A stretch of DNA of 64,000 bases from Oscillospiraceae bacterium (lineage in GTDB: Bacteria; Bacillota; Clostridia; Oscillospirales; Oscillospiraceae). The stretch covers positions 24,953-88,952 of the forward strand of contig JAFPXK010000085.1 in the NCBI GenBank assembly GCA_017412585.1, in the 5' to 3' direction. How positions within the stretch are numbered: position 1 is the first letter of the stretch; each line of letters opens with the position of its first letter. Positions 1-64,000 of the stretch are shown one piece after another. The position numbers and the translations under genes are program-made. The notes under the pieces are model-generated. The model worked only from the letters and a program-made list of their open reading frames with translations, was not told the origin of the DNA and made no database searches.

Positions 1-119
1 ACGCCGAGGTGGCCAAAATCATGCCCGACTACCGGCAGCGACAGGCGCTACTGCGGCCGTAAATCATCTATTTCGGGCCCATACTACGAAAAACACTCAC
101 AAGGAGAACGATGTAAACG

Positions 120-1148
120 ATGAAAAGGATTTTTGCTTTACTGCTGGCTTTAACACTTGTATTCTTGATGACTGCCTGCGGCGGAAACGCCCCTGCTACC
201 ACCCCGGAGACCGAGCCGGAAACGGTGACCGAGCCCCAGGGCACAGACGTGAATATCTATGTGCTGTCCGGCCCCACGGGGGTGGGCGCCATGAACCTGT
301 GGGCCCGCTCCGACGCCGGGGAGACCGGCAACACCTACCATTTCACCATGCCCGGCGCCAACGACGAGGTGGTGGCGGCGGTGTCCGGCGGTGAGGCGGA
401 TATTGCCTGCGTGGCCACCAACCTGGCGGCTACCCTGTACAACAAGACCCAGGGCGGCGTGTCCGTGCTGGCGGTGAACACCCTGGGTGTGCTGTCCATC
501 CTGGCCCCCGGCGAGGCCCCTGCCGCCATCGCCGATCTGAAGGGCCGCACCATCTATTCTCCCGGCCAGGGGGCCAACCCGGAGTATATCCTCCGCTACG
601 TCCTCGCCGGCAACGGCCTTGACCCCGACAGCGACGTGGATATCCGCTTCGTAGGCGAGGGCAGCGAGCTGATGACCGTCTGGCAATCCGACCCGGAGGC
701 CCTCATCATGGCCCCCCAGCCGGTGGCCACCAGCCTGCTGATGCAGACATTGGACAGTGTGCTGCCTGCTGTAAAGGCTTTTGACATGACGGAGGAGTGG
801 GACAAGATCGCAGGCGGCACCAGCACGTTGATGATGGGCTGCGTTATCGTCAATAACCAGTTCCTGGCGGATCATCCCGATGCGGTGGCCATCTTCCTGG
901 CCGAATACGCCGCCTCCATCGAGGCCGCCCAGACCGACGTGGAGGGTACGGCGGCCCTGTGCGAGCAGTACGGCCTTATTCCCAAGGCGGCCCTGGCGGC
1001 CAAGGCTATCCCCCAGTGCGGCCTGACGTTCCTCACCGGCGGTGAGATGAAGGCGGGGCTATCCGGTTATCTCCAGGTGATGTTTGACGCCAACCCCAAG
1101 AGCGTTGGCGGCGCCATGCCGTCTGATGACTTCTACTATGGGGCGTAA
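120..1148 (+). CDS. ABC transporter substrate-binding lipoprotein (NitT/TauT-type, NMT1/SsuA-like)
   Basis: 342-aa ORF with lipoprotein signal MKRIFALLLALTLVFLMTAC|GG. It is the first gene of an SBP-permease-ATPase triad with overlapping junctions. Confidence 0.8.
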   Translation: MKRIFALLLALTLVFLMTACGGNAPATTPETEPETVTEPQGTDVNIYVLSGPTGVGAMNLWARSDAGETGNTYHFTMPGANDEVVAAVSGGEADIACVATNLAATLYNKTQGGVSVLAVNTLGVLSILAPGEAPAAIADLKGRTIYSPGQGANPEYILRYVLAGNGLDPDSDVDIRFVGEGSELMTVWQSDPEALIMAPQPVATSLLMQTLDSVLPAVKAFDMTEEWDKIAGGTSTLMMGCVIVNNQFLADHPDAVAIFLAEYAASIEAAQTDVEGTAALCEQYGLIPKAALAAKAIPQCGLTFLTGGEMKAGLSGYLQVMFDANPKSVGGAMPSDDFYYGA

Positions 1149-1881
1149 CGGCTGGAAATACGCTGCTGCGGCGGTGTTTTGGCTGGCGGTGTGGCAGCTT
1201 TCCGCCGCCGTCGCCAACCGGACGCTGCTGATTCCCGTTCCCACGCCGCTGGACACGGCGGCGGCCCTGTGGCGCTTTGCCGGGCAGGGCAGCTTCTATC
1301 TGACGGTGGGGGCCTCGCTGCTGCGGATTCTGGCGGGCTTCCTCTCGGCTCTTATCGTGGGCACGGTGTGCGCCGTGCTGTCCGCCAAATGGGAGTGGTT
1401 TCACATTCTGACAGCCCCGCTGTTGCACTTGATTCGGGCTATTCCGGTGGCCAGCTTTACCATTCTGGTGTTCCTGTGGGTCAGCCGGGGCCGCATCCCC
1501 AGCACCATTAGCTTTTTCACCGTGCTGCCCATTGTGTGGGCTGACGTGGAGAGCGGCATCCGCACGGCGGACCGGCAGCTCTCGGAGATGGCCCATGTGT
1601 TCGGAATGAACCGCTGGCAGATTCTGCGGCGCATCACGCTGCCGGAGGCAGTGCCCTTCTTCCGCACCGCTGTGGCCGGGGGTCTGGGCTTCGCCTGGAA
1701 ATCCGGCGTGGCGGCGGAGGTCATTTGCCGCAGCCAGCGGTCCCTGGGCAATCTGCTGTGGGCGGGCAAAACCTCCGTCAGCTATGATGAGGTGTTTGCC
1801 GTCACGCTGGTGATCGTGCTGCTCAGCGCCGCGCTGCAATGGGTGGCCCGGCGGATTCTGAAGGGGGGCGGCGAGGCGTGA
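1138..1881 (+). CDS. ABC transporter permease (SsuC/TauC-like)
   Basis: Track ORF 1084..1881 trimmed to ATG 1138, which overlaps the SBP stop at 1146-1148. Multi-TM protein with an EAA-like loop (GMNRWQILRRITLPEAVPF). Confidence 0.8.
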   Translation: MGRNGWKYAAAAVFWLAVWQLSAAVANRTLLIPVPTPLDTAAALWRFAGQGSFYLTVGASLLRILAGFLSALIVGTVCAVLSAKWEWFHILTAPLLHLIRAIPVASFTILVFLWVSRGRIPSTISFFTVLPIVWADVESGIRTADRQLSEMAHVFGMNRWQILRRITLPEAVPFFRTAVAGGLGFAWKSGVAAEVICRSQRSLGNLLWAGKTSVSYDEVFAVTLVIVLLSAALQWVARRILKGGGEA

Positions 1882-2438
1882 TCTCCTTTGAAAACGTGAC
1901 CTTTGGCTATGCGCCCCGGCGGACGATTATTGAAAACCTGTCCCTGACGGCAGCGCCCGGGCAGCCGGTCTGCCTGTGGGGCCCCTCCGGCTGCGGCAAG
2001 ACCACCGTGCTGCGACTGGCCATGGGGCTGGAAAAGCCCCGCTCAGGTAAAATCGTCCGCCCGGAGGGGCTGCAAGTTTCGGCGGTATTCCAGGAGGACA
2101 GGCTGATCCGCACCAAAACGGTGCTGGAAAACGTGGCCCTGTTCTGCCCGGAAGCTGCCGCGGCGGAAATGCTGCGCCGTCTGGGCTTGGGGGAGGCGCT
2201 GGGCCAGAAGCCTACCGCTCTGTCCGGCGGCATGCGGCGGCGGGTGGCTCTGGTTCGGGCATTGGCCCACCCCTTTGAGGCGCTGGTGCTGGACGAAGCC
2301 CTCACCGGGCTGGACGACGACACCAAAGCCATCTGCCTCCGGGCGATCGGTGAGGCGGCGGCAGGGAAAACTCTGCTGCTTGCCACCCATGACAGAGCCG
2401 AGGCCGAGGCCCTGGGCGCCGCCGTCGTCACACTGTAA
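1878..2438 (+). CDS. ABC transporter ATP-binding protein
   Basis: Walker A GPSGCGKTT, signature LSGGMRRR, Walker B LVLDEA. GTG 1878 overlaps the permease stop (GTGA). In-frame ATG 1839 is the alternative start. Confidence 0.8.
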   Translation: MISFENVTFGYAPRRTIIENLSLTAAPGQPVCLWGPSGCGKTTVLRLAMGLEKPRSGKIVRPEGLQVSAVFQEDRLIRTKTVLENVALFCPEAAAAEMLRRLGLGEALGQKPTALSGGMRRRVALVRALAHPFEALVLDEALTGLDDDTKAICLRAIGEAAAGKTLLLATHDRAEAEALGAAVVTL

Positions 2439-2442
2439 AATA

Positions 2443-2475
2443 AAAGAGAGGCGCAAGCGCGTCTCTCTTTTATTT
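2443..2475 (+). terminator. Rho-independent terminator after the ABC operon
   Basis: Hairpin aaagagaggcgc-aa-gcgc(gt)ctctcttt followed by a T-rich run, 5 nt after the stop codon. Confidence 0.6.
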
Positions 2476-2775
2476 CGTCAGAATCATTTTTGAGGAGGTT
2501 GACTGTCGGCAGCCTTTGAGGATAGAAAGGAAAAGCAAGTCAGTAATGAATTACAATGCGTACAATACACCATAAGGAAAAAATAGTAAAGCGACAAATA
2601 ATCATTTTAGCATGATAAACTGTAATATATGCCGAACGCACAGGGGCAGGGTCGCAGTATGGTTCGCAATTTGTCTATTATTATAGAATAAACGAGGGAA
2701 TCGGAAGGATAGCTTGCATTTATCGGCTCATTACTGTATACTTAATGATGAAATAATGTCATGGGGAGGTGTGCC

Positions 2776-3648
2776 ATGGACAGCAAAAAACTGGATGCGC
2801 TGGTGACGGCGGTGGAGCTGGGCAGCTTCACCCAGGCGGCTGCCCAGCTTGGCTACACCCAGTCCGGCATGACCCACATGATGAACAGTCTGGAAAAGGA
2901 GCTGGGCTTCGCTGTGCTGGTCCGCTCCCGCAGCGGCGTGCATCTCACGGCGGCAGGGGAGCGGGTGTTTCCTCTGGTAAAGGATTGCCTGCGCTCCCAG
3001 CGGATGCTGGAGCGGGAGATCCGCATGGTCAACAGCCGCAAGGAGGACGCCATCCGCGTGGCGTCCTACGGTAGCATTGCCACCCATTGGCTTCCGGCTG
3101 TGATACGGCAGTTTCGCGCAGCCCATAAGGAGATCAGCGTGGACTTGCAGGTGGGCTCCGTGGAGGAGGTGTTCCGCGCCGTCCGGGAGGGCAGGGTAGA
3201 CGTGGCCTTCACCAGCCGCCGCGACTGCAGCGACCTGGATTGGCTGCCTCTGAAGAATGACCCCCTGCTGGCGGTGCTGCCCCTTGACTATGACGTGCAG
3301 GGGGCGGACAGCTTTCCCATGGAGGCCTTTTCCGGCAGGGATTTTTTTCTGCCCGCCATGGGCTTTGAGGTGGACATTCTGCCCCCGCTGAGCCGCCGGG
3401 GCGTCACCCCTAACATCCAGAATGTACAGGTGGGCGACAGTGCCGTCATCTCCCTGGTGGAGCAGGGCCTGGGGCTTAGCATCCTGTCGGAGCTGGTGCT
3501 GACGGGCCGGCGCGACGCCGTCCAGGCGCTGCCCCTTTCACCGCCTGCCGCCCGTGAGCTGGGCATCGCCTACCGCGGCAACGAGCCCCTTTCTCCCCTG
3601 ACCCGCCAGTTTATGCGTCTGGCCCGGGAGATCATACAAAACCTATAA
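2776..3648 (+). CDS. LysR-family transcriptional regulator
   Basis: N-terminal wHTH (LGSFTQAAAQLGYTQSGMTHMMNSLEKELG) plus a LysR effector domain. ATG 2776 lies 6 nt after GGGGAGG; the track ORF starts at 2761. Confidence 0.85.
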   Translation: MDSKKLDALVTAVELGSFTQAAAQLGYTQSGMTHMMNSLEKELGFAVLVRSRSGVHLTAAGERVFPLVKDCLRSQRMLEREIRMVNSRKEDAIRVASYGSIATHWLPAVIRQFRAAHKEISVDLQVGSVEEVFRAVREGRVDVAFTSRRDCSDLDWLPLKNDPLLAVLPLDYDVQGADSFPMEAFSGRDFFLPAMGFEVDILPPLSRRGVTPNIQNVQVGDSAVISLVEQGLGLSILSELVLTGRRDAVQALPLSPPAARELGIAYRGNEPLSPLTRQFMRLAREIIQNL

Positions 3649-3663
3649 GCAACGAGGAAAGAT

Positions 3664-5061
3664 ATGTTACAGTTTCATCCGCTGGAGCAGCGGGATATCC
3701 CCCAATTAAGAGAGTATTACGCCCGGTGCGGCTATCGCCTGTGCGAGTACGCCGTAGGCACCAAGTATATGTGGCGCAGCTATCTTCACCCGGCCTGGGC
3801 GGAGGCGGCGGGCTGCCTCATCATCCGCAACACCATCGAGGGCAAGGTGCAGTTCGACTACCCCATTCCCGGCGAGCACGGCGACGAGGACGCCGCCCTC
3901 ACCGCCATTGAGCGCTATTGCACCGAGAAGGGCATCCAGCCGGTGCTGTCGGTGGTGCCGGAGGCAAAAGCCCCGCTTTTGACCGCCCGCTATCCCCGGG
4001 TGGAGGTGCTGAACCTCCGGGTGTGGAAGGATTACATCTACCGCGCCCAGGATCTCATCGCTTTCGCCGGGCGCCATTACAGCGGTCAGCGCAACCATAT
4101 TCACCGCTTCCGCCGGGAACATCCCGACGCTTTTTTCCGTCCTATTACGGAAGAGGACGGCGGCCTGCTGGCCCGGTTCTGGGAGGATTACGGCGCCGAG
4201 TTTACCAAGGAGGATAAGCTGGCCCGGTGGGAGCTGGAGGAGGCCCGGGAGATGTTTGGCCTCCTGGGCACCGGGGCCTTCGTGGCCGGCGGCATGATGG
4301 ACGGCGGCAGACTCATCGCCGTGTGTCTGGCGGAGAAGTGCGGCGACACGCTGGTGGACCACATCGAGAAGGCCCTGTACTCCTACGACGGCGTGTATCC
4401 CACCATGGTGCAGGAGTTCGCCGCCCGCTACGCCGCCGACTGCCAGTGGATCAACCGGGAGGACGACGCCCGGGACAAGGGCCTGCGCACCTCCAAGCTG
4501 CAATATCTCCCGGCGGAGCTGGGCAGCAAATACCACTTTGCCGTGGGCAACGAGCTGGAGCTGCTGAAGGCCATCCCCACCCTCCACACTGACCGCCTGA
4601 CCCTGGACGCTTTGACAGAGGATGACAAGGCGGCCTACAACGCCCTGTGCCTGGACGATGACCGCAACCGCTGGTGGGGCTATGACTACCGCACCGATCT
4701 GCAGGGCGAGCTGACGGAGGATTACTTCCTGGACATGGCCCGTGAGGACTTCTCCCGCCGCCAGGCGGTGAATTTCGCCCTGCGGCTGGAGGGACAGTGC
4801 ATCGGCGAGGCGGTGCTGTACAACTGCGACTGGCGGGGCGGCATGGAGCTGGGCTGCCGCGTGGCCCCGGCCTACGCCGGCCACGGCTATGGCACCGAGG
4901 CCTTTGCCGCCGTGGCGGAGTGGGCGCTGTACCGCCTGGGGCTTGCCAAAGTGGTGGCAAAGTGCTATCGTGAGAACGAGCCCTCCTTCCGCATGCTGTC
5001 CTCCTGTATGCGCAAGGTGGGGGAGGACGAAACCTTCTTCTATTTTGAGAAAACAGTATAA
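3664..5061 (+). CDS. DUF2156-like (MprF C-terminal-like) domain fused to GNAT N-acetyltransferase
   Basis: 465-aa ORF starting 16 nt after lysR. The N-terminal ~300 aa resemble DUF2156/LPG-synthase-C. The C-terminal ~150 aa are RimJ/RimL-like GNAT. Family assignment is by eye. Confidence 0.6.
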   Translation: MLQFHPLEQRDIPQLREYYARCGYRLCEYAVGTKYMWRSYLHPAWAEAAGCLIIRNTIEGKVQFDYPIPGEHGDEDAALTAIERYCTEKGIQPVLSVVPEAKAPLLTARYPRVEVLNLRVWKDYIYRAQDLIAFAGRHYSGQRNHIHRFRREHPDAFFRPITEEDGGLLARFWEDYGAEFTKEDKLARWELEEAREMFGLLGTGAFVAGGMMDGGRLIAVCLAEKCGDTLVDHIEKALYSYDGVYPTMVQEFAARYAADCQWINREDDARDKGLRTSKLQYLPAELGSKYHFAVGNELELLKAIPTLHTDRLTLDALTEDDKAAYNALCLDDDRNRWWGYDYRTDLQGELTEDYFLDMAREDFSRRQAVNFALRLEGQCIGEAVLYNCDWRGGMELGCRVAPAYAGHGYGTEAFAAVAEWALYRLGLAKVVAKCYRENEPSFRMLSSCMRKVGEDETFFYFEKTV

Positions 5062-5094
5062 ATCCCCAATTCACAGAGAAAGGGGGGACAGCCG

Positions 5095-6033
5095 GTGGCT
5101 GTCAGAAGAAAGAGAAAACGCTACCGCGGCAGACGGCTGCGGCCCCAGTTTATATTGTTTTGTGCCGTGATGGCGGCGCTGCTGTGCGGCGGGGCGCTGC
5201 TGGTGCGCCGGGCCCCGGTATTTCGCCATAACGCCACCCCCGTCCAAAGCGGCGACCCGGCGACGGGCGACCTATCCGCCATCCCGGCGGGCTACGTTAC
5301 GGCGGAGGGTGACATCCACAGCGGCTCTCTGATTTTGGTGAGCAACGACCACCCCTACACCTTCCCGGCGGACGTGGAGCTGGTGACCACTTTGGAGCAG
5401 AACATCAGCGGCTACATGGCCCGGGACTATACGGTAAAGCAGGAAAAGACTGCCTTTGCCGCCTTTGACAGCCTGCTTCGCGCCTTTGCCGCCGCCACCG
5501 GCAGGGAGGACGTGAACATCTCCTCCGCCTACCGCAGCTACGATGAGCAGCAGGCAGTGTACGCCGCCTCTGCGGCAGAGAACGGGCAGGACCATGCCGA
5601 CAGTTACGTGACCCAGCCGGGGTGCAGCGAGCACCACACCGGCCTGGCGGTGGATCTGACACGCTACGATGTGCGGACGGGCCATTCCTACGACTTCACC
5701 GGCGAGGGGGAGTATGGCTGGATTCACACCCACGGCCCGGAGTACGGCATCGTCATGCGCTACGCCGCCGACAAGGAAGCCATCACCGGCATTGCCGAGG
5801 AGAGCTGGCATCTGCGTTACGTGGGCGTGCCCCACGCCGCCTATATGGCGGAGCACAACCTGTGCCTGGAGGAGTATATCGACCTGCTGCGCAGCTATCC
5901 GGTGTCAAATCCCTTGCGATACAAGGGCTGCCGCATCTACTTCTGCCCGGAGGGGCAGCTATGGGTGCCGGAAGAGGAGAACTACACCCTGTCCGGCAAC
6001 AACGTGGACGGCTTTATCGTGACAGTTTCGTAA
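5095..6033 (+). CDS. VanY/M15B-family D-alanyl-D-alanine carboxypeptidase, membrane anchored
   Basis: Basic N-terminus plus one TM. Zn-peptidase motifs CSEHHTGLAVDL (SxHxxGxAxD) and ESWHLRY (ExxH). Confidence 0.8.
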   Translation: MAVRRKRKRYRGRRLRPQFILFCAVMAALLCGGALLVRRAPVFRHNATPVQSGDPATGDLSAIPAGYVTAEGDIHSGSLILVSNDHPYTFPADVELVTTLEQNISGYMARDYTVKQEKTAFAAFDSLLRAFAAATGREDVNISSAYRSYDEQQAVYAASAAENGQDHADSYVTQPGCSEHHTGLAVDLTRYDVRTGHSYDFTGEGEYGWIHTHGPEYGIVMRYAADKEAITGIAEESWHLRYVGVPHAAYMAEHNLCLEEYIDLLRSYPVSNPLRYKGCRIYFCPEGQLWVPEEENYTLSGNNVDGFIVTVS

Positions 6034-6034
6034 A

Positions 6035-6068
6035 GAAAACACCGAAGGACGGCTCCTTCGGTGTTTTC
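6035..6068. terminator. Bidirectional hairpin terminator between convergent genes
   Basis: 15-bp stem gaaaacaccgaagga / tccttcggtgttttc with loop cggc, flanked by A and T runs. Confidence 0.65.
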
Positions 6069-6070
6069 TG

Positions 6071-6505
6071 TTACATAAACTGGCGCATCTCCATGCCCAG
6101 CTGCTCCTCCACCGCCACCAACGTGCGGCACAGGGCCCGGGCGGGCACCTCCGCCCCCTTGTACTGGTCCAGATAGCCCCGCAGGGACTTGGCGCCCATG
6201 TGGCAGCCGTCGGAGATCAGCGAGGCTACCGATTTGTCGCTGTTGTCCATGGTGAGATGGGCGGCGGTCTTCATCTCTGCCATCTTCCGGGCCACGGGAT
6301 GGGGCTCCTTCTCGTTGCCGCCGCATTTTTCCAGCATGGTCTGTACCTCCCGGCCAATCCATTCATGCTGCTGGCGGCTGGTGTTCAGCAGGGCCTTCAG
6401 GGCCGGGGCCTGAGCGTGCTCCCGTACGCCGTCCAGGGAGTCGGTGGCCATCTTCACCCCGGCGTCGCACTCCTTCAGCAGGTGCAGTGTATCGTTGTTG
6501 GTCAT
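6071..6505 (-). CDS. hypothetical helical protein (144 aa)
   Basis: RBS TAAGGAGGA lies 6 nt upstream of the ATG. Protein-like composition, with only shadow ORFs opposite. No family recognised. Confidence 0.6.
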   Translation of the reverse strand: MTNNDTLHLLKECDAGVKMATDSLDGVREHAQAPALKALLNTSRQQHEWIGREVQTMLEKCGGNEKEPHPVARKMAEMKTAAHLTMDNSDKSVASLISDGCHMGAKSLRGYLDQYKGAEVPARALCRTLVAVEEQLGMEMRQFM

Positions 6506-6517
6506 AGCGCGTCCTCC

Positions 6518-6697
6518 TTAAAATGCCTGGGGGCGGTCCTCAAAGGAAAGATTCTCCGCCTCCCGCTGCAAATCGTCCATGGTGCGGATGCCCAGCCCCC
6601 ACAGCTTCTCCTGGGCCTGGGGCGACAGGGCGTAAAAGTACTCGTAGGCGGCGGCGTCGCCGTTCAAAAGGTCGTTCAAATCCGTATTCTGCCACAT
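6518..6697 (-). CDS. hypothetical small protein (59 aa, below track cutoff)
   Basis: Own translation: MWQNTDLNDLLNGDAAAYEYFYALSPQAQEKLWGLGIRTMDDLQREAENLSFEDRPQAF. GGAGG lies 8 nt upstream of ATG 6697. The stop abuts the RBS of the next gene. Confidence 0.45.
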   Translation of the reverse strand: MWQNTDLNDLLNGDAAAYEYFYALSPQAQEKLWGLGIRTMDDLQREAENLSFEDRPQAF

Positions 6698-6750
6698 AGA
6701 AAAACACCTCCGCGCCTATTTTGCGCGAAGGTGTCTCTTTTATGCGGCTT

Positions 6751-8031
6751 TTACCGCTGATATTCAAACTCCAGGTCGTACATGGAAACGATGTCGCCGT
6801 CCTGGATGCCCATGGCCTCCAGCTGGTCGAACAGGCCGGACTGACGCAGCATCTTGTCAAAATACATGCGGCTCTCGTAATCGGAGAAGTTGATGTTGCC
6901 CATAAGCCGCTGCAGCCAGGGGCCCTCCACCAGCCAGGTGTTGTCCTCCCGCTCAATGTGGAGCGGCTCGCTGGTGTCCACCTGGGGCGGACGGGGCACA
7001 TACTCCGGCTCATACACCGTGACGGGGGGCAGCTCCTGCAGCCGCTGGCCGATGAGCTGCACCAGTTCCCGGGTGCCCTGGTGGGTGGCGGCGGACATGG
7101 CCAGCACCGGGTAGCCCAGGGCGGCCACGTGGGCGCGGAAGTCCTCCAAAAGCTGGGGGTCGGAGAGCAAATCCGTCTTGTTGGCCACCACAATCTGGGG
7201 CCGGGTAGCCAGGTCGGGGGAGTACTGCTTCAATTCCTCGTTGATGGCATCGAAGTCGGAGATGGGGTCCCGGCCCTCGCTGCCGCTGACGTCCACCAGA
7301 TGCACCAGCAGCCGGCAGCGGTCAATGTGCCGCAAAAAGTCGTGGCCCAGGCCGGCGCCCTCGCTGGCACCCTCAATGATGCCGGGGATGTCTGCCATCA
7401 CGAAGCTGACGCCGTCATCCACGTATACCACGCCCAGGTTGGGGTAGAGGGTGGTGAAGTGGTAGTTGGCAATCTTGGGATGGGCCTTGCTGACCACGGA
7501 CAGGAGGGTGGATTTGCCCACGTTGGGGAAACCCACCAGCCCCACGTCTGCCAGCAGCTTCAGCTCCAGCACCACGTCGTGGGCCTCGCCGGGCAGGCCC
7601 GCCTTGGCAAACCGGGGCACCTGCCGGGTGGGGGTGGCGAAGTGCTGGTTGCCCCAGCCGCCCCGGCCGCCCTTGCACAGCACGAAGGGCTCGTCGGTGG
7701 ACATATCCTTGATGATCTCATTTGTCTCCGCGTCACGGACAAGGGTGCCCCGGGGCACCCGAATGGTGAGGTTCTCGCCGTCCCGGCCGCTCTTGCGTCC
7801 GCCGGCGCCGTCCACCCCGTTGGAGGCCACGTATTTGCGCTTGTAGCGGAAGTCCATCAGCGTGGACATGTGGTCGTCCACCACCAGGATGATGGAGCCG
7901 CCGTCGCCGCCGTCACCGCCGTCGGGGCCACCGGCGGCCACGTACTTCTCCCGGTGGAAGGCCACCGCGCCGTTGCCGCCGTTGCCGGCCCGGCAGGTGA
8001 TGCGGGCCTTATCAATAAAACCAGTTGCCAT
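6751..8031 (-). CDS. obg: GTPase Obg/CgtA
   Basis: Glycine-rich Obg fold (GGPDGGDGGDGG), G1 GFPNVGKST, G3 DIPG, G4 NKTD. C-terminal OCT extension typical of Firmicutes. Confidence 0.95.
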   Translation of the reverse strand: MATGFIDKARITCRAGNGGNGAVAFHREKYVAAGGPDGGDGGDGGSIILVVDDHMSTLMDFRYKRKYVASNGVDGAGGRKSGRDGENLTIRVPRGTLVRDAETNEIIKDMSTDEPFVLCKGGRGGWGNQHFATPTRQVPRFAKAGLPGEAHDVVLELKLLADVGLVGFPNVGKSTLLSVVSKAHPKIANYHFTTLYPNLGVVYVDDGVSFVMADIPGIIEGASEGAGLGHDFLRHIDRCRLLVHLVDVSGSEGRDPISDFDAINEELKQYSPDLATRPQIVVANKTDLLSDPQLLEDFRAHVAALGYPVLAMSAATHQGTRELVQLIGQRLQELPPVTVYEPEYVPRPPQVDTSEPLHIEREDNTWLVEGPWLQRLMGNINFSDYESRMYFDKMLRQSGLFDQLEAMGIQDGDIVSMYDLEFEYQR

Positions 8032-8187
8032 AGTGAAAATACCTCAAATCCAGTGTACCGTTTTCCGACCCATTTTATCCGAAAACCCGCCGTCCGTCAA
8101 GAGGCGGGAGTGGCGATGCATTGCATACTGAACAAGATTAGTCAAAGGTAAATCATAAAGACAGCGTTTCGCCACGCATGGGGGATT

Positions 8188-8322
8188 GTGAAGGGGGATG
8201 GGAGTCCCCCTTCACGTGAAATTTATGCAAAAGCAGGAGCATCTTGGATGCTCCTGCTTTTGCACTTTAAACTGTCGACACTTTGTCGACAGTTTAAAGT
8301 TCCCAGCCATCGGGCTGGGAAC
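8188..8322. repeat. Four abutting perfect palindromes (stems 11, 18, 16 and 10 bp) between rpmA and obg
   Basis: Hairpins at 8188-8215, 8226-8264, 8265-8299 and 8299-8322, read directly from the sequence. At least one is likely the rpmA terminator. Confidence 0.7.
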
Positions 8323-8334
8323 TTTGCACATCAA

Positions 8335-8619
8335 TTACTCGGCGGGGTAAACAGAGACCTTCTTACGATCCTTGCCCAGACGCTCGAAACGGACTACGCC
8401 GTCAGCGGTGGCAAACAGGGTGTCGTCGGTACCGATGCCCACGTTGGTGCCGGGATGAATGTGGGTGCCGCGCTGGCGCACCAGAATGTTACCGGCCAGA
8501 ACGAACTGACCGTCAGCCCGCTTGGGCCCAAGACGCTTGGACTCAGAGTCACGGCCGTTCTTGGTGGAGCCCATACCTTTTTTATGGGCGAAGAACTGCA
8601 GACCAATGTTCAACATCAT
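8335..8619 (-). CDS. rpmA: 50S ribosomal protein L27 with cleavable N-terminal extension
   Basis: [10 protein letters not shown]|[15 protein letters not shown]. This is the Firmicutes-type propeptide ending in FF-A. Confidence 0.95.
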
Positions 8620-8660
8620 TCAGTACATCCTTTCTATAAGATGATCGGGGAGAAGGGGGC

Positions 8661-8990
8661 TTACGCCTCCATCACTTCGATATGTTCCGGATACTCGTCG
8701 TGAAGCTCCGTCAGGTAGACCATGAGGCCCGTCAGCAGATTCTGACAGGTGGACTCAGCCGTCTGACCCAGGCCTCCGGGAAGCCGGAGGGCGATGGTGG
8801 CGGTGTCTTCATTGACTTTCACCGAGGCGCACAGCCCCATCACGTCGTTGATGGTGGCGTTCACCAGGCGCACGGCGCTGGTGATGGCGGCGCAGACGAT
8901 ATCCTCGCCCGCCTCGCCGTAGCCGCTGTGGCCCACTGCATCAAATCCGATGATGCGGCGTTCCTCCGTGAGGAATGTTACGGTCGTCAT
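8661..8990 (-). CDS. prp: ribosomal-processing cysteine protease Prp
   Basis: 109 aa, located between rplU and rpmA. Contains GHSGYGEAGEDIVCAAITS (His/Cys dyad region). Confidence 0.9.
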   Translation of the reverse strand: MTTVTFLTEERRIIGFDAVGHSGYGEAGEDIVCAAITSAVRLVNATINDVMGLCASVKVNEDTATIALRLPGGLGQTAESTCQNLLTGLMVYLTELHDEYPEHIEVMEA

Positions 8991-8993
8991 GCC

Positions 8994-9305
8994 TTAGAAA
9001 GAAATCTTGCCGATTTCCACCTTGGTGTAAGGCTGACGATGACCCTGGCGTTTACGATAGCCCTTCTTGGGGGTGTACTTGAAGATACGAATCTTCTTGC
9101 CCTTGCCGTTCTTCACGACCTTGGCGTCCACCTTCGCGCCCTCCACCACGGGAGTGCCGAACTTGGTGTTCTCACCATCCACGATGGCCAGAACCTGATC
9201 GAAAACCACGCTGTCACCAGCCTCAACGGGCAGCTTCTCGATGAACAGAGTGTCACCCTCGCTGACGTTGTACTGCTTACCACCGGTTACGATAATAGCC
9301 TGCAT
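8994..9305 (-). CDS. rplU: 50S ribosomal protein L21
   Basis: [25 protein letters not shown]...[19 protein letters not shown]. First gene of the rplU-prp-rpmA operon. Confidence 0.95.
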
Positions 9306-9470
9306 TTGTGTGTTGCACCTACCTTTCCTTTATGACGGACTCGCTGTCGGGGGCGTCCGGAGCCATGTCCGGCCCTTATGACCCATTCAAAGCGGCTTTC
9401 CTATTATAGCGATGGAACTGCCTTTTGTCAACAAATTTCCGGGATATTTTTTATCTATTTCGCTGAAATT

Positions 9471-9938
9471 TTACGCCTCGGGGTAGGCGAGCTGGGCCTC
9501 CGTCCACCGGGCGATAACGCCGGCATACCAGCGGCAGCATTCCCGGCCCAGGGCCACGTCCAGATTCACGTAGTTGCCGCACTCCTGGGGGCTTTTTCCG
9601 GGCATGGGGCCGTCGTAATCCACCGCCTGGGCGAACACGCGCTGCACCAGGGCGATGGCCTGGCCGTCGGTGAGACGGGCGCTGTCAAAGAGGAAATAGA
9701 AGCCCGTTTGGCAGCCCATGGGGCCGAAGTAGATGACGGCGTCCTTCTCCGGGCTGTTGCGCAGGAAGGTGGCGATGAGATGCTCCACCGAGTGCATCTG
9801 GGCGTTGGTCAGTAAATCGCCGGTATTGGGCTTCTTGAACCGCAGGTCAAAAGTGGTGACGCTGCCGTCCCGGCGGCTGAGGTACAGCCCCGGCACGAGG
9901 ACGTCGTGATTGACGGTAAAGCTGGCAATCCGCTCCAT
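9471..9938 (-). CDS. luxS: S-ribosylhomocysteine lyase LuxS
   Basis: Track ORF 9471..10121 trimmed to ATG 9938. Motifs HSVEH, PMGCQTG, QECGNY. Starts 3 nt after the pfs stop. Confidence 0.9.
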   Translation of the reverse strand: MERIASFTVNHDVLVPGLYLSRRDGSVTTFDLRFKKPNTGDLLTNAQMHSVEHLIATFLRNSPEKDAVIYFGPMGCQTGFYFLFDSARLTDGQAIALVQRVFAQAVDYDGPMPGKSPQECGNYVNLDVALGRECCRWYAGVIARWTEAQLAYPEA

Positions 9939-9940
9939 GA

Positions 9941-10612
9941 TTACACCTCCAGATGATCCAGAAAGGCCATGACGGCCTCGTTGAGCTGTGCCATGGCGGT
10001 GGGGAAATTGAAGAAATAATCCTGCTTCACCACCAGACAGTCGGACACCGACTTGATGGCCATACACTTCACGCCGTTGCGGTAGCACACCTGGGCCACG
10101 GCGCAGCCCTCCATCTCGCACAGCAGGGGATGGAAGTTATCCCGGATAAAGTCCACCCGCTGCCCCGGCACGGCAAACCAGTCGCCGGTGGCCACCAGGC
10201 CGGTGCGGTACGGAAGGCCTGCGGCCTCCATGGCGGCCCGGGCCTTTTCCTGGTAGGCGGCGGGCAGCACCTTGCGGTTCACCGTGGCGATCAGCCCCAA
10301 AGCGTCGGGGCCGTCCACGGCGCTGGTGTCGAAGTCGTGCTGCATGAAGCCCTCCGCCAGCACCAGCGTGCCGATGGGCACGTCCTCAAAGCAGCCTGCC
10401 ACACCGGCGTTGAGAATCAGGTCGGGGTGGAAGCGGTCAATGCAGAGCTGGGCGGCCATGGCGGCGTTCACCTTGCCCACGCCGCCGCAGCAGGCGATGA
10501 GGTCATGGCGGATGTGGTAGAATTTCACCCCCGCCACCTCATCCATGGGGGCGGCGTCCCCCACCAGACTGGCGATTTCAGCGGGCATGGCGTAAAAAAG
10601 CGCAATTTTCAC
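9941..10612 (-). CDS. mtnN: 5'-methylthioadenosine/S-adenosylhomocysteine nucleosidase (PNP_UDP_1 family)
   Basis: Pfs-like pattern (GVGKVNAA, EMEG, SVSD). Operon partner of luxS. Confidence 0.75.
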   Translation of the reverse strand: MKIALFYAMPAEIASLVGDAAPMDEVAGVKFYHIRHDLIACCGGVGKVNAAMAAQLCIDRFHPDLILNAGVAGCFEDVPIGTLVLAEGFMQHDFDTSAVDGPDALGLIATVNRKVLPAAYQEKARAAMEAAGLPYRTGLVATGDWFAVPGQRVDFIRDNFHPLLCEMEGCAVAQVCYRNGVKCMAIKSVSDCLVVKQDYFFNFPTAMAQLNEAVMAFLDHLEV

Positions 10613-10732
10613 TGGATGTTCCTCCCGGTTTTCATATCAGCCACTATATTAAAATGGTGTCCTCTCAATGTCAAGTTGCAAATCGGACGTTCATCCGTTA
10701 AAATAGGAGAAAAGAGAGGGGAGGCGAGAGAC

Positions 10733-11908
10733 GTGTCCGTATGGGGCGTGGTATGTGAGTTCAATCCGTTTCACAAGGGGCATGAGGCGCTGCTGTCGGC
10801 GCTGCGCAGCCGGGGCGCGGAAACCATCGTATGCGCCATGTCCGGCAACTTCGTCCAGCGGGGCGAGCCGGCCGTCGTGTCCAAGCTGGCCCGGGCGGAG
10901 ATGGCCGTCCGGGGCGGGGCCGACCTGGTGCTGGAGCTGCCCACCCCCTGGGCCACCGACACGGCGGAGCGCTTTGCCCGGGGCGGCGTAGCGGTGCTGG
11001 CCATGGCGCTCTGCGACGCCATCGCCTTCGGCAGCGAGAGCGGCGACGGGGCGGCGCTTCAAAAGGCGGCTGCCATCACCGGAGCGGCGGATTTCCCCCG
11101 GCAGATAACGGCGCGCATGGCGGACGGCACGCCCTACGCCGCAGCCCGCCAGCAGGCGGCGGAGGCCCTGGGGGTCGCCCCGGGGCTGCTGAACCGGCCC
11201 AACGACATTTTAGCGGTGGAATACCTGAAGGCGGCGGCAGCCGAAGAAGTTGACATAACACCAATCGCCATACCCCGCCTGGGGGCGGCCCATGACGGCG
11301 AGCCGGTGGACGGTATCGCGTCAGCCTCGTTCATCAGGCGGCTTTTAATAGAAGGAAATGACAAGGCTTTTACCTTTATACCGCCATACGGGGCGGAGAT
11401 ACTGCGCCGGGAGAGGGAAAAGGGTACATTCCCGGTTGACATAACCAATGCGGAGCGAGCCGTGCTGGACCGGCTGCGGCGAATGGAGGAGGCGGATTTC
11501 GCCGCCTTTGACAGCGGGGGAGAGGGGCTGTACCGGCGGCTGCATCATGCCGCAGGCGAGGCGGTATCTTTGACCGAGCTGCTGGAATCGGTCAAGACCC
11601 GGCGCTATCCTACCGCCCGGCTGCGGCGGATGCTGCTGCGGTGCTGGCTGGACGTGGAGAGTACGCCGGATGCCGTGCCCTACCTCCGGGTGCTGGCGGC
11701 CAACGAGGCAGGACGGTGCCACCTGCGAAAGCTGCGTGATTCCGGCGCCCCGGTGCTGACCAAGGCGGCGGACGTGGCGGCCCTTGGCCCCGAGGCGGAG
11801 GCGCTGCTGCGGCAGGAGGCGCGGTGTACCGACCTGTACGCCCTGTGCTGCCCCCAGGTGCAGCGGCCCGGCGGCGAGTGGCGGCTCACCCCCTATATGG
11901 CCCTGTGA
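10733..11908 (+). CDS. tmcAL: tRNA(Met) cytidine acetate ligase (YlbM/UPF0348 family)
   Basis: GTG 10733 follows GGGGAGG. VWGVVCEFNPFHKGH...MSGNFVQRGEPAVVSKLARAEMAV matches B. subtilis YlbM. The upstream part of track ORF 9953..11908 is antisense to pfs. Confidence 0.85.
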   Translation: MSVWGVVCEFNPFHKGHEALLSALRSRGAETIVCAMSGNFVQRGEPAVVSKLARAEMAVRGGADLVLELPTPWATDTAERFARGGVAVLAMALCDAIAFGSESGDGAALQKAAAITGAADFPRQITARMADGTPYAAARQQAAEALGVAPGLLNRPNDILAVEYLKAAAAEEVDITPIAIPRLGAAHDGEPVDGIASASFIRRLLIEGNDKAFTFIPPYGAEILRREREKGTFPVDITNAERAVLDRLRRMEEADFAAFDSGGEGLYRRLHHAAGEAVSLTELLESVKTRRYPTARLRRMLLRCWLDVESTPDAVPYLRVLAANEAGRCHLRKLRDSGAPVLTKAADVAALGPEAEALLRQEARCTDLYALCCPQVQRPGGEWRLTPYMAL

Positions 11909-12009
11909 CAACCGAAAGTTGACAAATCAGCCGGGTGGGCAACCACAGGTTGCTTTACAATTTCCCCCATTTGTGCTACCATACCCCCGCATGAAAGGAG
12001 AGACGCACT

Positions 12010-12741
12010 ATGCTGAATGTATCCCATGTCACCAAGAATTACGGCAAGGTGCTGGCGGCAAACGACGTCAGCTTCACCCTGGACGACGGCAGCGTCACCG
12101 TGCTGCTGGGCCCCAACGGCGCCGGCAAGAGCACCATTATGAAGGCTATCATCGGCTTTTTGCGCTATAAGGGCGAGATCACCGTAGACGATATTCCCAA
12201 CAAATCCGTCCGGGCCCGGCGGATTCTGGGCTACATCCCGGAGTTGCCCTCCCTGTACCCCAATCTGACGGTGGCGGAGCACATGGAGTTTCTGGCCCGG
12301 GCCTACCGTCTGGAGAATTATAAGGGCCGCATTGACGCGCTGCTGGAGCGGTTCGAGCTGGCGGACAAGCGGAAAAAGTTCGGCGACGAGCTGAGCAAGG
12401 GCATGCAGCAGAAGCTGAACCTGTGCCTTGGCCTGCTGCCCCAGCCCCAGGTGCTGCTGCTGGACGAGCCCATGATCGGCCTGGACCCCCACGCCATCAA
12501 GGAGCTGAAGGCCGCCATCGAGGAGATGCGGCAGGAGGGGCGGACGCTGCTGGTCAGCACCCACATCATCGACAGCGTGGATATGCTGTGGGACCGCACC
12601 CTCATCATGCAGGGCGGCACCATCCGCGCCAACATGCAGCGCCATGAGCTGGAGGAGGACGGCCGCACCCTGGAGCAGCTCTTCTTCGACGTCACCGAGG
12701 GCGTGGAGCGCAGCCACATGACCGGGGAGGCGGCGGAATGA
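12010..12741 (+). CDS. ABC transporter ATP-binding protein
   Basis: Walker A GPNGAGKST, signature LSKGMQQK, Walker B LLLDEP. RBS AAAGGAGAG. Confidence 0.9.
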   Translation: MLNVSHVTKNYGKVLAANDVSFTLDDGSVTVLLGPNGAGKSTIMKAIIGFLRYKGEITVDDIPNKSVRARRILGYIPELPSLYPNLTVAEHMEFLARAYRLENYKGRIDALLERFELADKRKKFGDELSKGMQQKLNLCLGLLPQPQVLLLDEPMIGLDPHAIKELKAAIEEMRQEGRTLLVSTHIIDSVDMLWDRTLIMQGGTIRANMQRHELEEDGRTLEQLFFDVTEGVERSHMTGEAAE

Positions 12742-14420
12742 AGCTGTTTTTCTACTATGCCTTCCACTCCTTCGTCAATCAGCTCCGCAAAGTGCTGAAA
12801 ACCTGGGTGGCGGTGTTCCTGCTGGTGTGCATCGTCATCGGCGCCGCCATCGGCTTCGGCGCGGCCAAAATCAGCGATTTGAAGGACGCGCAGGACGCCA
12901 TTGACGCCCAGACGGAGACGGTGGAAGAGGTGGACCTGCCGCCTGAGCTGGAGGAGCTCACCGAGGAGGCGTCCATGGAGGAAACCCTGGGCATCGACCG
13001 CCATCAGCTGGTGGAGCTGGTGACCGGGGCGGTGATTCTGGCTGTGTTCGTGATGCAGATTGCCGGGGCCGACAAAAACGGCAGCAAGATATTTCTGCCC
13101 GCCGACGTGACGCTGCTGTTCGCCGCGCCCATGCGGCCCCAGTCGGTGCTTCTGTTCCGGCTGATGACCCAGCTGGGCATGGCGCTGCTGGGCAGCGTGT
13201 ATCTGCTGTTCCAGCTCCCCAACCTGACGCTGAACCTGGGTCTGTCCACGGCGGCGGCCCTGAGCATCATCCTCACCTGGTTCGCCACGATCTTCACCGC
13301 CAAGCTGACCCAGGTGCTGCTGTACCTGCTGTGCTCGTCCCATGAAAGGCTGAAGGCCAACCTGCGCCGCATCCTCATTGCCGTGCTGGCGGCGGTGCTG
13401 GCGGGCTATCTGGCCTTCTGGCAGTCCTCCGGTCTTGCCCCGGCGGCTGCGGCGGCCAAGTTGTTCTGCGCCCCCTGGACCCGCTTCATTCCCCTGTGGG
13501 GCTGGCTGAAGGGCGTGGCCATCTTTGCCGCCGAAGGCCCCCTGTGGGCGGCGGCCGCCTGCCTTGCGGCCACGGCCCTGGGCTGCGTGGGACTGATGGC
13601 GATTTCGCTGCACCTGGACGTGGACTTTTATGAGGACGCCATGTCCCAGTCGGAGGAAACGGCAGAGCGCATGGCCCGCCTCCAGGCCGAGCAGCCCTCC
13701 CGGGTGATGCTGCGGCGGAAAAAGGATCGCAGCGACCGGCTGCGCCGGGACGGCCTCAATCACGGCCGGGGCGCCAGCGTGTTCTTCTTCAAGACCATGT
13801 ATAACCGCTTCCGCTTCGCCCACCTGGGCTTTCTGACCAAGACCACCGAGACGTATCTGGCGGCGGCCGTCGCCGTGGCGGTATTCTGCCGTATGGTCCT
13901 GGACGTGTACAGCATCCTGCCGGTGGCGCTGGTGCTGTCGGCCTGCGCCTTCTTCCGCGCCCTGGGCGACCCGCTGCCCGAGGACGTGGAGAACGACTAC
14001 TTCCGCCTGGTGCCGGAGCAGACCGGCGCCAAGCTGTGGTACTCGCTGCTGGGCGGCGCGGCCTGCTGCGCCCTGGACGTGCTGCCGGCTATGGTGGTGG
14101 GCGGCATCGTAATGAAGGCCATGCCCTGGCAGATGCTGGCCTGGACTGCCTTCGCCGTGTCGGTGGATTTCTTCTCCTCCACGGTGGGCACCTTCATCAG
14201 CGTGTCCCTGCCCTCGTCCATGGATAAGACGATGCGGCAGGTGGTGATGATCATGTTCGTCTATTTCGGCCTGATCCCCAACGCGGGCATCATGGTGCTG
14301 GGCATCGTGCTGCATCACGTCACCGCCGCCGCCATCATCGCCGCCGGGGTCAACGTGGGCCTGGGCCTCATCTTCTTCGCCCTGTCGCCCCTGTTTCTGC
14401 CGCCACAAGGTGGTAAATAA
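12738..14420 (+). CDS. putative ABC exporter permease (multi-TM, 560 aa)
   Basis: Start overlaps the ATPase stop (ATGA). At least 10 hydrophobic segments. No further family detail is supportable. Confidence 0.75.
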   Translation: MKLFFYYAFHSFVNQLRKVLKTWVAVFLLVCIVIGAAIGFGAAKISDLKDAQDAIDAQTETVEEVDLPPELEELTEEASMEETLGIDRHQLVELVTGAVILAVFVMQIAGADKNGSKIFLPADVTLLFAAPMRPQSVLLFRLMTQLGMALLGSVYLLFQLPNLTLNLGLSTAAALSIILTWFATIFTAKLTQVLLYLLCSSHERLKANLRRILIAVLAAVLAGYLAFWQSSGLAPAAAAAKLFCAPWTRFIPLWGWLKGVAIFAAEGPLWAAAACLAATALGCVGLMAISLHLDVDFYEDAMSQSEETAERMARLQAEQPSRVMLRRKKDRSDRLRRDGLNHGRGASVFFFKTMYNRFRFAHLGFLTKTTETYLAAAVAVAVFCRMVLDVYSILPVALVLSACAFFRALGDPLPEDVENDYFRLVPEQTGAKLWYSLLGGAACCALDVLPAMVVGGIVMKAMPWQMLAWTAFAVSVDFFSSTVGTFISVSLPSSMDKTMRQVVMIMFVYFGLIPNAGIMVLGIVLHHVTAAAIIAAGVNVGLGLIFFALSPLFLPPQGGK

Positions 14421-14427
14421 ATAATCA

Positions 14428-14459
14428 AAAAGGGACTGTTTCGTCAGAAACAGTCCCTT
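14428..14459. terminator. Bidirectional hairpin terminator
   Basis: 14-bp stem aaagggactgtttc / gaaacagtcccttt with loop gtca, between convergent genes. Confidence 0.7.
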
Positions 14460-14478
14460 TCCTTTTGTAAAAAGACGA

Positions 14479-14685
14479 TTACCGCCGCAGCAGTTCCAGC
14501 CGCTCCAGCGCCTCGTCGTACAGGTCCTCCAGCTCCTCGTGGCGCTCAGCCCAGTCGGCAAAGGCGTCGCTGTTCTCGTCGGCGGGCTCATTCTCGTCCA
14601 TCTCGGCCCGGCGCTCTTCCAGAAAAGCCAGATAATCCACCAGCTCCTCCGCGGTCATCTCGTCAATATCAGCGTCAAAAAACAC
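14479..14685 (-). CDS. hypothetical small acidic protein (68 aa)
   Basis: Highly acidic helical sequence (EELVDYLAFLEERRAEMDENEPADE...). GTG start with a weak AAGGGG RBS. Start and coding status are uncertain. Confidence 0.45.
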   Translation of the reverse strand: MFFDADIDEMTAEELVDYLAFLEERRAEMDENEPADENSDAFADWAERHEELEDLYDEALERLELLRR

Positions 14686-14835
14686 GGTAAAATACCCCTT
14701 TTTTCTTTATTTTGCACACAGTATACCCTATTGTACACCGCATGGCAAGTGCCTGGGCCGATAAATATGAAATAGCGCGAAGTTGCGCTGCGTCAGTTGC
14801 TTTTACCATGAAAAAATATGAGGCGTACGGGAAAA

Positions 14836-16008
14836 CTACCTGTCAAAGTCCTCCTTCATCCTCCGGAACAATTCCCCATCGGAGAAGATGCGGGCGCAGT
14901 GGTAGGCGATGATTTTCGCGCCGGTTTGCAGGGAATGGTACGCCCGCTCCGTGGTCATATAGGCGGCGAATTCCCGCTGGTGGATGGCCACGTCGTGGGG
15001 CACCGTCTCCAGGCAGGGGTGGAAGGTGGGGCACACCAGGCTTACGTTGCCGGCGTCGGTGGAGCCGAAGCGATTGGTGGGGGCGTCCAGTGAGAGCCCC
15101 AGCTCGCCGTAAATCTCCCGCAGCACGGCGGCGCCGGTGGGATTTTTCTTCAGCGGCATATAGGGCGGCTCGAAGTACTCCTTATCCCAGGTGCATTGGG
15201 TGGCGATGGCGGCGCCCCTGGCGCAGTCATCCACCCGGCGGAGAAGATCGGTCTGTGTATCGTTGCCCATGGAGCGGACGTACACCGCCGCCGAAACCTC
15301 GTCGGGCACGATGTTGGCCGCCGCGCCGCTGTTGCGGAAAATGCCGTGGATGCGGCACTCCGGCGTGATATGCTGGCGCATCATGTCCAGCGCGTGGAAG
15401 AAGAGCTGCCCCGCGTTGAAGGCGTTGCGTCCCTCCCAGGGGGCGGCAGCGGCGTGGGCGGCTTTGCCGTGGAAGTAGTACATCAGCGGCGTGATGGCCT
15501 GCACGTCCGGCTCCACCAGGTTGTAGTTATTCAGATGCACCATGATGGCCATGTCGTAGTCGTTGAACAATCCCCCGTCAGCCATGGCCACCTTGGCCCC
15601 CTCCGTCTCCTCGCCGGGGGTGCCGATAATGTGGATGTCCGCGTCCAGCTCATCCTGCAGCTCCGCCATGCTCAGCCCCGCCAGCAGGCTGATGCAGCAG
15701 CTCAGGCAGTGGCCGCAGGCGTGGCCCACGTCGGGCAGGGCGTCGTATTCCGTCAAAATGGCGATTTTCCGCCCCCGGGGCTGCCGGCCGGGCATGGCGG
15801 CGAAGAAAGCGGTGTCGATGCCGTAGAAGGGATATTCCACCGTATAGCCCTTGTCCCGCAGAAAGTCCACCACCCGCTGCGAGGTCTCATACTCCTGGCA
15901 GGACAGCTCGTGCTTATCAAAGATCCAGCCGTTCAGGGCGAACAGCGCCTCCCGTTCTCGGGCGATGACGTGGTCGATATGAGCCTTCATCTGTTCATAG
16001 GTCTGCAT
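14836..16008 (-). CDS. M20-family amidohydrolase (AbgB/M20D-like)
   Basis: 390 aa with ILTEYDALPDVGHACGHC and GTPGEETEGAKV metal-ligand motifs. Paralogous to 25993..27168. Confidence 0.8.
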   Translation of the reverse strand: MQTYEQMKAHIDHVIAREREALFALNGWIFDKHELSCQEYETSQRVVDFLRDKGYTVEYPFYGIDTAFFAAMPGRQPRGRKIAILTEYDALPDVGHACGHCLSCCISLLAGLSMAELQDELDADIHIIGTPGEETEGAKVAMADGGLFNDYDMAIMVHLNNYNLVEPDVQAITPLMYYFHGKAAHAAAAPWEGRNAFNAGQLFFHALDMMRQHITPECRIHGIFRNSGAAANIVPDEVSAAVYVRSMGNDTQTDLLRRVDDCARGAAIATQCTWDKEYFEPPYMPLKKNPTGAAVLREIYGELGLSLDAPTNRFGSTDAGNVSLVCPTFHPCLETVPHDVAIHQREFAAYMTTERAYHSLQTGAKIIAYHCARIFSDGELFRRMKEDFDR

Positions 16009-16029
16009 AAGTCTCCTCCTTCCGCCCGG

Positions 16030-16860
16030 TCAGGGCAGGTCGTACCGTTTTCCAGCGCTGGCCATGATGCAGCGCGCGCCGAACTTGGCTTTTATCTGGT
16101 AGATGGCTTCCAGGCCGGTGCAGTGGACAGGTATGATCAGCTTGGGGTCCTCCGCCGCCAGCAGGTCGATGACCCTGCTGCGCATGGCAGGTGTGGCAAA
16201 GGCCAGGTGCATCCCGGCAATCACGCCGGCCAGCGGCTCGCCGGGGAACAGCGTCCTGCAGTAGCGGACGGCGGCGGGCACACCCTTGTGGCTGCAGCCG
16301 GAGAAGAGATACACCCCCTCGCCGGTGCGGATGGCCAAAAACTGCTCGTGCCGCAGCGTGTCCGGCACCAGGGACCCGTCGGGCATGGCCAGGTAAAAGT
16401 CCTCCACCGGCTTAAACTCCGGCGCGTCCGGAATGGTGCCCGATATCACCGTATCCCCGTCCAGCCACACCGCTCCGTCCGTCAGCACCAGCCGGGAGGC
16501 CAGGGCCGCCTTTTCCTCCTCCGTCCACAGTATGCCGCAGTTGTAGTCGTCTATCACGCCGTCGGTAGTGCCGTAAATGGTGTGAAAGGCGTCCTTGTGG
16601 ATGTAGACAGGGGCATGGTCGTTGATGCGGCAGAAGGCGGGGATGCCGTTGGTGTGGTCGAAATGGGCGTGGCTCACCACGCACAGGTCCACCTCCGCCA
16701 GATCGACGCCCCTGGCCAGGGCGTTGCGGGCGAAAAGATCCGACGCCCCGGCGTCAAACAGGATCTTCCGCTCCGGCGTCTCAATCAGCATGGACAGGCC
16801 GAATTCCGCCCCGCATACGCCGATTTCCGTCTTGTTTTCAGAAAGAAAGGTCAGCTTCAT
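16030..16860 (-). CDS. MBL-fold metallo-hydrolase (COG1237-like)
   Basis: HxHxDH motif (SHAHFDH). Lies 21 nt upstream of the M20 gene on the same strand. Confidence 0.8.
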   Translation of the reverse strand: MKLTFLSENKTEIGVCGAEFGLSMLIETPERKILFDAGASDLFARNALARGVDLAEVDLCVVSHAHFDHTNGIPAFCRINDHAPVYIHKDAFHTIYGTTDGVIDDYNCGILWTEEEKAALASRLVLTDGAVWLDGDTVISGTIPDAPEFKPVEDFYLAMPDGSLVPDTLRHEQFLAIRTGEGVYLFSGCSHKGVPAAVRYCRTLFPGEPLAGVIAGMHLAFATPAMRSRVIDLLAAEDPKLIIPVHCTGLEAIYQIKAKFGARCIMASAGKRYDLP

Positions 16861-17077
16861 CGTTTCCTCCCTCCCGGCACAAAGAGCCGCTTTTATGTAC
16901 TTTTATTGTACAAAAAACCGCGGTGCATCGTCAACCGCCCTTTGGAAAGGGCGGCGCCGTAGGGGTCACAATAGCAATATAGTCAGCAAGTTGTTTCATT
17001 GCCACAGCGGGGAAACAGATGATACTATACCATTAAGAAGCTACGCGAAATATCAACGTATAAAGGAGAGATCATCC

Positions 17078-18775
17078 ATGAAGCTGGTAGTAGTTGGCGG
17101 CGTGGCCGGCGGCGCCTCTGTGGCGGCCCGTGTGCGCAGACTGGACGAGGCGGCGGAGATCCGCGTGTTCGAGCGGGGAGAGGACGTGTCCTACTCCAAC
17201 TGCTCGCTGCCCTATTATCTGGGCGGCGTGGTGCCCTCTGCCGACGACCTGGTGATGATGACGCCCCGCGCCTTCAAGGCCAGGCATAACATTGACGTGC
17301 AGGTGAATCACGAGGTCATTGCCATCGACCGCGCCGCCAAAACCGTCACCGTGAAGAACACCAAATCCGGTGAGACCTTCACCGAGAGCTACGACAAGCT
17401 GGTGCTGGCCCCCGGCGCGTCCCCCATCATGCCCGCATCCATCCAGGGCATCCGCCGGGACAACGTGTTTTCCGTCCGCAACGTGCAGGACGTGGTGCGC
17501 ATCAAGGCCTGCCTGGACGCCGGCGTGAAGGACGTGGTGGTGGTAGGCGGCGGCTTCATCGGCGTAGAGTGCGCCGAGAACCTGCGCCACGCCGGCAAGA
17601 ACGTCACCATCGTGGAGGGCCTGGGCCAGATCATGGCTCCCTTTGACTGCGACATGGTGCAGTATCTTCACAAGGAGCTCAACGACAACGGCGTTACCCT
17701 GTGCCTGAACAGCACCCTTACCGCTGTGGAGGACGGACACATTGTGGCCAAGCGGGATGACAAGACCTTTACCCTGCCGGCGGATGCGGTGATCATGGCC
17801 ATCGGCGTGGCCCCGGAGACGGGCCTGGCCCGTGACGCCGGGCTGGCAATCGGCACCACCCGGGGCATCAAGGTCAACGCCCACATGCAGACCAACGACC
17901 CGGATATCTACGCCGTTGGCGACGTGGTGGAGAGCGTCAACGCCCTCACCGGCCAGCCCGGCCGCCTGGCCCTGGCAGGCCCCGCCCAGCAGCAGGCCCG
18001 TGTGGCGGCCAACCACATCTGCGGCATCGACGACGCCTACAAGGGCTTCATCGGTTCCTCCTGCGTCCGTGTGTTCGGCCTCAACGCCGCCTCCACCGGC
18101 CTCAACGAGCGCGCCGCCAAAATGGCGGGCATTGACTTCGACTTCGTCAACGTCTATCCCGGCGATAAGGTGGGCATTATGCCCGACGCCCATTACATGG
18201 CCTTCAAGCTGCTCTACACCGTGCCGGAGGGCAAGCTCATCGGCGCCCAGGCCATCGGCAGGGGCGACGTGACCAAGCGGGTGGACGCGGTGGCGGCCAT
18301 GATCTCCCTGGGTGGCACGCTGGAGGATTTGGCGTCCTTTGAGCATTGCTACGCCCCGCTGTTCTCTACGGCCAAGGACGTGGTGAATATGGCGGCGCTG
18401 GTAGGCCTCAATGTGCTCCACGGCGCTGTGAAGCAGGTGCATTTGAGTGACATCCGCCCCCTGGTGGAGAGCGGCGCCTATATTGTGGACGTGCGGGAGG
18501 AGGGCGAGTTTGCCGCCGGCCATATCAAGGGCGCCCACAACGTGCCCTTGTCACAACTCCATCAGCGGCTGGAGGAGATTCCCCGGGACCGGCCCGTCTA
18601 TCTCCACTGCCGCACCAGCCAGCGGTCCTACTACGCCTACCGCACTCTGGTGCTGAACGGCTACGACAACGTCACCAATCTGAGCGGCTCCTTCCTGGGC
18701 CTGTGCCTGGAGGAGTACTTCAACGACGTCACCACCGGCCGGGAGCCCATTGTCACCAAGTACAATTTCCGGTAA
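17078..18775 (+). CDS. CoA-disulfide reductase / NADH oxidase family flavoprotein with C-terminal rhodanese domain
   Basis: Track ORF trimmed to ATG 17078 (RBS AAAGGAGAG). FAD fold VVVGGVAGGAS, redox Cys in SNCSLPYY, second Rossmann VVVGGGFIGVE, rhodanese active-site loop HCRTSQRS. Confidence 0.85.
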   Translation: MKLVVVGGVAGGASVAARVRRLDEAAEIRVFERGEDVSYSNCSLPYYLGGVVPSADDLVMMTPRAFKARHNIDVQVNHEVIAIDRAAKTVTVKNTKSGETFTESYDKLVLAPGASPIMPASIQGIRRDNVFSVRNVQDVVRIKACLDAGVKDVVVVGGGFIGVECAENLRHAGKNVTIVEGLGQIMAPFDCDMVQYLHKELNDNGVTLCLNSTLTAVEDGHIVAKRDDKTFTLPADAVIMAIGVAPETGLARDAGLAIGTTRGIKVNAHMQTNDPDIYAVGDVVESVNALTGQPGRLALAGPAQQQARVAANHICGIDDAYKGFIGSSCVRVFGLNAASTGLNERAAKMAGIDFDFVNVYPGDKVGIMPDAHYMAFKLLYTVPEGKLIGAQAIGRGDVTKRVDAVAAMISLGGTLEDLASFEHCYAPLFSTAKDVVNMAALVGLNVLHGAVKQVHLSDIRPLVESGAYIVDVREEGEFAAGHIKGAHNVPLSQLHQRLEEIPRDRPVYLHCRTSQRSYYAYRTLVLNGYDNVTNLSGSFLGLCLEEYFNDVTTGREPIVTKYNFR

Positions 18776-18792
18776 TTCATTCCCTCATAATC

Positions 18793-18827
18793 AAAAAATG
18801 TGCAGCCTTGCGGCTGCACATTTTTTT
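18793..18827 (+). terminator. Rho-independent terminator
   Basis: aaaaaatgtgcagcc-ttg-cggctgcacatttttt hairpin followed by a T-run. Confidence 0.75.
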
Positions 18828-18828
18828 A

Positions 18829-19021
18829 GCCTGTCAAAAAACGGCTATGCCGTTTTTTGACAATGGGATTGCAGTCTACTGCGCGCGCGAATAGTACGCC
18901 TTCGGCGCACTATTCGCACACTACGTAGCCTGAGAAGTGAAAAAAGTGACGCGCATGTCGTCACTTTTTTCGGATTTCATGGGTTCGCGCCTGCGGGCGC
19001 GAAATCTGCGATGCTTTTTTG
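18829..19021 (+). repeat. 193-bp modular four-hairpin repeat, copy A
   Basis: Reverse complement of 36883..37131 apart from about a dozen substitutions and a 56-nt insertion in copy B. Modules: GTCAAAAAACGGC hairpin, GCGAATAGT.CGCC hairpin, GAAAAAAGTGACG hairpin, TTCGCGCC hairpin. Confidence 0.9.
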
Positions 19022-19065
19022 CTATATTTGGTTCGAATCGCAGGGGAGCGCCGCGTATGCCGTCC

Positions 19066-20952
19066 CTATTCACTGAGGCACGGCGCGATGATCGCCAGCT
19101 GAATCCCCGGCCCCTTCAGGGAGAAATTCACGTTCAGGCCCGCCCGGGCAATTTCCAGATACGTCTCCAGCTCCGGCGAGCCGCCCAGCAGCTTCGCCGC
19201 CGCCAGGCTGTCCACCGCGTCCCGGCGGAAGTCCAGGGCGGAGAGGTGAGCGAATACGTTGTTTTCCCGGCTCATGCTGTATTTCATCACCGCGTAGGTG
19301 CCACTTTCCAGGTTCAGGCTGACGCCCAGATTCATCTCGTCCCGGTAGTCGTTGATGATGTGCTTCACGTCCATCATGTCCAAATCCCGCATGCAGGCAG
19401 AGCGGAGGGCTTCATTGCTGTTGCACACGAAAATGGCGAAGGCGTCGCCGTGGCTGCGGGGGATGCGGACCACGCAGTATTGCCCGCCCCGGGCGATCAT
19501 GTCCCCGCGGATGGCGGAGATGGCACAATAGGCGTAGAAGGAAGGCTTTCGACAGCCCCGGGCGGTGAGGGGAGAGGACTGCCCCTGCAGCAGCTCGCTG
19601 CTGTCGGTGTCCCGCAGATAGAGCTCCCCCGGTATCTCCCTGTGGTCCATCATCCGCTGCACGAGGCAGATGGGAAAGGCAATGGAATCGCAGGCGTAGC
19701 GCGGATGCACCTCCCGGTGGTTCTCCCGCCGCTGCTCCACGGCAAAGCCCACCTGGCGCAGCATGATTGCCAGGCGCTCTGCCTGGCTGTCACCCTCCTC
19801 GCCCTCCACGATCACTCTGTGGGGGCGCAGCTTCTCCAGGGCGGAAAACAGCTGCCCGCCCAGGGTGCTGGCGTCTGCCGCCGACACCACCACGTTCAGC
19901 TCCCGCCCGAAAGCGCCCATGGATTTGGCGCCCGGCTCCACCGTCACGTCCAGGGTGATGCTGTTCACCACGCTGCCGTCGCCCTGCTGGGCGCTCTGGC
20001 TGGAGTAGGCCTCCCGCACCACCGCCACGGCTCTGCTACTGGGCAGCGTCTGGAACACGCCGGGCCGCAGGTCGCTTTTGACCTGGCTGAGGTATCGCCT
20101 CCGGTGCTCCTGGGGCTCATAGCCGAACCATTTTTCAAAGTATTTCTTATAGTAGGACGTGGTGGAGAACCCCACCTCATGGGCAATCTGGCTGATTTTC
20201 TTGTTGGAGCCCAGCAGCCGCACCTCCGACATCTCCACCCGCGCAAAGCACAGGAATTCCCGGAAATTCATGCCGGTGAAGTCCTTGATGAGGTGGGAGA
20301 GGTAGAAGGAGCTGAGATATTCCATCTTGCTCAAATCCTGCAAAGTGATGTTGTTGGCGTAATTTTGGTACACATATTGCACGATGCGGCTGATGCGCTC
20401 CGCCGCCAGGGCGTTGCCCCGGTCGAAGCCCACCACCATATCCTTGTCGAAGGCAAAGAGATTGAAATGCTTGTCCAGGTGCTTGATGATATCCACCATC
20501 AGATAGAGGCATTCGCTCTTGTAGTTAAAGTCCTTCAGCTCATATTTCAGCAGCAGCTGCAGCATCAGGTCCCGCAGCCGCTCGTGTTTTTTGTCGTTGG
20601 GGTGCTTGGAATAGGTGCGGTAGCAGGCCTTGCTGAGATTGGGGAAAAACTGACTCAGATCCCGTGTGCTGACGTGGATTTGGGCCACCACGTTGTCCTC
20701 CGACACGGCGTACATGCTGTGTACCTCGTTGCCGGCGTTGGTAAAAATATCGCCGGCCTTGAGGTGATAGGTGCAGTAGCCGCTTTTCAGGTCGATCTCC
20801 CCCTGGAGAACGTAGACAAATTCGATATCCGGATGGTAATGAATGGGGTCTTCCACCAGGTGGGACACGGCGATCCGGATAGGGAAGTCATCGGCATAAA
20901 AAATGCGCTCCAGCAGCACGATGGCACACCTCCCATCATTTATCATATCCAT
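19066..20952 (-). CDS. AraC-family regulator (cupin + HTH) with ~330-aa uncharacterised C-terminal domain
   Basis: Cupin segment HYHPDIEFVYVLQGE. AraC HTH ISQIAHEVGFSTTSYYKKYFEKWFGYEPQEHRR. Start is ambiguous: ATG 20991/20952/20946, or GTG 20919, which follows GGGAGG. Confidence 0.8.
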   Translation of the reverse strand: MDMINDGRCAIVLLERIFYADDFPIRIAVSHLVEDPIHYHPDIEFVYVLQGEIDLKSGYCTYHLKAGDIFTNAGNEVHSMYAVSEDNVVAQIHVSTRDLSQFFPNLSKACYRTYSKHPNDKKHERLRDLMLQLLLKYELKDFNYKSECLYLMVDIIKHLDKHFNLFAFDKDMVVGFDRGNALAAERISRIVQYVYQNYANNITLQDLSKMEYLSSFYLSHLIKDFTGMNFREFLCFARVEMSEVRLLGSNKKISQIAHEVGFSTTSYYKKYFEKWFGYEPQEHRRRYLSQVKSDLRPGVFQTLPSSRAVAVVREAYSSQSAQQGDGSVVNSITLDVTVEPGAKSMGAFGRELNVVVSAADASTLGGQLFSALEKLRPHRVIVEGEEGDSQAERLAIMLRQVGFAVEQRRENHREVHPRYACDSIAFPICLVQRMMDHREIPGELYLRDTDSSELLQGQSSPLTARGCRKPSFYAYCAISAIRGDMIARGGQYCVVRIPRSHGDAFAIFVCNSNEALRSACMRDLDMMDVKHIINDYRDEMNLGVSLNLESGTYAVMKYSMSRENNVFAHLSALDFRRDAVDSLAAAKLLGGSPELETYLEIARAGLNVNFSLKGPGIQLAIIAPCLSE

Positions 20953-21118
20953 ATTATAGCAAAAGAGCAGCTTTGCTTCAATAGACAGCAAGAAAATTTG
21001 TTTTTACAGCAACAATCCTGTTGCCGCAGGTCCCAACGGCATATATACTTAAAATAGAATATGTGAAAATCAATGTTGCAGGGCCGCCCGGTCCGCCCCA
21101 ACAACAGGAGGAATCCCT

Positions 21119-23497
21119 ATGTTAAATGAACGTCTTACCCGTATGCGCAACAAGCTGTTTGACTCCCGCCCCAGCATTACGGCGGAGCGCCTGGTGCTGG
21201 CCACGGAGGCCTATCAGAAGTTCGCCGGCGAGGCGGTGCCCATCTTCCGCGCCAAGGTGGTGCGCTACATCGCCGAGCACATGACCACCCTCATCATGGA
21301 CGATGAGCTGATCGTGGGCACCGCCACCAACAAGTATCGCGGTGCCAACCTGCACCCGGAGTTCCAGTCCAGCACCAAGTTCTATCTGGACGAGCTGGAC
21401 GAGTTCCCCGTCCGCACCAAAGACCCCTACGATATCTCCCCGGAGGACAGGGAGCTGATCCTCAAGTATCTGCCCTATTGGGAGGGCAAGGCCATGCAGG
21501 ATATCGCCAAGCCCGCTCTGCCCACCCACACGGTGGAGTGCATGAACGATGACATCATCACCGTTGGCCTTACCAACGGCGTCTCCGGCGAGACCACCTG
21601 CGACCATGAGAAGGTGCTCACCCTGGGCCTGAAGGGCTACATGGAGGAGTGCCGGGCCAACATCGCCGCCACCATGCCCAAATGTCAGCTTGACGAGGAG
21701 AAGATCAACTTCTGGCAGGCCTGCATCATCCAGTGCGAGGGCCTTATCACCTATGCCCACCGCATGGCCGACGAGGCCCAGCGCCAGGCCGATGCCTGCG
21801 CCGACCCCAAGCGCCGTCGTGAGCTGCTGACCATCGCCGAGAACTGCCGCGTGGTGCCGGAGAATCCGCCCCAGACCTTCCAGCAGGCGCTGCAGCTGGT
21901 GTGGTTCGTCCATGTCTATTTCCACATCGAGGTCTGCACCACCGCCAACGGCTTCGGCCGCTTTGACCAGTATATGTGGCCCTACTATAAGAAGGACGTC
22001 ATCGACGACAAGCGCATCACCCAGGATGAGGCGCTGGAGATGCTGGAGTGCTTCTATCTGAAGGCCTGCGAGGTCTTTGAGGTGCGTGACCGCTGGTACG
22101 CCACCTCCTTTGCCGGCTATCCCATGTGGGAGATTCTGGTGGTAGGCGGCCAGACCCCCGATGGCAAGGACGCCACCAATGACCTGAGCTACCTGTGCCT
22201 GGAGGCCGCCAACCAGCTCAAGACCACCCAGCCCGTCATGGCCGTCCGCGTGTGGGATGGCACCCCCGAGGCGCTGATCCGCAAGGGCTGCGAGATGATC
22301 CAGGACGGCCAGGCCAACCCCGGCTTCTTCAATGACAACGTAGCCATGCAGATGGCCCTGGGCAAGGGCTGCTCCATGGAGGAGGCCCGTGACTGGACCA
22401 TCGTGGGCTGCATCCAGCCCGGCCCCGGCGGCGGCAGCACCGACGGCTCCCCCGACGCCGGCTACGTCAACATGGGCAAGATGATCGAGTTCGTGCTGCA
22501 TAACGGCGTGGACCCCGACACCGGCAAGCTGATGGGCCTCCAGACCGGCGACCCCAGAGAGTTCAAGAACGTGGAGGACCTGAAGAATGCCCTGAAAAAG
22601 CAGATTCTCCATCATTACCGCATGATCTGCGACGGCTACAACGTAATGCAGAGCATGCACATGACCCGCTACCCGGTGATTTTCGCCAGCATGGTCACCA
22701 AGGGCTGCGTGGAGAGCGGCCGCAGCGTTCAGCACGGCGGCGCCAAGTTCTCCACCGCCGGTCTCTATATCACCGGCGCGGCCAACCTGGCCGATTCCAT
22801 CGCCGCCATCGACACCTGCGTGTTCCGCGATCACGACTTCACCATGGATGAGCTCATCGCCGCCCTGGACAAGAACTTTGAGGGCGAGGAGCGCATGCGC
22901 CAGCTGCTGCTGAACAAGGCCCCCAAGTTCGGCAACGACAACGAGTACGTGGACGGCATCTACCGTGAGATGATGCATTTCATCGCCGAGAACGTGCAGG
23001 AATGGCCCGACGCCCGTGGCGGACGGTATTCCTTCAATGTCCATTCCCAGACTGTCAACGTGTCCCACGGCATGGTCTGCGGAGCCACCCCCGACGGCCG
23101 CCTGGCCGGCGAGCCCTTCTGCGACAACGCCTCGCCCATGATGGGCCGTGACGTGAAGGGCCCCACCGCCACGGTGAAGTCCGTGGCCGCCATGGGCCAG
23201 ACCGCCTTCCACGACGGCGCCCTGTTCAACCTCCGCTTCGACCCCAAGGGCGTGGAGGGCGAGAAGGGCCTGCAGAGCATCGAGGGCGTCATCAAGACCT
23301 ACTTCAAGCACGGCGGCGAGCATATCCAGATCAACGTGGTGGACAACAAGACCCTGAAGGACGCCCAGATTCACCCCGAGAAGTACCGGGGCCTCATGGT
23401 CCGCGTGGCGGGCTACATGGCCTACTTCACCGAGCTGGATAAGAGCGCCCAGGACACCATCATCTACCGCACGCCCCACTACGCCCGCCCGGAATAA
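21119..23497 (+). CDS. glycyl radical enzyme (PFL-like fold), unknown specificity
   Basis: 792 aa. C-terminal glycyl-radical motif MVRVAGYMAYF (G765). Putative thiyl loop DWTIVG-C431-I-Q433-PG. RBS AGGAGGAA. Confidence 0.9.
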   Translation: MLNERLTRMRNKLFDSRPSITAERLVLATEAYQKFAGEAVPIFRAKVVRYIAEHMTTLIMDDELIVGTATNKYRGANLHPEFQSSTKFYLDELDEFPVRTKDPYDISPEDRELILKYLPYWEGKAMQDIAKPALPTHTVECMNDDIITVGLTNGVSGETTCDHEKVLTLGLKGYMEECRANIAATMPKCQLDEEKINFWQACIIQCEGLITYAHRMADEAQRQADACADPKRRRELLTIAENCRVVPENPPQTFQQALQLVWFVHVYFHIEVCTTANGFGRFDQYMWPYYKKDVIDDKRITQDEALEMLECFYLKACEVFEVRDRWYATSFAGYPMWEILVVGGQTPDGKDATNDLSYLCLEAANQLKTTQPVMAVRVWDGTPEALIRKGCEMIQDGQANPGFFNDNVAMQMALGKGCSMEEARDWTIVGCIQPGPGGGSTDGSPDAGYVNMGKMIEFVLHNGVDPDTGKLMGLQTGDPREFKNVEDLKNALKKQILHHYRMICDGYNVMQSMHMTRYPVIFASMVTKGCVESGRSVQHGGAKFSTAGLYITGAANLADSIAAIDTCVFRDHDFTMDELIAALDKNFEGEERMRQLLLNKAPKFGNDNEYVDGIYREMMHFIAENVQEWPDARGGRYSFNVHSQTVNVSHGMVCGATPDGRLAGEPFCDNASPMMGRDVKGPTATVKSVAAMGQTAFHDGALFNLRFDPKGVEGEKGLQSIEGVIKTYFKHGGEHIQINVVDNKTLKDAQIHPEKYRGLMVRVAGYMAYFTELDKSAQDTIIYRTPHYARPE

Positions 23498-23507
23498 GGA
23501 GCGCTCC

Positions 23508-24431
23508 ATGAAAGCACTGGTCGGCAACATTCAAAAATTCTCCACGGAGGACGGCCCCGGTATACGCACCACCGTGTTCCTCAAAGGCTGCCCGCTGCGG
23601 TGCCGCTGGTGCCATAACCCGGAGCTTATCAGCTACGAGCAGCAGCTCATTCAGATGCCCAATAGCTGCATCCACTGCGGCTATTGCCTGACCCATTGCC
23701 CCCAAAACGCTATTTCGGTGGGGGAGGACGCCAAAATCCATATCGACCGGGAGAAGTGTGACAGATGCTTTGCCTGCACCGCCTTCTGCTATGCCGAGAG
23801 CCTGCGGAAGGTGGCCCGGGAGATGACCCCCCAGGAGGTTATGGCCGAGGTGGTCCAGGACAAGGATTTTTACGACAGCACCGGCGGCGGCATGACCGTC
23901 AGCGGCGGCGAGATGCTCTCCCACCCCGATTTCACTGCCGCGCTGGTAGACCTGGCGGCCCAGGAGGGCATCTGCGTCTGCCTGGACACCTCCGGCTACG
24001 GCGACGGCGACACGCTGTACCGCCTGGTAAAGCGCGAGAACGTGACTCACGTGCTGTATGACATGAAGTCCATCGACGACGCCGTGCATCAGGCCTATAC
24101 GGGGCGGAGCAACAAGGTGATTTTGGATAATCTCCGCCGTCTGGCCGCCGACCCGGTCACCCGGGAGAAGATTCAGATGCGCATGCCGCTGACCCATGAC
24201 GTCAACGATACCCCCGCCATCATCGAGGCCACGGCCGATCTATACCGTCAGCTGGGCCTCAAGCGCGTGACGCTGCTGCCCTATCACGACCTGGGCAAGG
24301 CCAAGCTGCGGAACATCGGCGGTACGCCGGAGAGCTTCACGCCGCCCTCCGATGAGCGGGTGGAGGAGATTCGCGCCTGTTTCCGCACCGCGGCGGACAT
24401 GGACGTGGAGATTTTAGGCAAGCTGGACTGA
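23508..24431 (+). CDS. glycyl-radical enzyme activating protein (radical SAM)
   Basis: C28PLRC32RWC35 (CX3CX2C) plus two ferredoxin-type motifs, CIHCGYCLTHCP and CDRCFACTAFC. Starts 10 nt after the GRE. Confidence 0.9.
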   Translation: MKALVGNIQKFSTEDGPGIRTTVFLKGCPLRCRWCHNPELISYEQQLIQMPNSCIHCGYCLTHCPQNAISVGEDAKIHIDREKCDRCFACTAFCYAESLRKVAREMTPQEVMAEVVQDKDFYDSTGGGMTVSGGEMLSHPDFTAALVDLAAQEGICVCLDTSGYGDGDTLYRLVKRENVTHVLYDMKSIDDAVHQAYTGRSNKVILDNLRRLAADPVTREKIQMRMPLTHDVNDTPAIIEATADLYRQLGLKRVTLLPYHDLGKAKLRNIGGTPESFTPPSDERVEEIRACFRTAADMDVEILGKLD

Positions 24432-24486
24432 CACCCCTGTGCCCTGCGGGGCCACATATCATCCAATAACGGAAAGGAGAACGAGT

Positions 24487-25254
24487 ATGGATTTCACAGG
24501 TAAGGTAGCCATTGTTACCGGCGCCGGCGGCGATATGGGCCGGGCCATCGTTAAGAAGTTTACCGACAACGGCGCCAAGGCGGTGCTTATGGACATCCGC
24601 GAGGAGGCGGCCCGGAGATCGGTAGCGCTCCTGGGGCTGGATGAGGAGCATGGCTTCGTGGTCACCGTGGACGTGGCCAGTGAGGACAGCGTCAAGGCCG
24701 CCGTGCAGAAGGTGATGGACAAGTACGGCCGTATCGACTGCCTGGTGAATCTGGCGGGCATCGAGGGCCCCAACAACAGCCGCACGGAGGAATACGATTT
24801 CAAAATGGCCAAGAAGGTGTTTGAGATCAACGTCTACGGCACCTTCCTGATGATGCAGAATGTGCTGCCCGTCATGCAGGCTCAGAAGAGCGGCGCCATC
24901 GTCAACTTCGGCTCCGTGTCCGGCATGTTCGGCTATGCCGGCGAGATCGCCTACGGCGCCTCCAAGGCCGCCGTCATCCACATGACTAAGAACGCCGCCA
25001 ACGAGAACGGCGGCAACGGCGTCCGCGTCAACGCCATTTCTCCCGGCTGGGTGAACACGGAGATGTTCCGCCGCATCCTGGAGCAGTATAAGGAGACCTT
25101 TGAGAACCCCCTGGATAACGTGACCCTGGGCCCCATGAACCGTCCCGGCGAGCCCATGGAAATGGCCAACGTGGTGGTGTTCCTTTGCTCCGACGAGGCG
25201 TCCTATGTCAACGGCTCCAACTTCCTGGTGGACGGCGGCATGACGCTGGGTTAA
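24487..25254 (+). CDS. SDR-family oxidoreductase
   Basis: Trimmed to ATG 24487 (RBS AAAGGAGAA). TGAGGDMG cofactor motif and YGASKAA (YxxxK). Confidence 0.85.
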   Translation: MDFTGKVAIVTGAGGDMGRAIVKKFTDNGAKAVLMDIREEAARRSVALLGLDEEHGFVVTVDVASEDSVKAAVQKVMDKYGRIDCLVNLAGIEGPNNSRTEEYDFKMAKKVFEINVYGTFLMMQNVLPVMQAQKSGAIVNFGSVSGMFGYAGEIAYGASKAAVIHMTKNAANENGGNGVRVNAISPGWVNTEMFRRILEQYKETFENPLDNVTLGPMNRPGEPMEMANVVVFLCSDEASYVNGSNFLVDGGMTLG

Positions 25255-25289
25255 TTTTGGTGTGACTTACCCTCTCACATATATTTGGT

Positions 25290-25328
25290 GCAGCCCGGCT
25301 CCGACCGTAGAGGTCGGAGCCGGGCTGC
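25290..25328 (+). terminator. strong hairpin after the SDR gene
   Basis: 17-bp stem gcagcccggctccgacc / ggtcggagccgggctgc. Confidence 0.6.
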
Positions 25329-25466
25329 GCTTGCGGAACTGTTTTCCTGTGAAATACAGCAATCCGATGTGGATTTCTCCACCACACAATCATGGATTTG
25401 ACCTGAATGCTGTGGTATTGTAAAAATGTAAAAGACGGCGAAATACCACGTTTTGGAGGGATGAAC

Positions 25467-25916
25467 ATGGCAGAAAAAATGACAGAGCAGCGCGCCAATG
25501 AAATGATGGCCGTAGGCTACCATTGCTCCCAGGTGGTTATGTGCCACGTGGCGGAGTGCCTGGGACAGGACGTGAATGCCGCCTTGCGGCTCACCGCCGG
25601 TTTGGGCGCCGGCTGCAACCATGGTGACACCTGCGGCGTGCTGTCCGCGGGCTCTCTGGCCCTGGGGCTTCTGTATGGCTACGATAAGCCCAACGCCACC
25701 GAGGAGAATGCCAGGCTGATTGCGCTGGTGCGGGAGTTCCACAGCCGCTTTGAGGCTATTCACGGCGCCACCCTTTGCCGCCAGCTCCTGAAGGGCTACG
25801 ACGCCGCCGACCCCAACCGGGTCAGCACCCCTCATACCTGGGACAACTGCGGCAAATACTGCGCCGACGCCTGCGCCATCCTGGACGACATGATCGGCGA
25901 CCGTTACGTGGCGTAG
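25467..25916 (+). CDS. C_GCAxxG_C_C family putative redox protein
   Basis: GYHCSQ..., GDTCGVLSAG core and C-terminal CGKYCADAC. ATG 25467 lies 7-8 nt after GGAGGG. Confidence 0.7.
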   Translation: MAEKMTEQRANEMMAVGYHCSQVVMCHVAECLGQDVNAALRLTAGLGAGCNHGDTCGVLSAGSLALGLLYGYDKPNATEENARLIALVREFHSRFEAIHGATLCRQLLKGYDAADPNRVSTPHTWDNCGKYCADACAILDDMIGDRYVA

Positions 25917-25941
25917 CCCCACCCGTTTTCGCAATACACAA

Positions 25942-25976
25942 GCGCCGCCCCCGGACGATATGCCCGGGAGCGGCGC
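25942..25976. terminator. hairpin between convergent genes
   Basis: gcgccgcccccgg / cccgggagcggcgc stem with one mismatch. Confidence 0.5.
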
Positions 25977-25992
25977 CTGTCTGCATAATGGG

Positions 25993-27168
25993 TTATTTTG
26001 CGCTGCAGGTGGTGTCGTCAAACTCCTTGCGGATTGCCGCCAGGAAGGCGGGATCGGTGAGCACGTCCTCCGCCGTGGCCACAAAGGCCTTGGCCACGAT
26101 GAAGAGCTGGTCATAGCCGTAGTCGGAGTCGGCGCCGGCCAGCAGCTCCGGGGTGTGGGTGCCGATGCCCGTGTTGCCGCCGATCACGTCGAACCACTGG
26201 TGGATGGTGGGGCAGCGGTAACTGACGTTGCCGATATCGGAGGAGCCGGTGGAGGAGTATTTCTCCATGTCCTGGGTGACGCCAAATGCCTTGGTGTGCT
26301 CCACCGCCCGGCGGGAAAGGGTTTCATTGGTGTGCAGGTCGTCGTACCAGCCCTCGAAGTTGGTGACCTTCAGCTCCGTGCCGGTAGCCAATGCGGCGGC
26401 CTTGGCGCAGTTGATCACCTTTTCGCTGAAGCCCCGCAGATAAGTGGAGTCGGGATGGCGGATATAGAACTCCGCCATGGCATAGTCGGGCACGATGTTG
26501 GCAGCCTTGCCGCCGTCCCGGATGACGCCCGCCACCCGTGCGTCAGGCTCCACGTGGCCCCTGAGGGCATTGATGTTGTTGAACGTCTCGATGACGCCGT
26601 TCAGTGCGTTGACGCCCTTCCAGGGGGCGCCGCCGGCGTGGGCGCTCTTGCCGAAGAACTCAAAGCGCTGGGAGTCCAGGGCGTTGAAGCCGCCGCTGGC
26701 GCCGTGCCGCCCGAAGGGGTGGGCCATCATGGCCACTGCCAGGTCGTCGTACCGTCCGGCAGCCGCCAGATTCACCTTGCCGCCCAGGGTCTCCTCGGCG
26801 GGCGCGCCGATGACCCGCACCTCGCCGCCGTATTCGTCGATGGCCTCCCGCAGGGCAATGCCGCAGCAAACCGCCAGCGCGCCGATCATATTGTGTCCGC
26901 AGGCATGCCCCATGCCCTTCAGCGCATCGTATTCCGCCAGAAATCCGATTACCGGTCCGGGCTTACTGCCCTTGTAGGTGGCGATGTATGCCGTCTCCAG
27001 GTCACACACGTTGCGCTCAATGGTGAAGCCGTATTTCTCCAGCAGCGCCGTCATGTTGGCCACCGCGTGGAATTCCTGCATGCCCAGCTCCGGATCCTCG
27101 TGCATCTGATGGGCCAGAGCCCGGATTTCCGGACGCAGCGCCTCTACCCGTTCGTGGATACTCTTCAT
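25993..27168 (-). CDS. M20-family amidohydrolase (M20D-like)
   Basis: 391 aa with FLAEYDALKGMGHACGHN and GAPAEETLGGKV. Paralogue of 14836..16008. Confidence 0.8.
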   Translation of the reverse strand: MKSIHERVEALRPEIRALAHQMHEDPELGMQEFHAVANMTALLEKYGFTIERNVCDLETAYIATYKGSKPGPVIGFLAEYDALKGMGHACGHNMIGALAVCCGIALREAIDEYGGEVRVIGAPAEETLGGKVNLAAAGRYDDLAVAMMAHPFGRHGASGGFNALDSQRFEFFGKSAHAGGAPWKGVNALNGVIETFNNINALRGHVEPDARVAGVIRDGGKAANIVPDYAMAEFYIRHPDSTYLRGFSEKVINCAKAAALATGTELKVTNFEGWYDDLHTNETLSRRAVEHTKAFGVTQDMEKYSSTGSSDIGNVSYRCPTIHQWFDVIGGNTGIGTHTPELLAGADSDYGYDQLFIVAKAFVATAEDVLTDPAFLAAIRKEFDDTTCSAK

Positions 27169-27188
27169 GGGATCATTCCTTTCTGATA

Positions 27189-27947
27189 TTATGATTTGAT
27201 TTTGCTCTCAATCAACGCCACAAGCTCCTTGGCCGCGCCAAGCTGGTCCGGCATAAAGGCGTAGGTTCGCCGGATGCGCTTGTTGTCACCGCGGATGGAG
27301 ATCACAGGAAACTTGCGGTTTTCCGTTTCGCTTCCGCCGGGCGCGGTGGGACAGGAGAGGGAGATCTCGTCGATGGATACCTGGCCGATGTGGTCATAGT
27401 GCCAGGACATGTTCTCCTGGGTCTCGGCAGGGGAGAGAAGGGAGCGCACCACACTGAAGGCCTCAATGCTTTCCGGCCCCAGCACGAAATAGCTCATCTG
27501 CAAATGGGAGGAGCGGCCTACCTTGTCAGCGCCGTCGGCGCGGTAAAGAGGGGCATTTTTGTCAATAGAGAGAGTGGAATAGCCGCGCAGCAGCACCTTG
27601 TCGCTGCACTCAAAGTCGTCTATGTCCATGTCGGAGGCGTTGAGCGCTCTGCTCTCAAAATGAGTCTCCCGCTGCAGCGCCAGGCAGCGCCGGTCTACCT
27701 CGTCGCCGCTGACCTTGGCCATGCGGGTGTAGAAAAACTGCCACACGGCGATGCCCAGCAGCATGGCGGCAACGGCGTAGTAGAATCCTCCGTGTCCCGC
27801 CTGCACGTTGTAGTAAGCAAAGGCGGCGGCTGCTGCCGCGCCCAGGAGCAGGATGGGAATGGTGCCGCGGCGGTATTTGCGCTGAAAATAGAGATCGGTG
27901 CGTTCGGACTGGTATAGCTTCGGGTTGGTTTTTTTCTCGTTTGCCAT
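27189..27947 (-). CDS. hypothetical membrane protein (2 TM + soluble domain)
   Basis: Two TM segments (IPILLLGAAAAAAFAYY, YAVAAMLLGIAVWQFFY) followed by a ~170-aa soluble domain. No family recognised. Confidence 0.6.
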   Translation of the reverse strand: MANEKKTNPKLYQSERTDLYFQRKYRRGTIPILLLGAAAAAAFAYYNVQAGHGGFYYAVAAMLLGIAVWQFFYTRMAKVSGDEVDRRCLALQRETHFESRALNASDMDIDDFECSDKVLLRGYSTLSIDKNAPLYRADGADKVGRSSHLQMSYFVLGPESIEAFSVVRSLLSPAETQENMSWHYDHIGQVSIDEISLSCPTAPGGSETENRKFPVISIRGDNKRIRRTYAFMPDQLGAAKELVALIESKIKS

Positions 27948-27985
27948 GGGCTTGCACGTCCTTTTTTAGAAATGTGGAACGGAAA

Positions 27986-28013
27986 AGAGGGCCGCGCAGG
28001 AGCGCGGCCCTCT
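27986..28013 (-). terminator. hairpin after yfcC-like gene
   Basis: 12-bp stem agagggccgcgc / gcgcggccctct with a short T-run on the minus strand. Confidence 0.5.
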
Positions 28014-28061
28014 CATCAGTGTTAATCCTGCGGTAGAACGATGTTGTGTTTTCCGATGGTC

Positions 28062-29456
28062 TTACTGATAGTTGATCATCACGGCGATCACGATCAGGAT
28101 CACCTGGACCAGGAAGCAGATAGCGTACACGGGGATGAAGAACTTGTACCACTTCTCCAGAGGAATCTTGCCGATACCGCACATGGTAGCCACGGAGCAG
28201 GTGGGCCACAGCATGTTGGAGTAGCCGTCGCCGAACTGGTAGGCCAGAACGGTGACCTGACGGGACACGCCGGCGAGGTCGCCCAGAGGTACCATGATGG
28301 GCATGATAGCGGTAGCCTGGCCGGAGCCGGAGGGGATGAAGAAGTTGATGATGTTCTGGGCGATCAGCATGGCAATGGCGGAGCCGTATCTGCCAAGACC
28401 GGTCATGACGGAGGACAGCGCGTGCACCACGGTGTCGATGATGACGCCGTTCTGCATGATCACCAGGATGGCGCGGGCCAGGCCCACCACCACCATGCCG
28501 ATGGCCATTTCCTTGAACGCGGTCAGCAGGTTATCCTTGATCTGCTCGGGCTTGAAGCCGGCGATGATGGAGACAACCAGAGCGGAGATGATGAACACGG
28601 CGCTCATCTCGTTCAGCCAGAAGCCCAGTTTCAGAGAGCCGTACACGATGGTGGCAACGGTGAGGATCATGGACAGCAGGATGATCTTCTGCTTGGTGGT
28701 GAAGTCCACCTTCTCCTGGCGCTCCAGCTGGAAGGAGGAGAAGTCCACGCCGTAGACGTAGCTCTTGGTGGGATCGGCCTTGACCTTGGCGGCGTAGCGC
28801 ATGCACAGCAGGGTCATCACGGCGTACTGGACAAAGAAGATGATCCAGCGATACACCAGGCCTGAGAAGATGGGGATCTCCGCGATGGCCTGGGCCACAC
28901 CGATGGTGAAGGCGTTGGTGGTGGCGGAGGCGAAGCCGGTGGCCACGCCCACGAAGCACATGCACAGGCCGACGATGGCATCATAGCCCAGCGCGATAGC
29001 CAGAGCCACGAAGATGGGCACCAGGCCGTACACCGTCTCCAGCTCGCCGTAGGTAGAACCGGCGATAGCGAAGATGAACATGCAGATGGGGATGAACAGC
29101 TTGCTGTCGCGGGCCTTGCTGTTGAGCAGCTTGTTGATGGCGGAGGTCAGGGCGCCGCTCTGCATGACGCTGTAGACCCAGAAGAAACCGAATGCGATCA
29201 GGAAGATGATGTTGGACACGGCGTCGAAGGCGCCGGCCATCATGGAGAACATCTGGAAGGGGTTAACAGGGCTCTGATCGACTCTGTGGTAGGTGGAGGG
29301 ATCCACCAGGGTGCGGCCGGTAGCCTCATCCACGAAGCGGTCATATACACCGGCAGGAATGATGTAGGTGCAGATCATGACCACGACGATGATCAGGAAC
29401 AGCAGCACGGGAGTACTGGGAAGGCTAAACTTTCTCTTCTTCTGCAAATCTGCCAT
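28062..29456 (-). CDS. YfcC/DcuC-family anaerobic carrier (putative amino-acid/dicarboxylate transporter)
   Basis: 464 aa, at least 10 TM, YfcC-like N-terminus (KKRKFSLPSTPVLLFLIIVVVMICTYIIPAGVYDR). Confidence 0.75.
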   Translation of the reverse strand: MADLQKKRKFSLPSTPVLLFLIIVVVMICTYIIPAGVYDRFVDEATGRTLVDPSTYHRVDQSPVNPFQMFSMMAGAFDAVSNIIFLIAFGFFWVYSVMQSGALTSAINKLLNSKARDSKLFIPICMFIFAIAGSTYGELETVYGLVPIFVALAIALGYDAIVGLCMCFVGVATGFASATTNAFTIGVAQAIAEIPIFSGLVYRWIIFFVQYAVMTLLCMRYAAKVKADPTKSYVYGVDFSSFQLERQEKVDFTTKQKIILLSMILTVATIVYGSLKLGFWLNEMSAVFIISALVVSIIAGFKPEQIKDNLLTAFKEMAIGMVVVGLARAILVIMQNGVIIDTVVHALSSVMTGLGRYGSAIAMLIAQNIINFFIPSGSGQATAIMPIMVPLGDLAGVSRQVTVLAYQFGDGYSNMLWPTCSVATMCGIGKIPLEKWYKFFIPVYAICFLVQVILIVIAVMINYQ

Positions 29457-29614
29457 GGGAAACTCCTTTCTCTTCTTCTAACAATAAAGTTGATCTTCCG
29501 ACCTCTTGTCATGTCCATGGGGCAAGGCCGTCCTTTCCCTTAGCAGAGCGGAACATGGGAAAGGGAAACTGCCATCCACATAGAATACACAAAAGTTCTC
29601 CTGGAATTAACATT

Positions 29615-29644
29615 ATTTTAGTGCAGAATGCTTTTTCCTGTCAA
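29615..29644 (-). promoter_or_regulatory. putative sigma-A promoter for yfcC-like gene
   Basis: Minus strand TTGACA-18 nt-TAAAAT, leaving a ~150-nt 5' UTR. Confidence 0.4.
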
Positions 29645-29754
29645 CGAACTTCTGCATGGAAATGGGGTTTTCAAAGCAAGAACGCAAGAAATTAGCAAAA
29701 AAATAACAAACAAATTACAAAATTTTTCTGGACAAGCCATGAATCGTCAGCCTG

Positions 29755-30393
29755 TTATTCCGCCGGCGGGACAGGAAACTCCCAGGGGAAAAACAGTGTC
29801 GTCTCCGCCCCTTCACAGCATACGCATACACGGTAGTCCGATATGTCTCTTTCCGCAAATCCGGCGGGGGCGACGTCCTCCGCCGGCGGCAGCACGGAAA
29901 AGCCGTCCGGCCGGCGGGACAATCCCTCGCCAGACCGCTTGAGAAAGCTCTCCTTCCGGGTCCAAAGCCGGATAAAGGCCGCCTTTGGGTCTGCCTGGCC
30001 CGCCAGCCACGTCTGCTCCTCCGCCGTCAGCACCCGCCGTACCAGCGCCTCGCTTACCGCCCGGGGCCGCTCCACGTCCACGCCCACGGCCCGGTCCGCC
30101 ACGGCGCACACCGCCAGCGTGCCGCTGTGGGAGAGGCTGAAATGAATGTCCGGGTGATGGGCAAGGCGCGGCTTTCCGTTATTGCCGTAAGCTAAAGTCA
30201 AATCCGCGGCCCCGGCCTGCCCCAGGGTCCAGGCCAGCAGCGCCCCGGCCCCCAGGCAAAGAAGCCGGGCCTGCGGTGTCAAAAGGCGGCCCACCCGCTG
30301 CCGCCGCTCCTCCCAGGGCAGGGCGGCCAGCGCCGCGTCATACTGGGCCCCCGTCAGGGCCGACACGTCGAAATAGTAGCATTTGACAGCCAT
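29755..30393 (-). CDS. Sfp-type 4'-phosphopantetheinyl transferase
   Basis: Trimmed to ATG 30393 (RBS GAGGAGG). Motifs GKPRL, FSLSHSG, GVDVE, WTRKESFLK. Confidence 0.8.
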   Translation of the reverse strand: MAVKCYYFDVSALTGAQYDAALAALPWEERRQRVGRLLTPQARLLCLGAGALLAWTLGQAGAADLTLAYGNNGKPRLAHHPDIHFSLSHSGTLAVCAVADRAVGVDVERPRAVSEALVRRVLTAEEQTWLAGQADPKAAFIRLWTRKESFLKRSGEGLSRRPDGFSVLPPAEDVAPAGFAERDISDYRVCVCCEGAETTLFFPWEFPVPPAE

Positions 30394-30512
30394 GGGCCGC
30401 CTCCTCACATTATTGTAATATAGTGTTTTTTTACCATATTTCTTCCCCCCGTGCAACCCCTTTCCCCGCATAGGGACATTCCCAACGCGCATACAGTGGG
30501 GCCGAAGGAGGG

Positions 30513-31211
30513 ATGGCCATGTGGAGCGCGGCCTTGCTGTTTCTATGTAATTGCCTGTTTTTATCGCTGCATCTTGCCAACGACAGCGGCTCTTTCCCCA
30601 AGCCCCTGTCCAAAGAGGAGGAAGCGGAGTGCCTCCGCCTTGCCGCCGCCGGGAATTTGGACGCCCGGAATAAACTGGTGGAGCACAACCTGCGCCTGGT
30701 GGCTCATATTGTGAAAAAGTATTACACCCAGACGGATCTACAGGACGACCTCATTTCCATCGGCACCATCGGCCTCATCAAGGCGGTGAACACCTTCCGC
30801 CCCGACAAGGGCATCCGCCTGGCCACCTACGCCAGCCGCTGCATCGAGAATGAAATCCTCATGTTCTTCCGCTCCCGGAAGAAGCTGCAGGGTGAAGTGT
30901 CCCTGTCCGACGCCATCGAGGGGGACGGTGACGGCGATGAGCTGCACCTGGCGGACGTGGTGGGGGAGGAGGACACCATGCTGGCAGATTTGCAGGACAG
31001 GGACGACCGAATTCTGATTCGCCATCTGGTGGCCAAGGTGCTGGACGAGCGGGAGGCAGACGTGATTCGCCGCCGCTACGGCCTGGGGGGCGCCGAGCCG
31101 GAGACCCAGCGGGAAATCGCCAAGCGCTACGGCATCAGCCGCAGCTACGTCTCCCGCATTGAGAAAAAGGCCCTGGAGAAGCTGGCGGAGGGCCTGGAGG
31201 GAAAGATGTAG
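30513..31211 (+). CDS. sigK: sporulation sigma factor pro-sigma-K
   Basis: Hydrophobic pro-sequence then SFPKPLSKEEE. LVEHNLRLVAHIVKKY and REIAKRYGISRSYVSRIEKKALEKL match B. subtilis SigK better than SigE. ATG 30519 is the alternative start. The gene is uninterrupted. Confidence 0.85.
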   Translation: MAMWSAALLFLCNCLFLSLHLANDSGSFPKPLSKEEEAECLRLAAAGNLDARNKLVEHNLRLVAHIVKKYYTQTDLQDDLISIGTIGLIKAVNTFRPDKGIRLATYASRCIENEILMFFRSRKKLQGEVSLSDAIEGDGDGDELHLADVVGEEDTMLADLQDRDDRILIRHLVAKVLDEREADVIRRRYGLGGAEPETQREIAKRYGISRSYVSRIEKKALEKLAEGLEGKM

Positions 31212-31266
31212 CAAAAACCGGGAAAGAAAAACGAGAAAAATCGGCAAAATTCTCTTGCGATACCAG

Positions 31267-31295
31267 TTGACTTTTATTTCGTCCCATACGATAAT
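31267..31295 (+). promoter_or_regulatory. putative sigma-A promoter
   Basis: TTGACT-17 nt-GATAAT upstream of the hydrogenase-like gene. Confidence 0.45.
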
Positions 31296-31327
31296 AAATT
31301 GAATTATACCGTGAGAGGAAATGCCTT

Positions 31328-32872
31328 ATGCGTAACTATCAATGCGACATCACCACCATGCGCCAGCGCGTGTTCGCCGAGGTGGCCCGTATGGCCTACG
31401 AGGGCGGCGACTACACCCAGCGCATGGAGAAGCTGCCCTATGAGATCGTCCCCGGCGAGGTGGGCAAGCAGCGGGACTCCATTTTCCTGGAGCGCGCCAT
31501 CGTGGGCGAGCGCATCCGCCTGGCCATGGGCCTGCCCCTGCGCAAGGTGGAGGAGCATACCATGATCTCCGACGGCGTGCAGGAGAGCGCCATCGCCGAG
31601 AAGTATTATGAGCCGCCGCTGATCAACGTCATCAAGTTTGCCTGCAACGCCTGCCCCCCCACCCATCTGGAGGTGACCAACGCCTGCCAGGGCTGCCTTG
31701 CCCACCACTGCTCCACCGTCTGCCCCAAGCAGGCCGTGTACTTTGAGCATGGCAAGGCCCACATCGACCAGTCCAAGTGCATCAAGTGCGGCAAGTGCAA
31801 GCAGAGCTGCTCCTATCAGGCCATCATCCGCTTCGAGCGTCCCTGCGCCGAGGCCTGCGGCATGGACGCCATCGGCAGCGACGAGTACGGCCGCGCCGAG
31901 ATCAACCACGATAAGTGCGTCAGCTGCGGCATGTGCCTGGTGAACTGCCCCTTCGGCGCCATTGTGGACAAGAGCCAGCTTTTCCAGCTCATCCACTCCA
32001 TCAAGCGGGGCGATAAGATCATCGCCATCATTGCCCCCGCCTTCTGGGGCCAGTTCGGCGACAAGGCTACCCCCGGCAAAATTCTCACCGCCATGAAGAT
32101 TCTGGGCTTCCAGGGCCTGGAGGAGGTGGCTGTGGGCGCCGACCTGTGCTCTGTGGAGGAGGCGGAGGAGTTCGTCCGCGACGTGCCGGAGAAGCAGCCC
32201 TTTATGGCTACCTCCTGCTGCCCCGCCTGGTCGGTGATGGCCAAGAAGGAGTTCCCCGGCATGGCCCCCTATATCTCCATGACCATGACCCCCATGGTGC
32301 TGACGGCCCGGCTCCAGAAGCGCCGCCACCCCGACTGCAAGATCGCCTTTATCGGCCCCTGCGCCGCCAAGAAGCTGGAGGCCAGCCGCCGCACCATCCG
32401 CAGCGACGTGGACTTCGTGCTGACCTTTGAGGAGCTGCGGGGTATGCTGCGCGCCAAGGGCATCAACTGGGAGGAGGTGCCCGACAACGGCGCCGAGTAT
32501 GAGGCCTCCGCCCCCGGCGTGGGCTTTGCCGCCAGCGGCGGCGTTGCCAACGCAGTGGCCGAGGTCATCCACCGCAACCATCCCGACATGGAGGTGAAGA
32601 CCGTCCACGCCGACGGATTGAAGGAGTGCCGCCAGATGCTGCGTATCGCCCGCACCGGCAAGTACGACGGCTACCTGCTGGAGGGCATGGCCTGTCCCGG
32701 CGGCTGCGTGGCCGGTGCCGGCACGGTGCAGCCCCCTGAGCGCTCCCGCATGAAGCTGGAGCAGTACAAGGCCATGGCGCCCCTCACCAACCCCCTGGAC
32801 ACCGCCTATCTGGAGGACATCAGCATCCTCCACGAGGACGACGAGCACTGGGAGCACAGCTCCAGTCACTAA
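31328..32872 (+). CDS. [FeFe]-hydrogenase-family protein (ferredoxin-like FeS domains + H-cluster domain)
   Basis: 4Fe-4S motifs (CIKCGKCKQSC, CVSCGMCLVNCP). H-cluster motifs L1 TSCCPAW, L2 GPCAAKKLE (G in place of M), L3 EGMACPGGCVAGAG. Confidence 0.8.
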   Translation: MRNYQCDITTMRQRVFAEVARMAYEGGDYTQRMEKLPYEIVPGEVGKQRDSIFLERAIVGERIRLAMGLPLRKVEEHTMISDGVQESAIAEKYYEPPLINVIKFACNACPPTHLEVTNACQGCLAHHCSTVCPKQAVYFEHGKAHIDQSKCIKCGKCKQSCSYQAIIRFERPCAEACGMDAIGSDEYGRAEINHDKCVSCGMCLVNCPFGAIVDKSQLFQLIHSIKRGDKIIAIIAPAFWGQFGDKATPGKILTAMKILGFQGLEEVAVGADLCSVEEAEEFVRDVPEKQPFMATSCCPAWSVMAKKEFPGMAPYISMTMTPMVLTARLQKRRHPDCKIAFIGPCAAKKLEASRRTIRSDVDFVLTFEELRGMLRAKGINWEEVPDNGAEYEASAPGVGFAASGGVANAVAEVIHRNHPDMEVKTVHADGLKECRQMLRIARTGKYDGYLLEGMACPGGCVAGAGTVQPPERSRMKLEQYKAMAPLTNPLDTAYLEDISILHEDDEHWEHSSSH

Positions 32873-32952
32873 TGATATAGTCATAAAATACCGGAGCTGC
32901 CGACGCGGCAGCTCCGGTATGTTCGTATGCAGTTTGTTTTTTTAGCGACAGG

Positions 32953-35394
32953 TTACGGTTGCGACTGGCCTCCGGGGGATTCATTCCCGCCGGAGGATTC
33001 ATTCTCGCCGGAGGATTCATTCCCGCCGGAGGATTCATTCCCGCCGGAGGATTCATTCCCACCGGAGGATTCATTCCCGCCGGAGGATTCGTTCCCACCG
33101 GAGGATTCGTTCCCACCGGAGGATTCGTTCCCGCCGGAGGATTCGTTCCCGCCGGAGGATTCGTTCTCACCTGGGGTTTCGTTCCCGCCAGGGGTATCGC
33201 CGCCGCCGGGCGTGGGCTCCGGCCCGGGAGTGTAGGTGGGCCAATCTTCCATGGGCTCCACCGGCGCGGAGCTGACCGGCTCCGTTACCCGTGGGGCGGT
33301 GGGCACATAGGCCGCTGCGTTGCCGGTGCCGCCGGGGTAGACGGCGTTATAGTAGTCGTAGGCAATCACCAGTTTGGCATAGCTGTATTTGGCGTCCACC
33401 AGGGCGATGACGTTGTCGCAGTAGTTCTCCGGCACAGTGACGCCGGGCCGGGGCGTAAAGGTGTTGTAATGGCAGTCGTAGGTTCCTGCCAGCGTCCGCC
33501 AGCTCACCCCTGCGCTGGTGGGGATGATGGCGATGGGCATGGAGGCGGAGACGGCGGTGGGGGATACGTGGCTGTCCAGCACGTCCCGGCCCGACAGCAG
33601 CCGGGAGTCGTAGGAAAGGCCGAAAAGATTGCTGAGGGTGGGCAGGATGTCCACGGCGGTGCAGGGGGTGTCTACGGTGATGGGCTTTTCCATGCCGCCG
33701 CTCCACAGGAGCCAGGTGCTCTTATAGCGGGAAATGTCCTTTTCCGTGTCGTCGATGCCCGACAGCTCCGGGTAATAGTCAAAGCCCTCGCCCACCATGG
33801 CGTAGGGGTAGTGGTCCGCCGTCATGCAGATCACCGTGTCCTCCAACGCCCCGGCCTCGGAGAGCCGGTCATAAAGGTATTGCAGCGACAGCTCCACCTC
33901 CAGGTTGGCGGCGATGAAGGCCTGCACCGTGGTGGAGGCGTTGGGATAGGCCGCCTGGGCCTCCGCCTTGTGGCGGGCGGACATGGCCTGGGTCCAGCCC
34001 CAGTTGGCGTGACCGCTGACGGTCATATAGTAGGCGTGGAAGGGGGTGCCGTGGTCGGTGTAATTGGTGAGGTATTCGTCCACCGTGGCCTCCATCATCT
34101 CCAGGTCGGAGTAGGGCCAGGAGCCGTCGCCGTTGGTTTTCAGCTTCAGCCCGTTGCCGCAGCCCACGTAGAGATACCCCAGGTTGGGGTGGGTCTTGTT
34201 CCGCTCGTAGTAGGTGTATTCGTTGTTGTGCCAGGCCCGGCAGTCGTAGCCCAGAGCGCCCAGCTGGTTGCCCAGCGCCAGGGGCATATAGTCCCGGGCG
34301 CTGGCGTAAAAGCTGACGTTGCCGTTTACCCAGGTGGGGATGAGGCCCGTCATGGAGGCGTATTCGCCCCCGGTGGTGGACTGTCCCCAGGCGGGCTGAT
34401 AGTAGTCGGTGAACACAAAGCCCTCGTGGGTCATCTTATAGAGCATGGGGGTCAGGTCGGGGGAAATGACGTAGGGCGAGAAGGCCTCCGCCGTAATGAG
34501 AATGAGATTTTTTCCGGCGAAGAGGCCGGTGTATTCGTTCTGATAGGTGGCGGGCTTGGCGGCAAAATAGCGGTGCATGGCCGCTAGCGTCTCGTTGCTC
34601 TCGCCCTCTGCCAGGGCGGCAAAGTCAATGTCCAGGGCATTCTCGCCGTATTCCTCCGGCGGCGGCAGCTGGGACGAATTGTCCACAATCTGGGTGATGT
34701 CCACGGTGGGCTGCTCCGGCACGCCCGTGACAGCATACAGCGCCTCCAGCCGCAGCTGTGTCACCAGGCCGAACCGGGGGATGGTGCTGTTGGCGGTGAA
34801 ATCGTAGGTGTACACGTTGCGATAAGGCCCGAAATGGCCCATCACCATGCCGCACACCTGCAGCACGAGGGCGGCCCCCAGTGCGGCCCACTTTACGGCG
34901 GAGGGGTAGGGGATGGGGGCGAGCAGCACCCTGCGCCAGATCAGCAGCGCCGCAAAGGGCACCAGCGACAGCAAAATGAAGGGGATCCGCTCCAGAATCA
35001 CCTCTATCATGGTGCCGAAAAAGCTGCCCAGCACATGGCCCGTCATGGCCTCCATGTAGCCGAAGCCGAAATAGGACTTGAAATAGCTCTTGCAGCAGTA
35101 TTCGATGCATTCGAACACCGTCCAGGCAAAGGTGAGCACGGCGGCAATCACCGTCTTCACCTTCTGCTGCCGGATGAGGTTCAGCCCCAGGGCCAACACG
35201 AGGCCCGTGGCCAGTGCAAATGCGGTAATGGGCAGCAGGGAGGGGGAGAAGATGGGGTTCTCCTTATCAAAAATTTGCAAAAGCCACTCGTGGTACACCA
35301 GCGCGCAGGGCAGGAAGAGCAGGGGCAGCACCCGGGCCGTCCCGCCGGGCGCATGGTGCGCCAGTCTGGACTTGGACGTTTTGGACATACGCAT
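32953..35394 (-). CDS. LtaS/sulfatase-family membrane protein with C-terminal (GGNESS)n low-complexity tail
   Basis: N-terminal multi-TM region and extracellular sulfatase-like domain (LILITAEAFSP, GQSTTGGEYASMTG). C-terminal hexapeptide repeats. Confidence 0.8.
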   Translation of the reverse strand: MRMSKTSKSRLAHHAPGGTARVLPLLFLPCALVYHEWLLQIFDKENPIFSPSLLPITAFALATGLVLALGLNLIRQQKVKTVIAAVLTFAWTVFECIEYCCKSYFKSYFGFGYMEAMTGHVLGSFFGTMIEVILERIPFILLSLVPFAALLIWRRVLLAPIPYPSAVKWAALGAALVLQVCGMVMGHFGPYRNVYTYDFTANSTIPRFGLVTQLRLEALYAVTGVPEQPTVDITQIVDNSSQLPPPEEYGENALDIDFAALAEGESNETLAAMHRYFAAKPATYQNEYTGLFAGKNLILITAEAFSPYVISPDLTPMLYKMTHEGFVFTDYYQPAWGQSTTGGEYASMTGLIPTWVNGNVSFYASARDYMPLALGNQLGALGYDCRAWHNNEYTYYERNKTHPNLGYLYVGCGNGLKLKTNGDGSWPYSDLEMMEATVDEYLTNYTDHGTPFHAYYMTVSGHANWGWTQAMSARHKAEAQAAYPNASTTVQAFIAANLEVELSLQYLYDRLSEAGALEDTVICMTADHYPYAMVGEGFDYYPELSGIDDTEKDISRYKSTWLLWSGGMEKPITVDTPCTAVDILPTLSNLFGLSYDSRLLSGRDVLDSHVSPTAVSASMPIAIIPTSAGVSWRTLAGTYDCHYNTFTPRPGVTVPENYCDNVIALVDAKYSYAKLVIAYDYYNAVYPGGTGNAAAYVPTAPRVTEPVSSAPVEPMEDWPTYTPGPEPTPGGGDTPGGNETPGENESSGGNESSGGNESSGGNESSGGNESSGGNESSGGNESSGGNESSGGNESSGENESSGGNESPGGQSQP
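32974..33207. repeat. 18-bp tandem repeat, 11 good + 2 degenerate units
   Basis: Plus-strand unit ggaggattcattcccgcc. It encodes GGNESS on the minus strand. Units 1-6 use AAT for Asn and units 7-11 use AAC. Confidence 0.95.
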
Positions 35395-35463
35395 TTCTCC
35401 TTATGGGCAGTCGCATGGGCGACGAAAAATCGGTTTTGCGTGATAAAGAAACCACATTTCGGC

Positions 35464-35492
35464 ATTATAGCACGGCCAATGGGAATTTGCAA
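35464..35492 (-). promoter_or_regulatory. putative sigma-A promoter for LtaS-like gene
   Basis: Minus strand TTGCAA-17 nt-TATAAT. Confidence 0.5.
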
Positions 35493-35577
35493 ATTTTCTC
35501 CCCGCCCCGAAAAAAAGAGGGACGGTCATCCCATAGGATGGCCGACCCGCACAATACTATCCGTTTTTTGGAAACCA

Positions 35578-36789
35578 TCAGTCGTCCCAGCCGTGGCCCG
35601 GACCGCTCTGGGCAAAATGGATGGCCCCGGTGCCGTATTTTCCCCGGATGGCGGCCATGGCGTCCTCCAGCTTTTCCTGCTTCTCGTTTTTCTGCTGTTT
35701 CGCGCCGCCCAGCAGGTCCAGCTGCTGAAAGCTGTCGCCGCTCTCGGTGATGTACAGCGCCGTCACCGTCAGGGAGCGGATGGCCTCGCCGCTGTGCCAC
35801 AGCTCGGCGGTGAGGGCCAGGGCGGTGTCGTAGATGTCCCGCATCAGATGGGTGGGGGAGGGAAGCTGGGTCTGCCGGGAGCGCTGGGTGAAGTCGCTGC
35901 GCCGCAGCGTCACCGCCACGCCGCCGCAGTAGAGGCCGTGCTTGCGCAGCCGCATGGCCACGCTGTCGCACAGCATTCCCAGTGCCGGCCGCACCTGGTC
36001 CCACCGGGTCAGATCCTGGGGGAAGGTGCTGCCGTTGCCCACGGATTTCACCGGTTCCTGCTGCTCCGGGCGGCGGACGGGGCTGTGCTCCAGGCCGTTG
36101 GCGTACAGGTGCAGCTCCCGTCCCATCTTGCCCATCCACTCCGTCAGCTTGTCCTCCTCCACGGCGGCCAGCTCTCCGATGGTTTTTATGCCGTGCTTGC
36201 CCAGCACCTCCCGGGCCGCCTGGCCAACGTATAAAAGGTCGCCCACCGGCAGAGGCCACACGATGTCCCGCCAGTTTTCCCGGGAGATCACCGTGGTGGC
36301 GTCAGGCTTTTTATAGTCGCTGCCCAGCTTGGCAAACACCTTGTTGAAGCTGACGCCCACCGATACGGTGAGCCCCGTTTCCTCCTTTACCCGACGGCGA
36401 ATCTCGTCCGCCACCGCCTTGGCGTCGCCGCCGAACAGGTGGAGGCTGCCGGTGATGTCCAGCCAGCTCTCGTCAATGCCGAAGGGCTCCACCAGGTCGG
36501 TAAACCCCTCATAAATGGCGTTTACCTGACGGCTGTATTCCCGGTATAATCCGTGGTGGGGCGGCAGCAGCACCAGTCCCGGTGCCTTCCGCCTGGCCTG
36601 CCACACCGTCTCCGCCGTCTTGACGCCCAAATGCTTGGCGGGGTCGTTTTTGGCCAGAATGATGCCGTGTCGTGAAGCGGGGTCGCCGCACACCGCCATG
36701 GGGATGTCCCGCACCTCAGGGTGGGAAAGCATCTCCACCGAGGCAAAAAAGCAGTTCAGGTCGCAGTGCAATATCACCCGGTCGTCCAT
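35578..36789 (-). CDS. dinB: DNA polymerase IV
   Basis: ILHCDLNCFFASVE start, Y-family palm/fingers and little-finger. 403 aa. Confidence 0.9.
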   Translation of the reverse strand: MDDRVILHCDLNCFFASVEMLSHPEVRDIPMAVCGDPASRHGIILAKNDPAKHLGVKTAETVWQARRKAPGLVLLPPHHGLYREYSRQVNAIYEGFTDLVEPFGIDESWLDITGSLHLFGGDAKAVADEIRRRVKEETGLTVSVGVSFNKVFAKLGSDYKKPDATTVISRENWRDIVWPLPVGDLLYVGQAAREVLGKHGIKTIGELAAVEEDKLTEWMGKMGRELHLYANGLEHSPVRRPEQQEPVKSVGNGSTFPQDLTRWDQVRPALGMLCDSVAMRLRKHGLYCGGVAVTLRRSDFTQRSRQTQLPSPTHLMRDIYDTALALTAELWHSGEAIRSLTVTALYITESGDSFQQLDLLGGAKQQKNEKQEKLEDAMAAIRGKYGTGAIHFAQSGPGHGWDD

Positions 36790-36847
36790 ACGGCCTCACC
36801 CCCTTCACTTACATAGTATATCACAGTTCCCCATAGCGGTAAAGGAA

Positions 36848-36874
36848 AAAGCGCCGCCCTTTGGGCGACGCTTT
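36848..36874 (-). terminator. terminator hairpin with T-run (duplicate of 37132..37162)
   Basis: Minus strand aaagcgtcgccc-aaa-gggcggcgcttt followed by ttccttt. The G.U pair is valid only on the minus-strand transcript. Confidence 0.6.
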
Positions 36875-36882
36875 CAAATTGT

Positions 36883-37131
36883 CAAAAAAGCATCGCAGAT
36901 TTCGCGCCCGCAGGCGCGAACCATTGAAATCCGAAAAAAGTGACGACATGTACCCCAAGGGCACTGGCTCCACCAACCGCTCATGCTTCGCGGGGTGTCG
37001 CTGGCGCGCGTCACTTTTTTCACTTCTCAGGCTACGAAGTGTGCGAATAGTGCGCCTCCGGAGCACTATTCGTGCGCGCAGTAGACTGCAATCCCATTGT
37101 CAAAAAACGGCGGAGCCGTTTTTTGACAGGC
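36883..37131 (-). repeat. four-hairpin repeat, copy B (inverted, with 56-nt insertion at 36950..37005)
   Basis: Reverse complement aligns end to end with 18829..19021. The insertion lies in the loop of the GAAAAAAGTGACG hairpin. Confidence 0.9.
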
Positions 37132-37162
37132 GCAAAGCGCCGCCCATTGGGCGACGCTTTGC
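37132..37162 (-). terminator. hairpin directly after ribU stop (no T-run)
   Basis: 14-bp stem gcaaagcgtcgccc / gggcggcgctttgc on the minus strand. Runs straight into repeat copy B. Confidence 0.5.
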
Positions 37163-37167
37163 GGTAA

Positions 37168-37776
37168 TCACTTGTGCAGCAGGGGGGACAGGGGCTTGTA
37201 AATGATGAAGCACAGCGCCACGTCGATGAGCCCCTTCACCAATGTGAACGGCACGTTGAACACCACCAGACAGTTCAGCAGCGCATTGCCGGTGGGGACG
37301 TGGGCGATGGTGCCTAAAATGGCCTCGTAGGCGTCCACAATGGCGTCCAGGGGCATGTGATACAGCACCACGTAGGCGGGATAGACCACATAGTAGTTCA
37401 GCGGCAGGCTGATGGCTGCCATAGCCACTGCTCCCAGCACGGCGCCCCAGGCGGCGGTGCGGCGGTTCTTGCCCCGGTGGTACACCAGCCCCGCCACGAA
37501 GACAAATACGCCGCCCAGCAGGAAGTTGCACAGCTCGCCCACGCCGGCGCTGTGGCCGAAGGGCAGGTGCAGCAGGTTCTTCACCAGCTCGATGGCCACG
37601 CCCCACACCGGGCCCAGGGCGAAGGTGCCCAGCAGCGCTGGCAGGTCGGACACGTCCAGCTTGACAAAGAACGGCATGATGGGAATGGAAATCTCCACAA
37701 ATTGCAGCACAGCGGCGATGGCGCTGAGCATGGCGGCCACCGCCAGGCGATAGGTTTTCTTCTTTTCTGCGGACAT
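37168..37776 (-). CDS. ribU: ECF-transporter S component, riboflavin-type (RibU-like)
   Basis: Trimmed to ATG 37776 (RBS AAAGGAG). KLDVSDLPALLGTFALGP motif. Preceded by an FMN riboswitch. Confidence 0.85.
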   Translation of the reverse strand: MSAEKKKTYRLAVAAMLSAIAAVLQFVEISIPIMPFFVKLDVSDLPALLGTFALGPVWGVAIELVKNLLHLPFGHSAGVGELCNFLLGGVFVFVAGLVYHRGKNRRTAAWGAVLGAVAMAAISLPLNYYVVYPAYVVLYHMPLDAIVDAYEAILGTIAHVPTGNALLNCLVVFNVPFTLVKGLIDVALCFIIYKPLSPLLHK

Positions 37777-37794
37777 AGGAATACTCCTTTTACG

Positions 37795-37975
37795 AAAAAT
37801 ACACCCTGGAAGATCGTCTTCCAAGGTGCACGCAAAAAGAGCATTCAAATGCCGTACACGCCTTCTCTCATCCAGACTGTCACTGTCGGTACCGGAATCG
37901 CGCCGGTTCCTGCCCGAAAAAAACGGGCTCGCGGACTATACCGCCGGTGGGGACTTGCACCCCGCCCCGAAGACC
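37795..37975 (-). promoter_or_regulatory. FMN riboswitch (RFN element) with terminator expression platform
   Basis: Minus strand tcttcggggcggggtgcaagtccccaccggcggtatagtccgcgagcc...ggaaccggcgcgattccggtaccgacagtgacagtctggatgagagaagg matches the RFN consensus. A hairpin plus TATTTTT run follows at 37795-37828. Confidence 0.9.
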
Positions 37976-38000
37976 AATGATCCAATTGTGTTCGCCTGAC

Positions 38001-38029
38001 ACTATACCACAGTTCCCGGCCAAAGGCAA
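38001..38029 (-). promoter_or_regulatory. putative promoter of riboswitch-ribU
   Basis: Minus strand TTGCCT-17 nt-TATAGT. Confidence 0.5.
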
Positions 38030-38045
38030 TAGTGAATTACTCATC

Positions 38046-38074
38046 TTGACAATATCGAACAAACGTGCGATAAT
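38046..38074 (+). promoter_or_regulatory. putative sigma-A promoter
   Basis: TTGACA-17 nt-GATAAT, 27 nt upstream of ATG 38101. Confidence 0.6.
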
Positions 38075-38100
38075 TAAGCAAAATGTGGGGAGGTGAGACC

Positions 38101-38670
38101 ATGCGCGCAAGAGAGATAACCTGTGCCTTCACAGGCCACCGGCCGGAGAAGCTGCCCTGGGGCGAGAATGAACAGGATTCCCGGTGCCAGGCGCTGCAGG
38201 AGCGGATTGCCGACGCGGTGGAGCAGGCGTATCTGGCAGGCTTCCGCCACTTCGTCTGCGGCATGGCCCGGGGCTGCGACACCTGGTTTGCCCAGGCGGT
38301 GCTGTCTCTCAAGGACCGTTGGCACGACGTGACGCTGGAGGCCGCCATCCCCTGCGGCGACCAGGCCAAGCGCTGGCGCGGGGCGGACAGGGCGCGGTAC
38401 GAGGCCATGCTGGCGGAATGTGACCGCCGCACCGTGCTGTATGACCACTACGTCCCCGGCTGCATGCAGCAGCGCAACCGCTATATGGTGGACCATTGCG
38501 ATCTGCTGCTGGCGGTGCATGACGGCGTCAGCGGCGGCACCCAGAGCACCCTGACCTATGCCTTTTCCCGCCGGGTCAACGTGGTTATTCTGCCTCTGGT
38601 GGTTGAAAAGGCTGACGAGCCGTGCTATAATACGCCCCAGACTGACATAAAGGAGTACACAGAGCTATGA
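38101..38670 (+). CDS. SLOG-family protein (DUF1273/YpsA-like)
   Basis: Trimmed to ATG 38101 (RBS GGGGAGG). FTGHRPEKL start and GMARGCD...GGT pattern, as in YpsA. Confidence 0.7.
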   Translation: MRAREITCAFTGHRPEKLPWGENEQDSRCQALQERIADAVEQAYLAGFRHFVCGMARGCDTWFAQAVLSLKDRWHDVTLEAAIPCGDQAKRWRGADRARYEAMLAECDRRTVLYDHYVPGCMQQRNRYMVDHCDLLLAVHDGVSGGTQSTLTYAFSRRVNVVILPLVVEKADEPCYNTPQTDIKEYTEL

Positions 38671-38921
38671 CATATACCTTTACGCCCAGGGGCGTTTGTT
38701 CCCGCCGCATGACGGTGGAGCTTGAGGATGGCGTCATCCGCGCCGTCCATGTGGAGGGCGGCTGCGACGGCAATTTGCAGGGCATCTCCCGCCTGGTGGT
38801 GGGCATGTCCGCCCAGGACGCCATAGAGCGTCTGAAGGGCATCCGCTGCGGCTTCCGTCCCACCTCCTGCCCCGACCAGCTCTCCCAGGCCCTGGAGCAG
38901 GCCCTGGCCCGGGCGGTGTAA
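38667..38921 (+). CDS. TIGR03905-like 4-Cys (TSCPD-related) small protein
   Basis: 84 aa. GVCSRRM...GGCDGNLQGI...IRCGFRPTSCPDQL. The ATGA overlap with the upstream gene suggests translational coupling. Confidence 0.7.
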   Translation: MTYTFTPRGVCSRRMTVELEDGVIRAVHVEGGCDGNLQGISRLVVGMSAQDAIERLKGIRCGFRPTSCPDQLSQALEQALARAV

Positions 38922-38937
38922 CCAACCGTAATATGTA

Positions 38938-38968
38938 AAAGCCCGTGAGGTCAATCCTCACGGGCTTT
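38938..38968. terminator. bidirectional hairpin terminator
   Basis: 13-bp stem aaagcccgtgagg / cctcacgggcttt. Confidence 0.7.
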
Positions 38969-38984
38969 GTCATGTGCTTTTCCT

Positions 38985-39644
38985 TTACAGCGAAACGCTG
39001 CCCGAAAACAGCGTCCAGGGCCATTCCTCCGGCGGCGGACAGCTTACGTCCACCGTTTTCCCGGTGATGGGATGGCGGAAGGCCAGATGATAGGACCATA
39101 ACGCCGTAGAGCAGTCCGCCTTGCTGCCGTAGCGGATATCCCCCAGCAGCGGCAGCCCCCGGTGGGAGAACTGCACCCGGATCTGATGGGTGCGCCCGGT
39201 GTGGAGATGTACCCGCACCAGGGATAAATCTTCGCTGCGTCCCAGCTCCACATAGTCCAGCGTGGCCTCCCGTACGCCCTTGCGCAGGCGCTGCACCACG
39301 TAGCTCTTGTTTACCCGGCTGTCACGAAACAGCAGGTCCGTCCAGGTGTCGGCAGCCTTTTGGGGATGGCCCCGTACCACCGCCAGATATTCCTTGGTGA
39401 TCTCATGCCGGGCCACCAGCCCCGTCAGCTTTCCCGTGACGTCTGGGCGGCGGGAGAACAGCATCACGCCGCCCACCACCTTGTCCAGCCGGTGTACGGT
39501 GGCGATGTAGTCCGGCTTGCCCTGCCCGGCGTAATGCTGCCGCAGCAGCGCCGGCATGCAGGCGGCGCCCTCCGTGTCCTCGCTGAGCACGCCCACCGGC
39601 TTCACGGCAATCACAAGATAGGGGTCTTCGTAGAGGATCTGCAT
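38985..39644 (-). CDS. RluA-family pseudouridine synthase
   Basis: Trimmed to ATG 39644. HRLDKVVGGVMLF catalytic-Asp motif. 219 aa. Confidence 0.8.
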   Translation of the reverse strand: MQILYEDPYLVIAVKPVGVLSEDTEGAACMPALLRQHYAGQGKPDYIATVHRLDKVVGGVMLFSRRPDVTGKLTGLVARHEITKEYLAVVRGHPQKAADTWTDLLFRDSRVNKSYVVQRLRKGVREATLDYVELGRSEDLSLVRVHLHTGRTHQIRVQFSHRGLPLLGDIRYGSKADCSTALWSYHLAFRHPITGKTVDVSCPPPEEWPWTLFSGSVSL

Positions 39645-39646
39645 GG

Positions 39647-41014
39647 TTAAAATCTCCTGCCCCGGTAGCTGCGGTGGCGATACCGTTTGTCGCTGCTGCG
39701 CCCGTAGCGGCGGTTGCGGCGGAACACCTTCCACCACACCGTAAAGGCGATAATCAGCGCGGCCAGCGCAACGATGGCCACCTTCACCACCGTCCGGGAC
39801 AGGAAGGCCAGCACCTGGCTTTTCACCACCAGGAAGCGGCTGGCGGACACGTCGCTGACCGCCAGCAGCGGCACGGTGACGATGTCGCTGCCCCGGAAGC
39901 GCAGGGTGATGCTGCCCAGCTCGTCCCCGGCGGTGACAGGCGCCGCCACTTCGCTCTCATACAGCGTCACCACCCGCTCCAACTCGGCGGGGTCCACGTC
40001 GTTGGGCAGTATGGCGGTGGCTGTCCGGGCCGGATGCACCACCACGTAGCTGGCCTCCTTGCTCAGCGTCACCGGCACCTCCTGAATCAGCTCCTCGGCG
40101 GTGATCACCGTCTTGGTGCTGAAGCTTGCAAAGCCCCATTCCAGCAGCCGCACCGACTCGGTGAAGCTCTGAATATCGGTGCCGCCCTTACCGTCCGGCG
40201 CCACGCCCGCGCCCAGCACCACGCTGATCAGCGTCCGCCCGTTCTTGGTGGCGGAGGCGGCAAGGCAATGCCCGGCGGCGTCAGTGGTGCCGGTTTTGAT
40301 GCCGTTGGCATAGGCGTAGCGGTAGCCCATGTAGCGCCAGTTGTCCAGCAGGGAGTTGGTGGTATGTAACGTGCGGGTCTTGTCGCACTTATTGGTGGGG
40401 GCGATGTTGATAATGGTGTTGCTGCACAGGTCGGCAAAAACTGGGTTTTGCATGGCGCAGCGGCAAATCACCGCCAGGTCGTCGGAACTGGAATAATGCC
40501 CCTGGGCGGTAAGGCCGTTGGTGTTGGTGAAATGGGTGTTGTGGCAGCCCAGAGAGGCGGCCCGGCTGTTCATCGCCTCCACGAACTCCGCCACCGTGCC
40601 GCTGACAGCCTCCGCCAGCACGTTGCAGGCCTCGTTGGCAGACACCAGCAGCACGCAGCACAGCAGATCCCGCACCGACATCTCCTCCCCGGCCACCAGC
40701 GCCGGGTCGGCGTTGCTGCCGTCGGCAGGCATGCCCATCAGCGCCGCCGCCGAGGCAGTGACCATCTGCTCCATTTTCAGCTGCCCACGGTCCACCGCTT
40801 CGATGACCAGCAGCGCCGTCATCACCTTGGTGACGCTGGCAATGTCCAGCTGCTCATCGCCGTTCTGGCTGAACAGGATGGTGCCGGTCTCCGCGTCCAT
40901 CAGCGTGGCGGCCCTGGCCTCTATTTTCATATCCTCCTCGGCGGCGGCGGGCACACACAGCGCCAGCACCATTATCGCCGTCAGCAGCAGGGAAAAGAAT
41001 CGACGTAATTTCAT
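39647..41014 (-). CDS. serine-type D-Ala-D-Ala carboxypeptidase (S11/PBP5-like) with C-terminal TM anchor
   Basis: Trimmed to ATG 41014. Signal peptide, SxxK (ASVTKVM), SxN (VSANEA), KTG (KTGTT). Confidence 0.85.
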   Translation of the reverse strand: MKLRRFFSLLLTAIMVLALCVPAAAEEDMKIEARAATLMDAETGTILFSQNGDEQLDIASVTKVMTALLVIEAVDRGQLKMEQMVTASAAALMGMPADGSNADPALVAGEEMSVRDLLCCVLLVSANEACNVLAEAVSGTVAEFVEAMNSRAASLGCHNTHFTNTNGLTAQGHYSSSDDLAVICRCAMQNPVFADLCSNTIINIAPTNKCDKTRTLHTTNSLLDNWRYMGYRYAYANGIKTGTTDAAGHCLAASATKNGRTLISVVLGAGVAPDGKGGTDIQSFTESVRLLEWGFASFSTKTVITAEELIQEVPVTLSKEASYVVVHPARTATAILPNDVDPAELERVVTLYESEVAAPVTAGDELGSITLRFRGSDIVTVPLLAVSDVSASRFLVVKSQVLAFLSRTVVKVAIVALAALIIAFTVWWKVFRRNRRYGRSSDKRYRHRSYRGRRF

Positions 41015-41125
41015 AATGACATTTTCTCCGGGATTTGATATAATAGGTAAAACAATGGGGCGGGATGCCCCCATGGTACGTTCATACACCCGTTATTATA
41101 TGCGAAAAGGAGCGCCGCGTCAACT

Positions 41126-41480
41126 GTGACACACGCAGGAAAGTGGACCGTGACCCACCGGTATCTTCTGTCAGTTACGGCAATATTTGCCATTGTGGCG
41201 GCGGCGCTGTGGCTGACCGCTCCCGGCCATACCGGCCCCGGCTACCGGGTGACGGTGGAGCGGGGCGCGTCGGAGCAAGGCGGAAAAATCGACGTCAATG
41301 CCGCCGATGCCGACACCCTGACGTTGCTGCCCGGCATCGGCCCGGTGCTGGGACAGCGTATCGTGGACTACCGCGAGACCCACGGCCCCTACACGGCGCC
41401 GGAGCAGCTTTTGCAGGTGCAGGGCATCGGGCCAAAGACGCTGGAGGGCTTACGAGACTATATCACCTGGGAGGAAAACG

Positions 41481-41503
<23 letters not shown>
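41126..41503 (+). CDS. comEA: ComEA-family helix-hairpin-helix DNA-binding protein
   Basis: N-terminal TM followed by IDVNAADADTLTLLPGIGPVLGQRIVDYR...VQGIGPKTLEGL. GTG start. Confidence 0.75.
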
Positions 41504-42191
<688 letters not shown>

Positions 42192-42225
42192 GTTCGGCGC
42201 CAGCTACATCCTCATCATCGCCGCC

Positions 42226-43578
42226 GTGCTGATTTTGCTCAACACCTATCCGCTGCTGGTGTCCCAGAACCTGGTGTTCAAGTCCAAGGCCGCCGGGATG
42301 ACCGGCTCCGTCAAGGTGATCGAGTCGGCCCTTTCCGGCCTGGAGCGGCTGACGGAGGAGAACGTGGGACAGGCCCTCAGCGGCATGGAGGAGACCGGCG
42401 TCAGCCGCATTCTCGTCACCGACACCGCCGGGCGCATCCTCTTCGACAGCCGCGAGAGCGGCGGCGCCCAGGGACTCTACGCCTTTTATACCGAGGTGGT
42501 CCAGGCCCTGCGGGGCAACGACGCCGTGTTCTGCACCTACGACGACGCTGCCTTCATCAGCCGCATGGCCTCGCCGGTGGTGTACCACAACCAGATCGTG
42601 GGCGCCGTCTACGCCTATGAATACGACGCCGAGCAGGCGGACCTGTTCAAGAGCTTCCAGTCCAACCTGCTGAAAATCTCCGGCATCATCGCCCTTGCGG
42701 TGCTGGTGCTCAGCGTAGTGCTCAGCCGCGTGCTGACGGCCCAGATTGGCGAGCTGCTGGCAGCCATCCGCCGCGTGCGGGAGGGCGCTTACACCCACCG
42801 GGCCGCCGTCAAGGGCAACGATGAAATCAGTCAGATCGCCACCGAGTTCAACAGCCTCACCCACCGGCTCCAGACCACCGAGAACGCCCGCCGCCGCTTT
42901 GTGTCCGACGCCAGCCACGAGCTGAAAACGCCCTTGGCCGGCATCCGCCTGCTCACCGACAGCATCCTCCACAGCGACGACATGGACAGCGACACCACCC
43001 GGGAGTTCGTAAGCGACATCGGCCGTGAGGCGGAGCGCCTGACCCGCATCACCGAGAATCTCCTCCGCCTTACCCGCCTTGACAGCGCCGTGGTGCCGGA
43101 GGCGGAGCGGGTGGAGGTGTGCCCCGTGCTGGACCGGGTGGTGCGCATGCTGAGCATGGTGGCCCGTGACCACAACATCACCCTGACCCACCGGTGCGAC
43201 CCTCGGGCCGCCGTCATGGCCACGGAGGACGACCTGCACCAGATACTGTATAATCTAATGGAAAACGGCATCAAATATTCCACCGCGGACGGCTTCGTCC
43301 ATACCGCCGTCACCGTGGATGGCGGCAGCGTCATCATCACCGTGGAGGATAACGGCATCGGCATCCCCGACGAGGACATGGCCCATATTTTCGAGCGGTT
43401 CTACCGGGTGGATAAAATGCGCTCCCGGGCCATCGGCGGCACGGGCCTGGGCCTGAGCATCGTGCAGGACACGGTGGCGGCCCGGGGCGGCACCATCACC
43501 GCGGCCCATCGCCCCGGCGGCCGCGGCACGGTGTTCACCGTTACCCTGCCTCTGGAGGAGGGAGGTGACAACCCGTGA
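42226..43578 (+). CDS. sensor histidine kinase (TM-sensor-TM-HAMP-HisKA-HATPase)
   Basis: H-box SHELKTPL plus N/G boxes (NGIKYS, DNGIGIP, GGTGLGLS). The true start is probably upstream of GTG 42226 (see findings). Confidence 0.85.
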   Translation: MLILLNTYPLLVSQNLVFKSKAAGMTGSVKVIESALSGLERLTEENVGQALSGMEETGVSRILVTDTAGRILFDSRESGGAQGLYAFYTEVVQALRGNDAVFCTYDDAAFISRMASPVVYHNQIVGAVYAYEYDAEQADLFKSFQSNLLKISGIIALAVLVLSVVLSRVLTAQIGELLAAIRRVREGAYTHRAAVKGNDEISQIATEFNSLTHRLQTTENARRRFVSDASHELKTPLAGIRLLTDSILHSDDMDSDTTREFVSDIGREAERLTRITENLLRLTRLDSAVVPEAERVEVCPVLDRVVRMLSMVARDHNITLTHRCDPRAAVMATEDDLHQILYNLMENGIKYSTADGFVHTAVTVDGGSVIITVEDNGIGIPDEDMAHIFERFYRVDKMRSRAIGGTGLGLSIVQDTVAARGGTITAAHRPGGRGTVFTVTLPLEEGGDNP

Positions 43579-44480
43579 GACGTATCATCGCCTTTTTCCT
43601 GGCGGCGTGTCTGACGCTTGCCCTGACAGGCTGCGGCGTTGCCCGGCTTCGGCAGGAGGAAAACGGCCTCAAGCTCTACTATTGTCCCGAAGATTTGACC
43701 CAGCTCTCCGGCGGCGACGCTCTGTGCTATGCCACCGTGCCCTGGGACACCCTCCCCGAGGGCGACCGTCAGGAGCGTATCCAGACGGCGCTGACGCTGC
43801 TGATGGCTGACCGGGAGGGGTTTGAAAGCCCCATTCCCGCCGGCACCCGGCTCCTGGGCTGCACCATGGTGGGCGGCACCGTGTGGGTGGACTTCTCCGA
43901 AGCCTACGGTCAGCTCAGCGGCATGGATTTGACCACCGCCGACTACTGCGTCACCCTGACCCTGACCCAGCTGGAGGGCGTTCACGTGGTGCGCATCACC
44001 GTGGCGGGCCGGGAGCTTGCCTACCGCGACACCAATCTGCTGCTGGCGGGCGATGTGCTGCTCACCTCCACGGACGACGTGGTGCGCTCCCTGGCGGTGC
44101 AGCTCTATTTCCCGGACGGAGAAGGCACATTGACGGCGGAGGACAGGCTGCTGAACCTCTATGAGGGCCAGAGCCGCGCCGGCGTGGTGGTAGACGCCCT
44201 TCTGGCCGGCCCGGAAAGCGACGCGTTGCTGCCCCTGGCGCCGGAGGGCTTCGCGGTGGTCTCCGTGCGGCTGGACGACGAGATGTGCTACCTCAACCTC
44301 TCTGCCGAGTCGGCGGCCCTGCTGCCGGAGGATGACGCCGCTCAGGAGACCGTACTGCTGGGCCTGGTGCGCTCGCTGCGGTCCGTGGAGGGCGTGTCGG
44401 CAGTCCAGTTCCTGGTGGACGGCGAGTACAGCCGCACCTTCGGCAAGGTGGACATCTCCGCCCCCTGGACCGGTGAATAA
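43575..44480 (+). CDS. GerMN-domain lipoprotein
   Basis: Lipobox LALTGC. Two GerMN-like segments. Start overlaps the HK stop (GTGA). Confidence 0.65.
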   Translation: MRRIIAFFLAACLTLALTGCGVARLRQEENGLKLYYCPEDLTQLSGGDALCYATVPWDTLPEGDRQERIQTALTLLMADREGFESPIPAGTRLLGCTMVGGTVWVDFSEAYGQLSGMDLTTADYCVTLTLTQLEGVHVVRITVAGRELAYRDTNLLLAGDVLLTSTDDVVRSLAVQLYFPDGEGTLTAEDRLLNLYEGQSRAGVVVDALLAGPESDALLPLAPEGFAVVSVRLDDEMCYLNLSAESAALLPEDDAAQETVLLGLVRSLRSVEGVSAVQFLVDGEYSRTFGKVDISAPWTGE

Positions 44481-44620
44481 GAAAAGATTTTGCCCGGAGA
44501 CGGTGGGTTACGCCGTCCCCGGGCCTTTCTTTTCGCACAGCAGCGGAAATGCCCGGTTGTGAAATCCATTCAAATGGTGTATAATATCCATTCAGGAAAA
44601 AATGAGGAGGGTGCCCGCCC

Positions 44621-47275
44621 ATGAAACTGATGGTCCTTGACGGCAACAGCATCATCAACCGCGCCTATTACGGCATTCGCCCCCTGTCCACCAAGGAGGG
44701 CCTGCCCACCAACGCCATCTATGGCTTCATCACCACCCTGCAGCGATTGCTGGACGAGGAAAAGCCGGAGGCCCTCTGCGTCACTTTCGACCGCCGTGAG
44801 CCCACCTTCCGCCACAAGGCGGACGCGGCCTATAAGGCCACCCGCCACGGTATGCCGGAGGAGCTGGCCATGCAGATGCCGGTTTTGAAGCAGGTGCTTG
44901 CCGCCATGGACATCCCCACCTACGAGTTGGTAGGCTGGGAGGCCGACGACCTGATGGGCACCATCTCCCGCCGCTGCGAATCGGACGGCTGGGACTGCAT
45001 CCTTGTCACCGGCGACAAGGACAGTTTGCAGCTCATCACCGACCACACCATGGTGAAGCTGGTGACCACCAAAATGGGCCAGACCACCACTACCGATATG
45101 ACCCCCGCCGCCTTCCGGGAGAAGTACGGCTTCGACCCCATCCACATGATCGACCTGAAGGCCCTTATGGGGGACAGCAGCGACAATATCCCCGGCGTCC
45201 CCGGCTGCGGCGAAAAGACCGCCATGGCCCTGGTGCAGGAGTACGGCTCCATCGACGCCCTCTACGCCGCCATGCCGGACGTCCACGCCAAGCCCGCCAT
45301 GGTGAAAAAGCTGGCGGAGGGGGAGCAGAGCGCCCGCCACAGCTATTGGCTGGCCACCATCGTCACCGACGCCCCTCTGGACTTCCGTCCGGAGGATAAT
45401 CTCCGCCGCCCCTTCAAGCCGGAGCTGTACGATCTGTTCCTGCATCTGGAATTTGCCAAGCTGATTGAGAAATACGGCCTCACCCCGGCGGGGGATGCCG
45501 CCCCAGCTGCGCAGCAGCGGGAGGTCACCGTCACCGCCGAGGAGGTCACCGACCCTGCCCGGGCGGAAGAGCTGCTGCGTCAGTGGCGCAAAGCGGAATT
45601 TGTCACCGTCTACGCTACCCCGGACCTGTCCGCCATCGCCGTGGACTGCGACACCGGCGAGAACAGCGCCATTACTGCCAATCTGCTGCCCCTGTGCTAT
45701 ACGGGCGACTGGCAGGCCCTGCTGCGGGCCCTGTTCGCCGCCGATATCCATAAGGTGTCCCATCAGGTCAAGGAGCTGACCCGCGCCCTGCTGGCCCAGG
45801 GCGTGGACCCGGATGGCTTCGTGTTCGACACCGCCCTGGGCGGCTACCTGCTGGACGCCACTGCCGGGCAGTACGGCATTGACCGCCTCTTTATGGCCTA
45901 TTACCACGCCGAGGTGATGAAACCCCTGCATCTGGAGTCTGACGCCTTCTCGCCCCTGGGTGACCGCCACGAGGCCCTGGCCGCCCTGGACAGCTGGTGC
46001 GCTGCCGTTGCCGCCCTGCGGGAATATCAGCTTCCCCGCCTGACGGAGCAGGGGATGCTGCCTCTGCTGGGCGACATTGAGCTGCCCCTGTGCCGCGTCC
46101 TGGCGGACATGGAGCTGGCCGGCATGGCGGTGGACGCCAAGGCCCTGCGTGCCTTCGGCGACTGGCTGCAAGGGGAGATCGACACCCTGGAGCAACGGAT
46201 TTACGACGGGGCGGGGGAGAGGTTCAACATCAATTCCCCCAAGCAGCTGGGCGTCATCCTCTTTGAGCGGCTCCAGCTCCCCCACGGTAAAAAGACGAAA
46301 ACCGGCTGGTCCACCAATGCCGACGTGCTGGAAAAGCTGCGCTTCATCCACCCCGTGGTGGAGGACGTGCTGACCTACCGCCAGTATACCAAGCTGAAAT
46401 CCACCTACGCCGACGGCCTTTTGAAGGTCATCGACCCCGACGGCCGGGTGCGCACCAGCTTCCAGATGACCGTCACCGCCACCGGCCGCCTCAGCTCCAC
46501 CGAGCCCAACTTGCAGAACATCCCCACCCGCACGGAGCTGGGCAGCCAGATTCGCAAGCTGTTCCCGGCGGCGGAGGGCTGCGTGCTGGTGGACGCCGAC
46601 TATTCCCAGATCGAGCTGCGGATCCTGGCCCATATCGCAGGCGACGAGGCCATGATCCAGGCCTTCCGCTCCGGTGAGGACTTCCACACCGTCACCGCCG
46701 CCCGGGTGTTCCATGTGGACCCGTCGGAGGTGACGGCCGACATGCGCCGCAGCGCCAAGGCGGTGAATTTCGGCATCGTCTACGGCATCTCCGCCTTCTC
46801 CCTCAGCCAGGACATCGGCGTCACGGTGGCGGAGGCCAAGTCCTTCATGGAGCGGTATTTCGACACCTACCCCGCCGTGCGGCAATACATGACCGACGTG
46901 GTGGAAAAGGCCCGGGAAAAGGGCTTCGTGGAGACGCTCTGGCATCGGCGGCGGGATCTGCCGGAGCTGAAATCCTCCAATTTTAATCTCCGCGCCTTTG
47001 GCGAGCGGGTGGCGCTGAATATGCCCATCCAGGGCACGGCGGCGGACATCATCAAGCTGGCCATGGTGCGGGTGCATCGTGAATTGCGCGCCCAGGGCCT
47101 GGAGGCCCGGCTCATTATGCAGGTCCACGACGAGCTGATCGTGGAGTGTCCGGTGTCCGAGCAGGCCCGGGTCACAGCGCTGCTGCGCCGTGAGATGGAG
47201 CAGGTGGCGGCGCTGTCCGTACCCTTGAGCGCCGAGGCCCACGCGGGCAAAAACTGGTGGGAGGCCAAACAATGA
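44621..47275 (+). CDS. polA: DNA polymerase I
   Basis: 884 aa. 5'-nuclease N-terminus (LDGNSIINRAYY) and pol motifs A (DYSQIELR) and B (RRSAKAVNFGIVYG), plus QVHDE. Confidence 0.95.
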   Translation: MKLMVLDGNSIINRAYYGIRPLSTKEGLPTNAIYGFITTLQRLLDEEKPEALCVTFDRREPTFRHKADAAYKATRHGMPEELAMQMPVLKQVLAAMDIPTYELVGWEADDLMGTISRRCESDGWDCILVTGDKDSLQLITDHTMVKLVTTKMGQTTTTDMTPAAFREKYGFDPIHMIDLKALMGDSSDNIPGVPGCGEKTAMALVQEYGSIDALYAAMPDVHAKPAMVKKLAEGEQSARHSYWLATIVTDAPLDFRPEDNLRRPFKPELYDLFLHLEFAKLIEKYGLTPAGDAAPAAQQREVTVTAEEVTDPARAEELLRQWRKAEFVTVYATPDLSAIAVDCDTGENSAITANLLPLCYTGDWQALLRALFAADIHKVSHQVKELTRALLAQGVDPDGFVFDTALGGYLLDATAGQYGIDRLFMAYYHAEVMKPLHLESDAFSPLGDRHEALAALDSWCAAVAALREYQLPRLTEQGMLPLLGDIELPLCRVLADMELAGMAVDAKALRAFGDWLQGEIDTLEQRIYDGAGERFNINSPKQLGVILFERLQLPHGKKTKTGWSTNADVLEKLRFIHPVVEDVLTYRQYTKLKSTYADGLLKVIDPDGRVRTSFQMTVTATGRLSSTEPNLQNIPTRTELGSQIRKLFPAAEGCVLVDADYSQIELRILAHIAGDEAMIQAFRSGEDFHTVTAARVFHVDPSEVTADMRRSAKAVNFGIVYGISAFSLSQDIGVTVAEAKSFMERYFDTYPAVRQYMTDVVEKAREKGFVETLWHRRRDLPELKSSNFNLRAFGERVALNMPIQGTAADIIKLAMVRVHRELRAQGLEARLIMQVHDELIVECPVSEQARVTALLRREMEQVAALSVPLSAEAHAGKNWWEAKQ

Positions 47276-47754
47276 CTGACAATAAAATGAAAGTACGCAT
47301 CGTCCCCATGACGGCGGACCATCTGGATGACGTGGCCCGCCTGGAGCAGATCTGCTTCTCCCGCCCCTGGTCCCGCCGTATGCTGGCCGAGGAGCTGGAG
47401 AACCAGTGCGCCGCCTTTCTGGTGGCGCTGGAGCCGGAGACGGACAAGGTCATCGGCTACGCGGGCCTTTTGGTGATGGCCGACGAGGGGTATATCACCA
47501 ACGTGGCCGTGTTCCCGGAGTACCGCCGCCGGGGCGTGGCGGAGCAGATCATCCAGGTGTTCTGCGACTTTGCCCAGGGCAACCATCTGGCGTTCCTGAC
47601 GCTGGAGGTGCGGCCCAGCAATGCCCCCGCCATCTCCCTGTACAACAGCTTCGGGTTTGAGGAGGTAGGCCGCCGGAAGAACTATTACGACCTGCCCCGG
47701 GAGGATGCCCTCATTCTCACCCGGTATTTCCTCTACGAGGAGGACATGAAATGA
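47272..47754 (+). CDS. rimI: ribosomal-protein-alanine N-acetyltransferase
   Basis: Trimmed to ATG 47272 (ATGA overlap with the polA stop). GNAT motif A RRRGVAEQ. Precedes tsaD. Confidence 0.8.
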   Translation: MTDNKMKVRIVPMTADHLDDVARLEQICFSRPWSRRMLAEELENQCAAFLVALEPETDKVIGYAGLLVMADEGYITNVAVFPEYRRRGVAEQIIQVFCDFAQGNHLAFLTLEVRPSNAPAISLYNSFGFEEVGRRKNYYDLPREDALILTRYFLYEEDMK

Positions 47755-48758
47755 ATATCCTTGCCTTTGAATCCTCCTGCGACGAGACCGCCGTGGCCGT
47801 AGTGCGCAACGGACGGGAAGTGCTGTCCGACGCCATATTGTCCCAGGCGGATATGCACGCTCTCTACGGCGGCGTGGTGCCGGAAATCGCCTCCCGCAAG
47901 CACGTGGAGGCCATCGCCGCTCTGACGGACAGCGCCCTTGCCCAGGCGGGCATCACCCGCCGGGAGGTGGACGCCGTGGCGGTGACCTACGCCCCCGGCC
48001 TTATCGGCGCCGTGCTGGTGGGTGTCAGCTTCGCCAAGTCGGTGGCCTACGCCCTGGGCGTGCCGCTGATTCCCGTCCACCACGTCCGGGGCCACATCGC
48101 CGCCAACTACCTGGCCTTCCCCGACCTGGAGCCCCCCTTCCTGGCCCTGGCCATCTCCGGCGGCAACACGCTGATCGTGGACGTGGCGGACTATACCCGC
48201 ATGACCATCCTGGGCGCCACCCGGGACGACGCGGCAGGGGAGTGCTTCGACAAGGCTGCCCGGGTCCTGGGCTTGCCCTATCCCGGCGGCAAGCCCATGG
48301 ACGAGCTGGCCCGGCAGTCGGAGGGCGGCAAATACGTGCTGCCGTCTGCTCATGTGGAGGGCGCGCCCCTGGACATGAGCTTCTCGGGGCTTAAAACCGC
48401 CGTGGTCAACCTGGCCCACAACGCCGGGCAGAAGGGGGAGCCCCTGGACGCCGCGGCCCTGGCCCACGACTTCACCCGGGCCGTCAGCGACGAGCTGGTG
48501 CCCCGGGCCATGGAAGCCCTTGCCCAGACCGGCCGCACAAAGCTGGTGGCCGCCGGCGGCGTGGCGGCAAACTCCATCATCCGCGCCGATTTGGAGCGGG
48601 AGTGCCAAAAGCGGGGCGTCAAGCTGTATCTGCCGCCTCTGCGCTGGTGCGGCGACAACGGCGCCATGATCGGCGCCCAGGGCTACTACGAGTATTGCGC
48701 CGGGGCGGCGGCGGGCCTTGACCTCAACGCCTGGGCCACCATGGACATCGACCGATAG
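47751..48758 (+). CDS. tsaD: tRNA N6-adenosine threonylcarbamoyltransferase
   Basis: ILAFESSCDETAVAVV, HHVRGH, GVAAN motifs. 335 aa. Confidence 0.95.
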   Translation: MNILAFESSCDETAVAVVRNGREVLSDAILSQADMHALYGGVVPEIASRKHVEAIAALTDSALAQAGITRREVDAVAVTYAPGLIGAVLVGVSFAKSVAYALGVPLIPVHHVRGHIAANYLAFPDLEPPFLALAISGGNTLIVDVADYTRMTILGATRDDAAGECFDKAARVLGLPYPGGKPMDELARQSEGGKYVLPSAHVEGAPLDMSFSGLKTAVVNLAHNAGQKGEPLDAAALAHDFTRAVSDELVPRAMEALAQTGRTKLVAAGGVAANSIIRADLERECQKRGVKLYLPPLRWCGDNGAMIGAQGYYEYCAGAAAGLDLNAWATMDIDR

Positions 48759-48766
48759 CAACAAAC

Positions 48767-48799
48767 GTTAACCCGCAGCCGGAAGCGCTGCGGGTTAAC
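48767..48799 (+). terminator. Rho-independent terminator
   Basis: 12-bp stem gttaacccgcag / ctgcgggttaac followed by ATTTTG. Confidence 0.65.
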
Positions 48800-48986
48800 A
48801 TTTTGCGTCCCGCCTTACGTTTTGCAGGATGACTTGCAAATGAAGGACAAAAACCGCCATAAGCCGAATCTTCAGTAGATTATGTAAACAAAATCGACAC
48901 TTTGAATCAGATGCAATCTCAATTTGCGGGTTTGCGATTTTTTGTCAAACTGTAAAAAAGCGGCTTAATAAAGGGATTTACACCCC

Positions 48987-49016
48987 TGTGGAAAACTCTG
49001 TGGAAATTGTGGATAA
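48987..49016 (+). promoter_or_regulatory. three tandem DnaA-box-like 9-mers
   Basis: TGTGGAAAA (48987), TGTGGAAAT (48999) and TGTGGATAA (49008, a perfect complement of TTATCCACA), all in one orientation inside an AT-rich spacer. Confidence 0.55.
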
Positions 49017-49252
49017 CTTTTTGTAGAGATTATTGGATAAAGAATTATGTCAAATATCCGTAAAGGAGAAATGCTGTCGCCTTATGGCAGATATAATCCC
49101 CTAATATCCCTGATTTGTCGAATTTTGGGTTATCCTGCCGCCCTGTCCCGAAAAGGGATTTCTCTTGCATTTTCGCATTTTATGCATGTATGCATCGCAA
49201 TTTACCGGACTGATTACGTTATGTATATCCCGACAGGAAACAAAATGAACTG

Positions 49253-49281
49253 TTGACGCGGCGCAGGATTTATGGTATAGT
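49253..49281 (+). promoter_or_regulatory. putative sigma-A promoter of tRNA-Thr
   Basis: TTGACG-17 nt-TATAGT, 19 nt upstream of the tRNA. Confidence 0.6.
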
Positions 49282-49299
49282 ATTCAGCGTCGTGAAAAT

Positions 49300-49375
49300 G
49301 CTTGTGTGGCTCAGTTGGTAGAGCAGCTCACTCGTAATGAGCAGGTCGCCGGTTCGAGTCCGGCCACAAGCTCCA
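49300..49375 (+). tRNA. tRNA-Thr (anticodon CGU), CCA encoded
   Basis: Cloverleaf folded by hand. Acceptor GCTTGTG/CACAAGC, D arm GCTC/GAGC, anticodon arm GCTCA-CTCGTAA-TGAGC, T arm GCCGG-TTCGAGT-CCGGC. Confidence 0.9.
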
Positions 49376-49522
49376 ATAGGAAAGGCCGCCCCAAAGGGGT
49401 GGCCTTTTCTATTGGAGCTTGTGGATGGACGAGAAGTTTATCCCCCCTTGTGGGGGAAGTCCGGCCACAAGCTCCATAAAAAAAGCACTGCTTACGCAGT
49501 GCTTTTTTTATGGAGCTTGTGG
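49364..49522. repeat. two long palindromes built on alternating copies of the tRNA 3'-end 12-mer CCACAAGCTCCA
   Basis: 12-mer at 49364 (+), 49413 (inverted), 49465 (+) and 49511 (inverted). The 19-nt tRNA 3' end AGTCCGGCCACAAGCTCCA recurs at 49458-49476. Terminator-like cores sit inside each palindrome. Confidence 0.85.
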
Positions 49523-49573
49523 CTTCACCATGATACCTATAACGCCGCCCCTGCCAATATCACCAAATTTCCG

Positions 49574-49602
49574 TTGCAATTTCCGCTAAACAGTAGTAAA
49601 AT
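49574..49602 (+). promoter_or_regulatory. putative sigma-A promoter of GH31-GPH operon
   Basis: TTGCAA-17 nt-TAAAAT. Confidence 0.45.
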
Positions 49603-49660
49603 TGCTGATGTGATAGAAGCGGACGGCTATGCCCTCCGCAAAAAAGGAGGGGTTAGCACC

Positions 49661-51640
49661 ATGGTTACCATCCATGCCGAGGGGCAGGAGTGGCGTCTGA
49701 GCCTGGACGGCGAGGCCGTCATCGTCCACACGCCGCGGCAGCCCTTCGCGGTGATGATTCACCGGGAGAAGCGCTACGAGGCCCAGCGTGGCACCGTCAA
49801 GACCACCGTGGTGGAGACGGAGCGGGTGGCCCTCTCGGACTATACCGCCGACGATGCCGGCGTCACCTTCCGGGGCGGCGGTCACGCCCTCCGCGTTGAC
49901 GTTGCCGATTGCGAGGGGGGCGCGGAGCTGCGCTTCACCGGGGAGGAGGGCTGGTCGTACCAGTTCACCCTCCGGGGCTATCCCGGCGAGGCGGTGTTTG
50001 GCGGCGGCGAGCAGTACCGCCAGACCAACCTCCGGGGCGAGCAGGTGGTGAACTTCGTCTCCGAGCACATCAAGGCCACCACCATTCTGGAAAAGGCCCT
50101 GCTGCCCCGGGGCCGCTACAAGGAGAAGCCCCACAGCAGCATCGGCAGCTATTCCCCCATGCCGGTGTTTACCACCGACCGCCGCCGTCTCTTCCTCTTC
50201 GACACCGATTGGGACGGCATCTCCGACTTCCGCACCGACGATTATACCTTCATCTTCGACCGCTGCCCCCGGGGCGCCGCGCTGCTCCGTGGCGAGAGCT
50301 ACGCCGACCTTGCCGGTATGCTCGCCCGCCGCATTCCCAACCGCCAGTATATCCCCGACTGGTGCCACGACGGCATGATCCTGGGCATCCAGGGCGGCAC
50401 CCGGGCCATTCTGGACAAGACCTTTGCCATGCTGGACGCCGGGGCCAAAATCTGCGGCGTGTGGAGCCAGGACTGGTCCGGCGAGAACCGCACCGTCATG
50501 GGCAAGCAGGTGTGGTGGAACTGGGAGGTGGACGAAAAGCTCTACCCCGACTTAAAGGGCGCTATCGCCAGGCTGAACGCCCGGGGCGTCCGCTTCCTGG
50601 CCTACATCAACCCCTATCTGGTAAAGGACAGCCGCCTCTACCGCTACTGCCGCCACAAGGGCTATCTCATCACCCGCACCGACGGCACCGTTTACCACAT
50701 CAAGTCCACCACCTTCGACGCCGGTATGCTGGACCTCACCAATCCCGAGGCGGTACATTACATAAAGGAAACGCTGATCAAGCGGAATATGCTGGATTTG
50801 GGTATCTCCGGCTGGATGGCGGACTTCGGCGAGTATTTGCCTGTGGACTGCGTCCTCCACGACGGCGACCCCGCCGTGCTCCATAACCGCTGGCCGGTGC
50901 TGTGGGCCAAGGTAAACCGGGAGGCCATTGAGGAATACGGCGCCAAGGACGTGATGTTCTTCACCCGCAGCGGGTATCTGGGCATCCAGACCTACGCCCC
51001 CATCATGTGGAACGGCGACCAGCATACCGACTATACCCGTGACTACGGCATGCCCTGCGTCATGCCCGCCAGCTTCTCCCTGGGCTTTTCCGGCGCGCCT
51101 ATGGTGCACAGCGACGTAGGCGGCTTCTTCTCCTTCGGCAAGCTGAAGCGGGACGATGAGCTGATGATCCGTTGGACGGAGATGAACACCTTTTCGCTGC
51201 TGATGCGCAGCCACGAGTCCATCCGCCCCTGGGCCAACAGCCAGTTCGACGCCCCCGGCGTCAAGGCTCACACCGTGGCCCTGACCCGCATCCACGCCGC
51301 CCTGAAGCCCTATATCGCCCACTGCGCCGCCCAGGCCGGGGAGGGCCTTCCCGCCATGCGGCCCGACTTCTGGTTCGCCGGCGATTACCGGGCCTCCCAT
51401 GACCCCTATTCCTATTTCCTGGGGGATGACCTCTACGTCTGCCCGGTGATTCGCCGGGGCGAGCACCGCCGCCAGGTCCATCTGCCGGAAGGGGAGTGGG
51501 TACATTTCTGGTCCGGCACGGAATATCCCGGCGGCACCGAGCACATGATTGCCGCCCCTCTGGGCAAGATCCCCGTTTTCTACCGCAAGAGCAGTCCCTT
51601 CGCACCGCTGTTCCGCGAGGCAGCGGGAATACATAAGTAA
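49661..51640 (+). CDS. GH31 glycosidase of the YihQ-like clade
   Basis: Trimmed to ATG 49661 (RBS AAGGAGG); the track ORF runs through the tRNA. GWMADFGEYLP (nucleophile D388) and MWNGDQ (D453). Collinear with E. coli YihQ as recalled. Confidence 0.85.
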   Translation: MVTIHAEGQEWRLSLDGEAVIVHTPRQPFAVMIHREKRYEAQRGTVKTTVVETERVALSDYTADDAGVTFRGGGHALRVDVADCEGGAELRFTGEEGWSYQFTLRGYPGEAVFGGGEQYRQTNLRGEQVVNFVSEHIKATTILEKALLPRGRYKEKPHSSIGSYSPMPVFTTDRRRLFLFDTDWDGISDFRTDDYTFIFDRCPRGAALLRGESYADLAGMLARRIPNRQYIPDWCHDGMILGIQGGTRAILDKTFAMLDAGAKICGVWSQDWSGENRTVMGKQVWWNWEVDEKLYPDLKGAIARLNARGVRFLAYINPYLVKDSRLYRYCRHKGYLITRTDGTVYHIKSTTFDAGMLDLTNPEAVHYIKETLIKRNMLDLGISGWMADFGEYLPVDCVLHDGDPAVLHNRWPVLWAKVNREAIEEYGAKDVMFFTRSGYLGIQTYAPIMWNGDQHTDYTRDYGMPCVMPASFSLGFSGAPMVHSDVGGFFSFGKLKRDDELMIRWTEMNTFSLLMRSHESIRPWANSQFDAPGVKAHTVALTRIHAALKPYIAHCAAQAGEGLPAMRPDFWFAGDYRASHDPYSYFLGDDLYVCPVIRRGEHRRQVHLPEGEWVHFWSGTEYPGGTEHMIAAPLGKIPVFYRKSSPFAPLFREAAGIHK

Positions 51641-51653
51641 GAGAGGTATCGAG

Positions 51654-53072
51654 ATGGAGAATTCCTACATTTCCCGCACCAGCGGCATCAAGGCCAGAGA
51701 TAAAATCGGCTACGCCATGGGCGACTTGGCCTCCTGCCTTGTGTTCGGCCTGACTCAGAGCGTGCTGAACAAGTACTATACCGACGTGCTGGAGCTGAGC
51801 GTCCTCAGCGTCATGGTCATGACCATCATCGCCCGCATCTGGGACGCCATCAACGATCCCCTGTGGGGCCGCATCATCGACGGCGCCCGGGTCCGTCCCG
51901 ACGGCCGCTACCGCCACTGGCTGAAGGTGTTCGCCGTGCCGGTGGCCCTGTCTGCCATCTTGATGTTCGTCAAGATTCCCGGCCTCAGCGGCAGCGGCTA
52001 CCTGGCCTACGCCTACGTGACCTATATCCTCTTTGGTATGCTCTATACCTGCATCAATATCCCCTACGGCTCCATGGCCCAGGTCATCACCTCCGACGAT
52101 AAGGAGCGTTCGTCCCTGTCGGTGTTCCGCTCCATCGGCTCCACCTTCGGCGCCATGCCCGCCATGGTGCTGGCCTCCGTGTGCTACGTTACCCTGGCCG
52201 ACGGCACCAAGCGGATGGATGACCGCCGGGTCCTCATCGGCGTGTGCGCCATTGCCGTGCTCAGCGTGGCCGCCTATTTCCTCAGCTACGCCTGGAGCCG
52301 TGAGCGTGTGGCTTCCCGGCCCACTCCCCGGCAGAAAGGCCAGACCATGCAGGTGGTTCGCACGCTGCTCAAGAGCCGCCCCTTCATGGCGGTGAGCCTG
52401 GCCAGTATGCTGTTCCTGGCGGCCCAGATGTTCGGCCAGGGCTACAACAGCTACCTGTTCCACCACTACTTCAACGCCCCCGGTCTCACCATGCTGCCCA
52501 CCGTGTTCCAGTACCTGCCGGTGGCGGTCATCATGTTCTTCGCCACCCGTCTGGGCAACAGGTTCGGCCGCCGGGAGGTCTGCTCCTACGGCGTGCTGCT
52601 GGCCGCCGTGTTCTACCTGGTGCTGTTTGTGCTGGCCCTGTTCGGCTTCACCAACGTGTGGCTGTACCTGCTGGCCTGCCTCATGAGCGGCATCGGCACC
52701 GCCTTCATCTTCCTGCTGGTGTGGGTGCTGGCCACCGACGCCATCGACTACAATAAGGTCACCTACGGCCTCAACGACGAGGCCACCAGCTACGCCTTTT
52801 ACAGCTTCATGCGCAAGCTGGGCCAGACCGTGGCCACCATCCTCATCAACGTGCCCCTGCTGCGCATCGGTTACAGCGGCAGCGAGCTGAAAACCGAGGG
52901 CCTCAGCGCCGCCGCCCTCAAGACCATGTACAACTTCTCCGTCATGATCCCCGCGGTGCTGTTCCTGCTGGTGTTCATCATCCTCCGCTTCGTCTATCCC
53001 CTCAGCAAGGCCCGTGTGGCCCAGCTCCAGGTGGAAAAGGAGAAGATGATGGAATCCCAGAGCGGCCAATAA
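51654..53072 (+). CDS. GPH-family (glycoside-pentoside-hexuronide) cation symporter
   Basis: Trimmed to ATG 51654. KIGYAMGDLASCLVF and RIWDAINDPLWGRIID motifs. 12 TM. Confidence 0.85.
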   Translation: MENSYISRTSGIKARDKIGYAMGDLASCLVFGLTQSVLNKYYTDVLELSVLSVMVMTIIARIWDAINDPLWGRIIDGARVRPDGRYRHWLKVFAVPVALSAILMFVKIPGLSGSGYLAYAYVTYILFGMLYTCINIPYGSMAQVITSDDKERSSLSVFRSIGSTFGAMPAMVLASVCYVTLADGTKRMDDRRVLIGVCAIAVLSVAAYFLSYAWSRERVASRPTPRQKGQTMQVVRTLLKSRPFMAVSLASMLFLAAQMFGQGYNSYLFHHYFNAPGLTMLPTVFQYLPVAVIMFFATRLGNRFGRREVCSYGVLLAAVFYLVLFVLALFGFTNVWLYLLACLMSGIGTAFIFLLVWVLATDAIDYNKVTYGLNDEATSYAFYSFMRKLGQTVATILINVPLLRIGYSGSELKTEGLSAAALKTMYNFSVMIPAVLFLLVFIILRFVYPLSKARVAQLQVEKEKMMESQSGQ

Positions 53073-53105
53073 TCGCCTTTGAAAAAGTAACCCATTTGAA
53101 AAAAG

Positions 53106-53131
53106 GAGCCGCGGCCCTCGGGCCGCGGCTC
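53106..53131. terminator. bidirectional hairpin terminator
   Basis: 12-bp GC stem gagccgcggccc / gggccgcggctc between convergent genes. Confidence 0.65.
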
Positions 53132-53152
53132 TTTCCTGCATTAAACTATGAA

Positions 53153-54493
53153 TCAATACCGATACACGGCAAAGCCAAACAGCTCCGCCAGCATTTCCAG
53201 CGCCCTGCCGTACCGGCCCTGGATCACCACGTAATGGGGCTCAAAGCCCGCCTTGACGCTGCGCTCCACAATGTCCCGGCTGTTGCCGTCGGTCCGCACC
53301 ACAATGGACGTGCCGGTGAACTGCTTGGGCTTGTCCAGGGCCTCACCCTCCAGGATGAAGAAGCGGAAGGAGCCGTCGGCCTCCCGGCCGATGCGGAACA
53401 CGGTGGCCTCCGGGAAGGCCTGGCAGCCGAAGTCCATAGCCGGGCCGATTTTCCGGTTGGGATGTACGCCCACGGTGGCGCCGGTATCCCGCCGGGCCAT
53501 GGAGCAGGCGGCCGCGCCGCAGTGCCAGAAGGTGATGGTGTTCTCCCCCTCGTCCAGAGAGACGGGGTCGCCGAAGAACACCGGCTTGCCCGACAGCGCC
53601 ATGCCCACCCACATGGACAGGGCCCCGTAGATGTCCGCCTCGCAGGCCGCTGCCACGCCCTCGTCGTTCAGGAGGGACAGCACCGTGCACACCGGCGTGC
53701 CAAAGGCGGTGAAGAAGTCGGGCCAGCACCGGGAGGCCAGGGCCTTAATGCCTTTTTCCTGCACATAGTCGGTGTAGGCCTTATAGAGCCGTGCGTGGTC
53801 CAGGGCGTTTTTCTCCGGGGTGGCCTCCAGGCCGCAGGTGGCCTTTCTTGTGCGCTCCAGCCATTCCCGGCACGCCTCGTCGCTGTACCCCTTGGCCCGG
53901 TCGATGAGCTCCCTTGCCTCTATGGCCTCCAGCTCCACGCCGAAGGTGTGCATCAGCTCGCTGTCCAGCGCCCGGCCGAAGCCGAAGCCCTGGGGCGTGT
54001 GGCCCACCGCCGCCATTTTCAGGGAGGTCATCTCTTTTTTGACCCGGGCCGCCGCCACGAAGGCGGCAATGTCCCGGCTCACGTTTTCCTCCTGCGGCCC
54101 ACCGAACACGTAGCCGAAGGGCCTGTTGCCGAAGGCGCGGAGGGTGTTGGCGGCGGAGTAGGCCCCGGTGAGGGAGTTGAGCCGCAGCCGCCCGCCGTCG
54201 ATGACAGGCTCCCGCAGCGTCCACAGCAGGATGGGGCAGTCAAAGCGCCGCAGCACCTCCGACATATAGGCGGCATTGGCAAAGATGAGATTCTGAAACA
54301 CGATCATGTCCGGGTGCAGAGGGGCGAGGAAATCGTGGAGGGCGTCCACCCCCAGCAGCATCTCCTCCGGGCACACGAAGTCGCCGCAGATGCCCTTCAG
54401 CAGGGCCCGGCTGCGGTCAAACTGGGCCTGGGCGCTCTCCATGTGAAAGGTGGGCACGCCCACGCCCACGTATACAGGTACGAAGTCGCTCAT
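53153..54493 (-). CDS. L-fucose/L-arabinose isomerase-family sugar isomerase
   Basis: 446 aa. FucI/AraA-like core with AACEADIYGA metal-site motif. RBS GGAGG. Confidence 0.7.
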   Translation of the reverse strand: MSDFVPVYVGVGVPTFHMESAQAQFDRSRALLKGICGDFVCPEEMLLGVDALHDFLAPLHPDMIVFQNLIFANAAYMSEVLRRFDCPILLWTLREPVIDGGRLRLNSLTGAYSAANTLRAFGNRPFGYVFGGPQEENVSRDIAAFVAAARVKKEMTSLKMAAVGHTPQGFGFGRALDSELMHTFGVELEAIEARELIDRAKGYSDEACREWLERTRKATCGLEATPEKNALDHARLYKAYTDYVQEKGIKALASRCWPDFFTAFGTPVCTVLSLLNDEGVAAACEADIYGALSMWVGMALSGKPVFFGDPVSLDEGENTITFWHCGAAACSMARRDTGATVGVHPNRKIGPAMDFGCQAFPEATVFRIGREADGSFRFFILEGEALDKPKQFTGTSIVVRTDGNSRDIVERSVKAGFEPHYVVIQGRYGRALEMLAELFGFAVYRY

Positions 54494-54579
54494 AGAGACC
54501 TCCTATTCCAATATGTGTCCTCATCATATCGCCCCGAGGCACATTTTGTCAACACATAGATGATACATCGCAATTAAGG

Positions 54580-54608
54580 TTGACAAAGACCGCGCCAGCG
54601 CCTAAACT
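54580..54608 (+). promoter_or_regulatory. putative sigma-A promoter of the transketolase operon
   Basis: TTGACA-17 nt-TAAACT. The TTG used as the ORF start in the track is the -35 hexamer. Confidence 0.45.
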
Positions 54609-54648
54609 CATGGTAGCCAATACTCTGTCAAAATGGAGGCGATTACCG

Positions 54649-55476
54649 TTGCAAGAGGATCTGAAGGCCCTGTGCCGCGACCTGCGCTGCGATATCATGA
54701 CCGCCATCGGTCATCTGGGCGTGGGCCACGCCGGCGGCAGCCTGTCCATCGTGGAACTGCTGGCGGTGCTGTATTTCAAGGAAATGCACATCGACCCCGC
54801 CCAGCCCGATATGCCGGGCCGTGACCGCTTTATCTGCTCCAAGGGCCACGCCGGCCCTGCGGTGTACGCGGCGCTGGCCCGCCGGGGCTACTTCCCCCGT
54901 GACCTGCTCATGACCCTGAACCAGGGCGGCACCAGCCTGCCCAGCCACTGCGATATGCTCCGCACCCCCGGCGTCGACATGACCACCGGCAGCCTGGGCC
55001 AGGGCTTTTCCTGCGCCGTAGGCGTGGCCCTGGGCTCCCGCCTGGCGGGGGACGGCGCCACCGTCTATACCGTCATCGGCGACGGTGAGAGCCAGGAGGG
55101 CCAGATCTGGGAGGCCGCCATGCTGGCAGGCAACAAGCACCTTGACAACCTGATTGCCTTTACAGACTACAATAAGCTCCAGATCGACGACCCTGTGGCC
55201 GTTATCAACGATCTTGCCCCCCTGGGCGCCAAATGGCGGGCCTTCGGCTGGCACGTCATTGAGGTGGAGGACGGCAACGATGTGGACCAGGTGGCCCAGG
55301 CGGTGGCCCTTGCCAAACGCAACCGGGGCTCCGGCAAGCCCACCATGGTCATCCTCCACACGGTGAAGGGCAGCGGCGTCAGCTTCATCATAGAGCGGGG
55401 CTGCGGCAACCACAACACCAAGGTGACGGAAGAGGAAGCCCGCCGTGCCGTGGCGGAGATCAGAGGGGAGGCGTAA
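54649..55476 (+). CDS. transketolase, N-terminal (TPP-binding) subunit
   Basis: TTG 54649 lies 9 nt after GGAGG; ATG 54610 is the alternative start. GHAGGSLSIVELL, GDGESQEGQIWEA. Confidence 0.85.
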   Translation: MQEDLKALCRDLRCDIMTAIGHLGVGHAGGSLSIVELLAVLYFKEMHIDPAQPDMPGRDRFICSKGHAGPAVYAALARRGYFPRDLLMTLNQGGTSLPSHCDMLRTPGVDMTTGSLGQGFSCAVGVALGSRLAGDGATVYTVIGDGESQEGQIWEAAMLAGNKHLDNLIAFTDYNKLQIDDPVAVINDLAPLGAKWRAFGWHVIEVEDGNDVDQVAQAVALAKRNRGSGKPTMVILHTVKGSGVSFIIERGCGNHNTKVTEEEARRAVAEIRGEA

Positions 55477-55479
55477 GGG

Positions 55480-56403
55480 ATGGAAATGCGCGCTGTCTAC
55501 GCCCAGTGCCTGGGCGAGCTGATGGAAAAGGACGAGAAAATCTGCCTCCTGGACGCCGACCTCTCCAAGGCCAGCGGCACACGGGGTCTCTATGACCGCT
55601 TCCCCGACAGAACGTTCAACTGCGGCATCGCCGAGCAGAACATGGCCTCCGTGGCCGCCGGCCTTGCCAGCTACGGCTTCAAGCCCTGGATCGAGAGCTT
55701 TGCCCCCTTTGCCACCCGCCGCATCTGCGATCAGATCACCCTGTCCATCGCCTACGCCGGGCGGAACGTGAAAATCGTTGGCACCGACCCCGGCATCACC
55801 GCCGAGCTCAACGGCGGCACCCACATGAGCTTTGAGGACATCTCCGTGCTTCGGGCCATTCCCGGCATGGTGATTTTCGAGCCGGTGGACGAGGTGCAGC
55901 TCCGCTCCGCCATGCCGGTGCTCAGCGAGTACCAGGGCTGCCTCTACCTGCGCCTGGCCCGCAAGGAGATGCCCCGGGTCTTTGATGATGATTACCATTT
56001 CGACCTGTTCCGGGCCGACACCCTCCGTGAGGGCGCCGACGTCACCGTCTTCACCTCCGGCTATCCCACCGCCGACGTGGTGGCCGTGGCGGAGGAGTTG
56101 TCCCGGGAGGGCCTTTCCTGCCAGGTGGTGAACGTACACACCATCAAGCCCATCGACAGGGAAACCGTGGTGGCCGCCGCCCGGAAAACCGGCGTGGTCG
56201 TCACGGTGGAGAATCACAATATCATCGGCGGCCTCCACTCCGCCGTACTGGAGGCCCTGGCCCACGAGCGCATCCCCGTCTACGCCGTGGGCGTCGAGGA
56301 CCGCTTCGGCGAGGTGGGCAAGCTGCCCTATCTCCGCCAGGCCATGGGCCTTACCCCCGAACACATCAAGGCGGTCATCAAAGAGGCCGCCGACGCCAAA
56401 TAA
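55480..56403 (+). CDS. transketolase, C-terminal (pyrimidine-binding) subunit
   Basis: FNCGIAEQNMASVAAGLA. 307 aa. Starts 3 nt after the N-terminal subunit. Confidence 0.9.
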   Translation: MEMRAVYAQCLGELMEKDEKICLLDADLSKASGTRGLYDRFPDRTFNCGIAEQNMASVAAGLASYGFKPWIESFAPFATRRICDQITLSIAYAGRNVKIVGTDPGITAELNGGTHMSFEDISVLRAIPGMVIFEPVDEVQLRSAMPVLSEYQGCLYLRLARKEMPRVFDDDYHFDLFRADTLREGADVTVFTSGYPTADVVAVAEELSREGLSCQVVNVHTIKPIDRETVVAAARKTGVVVTVENHNIIGGLHSAVLEALAHERIPVYAVGVEDRFGEVGKLPYLRQAMGLTPEHIKAVIKEAADAK

Positions 56404-56418
56404 CAGGAGGAGTTTACT

Positions 56419-56895
56419 ATGAAAATTGCCATCGGAAGCGATAAGTCCGGCTTTGCCGCCAAGGAGGCCGTCAAGGCCTATCTCACCGAGGCCGGCGTTC
56501 CCTTTGACGACCTGGGCACCGCCGACCTGGACCACGTCAATCCCTATTACGCCGTGGCCGATAAGGTGGCCCCCCTGGTGCAAAGCGGCGCCTACGACCG
56601 GGCCGTGCTGATCTGCGGCACCGGCGCGGGCATGTGCGTGGTGTCCAATAAGTACAAGGGCGTCTACGCCGTGGCCTGCGAGAGCGTCTATTCCGCCAAA
56701 ATGGCCCGGGCCATCAATAACGCCTCCGTCCTCTGCATGGGCGGCTGGATCGTGGGCCCCGAAATGGCGGTGGAGATGGTGAAAACCTTCCTGGCCACCG
56801 ACTGGTGCCAGGATCTGGAGGACTGGCGCCGGGAGAACATGAAAAAGTTCGCCGTCCAGGTCAGCGCCATTGAGGATAAGATCTATGATCGCTGA
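56419..56895 (+). CDS. RpiB/LacA/LacB-family sugar(-phosphate) isomerase
   Basis: MKIAIGSDKSGF, LICGTGAGMCV (catalytic Cys region). 158 aa. Confidence 0.85.
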   Translation: MKIAIGSDKSGFAAKEAVKAYLTEAGVPFDDLGTADLDHVNPYYAVADKVAPLVQSGAYDRAVLICGTGAGMCVVSNKYKGVYAVACESVYSAKMARAINNASVLCMGGWIVGPEMAVEMVKTFLATDWCQDLEDWRRENMKKFAVQVSAIEDKIYDR

Positions 56896-57982
56896 TTTTC
56901 TGTACCGCCAGCCGGTGGAGATTCACTTCGGCAGGGGCAAATTTGATGCATTACCCAATCTTTTGGCGGAAAAAGGCATCCGCCGGGCCCTCATTGTCTG
57001 CGGCAGCCACTTCGCCCCCAAGGCGGAGGCACTGGCGGCAGCGGGGCAGGGGATCTGCGGCGTGTATAGCCACGTCCAGGCCGACCCCCAGCTTTCGGAC
57101 GTGAAGGCCGCGGCAGAGCAGGCCCGCCGTCTGGCGGCCGACGCCATCATCGGCGTGGGCGGCGGCAGCGCCATGGACAGCGCCAAGTTTGCCGCCGCCA
57201 TCGTGGACGATTTCGACAGCGCCGACGCCTATTTTGAGGGTAAGCGTCCCTTCCCGGCCCGCCGTCTGCCGGTCATCGCCGTGCCCACCACCGCCGGCAC
57301 CGGCAGTGAGGTCACCCAGGTTTCCGTCATCAGCAGGGGGGAGGAGAAGCGCACCATCAACGACCCCGCCTTTATGCCCGCCCTGGCCCTGGTGGACCCC
57401 GCCCTGGGGGACACGGTGCCGCCCCACGTGGTGATGTGTACCGGCCTGGACGCCCTGGCCCACGCCCTGGAGGGCTATTGGAGCCGCAACCACCAGCCCA
57501 TTTCCGACCTGATGGCCGTAGAGGCCGTTCGCCGTATCTGGGCCAATCTGGAACGGGCCTGGCGTGACCGCGGCGATACGGAGGCTTGCGATGAGATGGC
57601 CTTTGCCGCGCTGCTGGGGGGCCTGTCCTTCGCCCTGCCCAAGACGGCGGGCTGCCACGCCTGCAGTTATCCCCTCTGCGAGCATTTCCACATCAGCCAC
57701 GGCGAGGCCTGCGCCTTTACCCTGGACAGCTTCGTCCTCGCCAATGCCGATGACCGCCTTGCCTGCCTCTGCCGCGCCGCCGGTGTCGGTACAGTGGAGG
57801 ATTTGGCACGCCGCATCCGGGAGTGGAAGGCTATGGCGGGCCTTCGCACCCGCCTCCGTGACCTGGGGGACACCTCGCCCCGCCAGCTTGCCCGGGAGGC
57901 AGCGGCCCACCCGCTGATGGGCAATAACCCTGTGCCCATGGACGAGGACGCCCTTTGCGCCATGTTCACCGCGCTGCAATAA
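56885..57982 (+). CDS. iron-containing (group III) alcohol dehydrogenase
   Basis: ATG 56885 overlaps the rpiB-like stop. GGGSAMDSAKF, PTTAGTGSEV, and His ligands in LDALAHALE and HACSYPL...HISHGEA. Confidence 0.85.
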   Translation: MIADFLYRQPVEIHFGRGKFDALPNLLAEKGIRRALIVCGSHFAPKAEALAAAGQGICGVYSHVQADPQLSDVKAAAEQARRLAADAIIGVGGGSAMDSAKFAAAIVDDFDSADAYFEGKRPFPARRLPVIAVPTTAGTGSEVTQVSVISRGEEKRTINDPAFMPALALVDPALGDTVPPHVVMCTGLDALAHALEGYWSRNHQPISDLMAVEAVRRIWANLERAWRDRGDTEACDEMAFAALLGGLSFALPKTAGCHACSYPLCEHFHISHGEACAFTLDSFVLANADDRLACLCRAAGVGTVEDLARRIREWKAMAGLRTRLRDLGDTSPRQLAREAAAHPLMGNNPVPMDEDALCAMFTALQ

Positions 57983-58068
57983 AGCAGCACCGAGCCAACC
58001 GCCGCCGGGGCAGGGAAGCCCCGGCGGCGTCATTATGTGCCGAATTACAATGATTTTCTCAAAAACAC

Positions 58069-58097
58069 TTGACATTTTCAAATAGTTAGCTTATACT
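58069..58097 (+). promoter_or_regulatory. putative sigma-A promoter
   Basis: TTGACA-17 nt-TATACT upstream of the DUF2325 gene. Confidence 0.55.
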
Positions 58098-58177
58098 AAC
58101 CGTAGCCGCCACACCAATGGCGGCATACATTAAAACCAACTGTTAGCACAAGCTAACTCTTGAGACAGGAGGCACCC

Positions 58178-58459
58178 ATGAGCGTGGTCATTGTCGGCGG
58201 CAACGAGTGTATGGAGCGGCAGTACAAGGACCTGTGCCGCCAGTTTGACTGCCGCGCCAAGGTGTACACCAAGGCCGAGGGTATGGCGGGCAAGGTGGGC
58301 AATCCCGACCTGCTGGTGCTGTTCACCGGCACCATGTCCCACAAGATGCTGCAAGGCGCCCTCAGCGGCGTGAAGGGGAAGGACACCGTCATCGCCCGCT
58401 CCCATTCCAGCTCCATGTCCGCCCTGCGCACCATTCTTATGACCCACGCCGTCCGTTGA
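58178..58459 (+). CDS. DUF2325-like small protein
   Basis: Trimmed to ATG 58178 (RBS AGGAGG). MSVVIVGGNECMERQYKDLC...LVLFTGTMSHKM pattern. Confidence 0.65.
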   Translation: MSVVIVGGNECMERQYKDLCRQFDCRAKVYTKAEGMAGKVGNPDLLVLFTGTMSHKMLQGALSGVKGKDTVIARSHSSSMSALRTILMTHAVR

Positions 58460-58656
58460 TTTCGCCATTCTCATTCTTTTCCATAGCGGGGCGCAGCGCC
58501 TGTGTTGCGTCCCGCCCTCCTTTTGCCTATCGCTGCCCGTGCCGCGCCGCTGCGCCGCCGGGCGGCTTTTTTTGCGAAAAAAGTAAAATCCCCATACCAT
58601 TTTTCTGCGGTATATACTATAATGAGAATCAGAATGATAACGAGGGAGGACTTGCC

Positions 58657-60996
58657 ATGATCACCGTTGAGAATCGCCTCTTTATTCTGGAGACCGAGCG
58701 CACCGCCTACTGCTTCCGTGCCCGGGAGGACGGCGTACTGGAGCACCTCTACTACGGCGCCCGTCTGGGCCGGAGGGAGGACTATGAGGCCCTGGCCCCG
58801 GTCTACCGCCATCAGCCCGGCAACGCCGTGGTGCTGGAAAGCGGCGCCGCCCTGGAGCGGATGGACCAGGAGGTGGGCACTGCCGGCTGGGGCGACAGCC
58901 GGGAGTGCGCCGTAGACGTCATTTTCCCCGACGGCGACAGCAGCGCCTCCTTCCGCTACTTCCACACCATGCGCCCGGAGCTGGACACCCCCGCTGGCCT
59001 GCCCGCCGCGGCAGGGGAGGGGGAGACGCTGCAGGTGGTGTGTAAGGACCAGCGCCACGAGGTGTATCTCAATCTCTACTATACCGTTTTCCCCGAGACG
59101 GACGCCATCGTCCGCTGGGCCCGCCTCAGCAACGATACCGACGGCGCCGTCACCATCCGCCGCCTTATGAGCCAGCAGATCGACCTTCCCCGGGGGGACT
59201 ATCTCCTCCACACCTTCCGGGGCGCCTGGGCCCGGGAGATGGATCATGTCACCGCTCCCATTTCCGGCCGCCAGACCTGGGGCGCCAGGGTGGGGGTCAG
59301 CTCCAGCCGGTGCAACCCCTTCGCCATGGTGTCCGCCGCCGACGCCACCGAGCGCTTCGGCGCCGTGTGGGGCCTCAACCTTTTGTACAGCGGCAATCAT
59401 ATTGGCGTGGTGGAGCGGGGGCCCTACGGCGGCGTCCGCGTCATCCAGGGCATGGACGGCCTTACCTGGCATCTTGCTGCCGGCGAGAGCTTCGACACGC
59501 CCCAGGCTGTCAGCGTGTTCTCCGTCTCCGGCTTCGGCGGCATGAGCGTGCAGATGCACCGCTTCGTCCGCCGCCACATCGTTCGCGGCGAGTGGCAGTA
59601 CCGGGAGCGCCCCGTGCTGGTGAACAGCTGGGAGGCCATGTATTTCAAAGTAGACCGCCGCAAGCTGCTGGCCCTGGGCAAGGAGGCCAAGGCCCTGGGC
59701 GCGGAGCTGCTGGTGCTGGATGACGGCTGGTTCCGGGGCCGCAAGGACGACACCGCCGCCCTGGGCGACTGGCAGGAGGACACGGGCAAGCTGCCCGGCG
59801 GCCTGGGCGGCCTGTGCAAGGACGTACAGGCCCTGGGCCTGGACTTCGGCCTGTGGATGGAGCCGGAGATGGTCAGCGAGAAGAGCGACCTGTTCCGCGA
59901 CCATCCCGACTGGATTCTGGGCCACGCCGACCAGGCTCTGGGCCGCAACCAGTATGTGCTGGATCTGAGCCGGGCCGATGTGTGCGACTATGTGTACCAG
60001 GCCGTGGCCGATGTGCTGTCCTCCGCCGACATCAGCTATATCAAGTGGGACATGAACCGCATCTTCTCCGATACCTGGTCCTCCACCGCCGCTCCGGAGC
60101 GCCAGGGCGAGGTGTGCCACCGCTACGTTCTGGGCCTTTACAGCATCCTCCGCCGCTTAAACGCCGCCTTCCCCCACGTGCTGTTCGAGGCCTGCGCCAG
60201 CGGCGGCAACCGCACCGACCTGGGCATGCTCTGCTTTATGCCCCAGGTCTGGGCCAGCGACAATACCGACGTCCTGTGCCGCGTGGGCATTCAGAACGGC
60301 TACAGCTACGGCTACCCCCAGTCCGTCCTGGGCTGCCACGTCTCCGCCTCCCCCAACCACCAGACCCTGCGCCGCTCTCCGCTGGACAGCCGCCTCCAGG
60401 TGGCCTGCTTCGGCCTGCTGGGCTTCGAGCTGGATTTGGGCGACCTGCCCAAGGGCCAGCGTGAGTCCTTAAAGCAGCAGGTGGCGTTCTATAAGGCCCA
60501 CCGCCGCACGTTGCAATTCGGCCAGCTCTATCGTGGCAATGTCAGCGATAACGAGACCGTCTGGACCGCCGCCGCCACCGATGGCAGCGAGGCCCTCACC
60601 CTCCATTTCTGCGCCCTTAACGGCCCCAACGAGCCGATGCGCCGGGTCCGCTGCGGCGGCCTCACCCCCGACGCCCTTTACCGCGTCACCAATCTGCCCG
60701 TCACCCCCCATCTCCACGACTTCGGCTCCCTGGTAAACATGATGTCCCCCGTGCCCATCAAGCCCGACTCCCTCACCGCCCAACTGGCCGAGCACTTTGT
60801 CAAGCTGGAGCCGGACAGCATCGACCTCACCGCCTCCGGCCTGGGTCTGATGCGCCAGGGCTTCGTCCCCGTGCAGCACTTCTCCGGCACCGGCTACGAC
60901 GGCGGCACCGCCGTCATGCGCGACTTCGACAGCCGCCTCTATCTGCTGGAGCGGCAGGAGGAGCCCCAAGCCGCCCCCGCTGCGGAAGAAAAGTAA
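58657..60996 (+). CDS. GH36 alpha-galactosidase
   Basis: Trimmed to ATG 58657 (RBS GAGGGAGG). YIKWDMNR (nucleophile region), CASGGNR, WASDNTD (acid/base region). Confidence 0.9.
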   Translation: MITVENRLFILETERTAYCFRAREDGVLEHLYYGARLGRREDYEALAPVYRHQPGNAVVLESGAALERMDQEVGTAGWGDSRECAVDVIFPDGDSSASFRYFHTMRPELDTPAGLPAAAGEGETLQVVCKDQRHEVYLNLYYTVFPETDAIVRWARLSNDTDGAVTIRRLMSQQIDLPRGDYLLHTFRGAWAREMDHVTAPISGRQTWGARVGVSSSRCNPFAMVSAADATERFGAVWGLNLLYSGNHIGVVERGPYGGVRVIQGMDGLTWHLAAGESFDTPQAVSVFSVSGFGGMSVQMHRFVRRHIVRGEWQYRERPVLVNSWEAMYFKVDRRKLLALGKEAKALGAELLVLDDGWFRGRKDDTAALGDWQEDTGKLPGGLGGLCKDVQALGLDFGLWMEPEMVSEKSDLFRDHPDWILGHADQALGRNQYVLDLSRADVCDYVYQAVADVLSSADISYIKWDMNRIFSDTWSSTAAPERQGEVCHRYVLGLYSILRRLNAAFPHVLFEACASGGNRTDLGMLCFMPQVWASDNTDVLCRVGIQNGYSYGYPQSVLGCHVSASPNHQTLRRSPLDSRLQVACFGLLGFELDLGDLPKGQRESLKQQVAFYKAHRRTLQFGQLYRGNVSDNETVWTAAATDGSEALTLHFCALNGPNEPMRRVRCGGLTPDALYRVTNLPVTPHLHDFGSLVNMMSPVPIKPDSLTAQLAEHFVKLEPDSIDLTASGLGLMRQGFVPVQHFSGTGYDGGTAVMRDFDSRLYLLERQEEPQAAPAAEEK

Positions 60997-60999
60997 AAG

Positions 61000-61031
61000 A
61001 ATCCCGCCTTACCATTTCGTAAGGCGGGATT
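61000..61031. terminator. bidirectional hairpin terminator
   Basis: 12-bp stem aatcccgcctta / taaggcgggatt followed by TTTC. Confidence 0.65.
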
Positions 61032-61052
61032 TTCATGCCTAATATGATGGAA

Positions 61053-61913
61053 TTACTCCTCAAAATGCACGTGGGTAAAGATGTGATCCTGGCAGAAGCA
61101 GTGATACCCGGCGCACTTGCTGCAATAGCGGAACTGGAGGTCGGGGTAGTCCGCGTCCGTCCGTCCGCACACGGCGCATTTGTGGGTGTAGCCCCGCTGC
61201 TGCTGTTGCTGCTTCACCGCTTTTTTGAACTGCACCACCTGGGGGCTGCGGCGGTAGGCCGCCTTCTCCTTCAGGTACGTCACCTCCGGCCAGATGAACA
61301 CGGCGAAGTTCAGCAGCGCCACAACGGGCAGCACCACGCCGCTCCAAAGCCCCAGGCGGATGGAGTTGATGATGTCGAAGCCGAACAGCGCCGCGTCCAG
61401 ATAGGCCAGCCACTTCATCTTTACCGGAATCACAAAAAACAGCATCACCTGTGTGTCGGGGAAGAGGCAGGCAAAAGCCAGGAACATGGACAGGTTCACG
61501 TAGGTGGCCCCGGCCACGTAGAAGTGGGCGCCCTGCACCAGCCCCGCCAGCACGGCGCCGATGAGGGTGGCCACCATGCCGCCGAAGTAGTACAGGTTAA
61601 ACCTGGCCGTGCCCCATTTGTTCTCCAGCACCGAGCCGATCCAGTAGTAAAAATACAGGCTGATAGCCAGGAAGATGATGCTGCCCTCCTGAGGCACCAG
61701 CACAAAGGTGATTATCCGCCAGATCTCACCCTTCAGCACCGCCGGCCAGTAAAAGGTGAGGAAGCTGAGGGCGTTGGCGTCATTGGCCTGGGTGAACATC
61801 ATCAGCACGTACACGATCACGTTGCCGATAACCACATAGCGCATCAGATTGGGAATGCCGAACCGGGGATGGCGTGCGCAGAACCGATCCACCGCCCCAT
61901 AAATCGCTTTCAA
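61053..61913 (-). CDS. rhomboid-like polytopic membrane protein with C-terminal Cys-rich zinc-ribbon
   Basis: GEIWRIITFVLVP (the rhomboid WR motif) and ~6 TM. C-terminal CAVCG...CSKC...HCFCQDH. Confidence 0.65.
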   Translation of the reverse strand: MKAIYGAVDRFCARHPRFGIPNLMRYVVIGNVIVYVLMMFTQANDANALSFLTFYWPAVLKGEIWRIITFVLVPQEGSIIFLAISLYFYYWIGSVLENKWGTARFNLYYFGGMVATLIGAVLAGLVQGAHFYVAGATYVNLSMFLAFACLFPDTQVMLFFVIPVKMKWLAYLDAALFGFDIINSIRLGLWSGVVLPVVALLNFAVFIWPEVTYLKEKAAYRRSPQVVQFKKAVKQQQQQRGYTHKCAVCGRTDADYPDLQFRYCSKCAGYHCFCQDHIFTHVHFEE

Positions 61914-62128
61914 AGGGGAGACCCCTCCTTTTCATACACGTTGCTATGGATGATACCACACTATTTGCCAAAAGTCATGTCATTTTTATAAACATTCCCC
62001 CGGGGCGACAGGGCAGGGGAGGCCCACTTTGAAAACAAGTTGAAAATCTGGCGGAAATCCGCTATAATCACTCCGAACACCCGCTCGGAGGCCCTCGCCG
62101 TCCGGGAAAAATAGGAGGAGGTCTTTAC

Positions 62129-64000
62129 ATGAAGAGGATAACGGGCAAGAAACTGCTGGGCATTCTCCTGGCGCTGGTCCTGGTCATAGGCCTGGTGCCG
62201 TGCTCCGGCATGACGGCCAACGCGGACGATCTGATTCGTATCGGCTCGGCGGACGAGCTGAAAAAGATCGGCCAGGACACCGCCTATCCGCTGTCCGGCA
62301 ACTACCGACTGACGGCAGACGTCTCCATGGACACCATGATTGCCGGGGAATTCACAGGCGTGTTTGACGGCTACGGTCATACCGTCACCCTGAGCATCAG
62401 CCATACTGATGAATGGAATACGGGCCTGTTCGAAAACGTGTCCGGCACCGTCCGGAATCTGATCACCGACGGTTCCGTTACCGGCGTTAAGGGTAACGTG
62501 GGCGCCGTTGCCGCCTATGGCAGCGGCACCTTCAGCCGCTGCTGGAACCGGGCCTCCGTCAGCGGCTTCGGTGCCCAGGGCGCCTCGGGCATCGTGGGCT
62601 TTGGCGGCTCGGCCACAGACTGCCTGAATACCGGCGTCATCAGCGGCAATATCCGGGTGGGCGGCATCACCTGCTCCAACGCGGACGTGACGGCCACCGT
62701 AACGCGCTGCTTCAGCTCGGAGTGCTCCAATTTCGAAGCGACCGCTCATGACAATGGCGCCTTTTATATCGTAGGCGGCGATTCCCCCAATATGCAGGTT
62801 ACTGACTGCTATTTTGCCGGCAACGTGGATCATGCCGGCACCAATAAGGGCAAGGGTACGAAGCTGTCCGGCGCGGACGTGGCCAATCCCGAAAAATACG
62901 CCAACTGGGATTTCACCAATACCTGGATGATGAAGGACGGCAGCCCCAGGCTGAGAATGCCTGTGGAAGCCCCTGTGTTCACCCCTGATGGGGGTAAGCT
63001 CACCGCCGCCCAGAGCGTGACCCTGTCCTGCGCCACCAAAGATGCCGTGATGTATTACACCACCGACGGCACCAAGCCCACCACCGGCAGCACCGTGTAT
63101 ACCTCTGCCATTACGCTGACCGCAACCGCCACCGTTAAGGCCATCGCGGTGAAGGATGGGGTCAGCAGCGAGGTTGCCTCCGCCACGTTCACCCTCCCGG
63201 CGCCCGAGCCCTTTGAGGCCGACAATACGGTGGACGTCTCCGGCACGGCGACGGCGGACGGCGTTAAGGTGGAATCCCTCAGCAACGAGCAAATCATTGA
63301 GATTAAAAAAATGCCCATAGATCAGTCTGTCAACCTGCGCCTTTCAGGTAATCCCAGCCAGGTTGAGATTAAACCCGCGGCAATCGAGCAGTTGGATTTG
63401 GCCCGGGACAGACGGGTGAGCGTGTGGATGCGTAAGGAGAGCGGCGGTACAGAGGCCTGGTACAGCCTGGATTCGTCCGTCAATATGCTGCGCAACGGCG
63501 TAACGATGAAGATCGATCCCATCGATAATCCCACCAGCCCCGACAAACTGACGCTGCAGCAGGCAAACGCCCTCGCCCAAAATCTGGATACTGCCAATGA
63601 TTATCGGGTATTCAATATTGAGGCGTCGTTTCCCACCACAGACGGCAGGAAGCTGGAAGAGCCGGTCAATTTCAATGTCGGCGACAGTGCGATAAATAGC
63701 TGGCCGTCTGCCAACGTTGGCGCCTACTATATGGATGATGAGGGCGCGTTTGAGAAGGTAGGGCTGTCATTCAAAAAAACGAGTACGCTTACCGGCAGCG
63801 AAGGAAGCATCATGACCTCCCTGAAGCTGGATCATTTCTCCGTCTACGTGCTGGTCAATAAGGGCCAGACCGCCAGCGTCACCGTGGCACCGGAGGCAAG
63901 GACGCTGACCTATACCGGCTTTGCCCACAGCCTGGTAACGGCGGGTGAGGCCGAGGGCGGCACCATGTACTATGCCCTTACCACCACCGCCGCAGCCCCC
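62129..64000 (+). CDS. large secreted surface protein, 5' partial (GLUG-like repeats + chitobiase/hexosaminidase-C-like domain)
   Basis: Not in the track because it is open-ended. Own translation from ATG 62129 (RBS AGGAGGAGG) shows 624 codons without a stop. Signal peptide MKRITGKKLLGILLALVLVIGLVP. The VFTPDGG...MYYTTDGTKPT...TVKAIAVKDG module is typical of the CHB_HEX_C-like fold. Confidence 0.8.
   Translation, partial: MKRITGKKLLGILLALVLVIGLVPCSGMTANADDLIRIGSADELKKIGQDTAYPLSGNYRLTADVSMDTMIAGEFTGVFDGYGHTVTLSISHTDEWNTGLFENVSGTVRNLITDGSVTGVKGNVGAVAAYGSGTFSRCWNRASVSGFGAQGASGIVGFGGSATDCLNTGVISGNIRVGGITCSNADVTATVTRCFSSECSNFEATAHDNGAFYIVGGDSPNMQVTDCYFAGNVDHAGTNKGKGTKLSGADVANPEKYANWDFTNTWMMKDGSPRLRMPVEAPVFTPDGGKLTAAQSVTLSCATKDAVMYYTTDGTKPTTGSTVYTSAITLTATATVKAIAVKDGVSSEVASATFTLPAPEPFEADNTVDVSGTATADGVKVESLSNEQIIEIKKMPIDQSVNLRLSGNPSQVEIKPAAIEQLDLARDRRVSVWMRKESGGTEAWYSLDSSVNMLRNGVTMKIDPIDNPTSPDKLTLQQANALAQNLDTANDYRVFNIEASFPTTDGRKLEEPVNFNVGDSAINSWPSANVGAYYMDDEGAFEKVGLSFKKTSTLTGSEGSIMTSLKLDHFSVYVLVNKGQTASVTVAPEARTLTYTGFAHSLVTAGEAEGGTMYYALTTTAAAP

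Follow-up and report, generated by a model that had tools for sequence, protein, structure and literature searches.

The window, which is the whole 64-kb stretch of DNA analysed here, carries an operon encoding a glycyl radical enzyme (GRE) together with its own activase, and this GRE belongs to a distinct, widespread and uncharacterised clade (Table 1). The initial annotation described the GRE as a PFL-fold protein of 792 aa with Gly765 in an RVAGY motif, which was confirmed by open reading frames, Pfam and homologue comparison. The protein matches PFL-like (PF02901, E = 1.3e-193) and Gly_radical (PF01228, E = 3.2e-31) and aligns over its full length with 37 GREs of solved structure, best with 1R8W (E = 1.7e-174). 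The stretch DWTIVGCIQPGPGGGSTDG holds Cys431 and Gln433. The RVxG[FWY] glycyl motif near the C-terminus, which reads RVAGY in the window GRE, is kept in 194 of 195 clade sequences. A good ribosome-binding site (AGGAGG) lies 7 nt 5' of the GRE ATG, and the activase gene starts 10 nt past the GRE stop codon. The activase carries C28x3C32x2C35 and two ferredoxin-type motifs (CIHCGYCLTHC and CDRCFACTAFC), as had been described, and passes TIGR02494 (286 bits, cut-off 174). The downstream SDR and C_GCAxxG_C_C genes were likewise verified by Pfam (adh_short and PF09719), and the ORF and Pfam agree with the AraC-family regulator having been placed upstream on the opposite strand with about 330 extra C-terminal residues.

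Table 1. Features in and around the GRE operon, with positions in the window
Feature	Position	Strand	Basis or remark
GRE, 792 aa, PFL-like and Gly_radical domains	21119-23497	+	Pfam, full-length alignments to solved GREs
Cys loop G430-C431-I-Q433-P-G-P-G-G-G439	22406-22435	+	C431, thiyl Cys; Q433 in place of the canonical Glu
Glu158 codon of the GRE	21590-21592	+	Site of GDH His164 / CutC Asp216
Glycyl radical motif R-V-A-G765-Y	23402-23416	+	Pfam, homologue comparison
GRE activase, radical SAM, C28x3C32x2C35 and two ferredoxin-like Cys motifs	23508-24431	+	Pfam Radical_SAM, Fer4_12, Fer4; TIGR02494
Classical SDR oxidoreductase, conserved GRE partner	24484-25254	+	Pfam adh_short
C_GCAxxG_C_C family protein, putative redox-active Cys protein	25407-25916	+	Pfam PF09719
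AraC-family regulator, cupin, HTH and ~330-aa C-terminal domain	19066-20991	-	Pfam, C-terminal-domain profile
Divergent intergenic control region	20992-21118	.	Consensus matches only
CoA-disulfide-reductase-like flavoprotein with C-terminal rhodanese domain (CoADR-rhodanese)	17072-18775	+	TIGR03385, 436 bits
M20 amidohydrolase (TIGR01891), recurrent neighbour	14836-16008	-	NCBIfam model
Second M20 amidohydrolase	25993-27168	-	NCBIfam model
YfcC/DcuC-type transporter, named 'putative basic amino acid antiporter', recurrent neighbour	28062-29456	-	NCBIfam model, locus comparison

The GRE looks functional, judging from its fold, the presence of the catalytic residues, an activase that passes its model, and strong conservation. 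Clade members at 72-100% identity occur in at least 80 GTDB species, in Oscillospiraceae, Anaerovoracaceae and others, and hundreds of metagenome clusters carry the clade, in gut and rumen Clostridia. Cultured carriers, which make the function testable, include Emergencia timonensis SN18, Ihubacter sp. rT4E-8, Aminicella lysinilytica DSM 28287, Oscillibacter sp. 1-3 and Eubacterium sp. F2. The GRE passes none of the NCBIfam equivalog models (HypD, 592 against a cut-off of 1100; CutC, TIGR04394, 540 against 1050; HpsG, 546 against 1000; HpfG, 521 against 1000), and it falls just under the cut-off of the general subfamily model TIGR01774 (675.7 and 678.2, respectively). The HypD model is the best equivalog match of both the GRE and the activase, and the public names of the GRE protein are generic. 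We found no biochemical assignment of the clade in the literature covered, in agreement with the equivalog results and with the premise of the initial annotation, although subscription journals lie mostly outside that literature and absence from it is not proof. An AlphaFold2 model of the GRE (26 sequences, 82-93% identity) reached a mean pLDDT of 52.6 and a pTM of 0.48. Its pLDDT is under 50 in the barrel core and in the two catalytic loops, and the model is too poor for structural use.

Active-site residues of the clade

In HMMER alignments to 1R8W, 7VUA and 5I2A, Cys431 falls on the catalytic Cys, and Gln433 falls on the Cys-loop Glu in all three (GCVEP or GCIEP versus GCIQP). Thus, the assignment of Cys431 as the thiyl Cys and the reading of the loop Glu as Gln both held against solved GREs. 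None of the 195 non-redundant clade sequences (72-100% identity) departs from Gln433, and relatives with as little as 54% identity still have it. Sequencing error does not account for this residue, since GC[IV]QP is found in each of the 120 database homologues (83-100% identity). Nor is Gln at this site a trivial change, because CutC E491Q and HypD E440Q abolish activity, as cited in PMC7079210. According to a 2026 review of GREs, all characterised eliminases and isomerases retain CXE. The loop was therefore rightly called non-canonical in that it lies outside the CXE of characterised eliminases, but it is not without precedent: a non-CXE Cys loop is found in about 27% of the nearest 50%-identity representatives (147 in all), and the phenylacetate decarboxylase PhdB has Cys482-x-Gln484.

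PhdB is the only characterised GRE we found with Cys-x-Gln in its Cys loop, the motif shared by Cys431-Ile-Gln433 of the clade. PhdB Q484E, Q484A and Q484L are all inactive, and the authors concluded that Gln484, although essential, is not an acid/base residue (PMC7079210). Compared by its published description, PhdB differs from the clade GRE in being longer (Gly815), acting on arylacetate, and having no reported partner of the SDR or aldo-keto reductase (AKR) kind. If the clade GRE worked like PhdB, Gln433 would bind the substrate carboxylate and the thiyl radical would take H from the alpha carbon, leading to decarboxylation or another non-elimination reaction. Gly-rich loops often bind carboxylates, which is consistent with this mode. 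Nevertheless, it seems improbable to us. In a neighbour-joining tree, drawn without support values, the nearest characterised branch is HplG-like, and the clade falls among HplG-like and dehydratase-like sequences, away from other CxQ representatives. The nearest relative has the canonical His/His/Glu set and sits in an operon of this same type. The conserved SDR or AKR would be expected with a carbonyl product more than with a hydrocarbon, and none of the loci examined has arylacetate-making genes nearby.

Of the solved relatives, B12-independent glycerol dehydratase (GDH; 1R8W) scores best and HplG (7VUA, E = 5.2e-172) comes second, with propanediol dehydratase (PD; 5I2A, E = 2.4e-168) also among the best-scoring. 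Like GDH and PD, the clade GRE has Asp at the GDH-447 site and an FDQYM motif; its fold and its Cys and Gly loops also agree with theirs, and GDH and PD each have, as the clade GRE does, a paired activase and a downstream reductase. However, the His164/His281/Glu435 set of GDH and PD is not matched by the window GRE, since His164 is replaced by Glu158, His281 by Thr275, Glu435 by Gln433, and Tyr640 by His, Met or Leu across the clade. Furthermore, Asn156-Tyr157 is deleted relative to GDH, and the GGG of the Cys loop carries a one-residue insertion, an additional Gly. HplG is a trans-4-hydroxy-D-proline C-N lyase/isomerase; its substrate is a hydroxy-amino acid, in which a C-N bond is cleaved to give a ketone. 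Unlike the clade, it keeps CXE (Cys427, Glu429), and an HplG-like representative has Asn at the 158 site. The hydroxyproline dehydratase HypD and the N-methyl-hydroxyproline dehydratases HpyG/HpzG resemble the proposed clade pathway in combining a dehydratase with a reductase as an electron sink, but all keep CXE, and the clade score is far under the HypD cut-off.

Gln433 is always accompanied by Glu158, Thr275 and Asp446 in the clade. The residues invariant in the 195 sequences are E158-T159, T274-T275-A276, W337, C431-x-Q433, GGG, P445-D446 and Y449, and this whole set persists down to 54% identity. The nearest Glu-type relative, a sister sequence at 50% identity with the same SDR-GRE-activase operon (L112), has His158, His275, Glu433 and Thr446. 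The four changes therefore arose together. A neighbouring CxQ group (P0122, P0127) has Glu at position 642 instead, so that some carboxylate is kept in the pocket. His642 was considered as an alternative base and rejected, because members of the Gln/Glu158 group have H, D, L or M there.

The window GRE was mapped onto a sequence resembling the choline trimethylamine-lyase CutC (about 35% identity between the two), in which all ten named CutC residues are reproduced. Glu158 corresponds to Asp216, Thr275 to Thr334, Phe331 to Phe389, Trp337 to Phe395, and Tyr449 to Tyr506. The clade GRE is therefore CutC-like in having an acid, a Thr, two aromatics and a Tyr at these sites, but the acid is Glu rather than Asp, Tyr208 is Leu151, the essential Glu491 is Gln, and neither a cut cluster nor microcompartment genes accompany the GRE. 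In CutC, these acids are part of a proposed hydrogen-bonded relay, Glu491-Thr502-Asp216 (PMC12451663). An acid at the 158 site occurs in 5 of the 147 nearest 50%-identity representatives, one of which is the CutC-like sequence, and also, as Glu, in an HpyG-like enzyme encoded at one clade locus (L091). On these alignments, the pocket still has a carboxylate, Glu158, which has moved to a CutC-like amine-binding position. The initial annotation considered standard Glu-assisted elimination unlikely, with the reservation that a Glu might be supplied at the equivalent position. The invariance of Gln433 supports that view, whereas the strict co-occurrence of Glu158 at the GDH His164/CutC Asp216 site speaks against it, and through this residue the reservation is half borne out. 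Thus, new GRE chemistry is possible, and elimination assisted by a relocated Glu would be at least as likely.

Gene neighbourhood across clade loci

Gene neighbourhoods were counted in 106 clade loci. The activase lies within the GRE operon in 83 of them, and other operon partners are SDR (33), LysP-like permease (16), AKR (12) and NhaC-like transporter (8). In 45 other loci an SDR orthologue (48-100% identity) lies by the GRE, at position -1, +2, +5 or +8, so that the SDR is orthologous despite differing gene arrangements; an AKR stands in for it in other loci. Transporter types differ between lineages. The closest matches of the SDR are borneol dehydrogenase, levodione reductase and 3-hydroxybutyrate dehydrogenase, which were rejected as a clue to the substrate because they are generic. 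Two apparent operon families of 675 aa and 646 aa were discarded because they are spurious ORFs antisense to the AraC and CoADR genes at high-GC loci. A preprint on metallo-BSH has no bearing on the M20 neighbours because its enzymes are PF07969, not M20.

Rumen MAG loci (L160, L009, L010, L013 and L015) have an 8-gene GRE operon with intergenic gaps of 3-118 nt, in the order GRE, activase, M20, CoADR-rhodanese, C_GCAxxG, SDR, a 137-aa protein and M20, and the window GRE is flanked by the same gene set. The CoADR-rhodanese gene lies at most six genes from the GRE in 21 of the 106 loci and adjoins the AraC gene in about 20, and its product probably belongs to the same functional set as the GRE. 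Oscillospiraceae loci also contain PatB C-S lyase, a cystine-type binding protein, DsbA and glyoxalase, and DUF2284 is among the neighbours that hint at sulfur or thiol chemistry. These genes argue for a sulfur-bearing substrate, for instance a thiol- or thioether-containing amine akin to cysteamine, cystamine or an S-substituted cysteine, with a thiol(ate) at or next to the radical carbon or with a thiolate as the leaving group. Such a reaction would need no Glu base, which would account for Gln433. CoADR-rhodanese and C_GCAxxG would reduce disulfide substrates or remove persulfide or sulfide, and M20 would hydrolyse an N-acyl conjugate to release the amine. We regard this as rather unlikely, because most Anaerovoracaceae loci have just AraC, SDR, GRE and activase with transporters and lack the sulfur and M20 set. 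In addition, the pocket has the acids Glu158 and Asp446 and not the sulfonate-binding Arg/Arg/Gln of known C-S lyases, the substrates named are conjectural, and no GRE with a thiol substrate is known to us.

The same thiol-redox genes, which are co-operonic in some lineages, would also fit a reductive GRE like class III ribonucleotide reductase, in which a second active-site Cys is oxidised at each turnover and re-reduced by CoADR-rhodanese and C_GCAxxG. The clade-specific Cys161, Cys273 and Cys668, all in active-site segments, would be candidates for this Cys. However, they are lost in a subgroup at 54-65% identity (P0121 and L087-L094) that shares the whole Gln/Glu signature, which weakens the case for a second redox Cys, and many loci lack the redox genes. 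This makes a reductive GRE very unlikely.

A different set of neighbours points to methylamines. In L059, L066, L067, L068 and L070, genes for a corrinoid protein and TAG-interrupted MttB/MtbB genes lie 0-4 genes past the activase, and the HpyG-like enzyme of L091 (N-methyl-hydroxyproline dehydratase type; 1069 bits to 8ID1) is encoded in the clade GRE operon itself. Together with the residues at the CutC D216, T334, F389, F395 and Y506 sites, this is consistent with a CutC-like lyase that would free trimethylamine or dimethylamine from an N-methylated substrate, with pyrrolysine-dependent methyltransferases using the methylamine. We consider this quite improbable, because the methyltransferase linkage is found in 5-6 loci of a single family and may be one inherited arrangement, the score on the CutC equivalog is about half the cut-off, and the equivalent of the essential Glu491 is missing. 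Furthermore, there are no BCCT-type betaine transporter or microcompartment genes nearby, and no BMC shell domains among the called neighbours.

Proposed reaction and its significance

Taking residues and gene linkage together, we tentatively favour an eliminase-type lyase that would act on a cationic, amino-acid-like substrate and be paired with a carbonyl reductase. The substrate is probably an amine-bearing, amino-acid-like compound, and would be taken up via the LysP-like, NhaC-like or YfcC-like permeases. By family membership, the activase would put the radical on Gly765. The GRE would then cleave a C-N (or C-O) bond adjoining a heteroatom-bearing carbon, in an eliminase- or isomerase-type reaction. 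The acid/base work of the Cys-loop Glu would be relocated, so that Glu158 and Asp446 would hold or protonate the amine or the leaving group and Gln433 would only hydrogen-bond. The carbonyl or imine product would be reduced by the co-inherited SDR, or by the AKR in other lineages, and the pathway would serve as an electron sink, as do HypD with P5C reductase and glycerol dehydratase with propanediol dehydrogenase. Counting against an amino-alcohol-type substrate are CoADR-rhodanese, C_GCAxxG, PatB, the cystine-type binding protein and DUF2284, which point to sulfur or thiol chemistry.

It is less likely, though worth considering, that the clade carries out an undescribed GRE reaction, that is, radical cleavage on a cationic amine, possibly bearing sulfur or N-methyl groups, without a Cys-loop base. 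This might be made possible by the relocated Glu158 or by a substrate group that needs no deprotonation, and in some lineages it might be coupled to the thiol-redox module of CoADR-rhodanese and C_GCAxxG. If this were true, it would mean a widespread, unrecognised pathway for amino compounds in gut and rumen Clostridia.

GREs carry out host-relevant gut reactions involving choline, hydroxyproline, isethionate and cresol, and new GRE functions have repeatedly come from clades with unusual-looking active sites. Across gut and rumen Clostridia, the present clade is consistently accompanied by a reductase partner and has permeases of its own. Its active site is a natural experiment, in which a Glu that CutC and HypD cannot do without is replaced and a carboxylate is placed on another loop. 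Identification of the substrate would extend the known amino-compound metabolism of gut and rumen by one pathway and would test how far the acid/base residue of GRE eliminases can be moved.

The AraC-family regulator and the control region

The AraC-family regulator is the divergent neighbour of the GRE in 62 of the 106 loci, and would control the operon. It matches HTH_18 (PF12833, E = 2.5e-14) and Cupin_2 (E = 1.1e-9), both within residues 1-300, and its true start is probably the ATG at 20952. Its C-terminal domain gave no match in a single-sequence search of PDB and Pfam, and a homologue search returned one fragment and nothing else. A profile built from 20 such domains, taken from the clade loci, matched GH39 beta-xylosidases with an E-value of 4e-5; the match spans about 40-50 residues with a weak beta-sandwich match in addition, and the GH39 catalytic region is not covered. 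This suggests that the domain may be remotely related to GH39. A promoter-like site lies at 21021-21049 (+) 5' of the GRE, as a consensus match only. Another promoter-like site, also a consensus match only, lies inside the 5' end of the AraC ORF.

A glutamine on the Cys loop of the window enzyme

The initial annotation had described a glycyl radical enzyme (GRE) operon in which Gln replaces the Glu of the Cys loop. Its ORF positions and operon anatomy were borne out, as the ORFs were found at the same coordinates with matching Pfam domains. The activase starts 10 nt after the stop codon of the GRE, and the glycyl motif of the GRE is RVAGY, with G765. The Cys-loop segment, DWTIVGCIQPGPGGGSTDG, contains C431 and Q433. 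In HMMER alignments with three solved GREs, namely B12-independent glycerol dehydratase (GDH), trans-4-hydroxy-D-proline C-N lyase (HplG) and propanediol dehydratase, C431 aligns with the catalytic Cys and Q433 with the Cys-loop Glu, which confirms the replacement. No second GRE was found in the 64-kb window. The protein scored 675.7 bits on the NCBIfam subfamily model TIGR01774 and narrowly missed the cut-off of 678.2, so automatic annotation may give it inconsistent names; it goes publicly by 'pyruvate formate-lyase' as well as by 'formate C-acetyltransferase/glycerol dehydratase family'.

Features of the window (window numbering)
Feature	Position	Strand	Remarks
276-aa protein	16030-16860	-	between M20 amidohydrolase and CoADR-rhodanese gene; weak metallo-beta-lactamase-fold matches only
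AraC regulator	19066-20991	-	divergent, upstream of GRE; ~330 additional C-terminal residues
GRE, 792 aa	21119-23497	+	Pfam PFL-like and Gly_radical domains
GRE activase	23508-24431	+	C28x3C32x2C35 and two ferredoxin-type Cys motifs; above cut-off of TIGR02494 (GRE-activase model)
SDR	24484-25254		downstream of activase
C_GCAxxG_C_C protein	25407-25916		after SDR
[FeFe]-hydrogenase-like protein	31328-32872		
FMN riboswitch	37856-37978	-	RF00050, 102 bits
DNA polymerase I	44621-47275		
tRNA-Thr (CGU)	49300-49375	+	
GH31 glycosidase	49337-51640		
GH36 glycosidase	58456-60996		

The Gln clade and its remodelled pocket

The GRE belongs to a real and widespread clade, which is uncharacterised and has a remodelled active site. 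GC[IV]QP is present in all of the 120 nearest database proteins (83-100% identity), and Q433 is invariant in 195/195 non-redundant clade sequences. At least 80 GTDB species carry close relatives (73-99% identity). Carriers are mostly Oscillospiraceae and Anaerovoracaceae from rumen and gut; they include a goat-rumen Oscillospiraceae MAG with a 99% match to the window and the cultured Emergencia timonensis, Ihubacter, Aminicella lysinilytica, Senimuribacter, Flavonifractor, Eubacterium sp. F2 and Oscillibacter sp. 1-3. In the last, a single contig (NZ_KE159709.1) bears two paralogous Gln-type GREs (loci L061 and L071) separated by about 42 kb; their identities to the window protein are 83% and 79%. 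Three GREs of 84% identity (loci L017, L042 and L063) come from bins named Bacteroidaceae, Bacteroides stercoris and Alistipes communis. These probably reflect binning contamination rather than horizontal transfer, because every other carrier belongs to the Clostridia.

Pocket positions were taken from the GDH alignment and from a sequence like choline trimethylamine-lyase (CutC), which has each of the ten named CutC residues at a fixed offset. The clade has Glu158 at the site of GDH His164 and CutC Asp216, Thr275 at that of GDH His281 and CutC Thr334, and Asp446 at that of GDH Asp447; Phe331, Trp337 and Tyr449 occupy the sites of CutC Phe389, Phe395 and Tyr506, respectively. The Cys loop also has an extra single residue (GGG). 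These six residues and the insertion are invariant in 195/195 clade sequences, and relatives with as little as 54% identity keep them. Position 158 is acidic in only 5 of the 147 nearest 50%-identity representatives, the CutC-like sequence being one of the five.

The closest Glu-type relative, at locus L112 (50% identity), shares the SDR-GRE-activase order of the clade and has the dehydratase set, His158, His275, Glu433 and Thr446. In a crude neighbor-joining tree it is the sister of the Gln clade, followed outward by a CxQ group with Glu642 and one CxE sequence, and then by an HplG-like branch. Since this sister has the dehydratase set at all four sites, the changes at 158, 275, 433 and 446 occurred together. 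A carboxylate is also kept somewhere in the pocket, because the Gln clade has Glu158 and the neighbouring CxQ group has Glu642. In CutC, Asp216, Thr502 and Glu491 have been described as forming a relay of hydrogen bonds about the substrate (PMC12451663); by analogy, the 158 and 433 sites are predicted to adjoin in space.

All characterised GRE eliminases and isomerases keep Cys-x-Glu (2026 GRE review). Phenylacetate decarboxylase (PhdB) has Cys482-x-Gln484, and its Q484E, Q484A and Q484L variants are all inactive; the authors concluded that this Gln is not an acid/base residue (PMC7079210). Carboxylate-directed chemistry like that of PhdB, with which the clade shares the CxQ loop, is quite improbable here. 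Loops other than Cys-x-Glu make up about 27% of the 147 representatives and are frequent among uncharacterised GREs, and CxQ arises in several unrelated branches of the crude tree. The motif is thus unusual, not unique, and the clade is a variant within known GREs rather than a new kind of system. The proposal that the chemistry is open stands, qualified by the PhdB precedent and by the Glu that a neighbouring loop supplies.

Gene neighbourhood and candidate substrates

We compared 106 loci, each with a distinct GRE sequence.

Genes accompanying the GRE at 106 loci
Gene	In GRE operon	Within six genes
Activase	83/106	86/106
SDR	33/106	38/106
Aldo-keto reductase (AKR)	12/106	17/106
LysP-like amino-acid permease	16/106	18/106
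NhaC-like transporter	8/106	9/106
CoA-disulfide-reductase (CoADR)/rhodanese	7/106	21/106
Long AraC regulator, divergent	1/106	62/106

The SDRs are orthologous (48-100% identity) on either side of the GRE. The transporters, which are LysP-like, NhaC/ArcD-like or YfcC-like and are joined by a binding protein of cystine or Lys/Arg/Orn type, look like basic amino acid carriers. We tentatively favour an active eliminase- or isomerase-type GRE with a cationic, amino-acid-like substrate. Amine binding and acid/base work would fall to Glu158 and Asp446, Gln433 would serve as a hydrogen-bond partner, and the SDR or AKR would reduce a carbonyl or imine product, so that the pathway would be an electron sink. 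Hydroxylysine, hydroxypipecolate, cysteamine and others are substrates that we infer, not results. That the GRE is itself reductive is extremely improbable.

In five rumen MAG loci (L160, L009, L010, L013 and L015), the genes form a tight operon, GRE-activase-M20-CoADR-rhodanese-C_GCAxxG-SDR-137-aa protein-M20. The window has the same gene set in scattered orientations, and the functional unit is therefore widened to roughly 14836-29456. A thiol- or thioether-bearing substrate coupled to the CoADR-rhodanese module would suit this operon, and the module lies within six genes of the GRE at 21 loci; we consider this reading rather unlikely. A CutC-like lyase releasing methylamine would fit five Anaerovoracaceae loci (L059, L066, L067, L068 and L070; e.g. 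L070:12689-15948), in which genes for a corrinoid protein and the MttB (trimethylamine) and MtbB (dimethylamine) methyltransferases lie 0-4 genes past the activase; each MttB or MtbB ORF has an in-frame TAG, as pyrrolysine predicts. Such a lyase is highly improbable. One metagenome locus (L091:5947-13278) encodes, in one operon under a single long AraC regulator, an HpyG-like GRE (1069 bits to PDB 8ID1) and the matching activase; immediately after them come an AKR and a Gln-type GRE, the latter paired with an activase of its own.

The regulator and the rest of the window

The extra C-terminal domain of the regulator had no match in single-sequence searches. A profile of 20 such domains matched GH39 beta-xylosidases (E 4e-5) at the last barrel strand, with a weak beta-sandwich match. 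This is probably a degenerate, GH39-like domain for sensing or dimerisation, and its GH39 likeness is no pointer to the ligand. In the region 20950-20991, the TTG taken as start codon of the AraC gene probably lies too far upstream. An alternative ATG at 20952 (MDMINDG...) agrees with homologue lengths of about 613-636 aa, and a promoter-like site (20981-20953, minus strand) falls within the ORF.

Very long antisense ORFs lie opposite the GRE (21122-23530, minus strand, 802 aa) and the AraC gene (18937-21057, plus strand, 706 aa). They were rejected as genes, as artefacts of high G+C content; at related loci, longest-ORF gene picking was misled by such ORFs. Elsewhere the window resembles ordinary chromosome. 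The listed start of the GH31-like ORF overlaps tRNA-Thr, so the true gene start lies further downstream.

Follow-up and report, generated by a model that had tools for sequence, protein, structure and literature searches.

What sugar is degraded by a gene cluster that encodes a glycosidase, a symporter, two isomerases, a split transketolase, and a dehydrogenase, and no sugar kinase? Such a cluster lies in the 64-kb stretch of Oscillospiraceae DNA that we analyzed (the window). An earlier note had pointed out its resemblance to the sulfo-transketolase (sulfo-TK) pathway, but preferred a transketolase-based route for another non-phosphorylated sugar and named a divergent sulfo-TK variant as the second option. 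The evidence backs the second option: the resemblance holds for gene content, for an Ala/Asp signature in the transketolase, and for a TauF-like dehydrogenase, and the window likely carries a sulfo-TK cluster through which a rumen Oscillospiraceae bacterium would convert the plant sulfo-sugar sulfoquinovose to isethionate.

Pfam and NCBIfam profile matches back the identity of each named cluster gene (Table 1) and agree with the gene content and orientation first described: between 49.6 and 58.0 kb, a GH31-GPH symporter pair converges on a minus-strand isomerase gene, which diverges from a Transketolase_N/Transket_pyr plus Transketolase_C/LacAB_rpiB/Fe-ADH operon. As had been noted, the junctions of this operon abut or overlap (3 nt, 15 nt, then an 11-nt overlap), and the kinase-less character of the cluster was borne out, with no kinase domain between 49.3 and 61 kb. 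Four genes start 3′ of their ORF starts: GH31 (ATG, 49661; set by the ribosome-binding site AAGGAGG and homologue lengths), the symporter (ATG, 51654), the transketolase N-terminal subunit (TTG, 54649), and the dehydrogenase (ADH; ATG, 56885). One promoter-like site lies 59 nt 5′ of the GH31 ATG; two others, which are consensus matches only, stand back to back between the isomerase gene (54523-54552, minus strand, TTGACA-18-TATGAT, 11/12) and the transketolase operon (54580-54608, plus strand, TTGACA-17-TAAACT, 10/12). GH31 and the symporter gene belong to one transcription unit, the transketolase operon to another.

Table 1. Features of the cluster and its borders, in window coordinates
Feature	Position	Strand	Basis
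Promoter-like site TTGCAA-17-TAAAAT	49574..49602	+	Consensus scan, 9/12 matches; consensus match only
YihQ-family GH31, Gln-Trp-Phe subclade, presumed sulfoquinovosidase	49661..51640	+	Pfam GH31 domains, NCBIfam PRK10426
GPH-family (MFS_2) cation symporter, presumed importer of sulfoquinovosyl glycoside	51654..53072	+	TIGR00792
Hairpin terminator, symporter/isomerase convergence	53106..53131	-	11-bp stem, 10 G-C pairs, then T-run on minus strand
SftI/SqvD-type aldose-ketose isomerase (putative sulfoquinovose to sulfofructose)	53153..54493	-	Fucose_iso_C; NCBIfam SftI
Back-to-back promoter-like sites, isomerase and transketolase operon	54523..54608	both	Consensus matches only
Transketolase N-terminal (thiamine diphosphate-binding) subunit, SqwG-like	54649..55476	+	Pfam Transketolase_N
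Transketolase C-terminal subunit, SqwH-like	55480..56403	+	Pfam Transket_pyr + Transketolase_C
RpiB/LacAB-family isomerase, SqwI-like (putative sulfoerythrose to sulfoerythrulose)	56419..56895	+	Pfam LacAB_rpiB
Metal-dependent alcohol dehydrogenase, TauF/SqwF-like (putative sulfoacetaldehyde reductase)	56885..57982	+	Fe-ADH domain; BkTauF match
GH36 alpha-galactosidase	58456..60996	+	Pfam Melibiase, GH36 N- and C-terminal domains

The GH36 gene does directly follow the cluster, as the earlier note had said, but the DUF2325 gene that it placed next was not recovered: Pfam found nothing in the ORFs at 61035-63597 except a weak Rhomboid match on the minus strand. The GH36 gene has its own promoter-like site (58069-58097); apart from the window, just one 97%-identical relative has it beside the cluster, and it is a neighbor, outside the conserved cluster. 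Across the cluster genes, the window shares 94 to 98% protein identity with a metagenome-assembled Oscillospiraceae genome from goat reticulum.

The closest solved relative of the transketolase C-terminal subunit is the split transketolase 6YAJ/6YAK, and its phosphate-site positions (Arg4, Ala31, Asp103, and Arg161) follow the pattern Arg-Ala-Phe-Asp-Arg, as reported for sulfofructose transketolase, not Arg-Ser-Phe-His-Arg; where ordinary transketolases bind phosphate with Ser and His, this subunit has Ala and Asp. The N-terminal subunit is 52 to 60% identical to its counterparts in three clusters that carry a TauE-type sulfonate exporter gene (L084, L091, and L092). The Ala/Asp signature recurs in each of the 120 nearest homologues of the L084 transketolase subunit, and the two contexts sampled among them, L091 and L092, contain TauE, RpiB-like, Fe-ADH, and ROK genes. 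The RpiB-like protein of the window is 53 to 54% identical to those of the same three clusters, with which it has the motifs GSDKSG, GGWI, and LEDWR in common; it retains the catalytic-Cys motif CGTG, and the His that is conserved in the SDH motif is Lys. These changes, together with the recurrence of the arrangement in 19 loci with differing flanks, make it most improbable that the transketolase, RpiB-like, and ADH genes serve the pentose-phosphate pathway or fermentation in the ordinary way and lie by chance beside a glycoside operon, even though generic NCBIfam transketolase and RpiB models match them, under or close to their cutoffs. Nor do the transketolase subunits group with ordinary pentose-phosphate transketolases, an outcome that the earlier note had considered, given the Ala/Asp signature and the relatives in TauE-exporter clusters.

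For the ADH, the closest solved relative is BkTauF (6JKO; 244.7 bits, 39% identity), with the runner-up at 134.7 bits. Residues named for BkTauF are retained in the window ADH (Asp192, Gln196/His, Phe252, Thr257, His261, Phe265/Tyr, and His275), and the same active-site residues occur in the 11 further distinct ADH genes from clusters of this type. BkTauF oxidizes isethionate; ethanol, ethylene glycol, and ethanolamine are not substrates (PMC6616044). Identity to the ADHs of TauE-containing clusters is only 38 to 41%, which counts against the sulfo-TK reading.

The sole NCBIfam match of the aldose-ketose isomerase is sulfoquinovose isomerase SftI; its 386 bits fall under the 700-bit cutoff and likewise count against that reading. 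The protein is 55 to 65% identical to isomerases of sulfo-transaldolase loci and retains all six basic residues (Arg, His) conserved in them. A single position distinguishes isomerases of this cluster type from those of sulfo-transaldolase loci; judged by sequence, the window-type isomerase is indistinguishable from the latter. The symporter exceeds the TIGR00792 cutoff (268.8 bits) and is 25 to 27% identical to E. coli YihP and YihO, while most symporters of sulfo-transaldolase loci are ∼40 to 44% identical to it; its gene lies 3′ of GH31 in 25 of the 32 fetched loci with this GH31 type.

The GH31 glycosidase passes the NCBIfam YihQ model PRK10426 (597.7 bits; cutoff, 553) and shares 35.5% identity with E. 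coli YihQ. It retains Gln288 and both catalytic Asp residues, but, as the earlier note had observed, it departs from the Arg-Trp-Tyr motif: Arg301 is Gln and Tyr508 is Phe, and therefore two of the three sulfonate triad residues are altered, while Trp304 is kept. Also changed are Thr509 (to Phe), Arg294 (Asn), and Asn474 (His), along with ∼17 more subclade-specific positions, many within the N-terminal domain; Met303 is Trp. The same Gln and Phe occur in 120 of the 120 best database homologues, and Gln for Arg301 and Phe-Phe for Tyr508-Thr509 are invariant throughout this Gln-Trp-Phe subclade. As read from the alignment, its C6 pocket is changed (Gln, Trp, Phe-Phe, and His); the Gln and Phe-Phe replacements count against the sulfo-TK reading. 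To our knowledge, no GH31 of this type has been assayed.

Could the cluster serve a transketolase route for a non-sulfonated sugar, for example, alpha-linked 6-deoxyglucose (quinovose) yielding acetaldehyde and ethanol, or a sugar with another C6 substituent? We consider this quite unlikely. The GH31 pocket is indeed more hydrophobic (Phe-Phe for Tyr508-Thr509, Trp for Met303) and lacks Arg301 and Arg294; TauE occurs in none of these loci; and the canonical Arg-Trp-Tyr paralogue that is divergently adjacent in three of them (L011, L017, and L029) suggests that the two GH31s are not redundant. However, Gln is also the rule at the Arg301 position among the 51 GH31 genes of the sulfo-transaldolase-type loci that we fetched (transaldolase in 36 loci, a sulfolactaldehyde-reductase-like gene in 40, TauE in 31), and a GH31 sulfoquinovosidase without the Arg-Trp-Tyr motif has been published (PMC12780224). 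Because of these two facts and the sulfonate signatures downstream, the missing triad is a weak argument for a different sugar, and the first preference of the earlier note is not supported. Against such a route stand the free-sugar isomerase, inseparable from those of sulfo-transaldolase clusters; the sulfofructose-transketolase signature; and the TauF-like ADH, whose solved relative does not use ethanol. Under the sulfo-TK reading, the Gln-Trp-Phe GH31 probably still handles a sulfonate, which it would recognize in a way that has yet to be described.

Conservation of the cluster bears on the same question. We collected 29 unique loci with a Gln-Trp-Phe GH31, 22 of which had enough flank to judge. 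In 19 of the 22, from Oscillospiraceae, Lachnospiraceae, and other Clostridia, the isomerase gene, both transketolase subunit genes, and usually the RpiB-like gene adjoin GH31 in differing surroundings; this arrangement is beyond chance, and the operons are co-conserved. None of the fetched loci of this type contained a transaldolase, a sulfolactaldehyde-reductase-like gene, or TauE. Fuller clusters (L011, L024, and L088) additionally carry DUF4867 (SftX), a ROK regulator, and an EamA/DMT permease; a DMT permease is the candidate exporter in a sulfoquinovose-induced Faecalicatena cluster, and an exporter of the EamA type suggests that the end product is polar and not ethanol. A 21-bp palindrome, TTRRTTAA-N5-TTAAYYAA (76 matches versus 0.07 in shuffles), lies 5′ of the transketolase operon in related loci and 5′ of the GH31 gene in sulfo-transaldolase loci. 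That DUF4867, ROK regulator, and operator are common to relatives of the window cluster and to sulfoquinovose clusters of the transaldolase type also speaks against a non-sulfonated substrate. Within the 64-kb window itself, we found no TauE-type exporter, EamA permease, ROK regulator, DUF4867 gene, or 21-bp operator, which counts against the sulfo-TK reading.

Three loci also count against it: in L009, L013, and L090, each with 10 kb of sequence to either side, the GH31-symporter pair occurs but the transketolase operon does not. They raise an alternative that we regard as unlikely: the operon would serve sulfoquinovose obtained by another route, enzyme, or organism, and the pair would be a separate alpha-glycoside module. 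The separate transcription units, the canonical GH31 in L011, L017, and L029, and sulfo-TK-encoding Caproiciproducens genomes without a known sulfoquinovosidase (PMC13219744) fit this idea; adjacency in 19 of 22 informative loci across several families does not, nor does the match of GH31 to the YihQ family model. Moreover, no other catabolic module was found next to the pair, and most loci, including the window, have no second glycosidase and importer to serve the pathway.

We therefore return to sulfoquinovose as the probable substrate, with sequence and genomic context as the basis for each proposed step of the pathway. The GPH symporter would take up a sulfoquinovosyl glycoside, for example, sulfoquinovosyl glycerol, the YihQ-family GH31 would free sulfoquinovose, and the SftI/SqvD-type isomerase would form 6-deoxy-6-sulfofructose. 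The split transketolase would transfer C1-C2 to glyceraldehyde 3-phosphate, giving xylulose 5-phosphate and 4-deoxy-4-sulfoerythrose; the RpiB-like enzyme would isomerize the latter to sulfoerythrulose, from which a second transketolase round would yield another xylulose 5-phosphate and sulfoacetaldehyde. The TauF/SqwF-like dehydrogenase would reduce sulfoacetaldehyde to isethionate for excretion. A kinase would be dispensable because sulfonate takes the place of phosphate.

Several known systems share parts of this cluster. In gut Firmicutes, the sulfo-transaldolase (sft/sqv) clusters (Frommeyer et al. 2020, PMC7491151) have the same isomerase type, a related GPH symporter, and the DUF4867, ROK, and operator elements of the window's relatives; their GH31 resembles that of the window in its Gln at the Arg301 site and its His at 474 but differs in retaining Tyr508, and their transaldolase cleaves sulfofructose to C3 products, with sulfolactaldehyde reductase and TauE. 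The solved sulfoquinovosidases (E. coli YihQ; 5AED, 5OHT, 5OHY, and 6PNR) belong to the same GH31 subfamily (E-values, 1e-119 to 1e-124), with both catalytic Asp residues, Gln288, and Trp304 in common. BkTauF of Bifidobacterium kashiwanohense has its metal ligands and the proposed substrate residues Phe252, Thr257, and Phe265/Tyr in common with the window ADH, in which Gln196 is His, a variant reported among homologues; unlike the role proposed here, that of BkTauF is taurine nitrogen assimilation (PMC6616044).

A further such system is the isethionate-forming sulfo-TK cluster described by Liu et al. (2021) in Clostridium sp. MSTE9, as far as it is summarized in PMC9594981 and PMC12890257. In those summaries it has, like the window, a YihQ-family GH31, an SqvD/SftI-type isomerase, SqwGH, SqwI, SqwF, the Ala/Asp transketolase signature, and no kinase; the window lacks the TauE-type exporter SqwE and the DUF4867 gene, has a GPH symporter instead of an ABC importer, and has Gln-Trp-Phe at the GH31 motif positions. 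MSTE9 itself was compared by description; relative to the MSTE9-like clusters L084, L091, and L092, identities are 52 to 61% (transketolase), 53 to 54% (RpiB-like), and 38 to 41% (ADH).

Rumen Oscillospiraceae (Ca. Limivicinus) encode sulfo-TK and transcribe it during conversion of sulfoquinovose to isethionate (Krasenbrink et al. 2026, PMC13219744), with the same habitat, family, and pathway genes (yihQ, sftI, sqwGH, sqwI, and sqwF) as the window. That study found several distinct clades of rumen yihQ and two copies in some species, which fits the pairs of canonical and Gln-Trp-Phe genes in L011, L017, and L029. Its 97-residue yihQ amplicon implies 104 residues between primer motifs, versus 101 in every Gln-Trp-Phe-type gene, and its reverse primer (encoding DIGGYT) has 5 mismatches to the window GH31 gene. 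Sulfo-TK clusters in rumen Oscillospiraceae were thus already known, and the window adds what is most likely a further member of a described transketolase pathway; its unusual part, and the sole part still unexplained, is the conserved Gln-Trp-Phe glycosidase with its altered pocket.

Plant thylakoid lipids supply herbivore guts with sulfoquinovose, a major source of sulfur and carbon there, and isethionate from its fermentation feeds sulfide-producing bacteria. We consider it quite likely that the cluster tabulated below acts on sulfoquinovose and yields isethionate; the predicted conversion, by a sulfo-transketolase (sulfo-TK) pathway, would form two xylulose 5-phosphate along with isethionate. 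The earlier note likened the cluster to the sulfo-TK pathway and suggested either a route for a different sugar or a divergent sulfo-TK variant: the resemblance is borne out by likenesses of the transketolase, the isomerase, and the alcohol dehydrogenase (ADH), while the route for a different sugar found little favor in our analysis. The cluster proteins are 94 to 98% identical to those of L007, a contig of a goat-reticulum metagenome-assembled Oscillospiraceae genome. A domain search found no kinase domain in the cluster, and the DUF2325 gene that the earlier note had placed nearby was looked for in the window and not found.

Features of the cluster, its flank, and related loci (fetched homologous loci carry L numbers)
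Feature	Sequence	Position	Strand	Basis or remark
GH31 glycosidase	window	49661-51640	+	Pfam/NCBIfam; start codon set
GPH symporter	window	51654-53072	+	Pfam/NCBIfam; start codon set
Strong hairpin terminator	window	between symporter and isomerase genes
Isomerase	window	53153-54493	-	Pfam/NCBIfam
Back-to-back promoter-like sites	window	155-bp region between isomerase and TK-N
TK-N	window	54649-55476	+	Pfam/NCBIfam; start codon set
TK-C	window	55480-56403	+	Pfam/NCBIfam
RpiB-like gene	window	56419-56895	+	Pfam PF02502
Fe-ADH	window	56885-57982	+	Pfam/NCBIfam; start codon set
GH36 alpha-galactosidase	window	58456-60996		directly after cluster; own promoter-like site
Palindrome	L011	15026
Palindrome	L015	2261
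Palindrome	L016	13516
Palindrome	L088	15910
Canonical GH31 paralogue	L011	7130-9136	-
Canonical GH31 paralogue	L017	7169-9154	-
Canonical GH31 paralogue	L029	4043-6094	-

The G+C content of the window is ∼62%. Upstream of the cluster lie housekeeping genes for PolA, a GNAT acetyltransferase, and TsaD, followed by a tRNA-Thr(CGT) gene (49300-49375) directly 5' of the cluster. Two long hairpins 3' of this tRNA gene, within 49300-49523, have 40-nt arms that are 85% complementary and 28-nt arms that are 100% complementary; both are made of copies of the tRNA-Thr 3' end (AGTCCGGCCACAAGCTCCA) and could be tandem terminators or remnants of integration at the tRNA. GH36 stands beside the cluster in the window and L007 only. 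As a speculation, it would fit joint use of two thylakoid head groups, digalactosyl glycerol and sulfoquinovosyl glycerol.

The GH31 protein scores above the cutoff of PRK10426, the NCBIfam YihQ model, and is 35.5% identical to Escherichia coli YihQ. With residues numbered from the E. coli K-12 yihQ gene, the catalytic nucleophile and acid/base (Asp405 and Asp472) are invariant, as in the GH31 fold of YihQ-type sulfoquinovosidases. The Gln/Glu-Arg-Trp-Tyr motif (Gln288, Arg301, Trp304, and Tyr508) is not preserved: the window has Gln, Gln, Trp, and Phe (Arg301 to Gln and Tyr508 to Phe), and alignment to YihQ thus confirmed the departure from the sulfonate triad that the earlier note had reported. 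The same Gln and Phe occur in all 120 of the best 120 database homologues (68 to 94% identity), whose named members and traceable contigs come from Clostridia metagenome-assembled genomes, mostly of ruminant gut. We refer to this subclade as the Gln-Trp-Phe type; fixed within it are Tyr508-Thr509 to Phe-Phe, Arg294 to Asn, Met303 to Trp, and about 17 more changes. Outside this subclade, Phe508 is found only in a few lineages, whereas Gln301 is common to the GH31s of sulfo-transaldolase clusters. A GH31 sulfoquinovosidase without the entire motif has already been published (PMC12780224). The window enzyme is a presumed sulfoquinovosidase that would hydrolyze sulfoquinovosyl glycerol or sulfoquinovosyl diacylglycerol. 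Its Gln-Trp-Phe-Phe pocket may represent either a new mode of sulfonate binding or a new specificity. Residues that might contact the sulfonate include Arg at the YihQ-295 position, His474, and Arg residues particular to the subclade at YihQ positions 137 and 246.

Scanning one genome per species yielded two groups of loci: 23 of the window's type, whose GH31s are 59 to 97% identical to the window's, and, after a gap in identity, 57 loci at ≤46% identity, which by their motif positions comprise 51 Gln-Trp-Tyr and 6 canonical Arg-Trp-Tyr types. Neighboring genes were clustered, representatives were annotated with Pfam, and occurrences were counted by tblastn, which we preferred because ORF calls gave antisense shadow ORFs in high-GC loci. 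The 51 Gln-Trp-Tyr loci contain a TAL_FSA transaldolase (36 loci), a sulfolactaldehyde-reductase-like dehydrogenase (40 loci), a TauE exporter (31 loci), DUF4867 (36 loci), and a ROK regulator (31 loci). This is the same gene set as that of the sulfo-transaldolase clusters known from gut Firmicutes (PMC7491151). Loss of Arg301 is therefore normal in Firmicutes sulfoquinovose clusters and is no argument for a different sugar. Given Gln301 in 51 fetched GH31s of the sulfo-transaldolase type, the Arg-Trp-Tyr "sulfonate triad" is unsafe as a test for sulfoquinovosidases in Firmicutes, and a whole rumen subclade with Phe for Tyr508 undermines it further.

Most YihQ-family GH31s of the Firmicutes sulfo-transaldolase clusters (L030-L086) have Gln for the "essential" Arg301, usually with His474. 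We considered His474 as a general substitute for Arg301; this is true of the fetched Firmicutes loci, but a broad set of 150 representatives commonly has Leu or Met at this position, and we rejected the idea as a general rule. That set holds more Gln-Trp-Tyr than Arg-Trp-Tyr types, in a sample biased toward relatives of the query.

Aligned to the human and C. hydrogenoformans transketolases, TK-C has Arg4, Ala31, Asp103, and Arg161; Ala31 and Asp103 stand in place of the phosphate-binding Ser and His of ordinary pentose-phosphate transketolases (Arg-Ser-Phe-His-Arg). The head-group motif of sulfofructose transketolases is Arg-Ala-Phe-Asp-Arg (PMC11659671), and the window has a split transketolase with this sulfofructose-type motif, as do sulfo-TK clusters. 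The Ala/Asp motif is found in all but two transketolase subunits of the Gln-Trp-Phe loci, as well as in L084 and L051. Proteins of L084, L091, and L092, which are TauE-containing clusters, served as stand-ins for those of the archetype from Clostridium sp. MSTE9 (SqwG, SqwH, SqwI, SqwF, and YihQ); none of the 120 matches listed for the L084 transketolase subunit was named MSTE9. The Ala/Asp pattern occurs in all 120 of these nearest listed homologues. Two of their contexts were sampled. Each is a cluster that combines TauE, RpiB-like, Fe-ADH, and ROK genes, and the Clostridium omnivorum cluster contains, in addition, a transaldolase, DUF4867, and a canonical GH31. As for AptAB, the apulose-4-phosphate transketolase, there was no hint of apiose metabolism in the cluster neighborhood.

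The RpiB-family gene (PF02502) right after the transketolase encodes a putative SqwI, 53 to 54% identical to the RpiB-like proteins of L084, L091, and L092, with which it has unusual motifs in common. Even in the MSTE9 archetype, the sulfoerythrose isomerase activity of SqwI is a proposed one (PMC9594981, PMC12890257). The best solved relative of the Fe-ADH is BkTauF (39% identity; 244.7 bits, versus 134.7 for the next), a characterized sulfoacetaldehyde reductase that is inactive on ethanol, ethylene glycol, and ethanolamine (PMC6616044). The window ADH retains the metal ligands and proposed substrate residues of BkTauF and, judged by its sequence, qualifies as a candidate SqwF (sulfoacetaldehyde reductase). 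L092 (2664-13754), from Anaerobacterium chartisolvens, groups transketolase, RpiB-like, Fe-ADH, TauE, and ROK genes into a module that has neither a GH31 nor a sulfoquinovose isomerase. Genes for a Zn-ADH and an NMT1/TauA-like ABC importer lie 5' of this module, which may serve to process a smaller (C4?) sulfonate.

The Gln-Trp-Phe subclade might instead be specific for another glucose-analogue alpha-glycoside, whose sugar would be degraded without a kinase by the linked isomerase, transketolase, RpiB-like enzyme, and ADH; the sugar could be a C6 non-sulfonate (e.g., 6-deoxyglucose) or something larger (e.g., a 6-O-sulfate ester). If true, this would provide a second natural substrate for transketolase-type glycolysis. 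The altered pocket would suit such a specificity, and the isomerase argues otherwise. Its sole NCBIfam match is SftI, at 386 bits (below the 700-bit cutoff). Isomerases occur in 42 of the 51 Gln-Trp-Tyr loci, mostly at 55 to 65% identity to the window's, which retains all conserved basic residues of these sulfo-transaldolase-locus proteins. When 10 isomerases of Gln-Trp-Phe loci were compared with 41 of other loci, every conserved Arg and His was retained, only one position distinguished the two sets, and identity between groups (50%) exceeded that within the comparison set (47%). Because the isomerase acts on the free sugar, this likeness is the strongest argument for the same sugar. We therefore regard such a specificity of the subclade as improbable and give a truly different substrate of the cluster a similarly slim chance. 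No solved structure matching the isomerase by sequence was found. In place of this isomerase, some sulfo clusters (L046 4207-5460, L032, L054, and others) have a second, distant Fucose_iso-like type that is ∼25% identical to the window's; one of them is L084 (8597-9901), a compact TauE-containing sulfo-TK operon.

Sulfoquinovose also remains our preferred substrate in view of gene neighborhoods. The Gln-Trp-Phe GH31 occurs in 29 unique loci, 22 of them with enough flank, and the transketolase operon adjoins it in 19 of these 22; the flanking genes vary, so the block moves as a unit. Three loci have the GH31-symporter pair without the transketolase operon, as they might if the pair were a separate module; set beside the 19 adjoining cases, we find that reading unlikely. 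By tblastn, no transaldolase, TauE, or sulfolactaldehyde-reductase-like gene was detected in Gln-Trp-Phe loci. In L011, L017, and L029, a canonical Arg-Trp-Tyr GH31 is divergent from the Gln-Trp-Phe GH31. This canonical neighbor ties the block to sulfoquinovose, and the side-by-side arrangement suggests that the two glycosidases are nonredundant. Mixed GH31 pairs are also present in L043 and L051. Between the symporter and isomerase genes, L005 (13488-14237), L088 (13705-14454), and L010 carry a PNP_UDP_1 (nucleoside phosphorylase/nucleosidase superfamily) gene.

Fuller clusters (L011, L024, and L088) have an EamA permease, a ROK regulator, and DUF4867 after the ADH. We found a 21-bp palindrome, TTRRTTAA-N5-TTAAYYAA, with 76 matches in 1.5 Mb of fetched loci versus 0.07 in shuffles. 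In Gln-Trp-Phe loci it follows the −10 element of the transketolase operon and precedes that operon's ribosome-binding site, and in about 30 sulfo-transaldolase loci it lies ∼80 to 140 nt 5' of the GH31 match. The ROK regulator probably uses it as an operator; its presence in both implies that the two kinds of cluster have a regulator family and an operator in common. The window has no ROK gene, and no operator even at 3 mismatches, so coregulation of its two transcription units is suggested by their position. Nor did the entire window contain a TauE or EamA homologue that could serve as the sulfonate exporter (SqwE); an EamA/DMT permease is present in eleven fetched loci of the cluster type (eight unique).

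The forward primer of the published rumen yihQ survey matches the window GH31 perfectly, and the reverse primer, YIHQ1526Rb (DIGGYT encoding), mismatches it at 5 of 17 positions (51113-51129). Amplicon surveys may therefore undercount rumen sulfoquinovose degraders. For the yihQ published from Limivicinus sp900317375, the length of the enriched amplicon gives a spacing that does not fit the Gln-Trp-Phe type and argues against its belonging there; the subclade may have gone unsampled in that survey.

Clostridium sp. MSTE9 is the organism in which the sulfo-TK pathway was defined (PMC9594981, PMC12890257). It was later shown in Faecalicatena, whose sulfoquinovose-induced cluster has a DMT permease as candidate exporter, likewise found in loci of the window's type. 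C. symbiosum and E. gilvus are also known sulfoquinovose fermenters. In cow rumen microcosms, isethionate was formed from sulfoquinovose, and "Candidatus Limivicinus" (Oscillospiraceae) encodes and transcribes sqwGHI (Krasenbrink et al. 2026, PMC13219744); the pathway is present in 35.5% of 313 Limivicinus genomes, some with two yihQ copies (PMC13219744). The pathway is thus already described in Oscillospiraceae, and the cluster studied here appears to be an additional rumen Oscillospiraceae carrier of it.

Follow-up and report, generated by a model that had tools for sequence, protein, structure and literature searches.

About 10 billion tonnes of sulfoquinovose (SQ) are produced each year, and the gateway to SQ degradation is its liberation from sulfolipid. 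Sulfoquinovosidases (SQases) are recognized in genomes, by HMMs, and in PCR assays through an Arg-Trp-Tyr (R-W-Y) signature. Four have been solved and tested: YihQ from E. coli (5AED/5OHT), the SQase from A. tumefaciens (5OHS/5OHY), SftG from E. rectale (6PNR), and BmSQase from B. megaterium (8R56). These enzymes belong to CAZy GH31 subfamily 13, and all four carry the Arg and the Tyr. In 2016, Speciale et al. reportedly found that E. coli YihQ mutants at R301 or Y508 lose most of their activity.

The RWY motif is not the only solution, since the marine sulfoquinovosidase SqgH, a GH31 enzyme that is not in subfamily 13, works without it (PMC12780224). SqgH belongs to a different GH31 clade, and its predicted sulfonate ligands (R302, T377, K412, and F513) still include Arg and Lys. 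GH31 proteins with a Q-W-Y triad are found in the sulfo-transaldolase clusters of Firmicutes (Faecalibacterium, Roseburia, Butyrivibrio, and rumen MAGs) and were treated as YihQ/SftG by Hanson et al. 2021 (PMC8397734). A further route, the sulfo-transketolase (sulfo-TK) pathway, is known from Clostridium sp. MSTE9 (Liu et al. 2021), Faecalicatena, and rumen Ca. Limivicinus/Caproiciproducens, and its enzyme set has been described (PMC11659671, PMC13219744). Here we describe a YihQ-like GH31 gene and its neighbors in a 64,000-nucleotide stretch of DNA from an Oscillospiraceae bacterium (the window).

A YihQ-lineage GH31 with a Q-W-F triad

The GH31 gene lies at 49661-51640 on the plus strand and codes for a protein of 659 amino acids. 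The start at 49661 is sound: a ribosome-binding site (aaaggagg) lies upstream of it, and the longer ORF would include, in its 5' portion, a tRNA-Thr (CGT) gene that ARAGORN identified directly upstream (49300-49375, plus strand). A repeat search showed that the last 17 nt of this tRNA recur at 49460-49476, which may be an integration scar bounding an accessory locus. Inspection of the N-terminus by eye revealed no apparent signal peptide.

Several lines of evidence place this protein in the YihQ clade, as an earlier note on this DNA had proposed. The NCBIfam YihQ-type model NF007746 scored 596 bits against a cut-off of 553, while the YicI model gave 193 bits against a cut-off of 606. The protein contains Pfam domains PF01055 and PF21365. 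It matched all four solved SQases over its full length (E-values 1e-119 to 1e-124) at 32-36% identity. An AlphaFold2 model (pLDDT 95, pTM 0.93) confirmed the GH31 fold, with an N-terminal beta-sandwich, a (beta/alpha)8 barrel, and C-terminal beta domains. Foldseek aligned this model to 8R56, 6PNR, 5OHT, and 5OHS with TM scores of 0.92-0.94; the next GH31 scored 0.71. In a FastTree phylogeny, which is unrooted and not built on the CAZy scheme, the window protein and its relatives form a separate clade (support 100) that nests among YihQ-like sequences.

We examined the active-site residues by aligning the protein to the four solved SQases with phmmer, which introduced no gaps around the GKQVWW (from residue 281) or HSDVGGF (from 483) motifs. 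The catalytic pair is intact. The nucleophile (D405 in E. coli) is D388 in GWMADFGE (from 384; codon 50822-50824), and the acid/base (D472 in E. coli) is D453 in MWNGDQ (from 449; codon 51017-51019), both in gapless alignment. The sulfonate-binding Arg (R301 in E. coli, R283 in A. tumefaciens) is replaced by Gln283 (codon 50507-50509), which aligns with the Arg of GKRVMW in 5AED, GKRLMW in 8R56, GKRLQW in 6PNR, and GARLFW in 5OHY. The sulfonate-contacting Tyr (Y508 in E. coli), found in HSDIGGY in the solved enzymes, is replaced by Phe489 (TTC, 51125-51127). The sulfonate-binding Trp (W304 in E. coli) is kept as W286 (50516-50518). We refer to this triad as Q-W-F. The positions of the two catalytic Asp, of Gln in place of Arg, of Phe in place of Tyr, and of the retained Trp match those in the earlier note exactly. 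The E. coli numbering in that note (R301, W304, and Y508) is also correct: yihQ of MG1655 has SFGKRVMWNW at 297-306 and HHSDIGGYTT at 501-510, and PMC12780224 numbers the Q/E-RWY residues in the same way.

Beyond the triad, the window enzyme resembles the subfamily 13 SQases in fold, domain order, the GWMADFGE nucleophile motif, and the W-x-GDQ acid/base motif. It also shares with them the equivalents of Trp304, Gln288 (a Gln/Glu position, here Q270), and Gln262 (a Gln/Lys position, here Q244) and a probably cytoplasmic, operon-linked role beside SQ catabolic genes. It differs from them in the change of Arg301 to Gln and of Tyr508 to Phe, in a Ser-Thr-Thr loop (349-351; T350 codon 50708-50710) where they have a Gly368 loop, and in falling into its own clade.

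Gln and Phe are fixed among close relatives

We compared the triad across relatives of the window protein. Position 489 is Phe in all 120 of the closest 90%-identity clusters. The pattern G-K-Q-V-x-W-N-W was found in 115 of these (113 GKQVWWNW and two GKQVYWNW), with the remainder falling outside the search pattern. Such fixation indicates that Q283 and F489 are not sequencing noise. Our tree of 221 sequences contained 93 Q-W-Y, 47 Q-W-F, and 39 R-W-Y proteins, and every Q-W-F row had Gln at the Arg site. Nearly all members of the Q-W-F clade are from MAGs of the ruminant gut. At the level of sequence, then, Q-W-F is fixed in a populous clade of rumen Oscillospiraceae, and Gln at the Arg site is the rule in the large Q-W-Y branch of Firmicutes found in sulfo-transaldolase clusters.

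Only four columns (283, 347, 350, and 489) separate the Q-W-F from the R-W-Y rows; the remaining consensus of the -1 subsite is common to both. The change from Arg to Gln covaries with a change from Gly to Thr in one loop. Like the window enzyme, the Q-W-Y proteins (37-47% identical to it) combine a Gln in place of the Arg with a Thr at the Gly368 position, and they are partnered by a GPH symporter and SftI. Unlike it, they keep the Tyr, and their other partners are a transaldolase and an SLA reductase, with no transketolase. Among 45 Q-W-Y loci, we found an Fsa-type transaldolase in 34, an SLA-reductase-like gene in 38, and an SftI homolog in 37. To our knowledge, no Q-type GH31 enzyme has been assayed.

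The GH31 gene heads a compact sulfo-TK locus

Immediately downstream of the GH31 gene is a gene for a GPH-family (MFS_2) sugar:cation symporter (51655-53072, plus strand; PF13347, 8e-72; TIGR00792, 269 bits) that is 25-27% identical to E. coli YihO/YihP. We infer that it imports a sulfoquinovosyl glycoside or SQ. The minus strand carries a gene for a 446-amino-acid homolog of SftI-family sulfoquinovose isomerases (53153-54493; NCBIfam NF048012, 2.4e-115). Its score of 386 bits lies under the 700-bit equivalog cut-off, and it is 55-65% identical to isomerases from sulfo-transaldolase (sulfo-TAL) clusters; a search for a PDB relative found none. An overlapping plus-strand ORF (53096-54559) was rejected as spurious, having no family match and a GC3 of 0.625 compared with 0.886 for the SftI gene.

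Four plus-strand genes follow. The first two code for a split transketolase: an SqwG-like N-terminal, ThDP-binding subunit (54580-55476; PF00456, 1e-47) and an SqwH-like subunit with the pyrimidine-binding and C-terminal domains (55480-56403; PF02779, PF02780). The genome has a separate, housekeeping split transketolase, to which the SqwG-like subunit is 46% identical. The third codes for an SqwI-like isomerase of the RpiB/LacAB family (56419-56895; PF02502, 4e-41, and NCBIfam), by analogy a putative 4-deoxy-4-sulfoerythrose isomerase. The fourth codes for an SqwF-like iron-containing alcohol dehydrogenase (Fe-ADH; 56870-57982; PF00465, PF25137) that matched the SarD sulfoacetaldehyde reductase model NF050025 weakly (153 bits); by analogy, it may be a sulfoacetaldehyde reductase. 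A GH36 alpha-galactosidase gene further downstream (58456-60996, plus strand; PF02065, 2e-134) is probably outside the conserved unit, because it is co-located only in one relative, L020 (97% identical).

The SQ isomerase, split SqwG/H transketolase, SqwI, and SqwF of the sulfo-TK set are therefore all co-located, and the content of the cluster matches the described enzyme set. The locus resembles the known sulfo-TK systems in uniting an SQ isomerase, split SqwGH, an RpiB-like SqwI, and an Fe-ADH SqwF, the comparison with MSTE9 being one of gene content. It differs from them in being stripped down: the GPH symporter replaces an ABC importer, and an EamA-type exporter, a ROK regulator, and DUF4867 are missing, in contrast to the fuller cluster of genome G619 (see below). 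We looked for an isethionate exporter of the SqwE type and found no EamA or TauE gene within 49661-57982. TauE-family genes occur elsewhere in the window genome, but their presence does not discriminate because 13 of 14 control genomes also have this family. We counted both the sub-threshold SftI score and the lack of an identified exporter in the locus against an SQase function.

Conservation of the link between Q-W-F GH31s and the transketolase pathway

We asked how often Q-W-F GH31 genes accompany sulfo-TK genes. Of the 28 related Q-W-F loci, 16 had both transketolase subunits nearby, and most of the others were short contigs. The GPH symporter gene adjoined the GH31 gene in 23 of the 28. 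In one locus (L034), the GH31-GPH pair stands alone amid housekeeping genes. Six of 400 sampled genomes from the family contained a Q-W-F GH31, and all six also had an SqwG ortholog (68-96% identical, compared with 46% for the housekeeping transketolase). In four of the six, this ortholog was on the same contig as the GH31 gene, about 10 kb or less away.

We found no GH31 other than the Q-W-F enzyme in the window genome, which is 96.7% complete, and in four of the five other Q-W-F-bearing genomes of the family we found no YihQ-like protein besides the Q-W-F one. It must therefore supply the feed of the transketolase pathway in these bacteria. A search of the window genome with PF01408, a candidate model for GH188 SqgA, the alternative SQase, gave no match.

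One other genome of the family (G619) contains both GH31 types. In this genome, an R-W-Y GH31 is joined to orthologs of the window's SftI (68% identical), SqwG (68%), SqwH (65%), SqwI (78%), and SqwF (53%), in a fuller cluster that also holds DUF4867 together with genes for an ABC importer and an EamA exporter. A Q-W-F/GPH symporter pair sits apart from this cluster. The linkage of orthologous core enzymes to a canonical R-W-Y GH31 indicates that the core pathway is an SQ pathway. The co-occurrence of both copies in one genome argues against simple redundancy. In a small tree of transketolase N-terminal subunits, a Treponema copy located beside an R-W-Y GH31 grouped with the SqwG clade, a weak indication given long branches and a support of only 84. 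In three gut studies, contigs assembled from RNA libraries spanned the whole locus at 95-99% identity; these lend the locus weak support and cannot prove transcription or induction.

Proposed function and alternative readings

We think it probable, with some reservation, that the window GH31 is a working SQase with a remodeled, neutral sulfonate pocket. The enzyme most likely still frees SQ because its gene heads a complete sulfosugar-degradation operon. It would act as the glycosidase of a compact sulfo-TK sulfoglycolysis locus. The substrate would be a sulfoquinovosyl glycoside, for example sulfoquinovosyl glycerol derived from the thylakoid lipid of forage; it would enter through the adjacent GPH symporter and be cleaved in the cytoplasm by a retaining double displacement, with D388 as the nucleophile and D453 as the acid/base. 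The SftI homolog would isomerize the released SQ, the SqwGH transketolase would take off two C2 units, the RpiB-like SqwI would isomerize the intermediate, and the Fe-ADH SqwF would reduce sulfoacetaldehyde to isethionate. The pocket for the C6 sulfonate is predicted to consist of Gln283, Trp286, and Phe489, and the Ser-Thr-Thr loop probably also lines it. Without a salt bridge to Arg or a contact to Tyr, recognition would rest on neutral hydrogen-bond donors. Against this assignment we counted the presence of Arg and Tyr in all four solved and tested SQases, the reported activity loss of the E. coli mutants, and the co-occurrence of both GH31 types in G619; we counted the precedent of SqgH for it.

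The Q-W-F GH31 and the GPH symporter might also make up a two-gene module of their own that is mobile and gives entry to sulfoglycolysis, with a neutral pocket and a substrate range unlike that of the R-W-Y enzymes. The substrate could, for example, be a sulfoquinovosyl conjugate of another class or a related 6-modified sugar. We regard this only as a tentative possibility. If it is true, the R-W-Y signature by which SQases are defined and surveyed misses the main gut and rumen forms, yihQ primers directed at DIGGY miss the Q-W-F clade, and a genome that has both a Q-W-F enzyme and a canonical SQase shows division of labor.

A related reading, which we consider rather unlikely, is that the Q-W-F GH31 is a sub-functionalized paralog that, with the GPH symporter, provides a second entry into the same sulfo-TK pathway for a different glycoside than that of the R-W-Y enzyme. 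This glycoside could, for instance, have a different aglycone, be acylated or a lyso form, or be a related sugar that is 6-modified or sulfonated. The arrangement in G619 fits this idea, as does the GH31-GPH pair moving as a unit, and the fixed F489 and F490/F492 run of the Q-W-F clade suggests selection for a particular pocket. However, the Q-W-F enzyme stands without a YihQ-like companion in the window genome and most of the others, and few pocket columns differ from the R-W-Y enzymes.

From the loss of Arg and Tyr, the earlier note had inferred that the enzyme is not an SQase and probably acts on a neutral glucoside, possibly a 6-deoxy or otherwise 6-modified one. Its residue calls held, but this conclusion is disfavored by the conserved sulfo-TK neighborhood of the gene, by the frequency of Gln at the Arg site in the Firmicutes branch of sulfo-transaldolase clusters, and by the G619 orthologs. 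We consider it improbable that the substrate is a neutral, 6-deoxy, or other non-sulfonated glucoside and that the locus is a non-sulfo transketolase analog leading to acetaldehyde and ethanol. In its favor, the enzyme lacks the Tyr as well as the one charged ligand of the sulfonate, the Fe-ADH, transketolase, and isomerases could in principle act on 6-deoxy sugars, and the SftI score is low. Yet the core enzymes have orthologs linked to a canonical SQase and DUF4867, the isomerase is close to those of sulfo-TAL clusters, and the clade inhabits ruminant guts, where the feed is sulfolipid-rich forage. We know of no abundant natural source of alpha-quinovosides in the ruminant gut, which we also counted against this reading. 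A neutral 6-deoxy substrate is not favored, as no finding here points that way. It is highly improbable that the gene is a relic, decayed or without catalytic function, that travels with the operon: two of the three signature residues are gone, but the protein retains 22 invariant columns and its two catalytic Asp, the variant Gln and Phe are fixed across a clade spanning 60-97% identity, and the frame is intact with a GC3 of 0.87, similar to adjoining genes.

Implications for SQase detection

If the Gln forms work as SQases, the textbook account of sulfonate recognition in GH31_13 fits only the R-W-Y members (39 of the 221 sequences in our tree), and the Q-type forms would escape surveys that rely on the RWY signature. 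A charge-free sulfonate pocket would also be open to structural study. If the Gln forms are instead inactive on SQ, a large class of gut and rumen "sulfoglycolysis" operons is misannotated at the first step.

PCR assays primed on DIGGY would likewise undercount the Q-W-F clade if its members work. The reverse primer of an amplicon survey that reported SQ-enriched Ca. Limivicinus yihQ variants (PMC13219744) targets DIGGY(T) and has five mismatches in 17 positions to the window gene. We considered whether these variants represent the Q-W-F clade and rejected this, both on the primer site and on their length of 97 amino acids, compared with the 94 expected. These features argue that the SQ-enriched Limivicinus variants are a different, Tyr-bearing type.

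The window GH31 belongs to the YihQ lineage

The GH31 gene in the window (49661-51640, plus strand) codes for a protein of 659 residues. The start at 49661 is credible because an aaaggagg ribosome-binding site lies 5' of the ATG and an alternative longer ORF from 49337 would cross the tRNA-Thr(CGT) gene (49300-49375). Pfam detected a GH31 barrel and a C-terminal domain. The protein scored 596 bits against the NCBIfam YihQ-type model NF007746 (cut-off 553) and 193 bits against the YicI alpha-xylosidase model (cut-off 606), and it is 35.5% identical to Escherichia coli YihQ over its full length. We predicted its structure with AlphaFold2 from a 48-sequence alignment (mean pLDDT 95, pTM 0.93). 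The top four Foldseek matches were the solved sulfoquinovosidases (SQases; TM 0.92-0.94, rmsd 2.4-2.7 Å), and the next GH31 was YicI, with a TM of 0.71. Fold, profile score and tree all place the enzyme in the YihQ lineage.

An earlier note had described an intact catalytic Asp pair and a triad in which Arg is replaced by Gln and Tyr by Phe. All four motifs it quoted, GKQVWW (Q283, W286), GWMADFGE (D388), MWNGDQ (D453) and HSDVGGF (F489), are found at those residues of the translation. The E. coli numbering it used agrees with annotated MG1655 yihQ (R301 and W304 in GKRVMW, Y508 in HSDIGGY), and the Q/E-RWY motif has been reported with identical numbering (PMC12780224). phmmer alignments to the SQases from E. 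coli (YihQ), A. tumefaciens, E. rectale (SftG, 6PNR) and B. megaterium (BmSQase, 8R56) are gapless across both motif regions and put Gln283 under Arg and Phe489 under Tyr, which confirms the two substitutions. Since it lacks two of the three signature residues, we do not file the window GH31 as a proven member of the characterized SQase set. We found no mention of the Gln or Phe substitution in the accessible literature on sulfoglycolysis and SQases.

The Q-W-F state is shared by a clade

Phe occupies position 489 in all 120 of the closest 90%-identity clusters (68-94% identical), and 115 of them match G-K-Q-V-x-W-N-W, with Gln at 283. Judged from these sequences, Q-W-F (the residues at the E. 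coli R301/W304/Y508 positions) is a clade trait and not a one-off. A FastTree phylogeny of 221 sequences placed the window GH31 in a Q-W-F clade of 36 rows with 100% local support, and E. coli YihQ in a clade of 13 rows (12 R-W-Y and one R-W-F). The tree held 93 Q-W-Y, 47 Q-W-F and 39 R-W-Y sequences, counts that reflect a sample biased to relatives of the query and not family-wide frequencies. Scanning one genome per species yielded 80 loci. Those 60-97% identical came nearly all from ruminant gut MAGs labeled Oscillospiraceae, Ruminococcaceae, Clostridiales or Ca. Limivicinus.

The next tier, 37-47% identical to the window GH31, is Q-W-Y, with Gln at the Arg site and Tyr kept. Most Q-W-Y loci carry an Fsa-type transaldolase (34/45), an SLA-reductase-like dehydrogenase (38/45) and an SftI homolog (37/45) that is 55-65% identical to that of the window. 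By NCBIfam annotation, one of them (L053) has the classic sulfo-transaldolase layout. The Faecalibacterium and Roseburia loci in our set are Q-W-Y; Hanson et al. 2021 (PMC8397734) used a YihQ HMM to score clusters from these genera as degraders of sulfoquinovose (SQ) by the SFT pathway.

Only four alignment columns strongly discriminate Q-W-F from R-W-Y rows. Two of them hold the triad changes, R to Q at 283 and Y to F at 489; the other two are 347 and 350. The residue at 350 corresponds to E. coli Gly368; 89% of R-W-Y rows have Gly there, compared with Thr in 93% of the Q-W-F and 86% of the Q-W-Y rows. Around it, H-I-K-S-T-T-F-D-A-G-M is nearly invariant in the window clade. This clade also has Phe at 490 and 492, beyond the Tyr site, in place of the usual Thr and aliphatic residues. 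This comparison of columns revealed no new conserved Lys or Arg, and sulfonate recognition therefore looks to have traded a salt bridge for neutral hydrogen-bond donors. Covariation suggests that the Thr loop may contact the sulfonate.

The window GH31 lies in a candidate sulfo-transketolase locus

Downstream of the GH31 gene are genes for a GPH/MFS_2 symporter (51655-53072, plus), an SftI-family SQ isomerase homolog (53153-54493, minus), the first (54580-55476, plus) and second (55480-56403, plus) halves of a split transketolase, an RpiB/LacAB-family isomerase (56419-56895, plus) and an iron-containing alcohol dehydrogenase (56870-57982, plus). The SftI homolog matched the NCBIfam SftI model at 2.4e-115; its score of 386 bits falls short of the 700-bit equivalog cut-off. 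We rejected an overlapping plus-strand ORF (53096-54559, 487 aa) as spurious, an artefact on the antisense strand of the GC-rich SftI gene; its GC3 is 0.625, compared with 0.886 for the minus-strand gene, and it matched no family. The sulfo-transketolase (sulfo-TK) set comprises SQ isomerase, SqwGH, SqwI and SqwF, and the window locus has the same enzyme set as Clostridium sp. MSTE9, Faecalicatena and rumen bacteria (PMC11659671, PMC13219744). A GH36 alpha-galactosidase gene (58456-60996) lies directly 3' of the locus and is co-located only in a 97%-identical relative (L020). It is speculative that GH36 and an SQase would together suit breakdown of thylakoid glycolipid head groups.

We scored related loci by tblastn with the window cluster proteins. 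Among 28 Q-W-F loci, the symporter is adjacent in 23, the isomerase is present in 18 and both transketolase subunits in 16; the remainder are mostly short contigs. In some genomes, as at L034:9932-13421, the Q-W-F GH31 and symporter are surrounded only by housekeeping genes (an AICARFT/IMPCHase-domain gene, an Iso_dh-family dehydrogenase and an ABC transporter), and transketolase is absent within 10 kb. Six of 400 sampled genomes from the window's family carry a Q-W-F GH31. All five that we checked have an SqwG ortholog, 68-96% identical to the window protein (the housekeeping split transketolase is ~46% identical), and in four it lies on the GH31 contig, within ~10 kb.

One of these genomes (G619) has two YihQ-like genes, on separate contigs. 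The first locus (L119) contains a Q-W-F GH31 and symporter with no other part of the cluster on its contig, and this pair is a separable module. The second (L120) contains a canonical R-W-Y GH31 (GKRLQWDW ... CDAGGY), 35% identical to that of the window, inside a full cluster: DUF6062, SftI, SqwG, SqwH, SqwI, SqwF, an EamA transporter, a ROK regulator, DUF4867, DUF624, the GH31, an ABC binding protein with two permeases, and YdjC. Its core enzymes are orthologous to those of the window (SftI 68%, SqwG 68%, SqwH 65%, SqwI 78% and SqwF 53% identical).

We favor the reading that the window GH31 is a functional SQase with a remodeled, uncharged sulfonate pocket, which would serve a minimal sulfo-TK locus as its entry enzyme. 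The main rival, a sub-functionalized specificity, seems rather unlikely to us. The co-existence of Q-W-F and R-W-Y enzymes in G619 hints at a functional difference between them. The earlier note's proposal of an alpha-glycosidase for a neutral substrate, with no SQase activity, is improbable and found no support: the same core is wired to a textbook R-W-Y SQase in G619, which makes it unlikely that the whole pathway moved to a non-sulfonated sugar.

Distribution and possible expression of the locus

The locus appears to be accessory, because an SqwG ortholog was found in only two of the 24 genomes sampled from the window's genus and the locus starts beside a tRNA gene whose 3' end is duplicated. 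The final 17 nt of tRNA-Thr (49359-49375) are repeated at 49460-49476, and a near-copy in inverted orientation occupies 49413-49429. The interval from the tRNA 3' end to its repeat contains two long hairpins with T-runs (49300-49530 region), and the sulfo-TK locus begins ~130 bp beyond. This arrangement fits an integration scar at the tRNA. In a same-genus genome, an SqwG homolog 71% identical to that of the window contains two in-frame TAA stops (L108, G321:C32:4133-5020); this copy of the pathway may be in decay.

A rumen study found Ca. Limivicinus yihQ variants enriched with SQ. We considered this enrichment as support for the Q-W-F clade and set it aside. The enriched amplicons are 97 aa, whereas the window clade would yield 94, and the reverse primer YIHQ1526Rb (target DIGGY-T) has 5/17 mismatches to window positions 51113-51129. 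The enriched variants are thus probably Tyr-bearing copies and provide no evidence for the Q-W-F clade, which surveys with this primer probably under-sample.

RNA-library contigs from three gut studies span the entire locus (95-99% identity), a result compatible with expression in vivo though not proof of it. A glycyl-radical enzyme operon (19066-25916) lies ~25 kb upstream of the locus, whose predicted product is isethionate; the sulfonate-cleaving enzymes IslA and HpsG are glycyl-radical enzymes.
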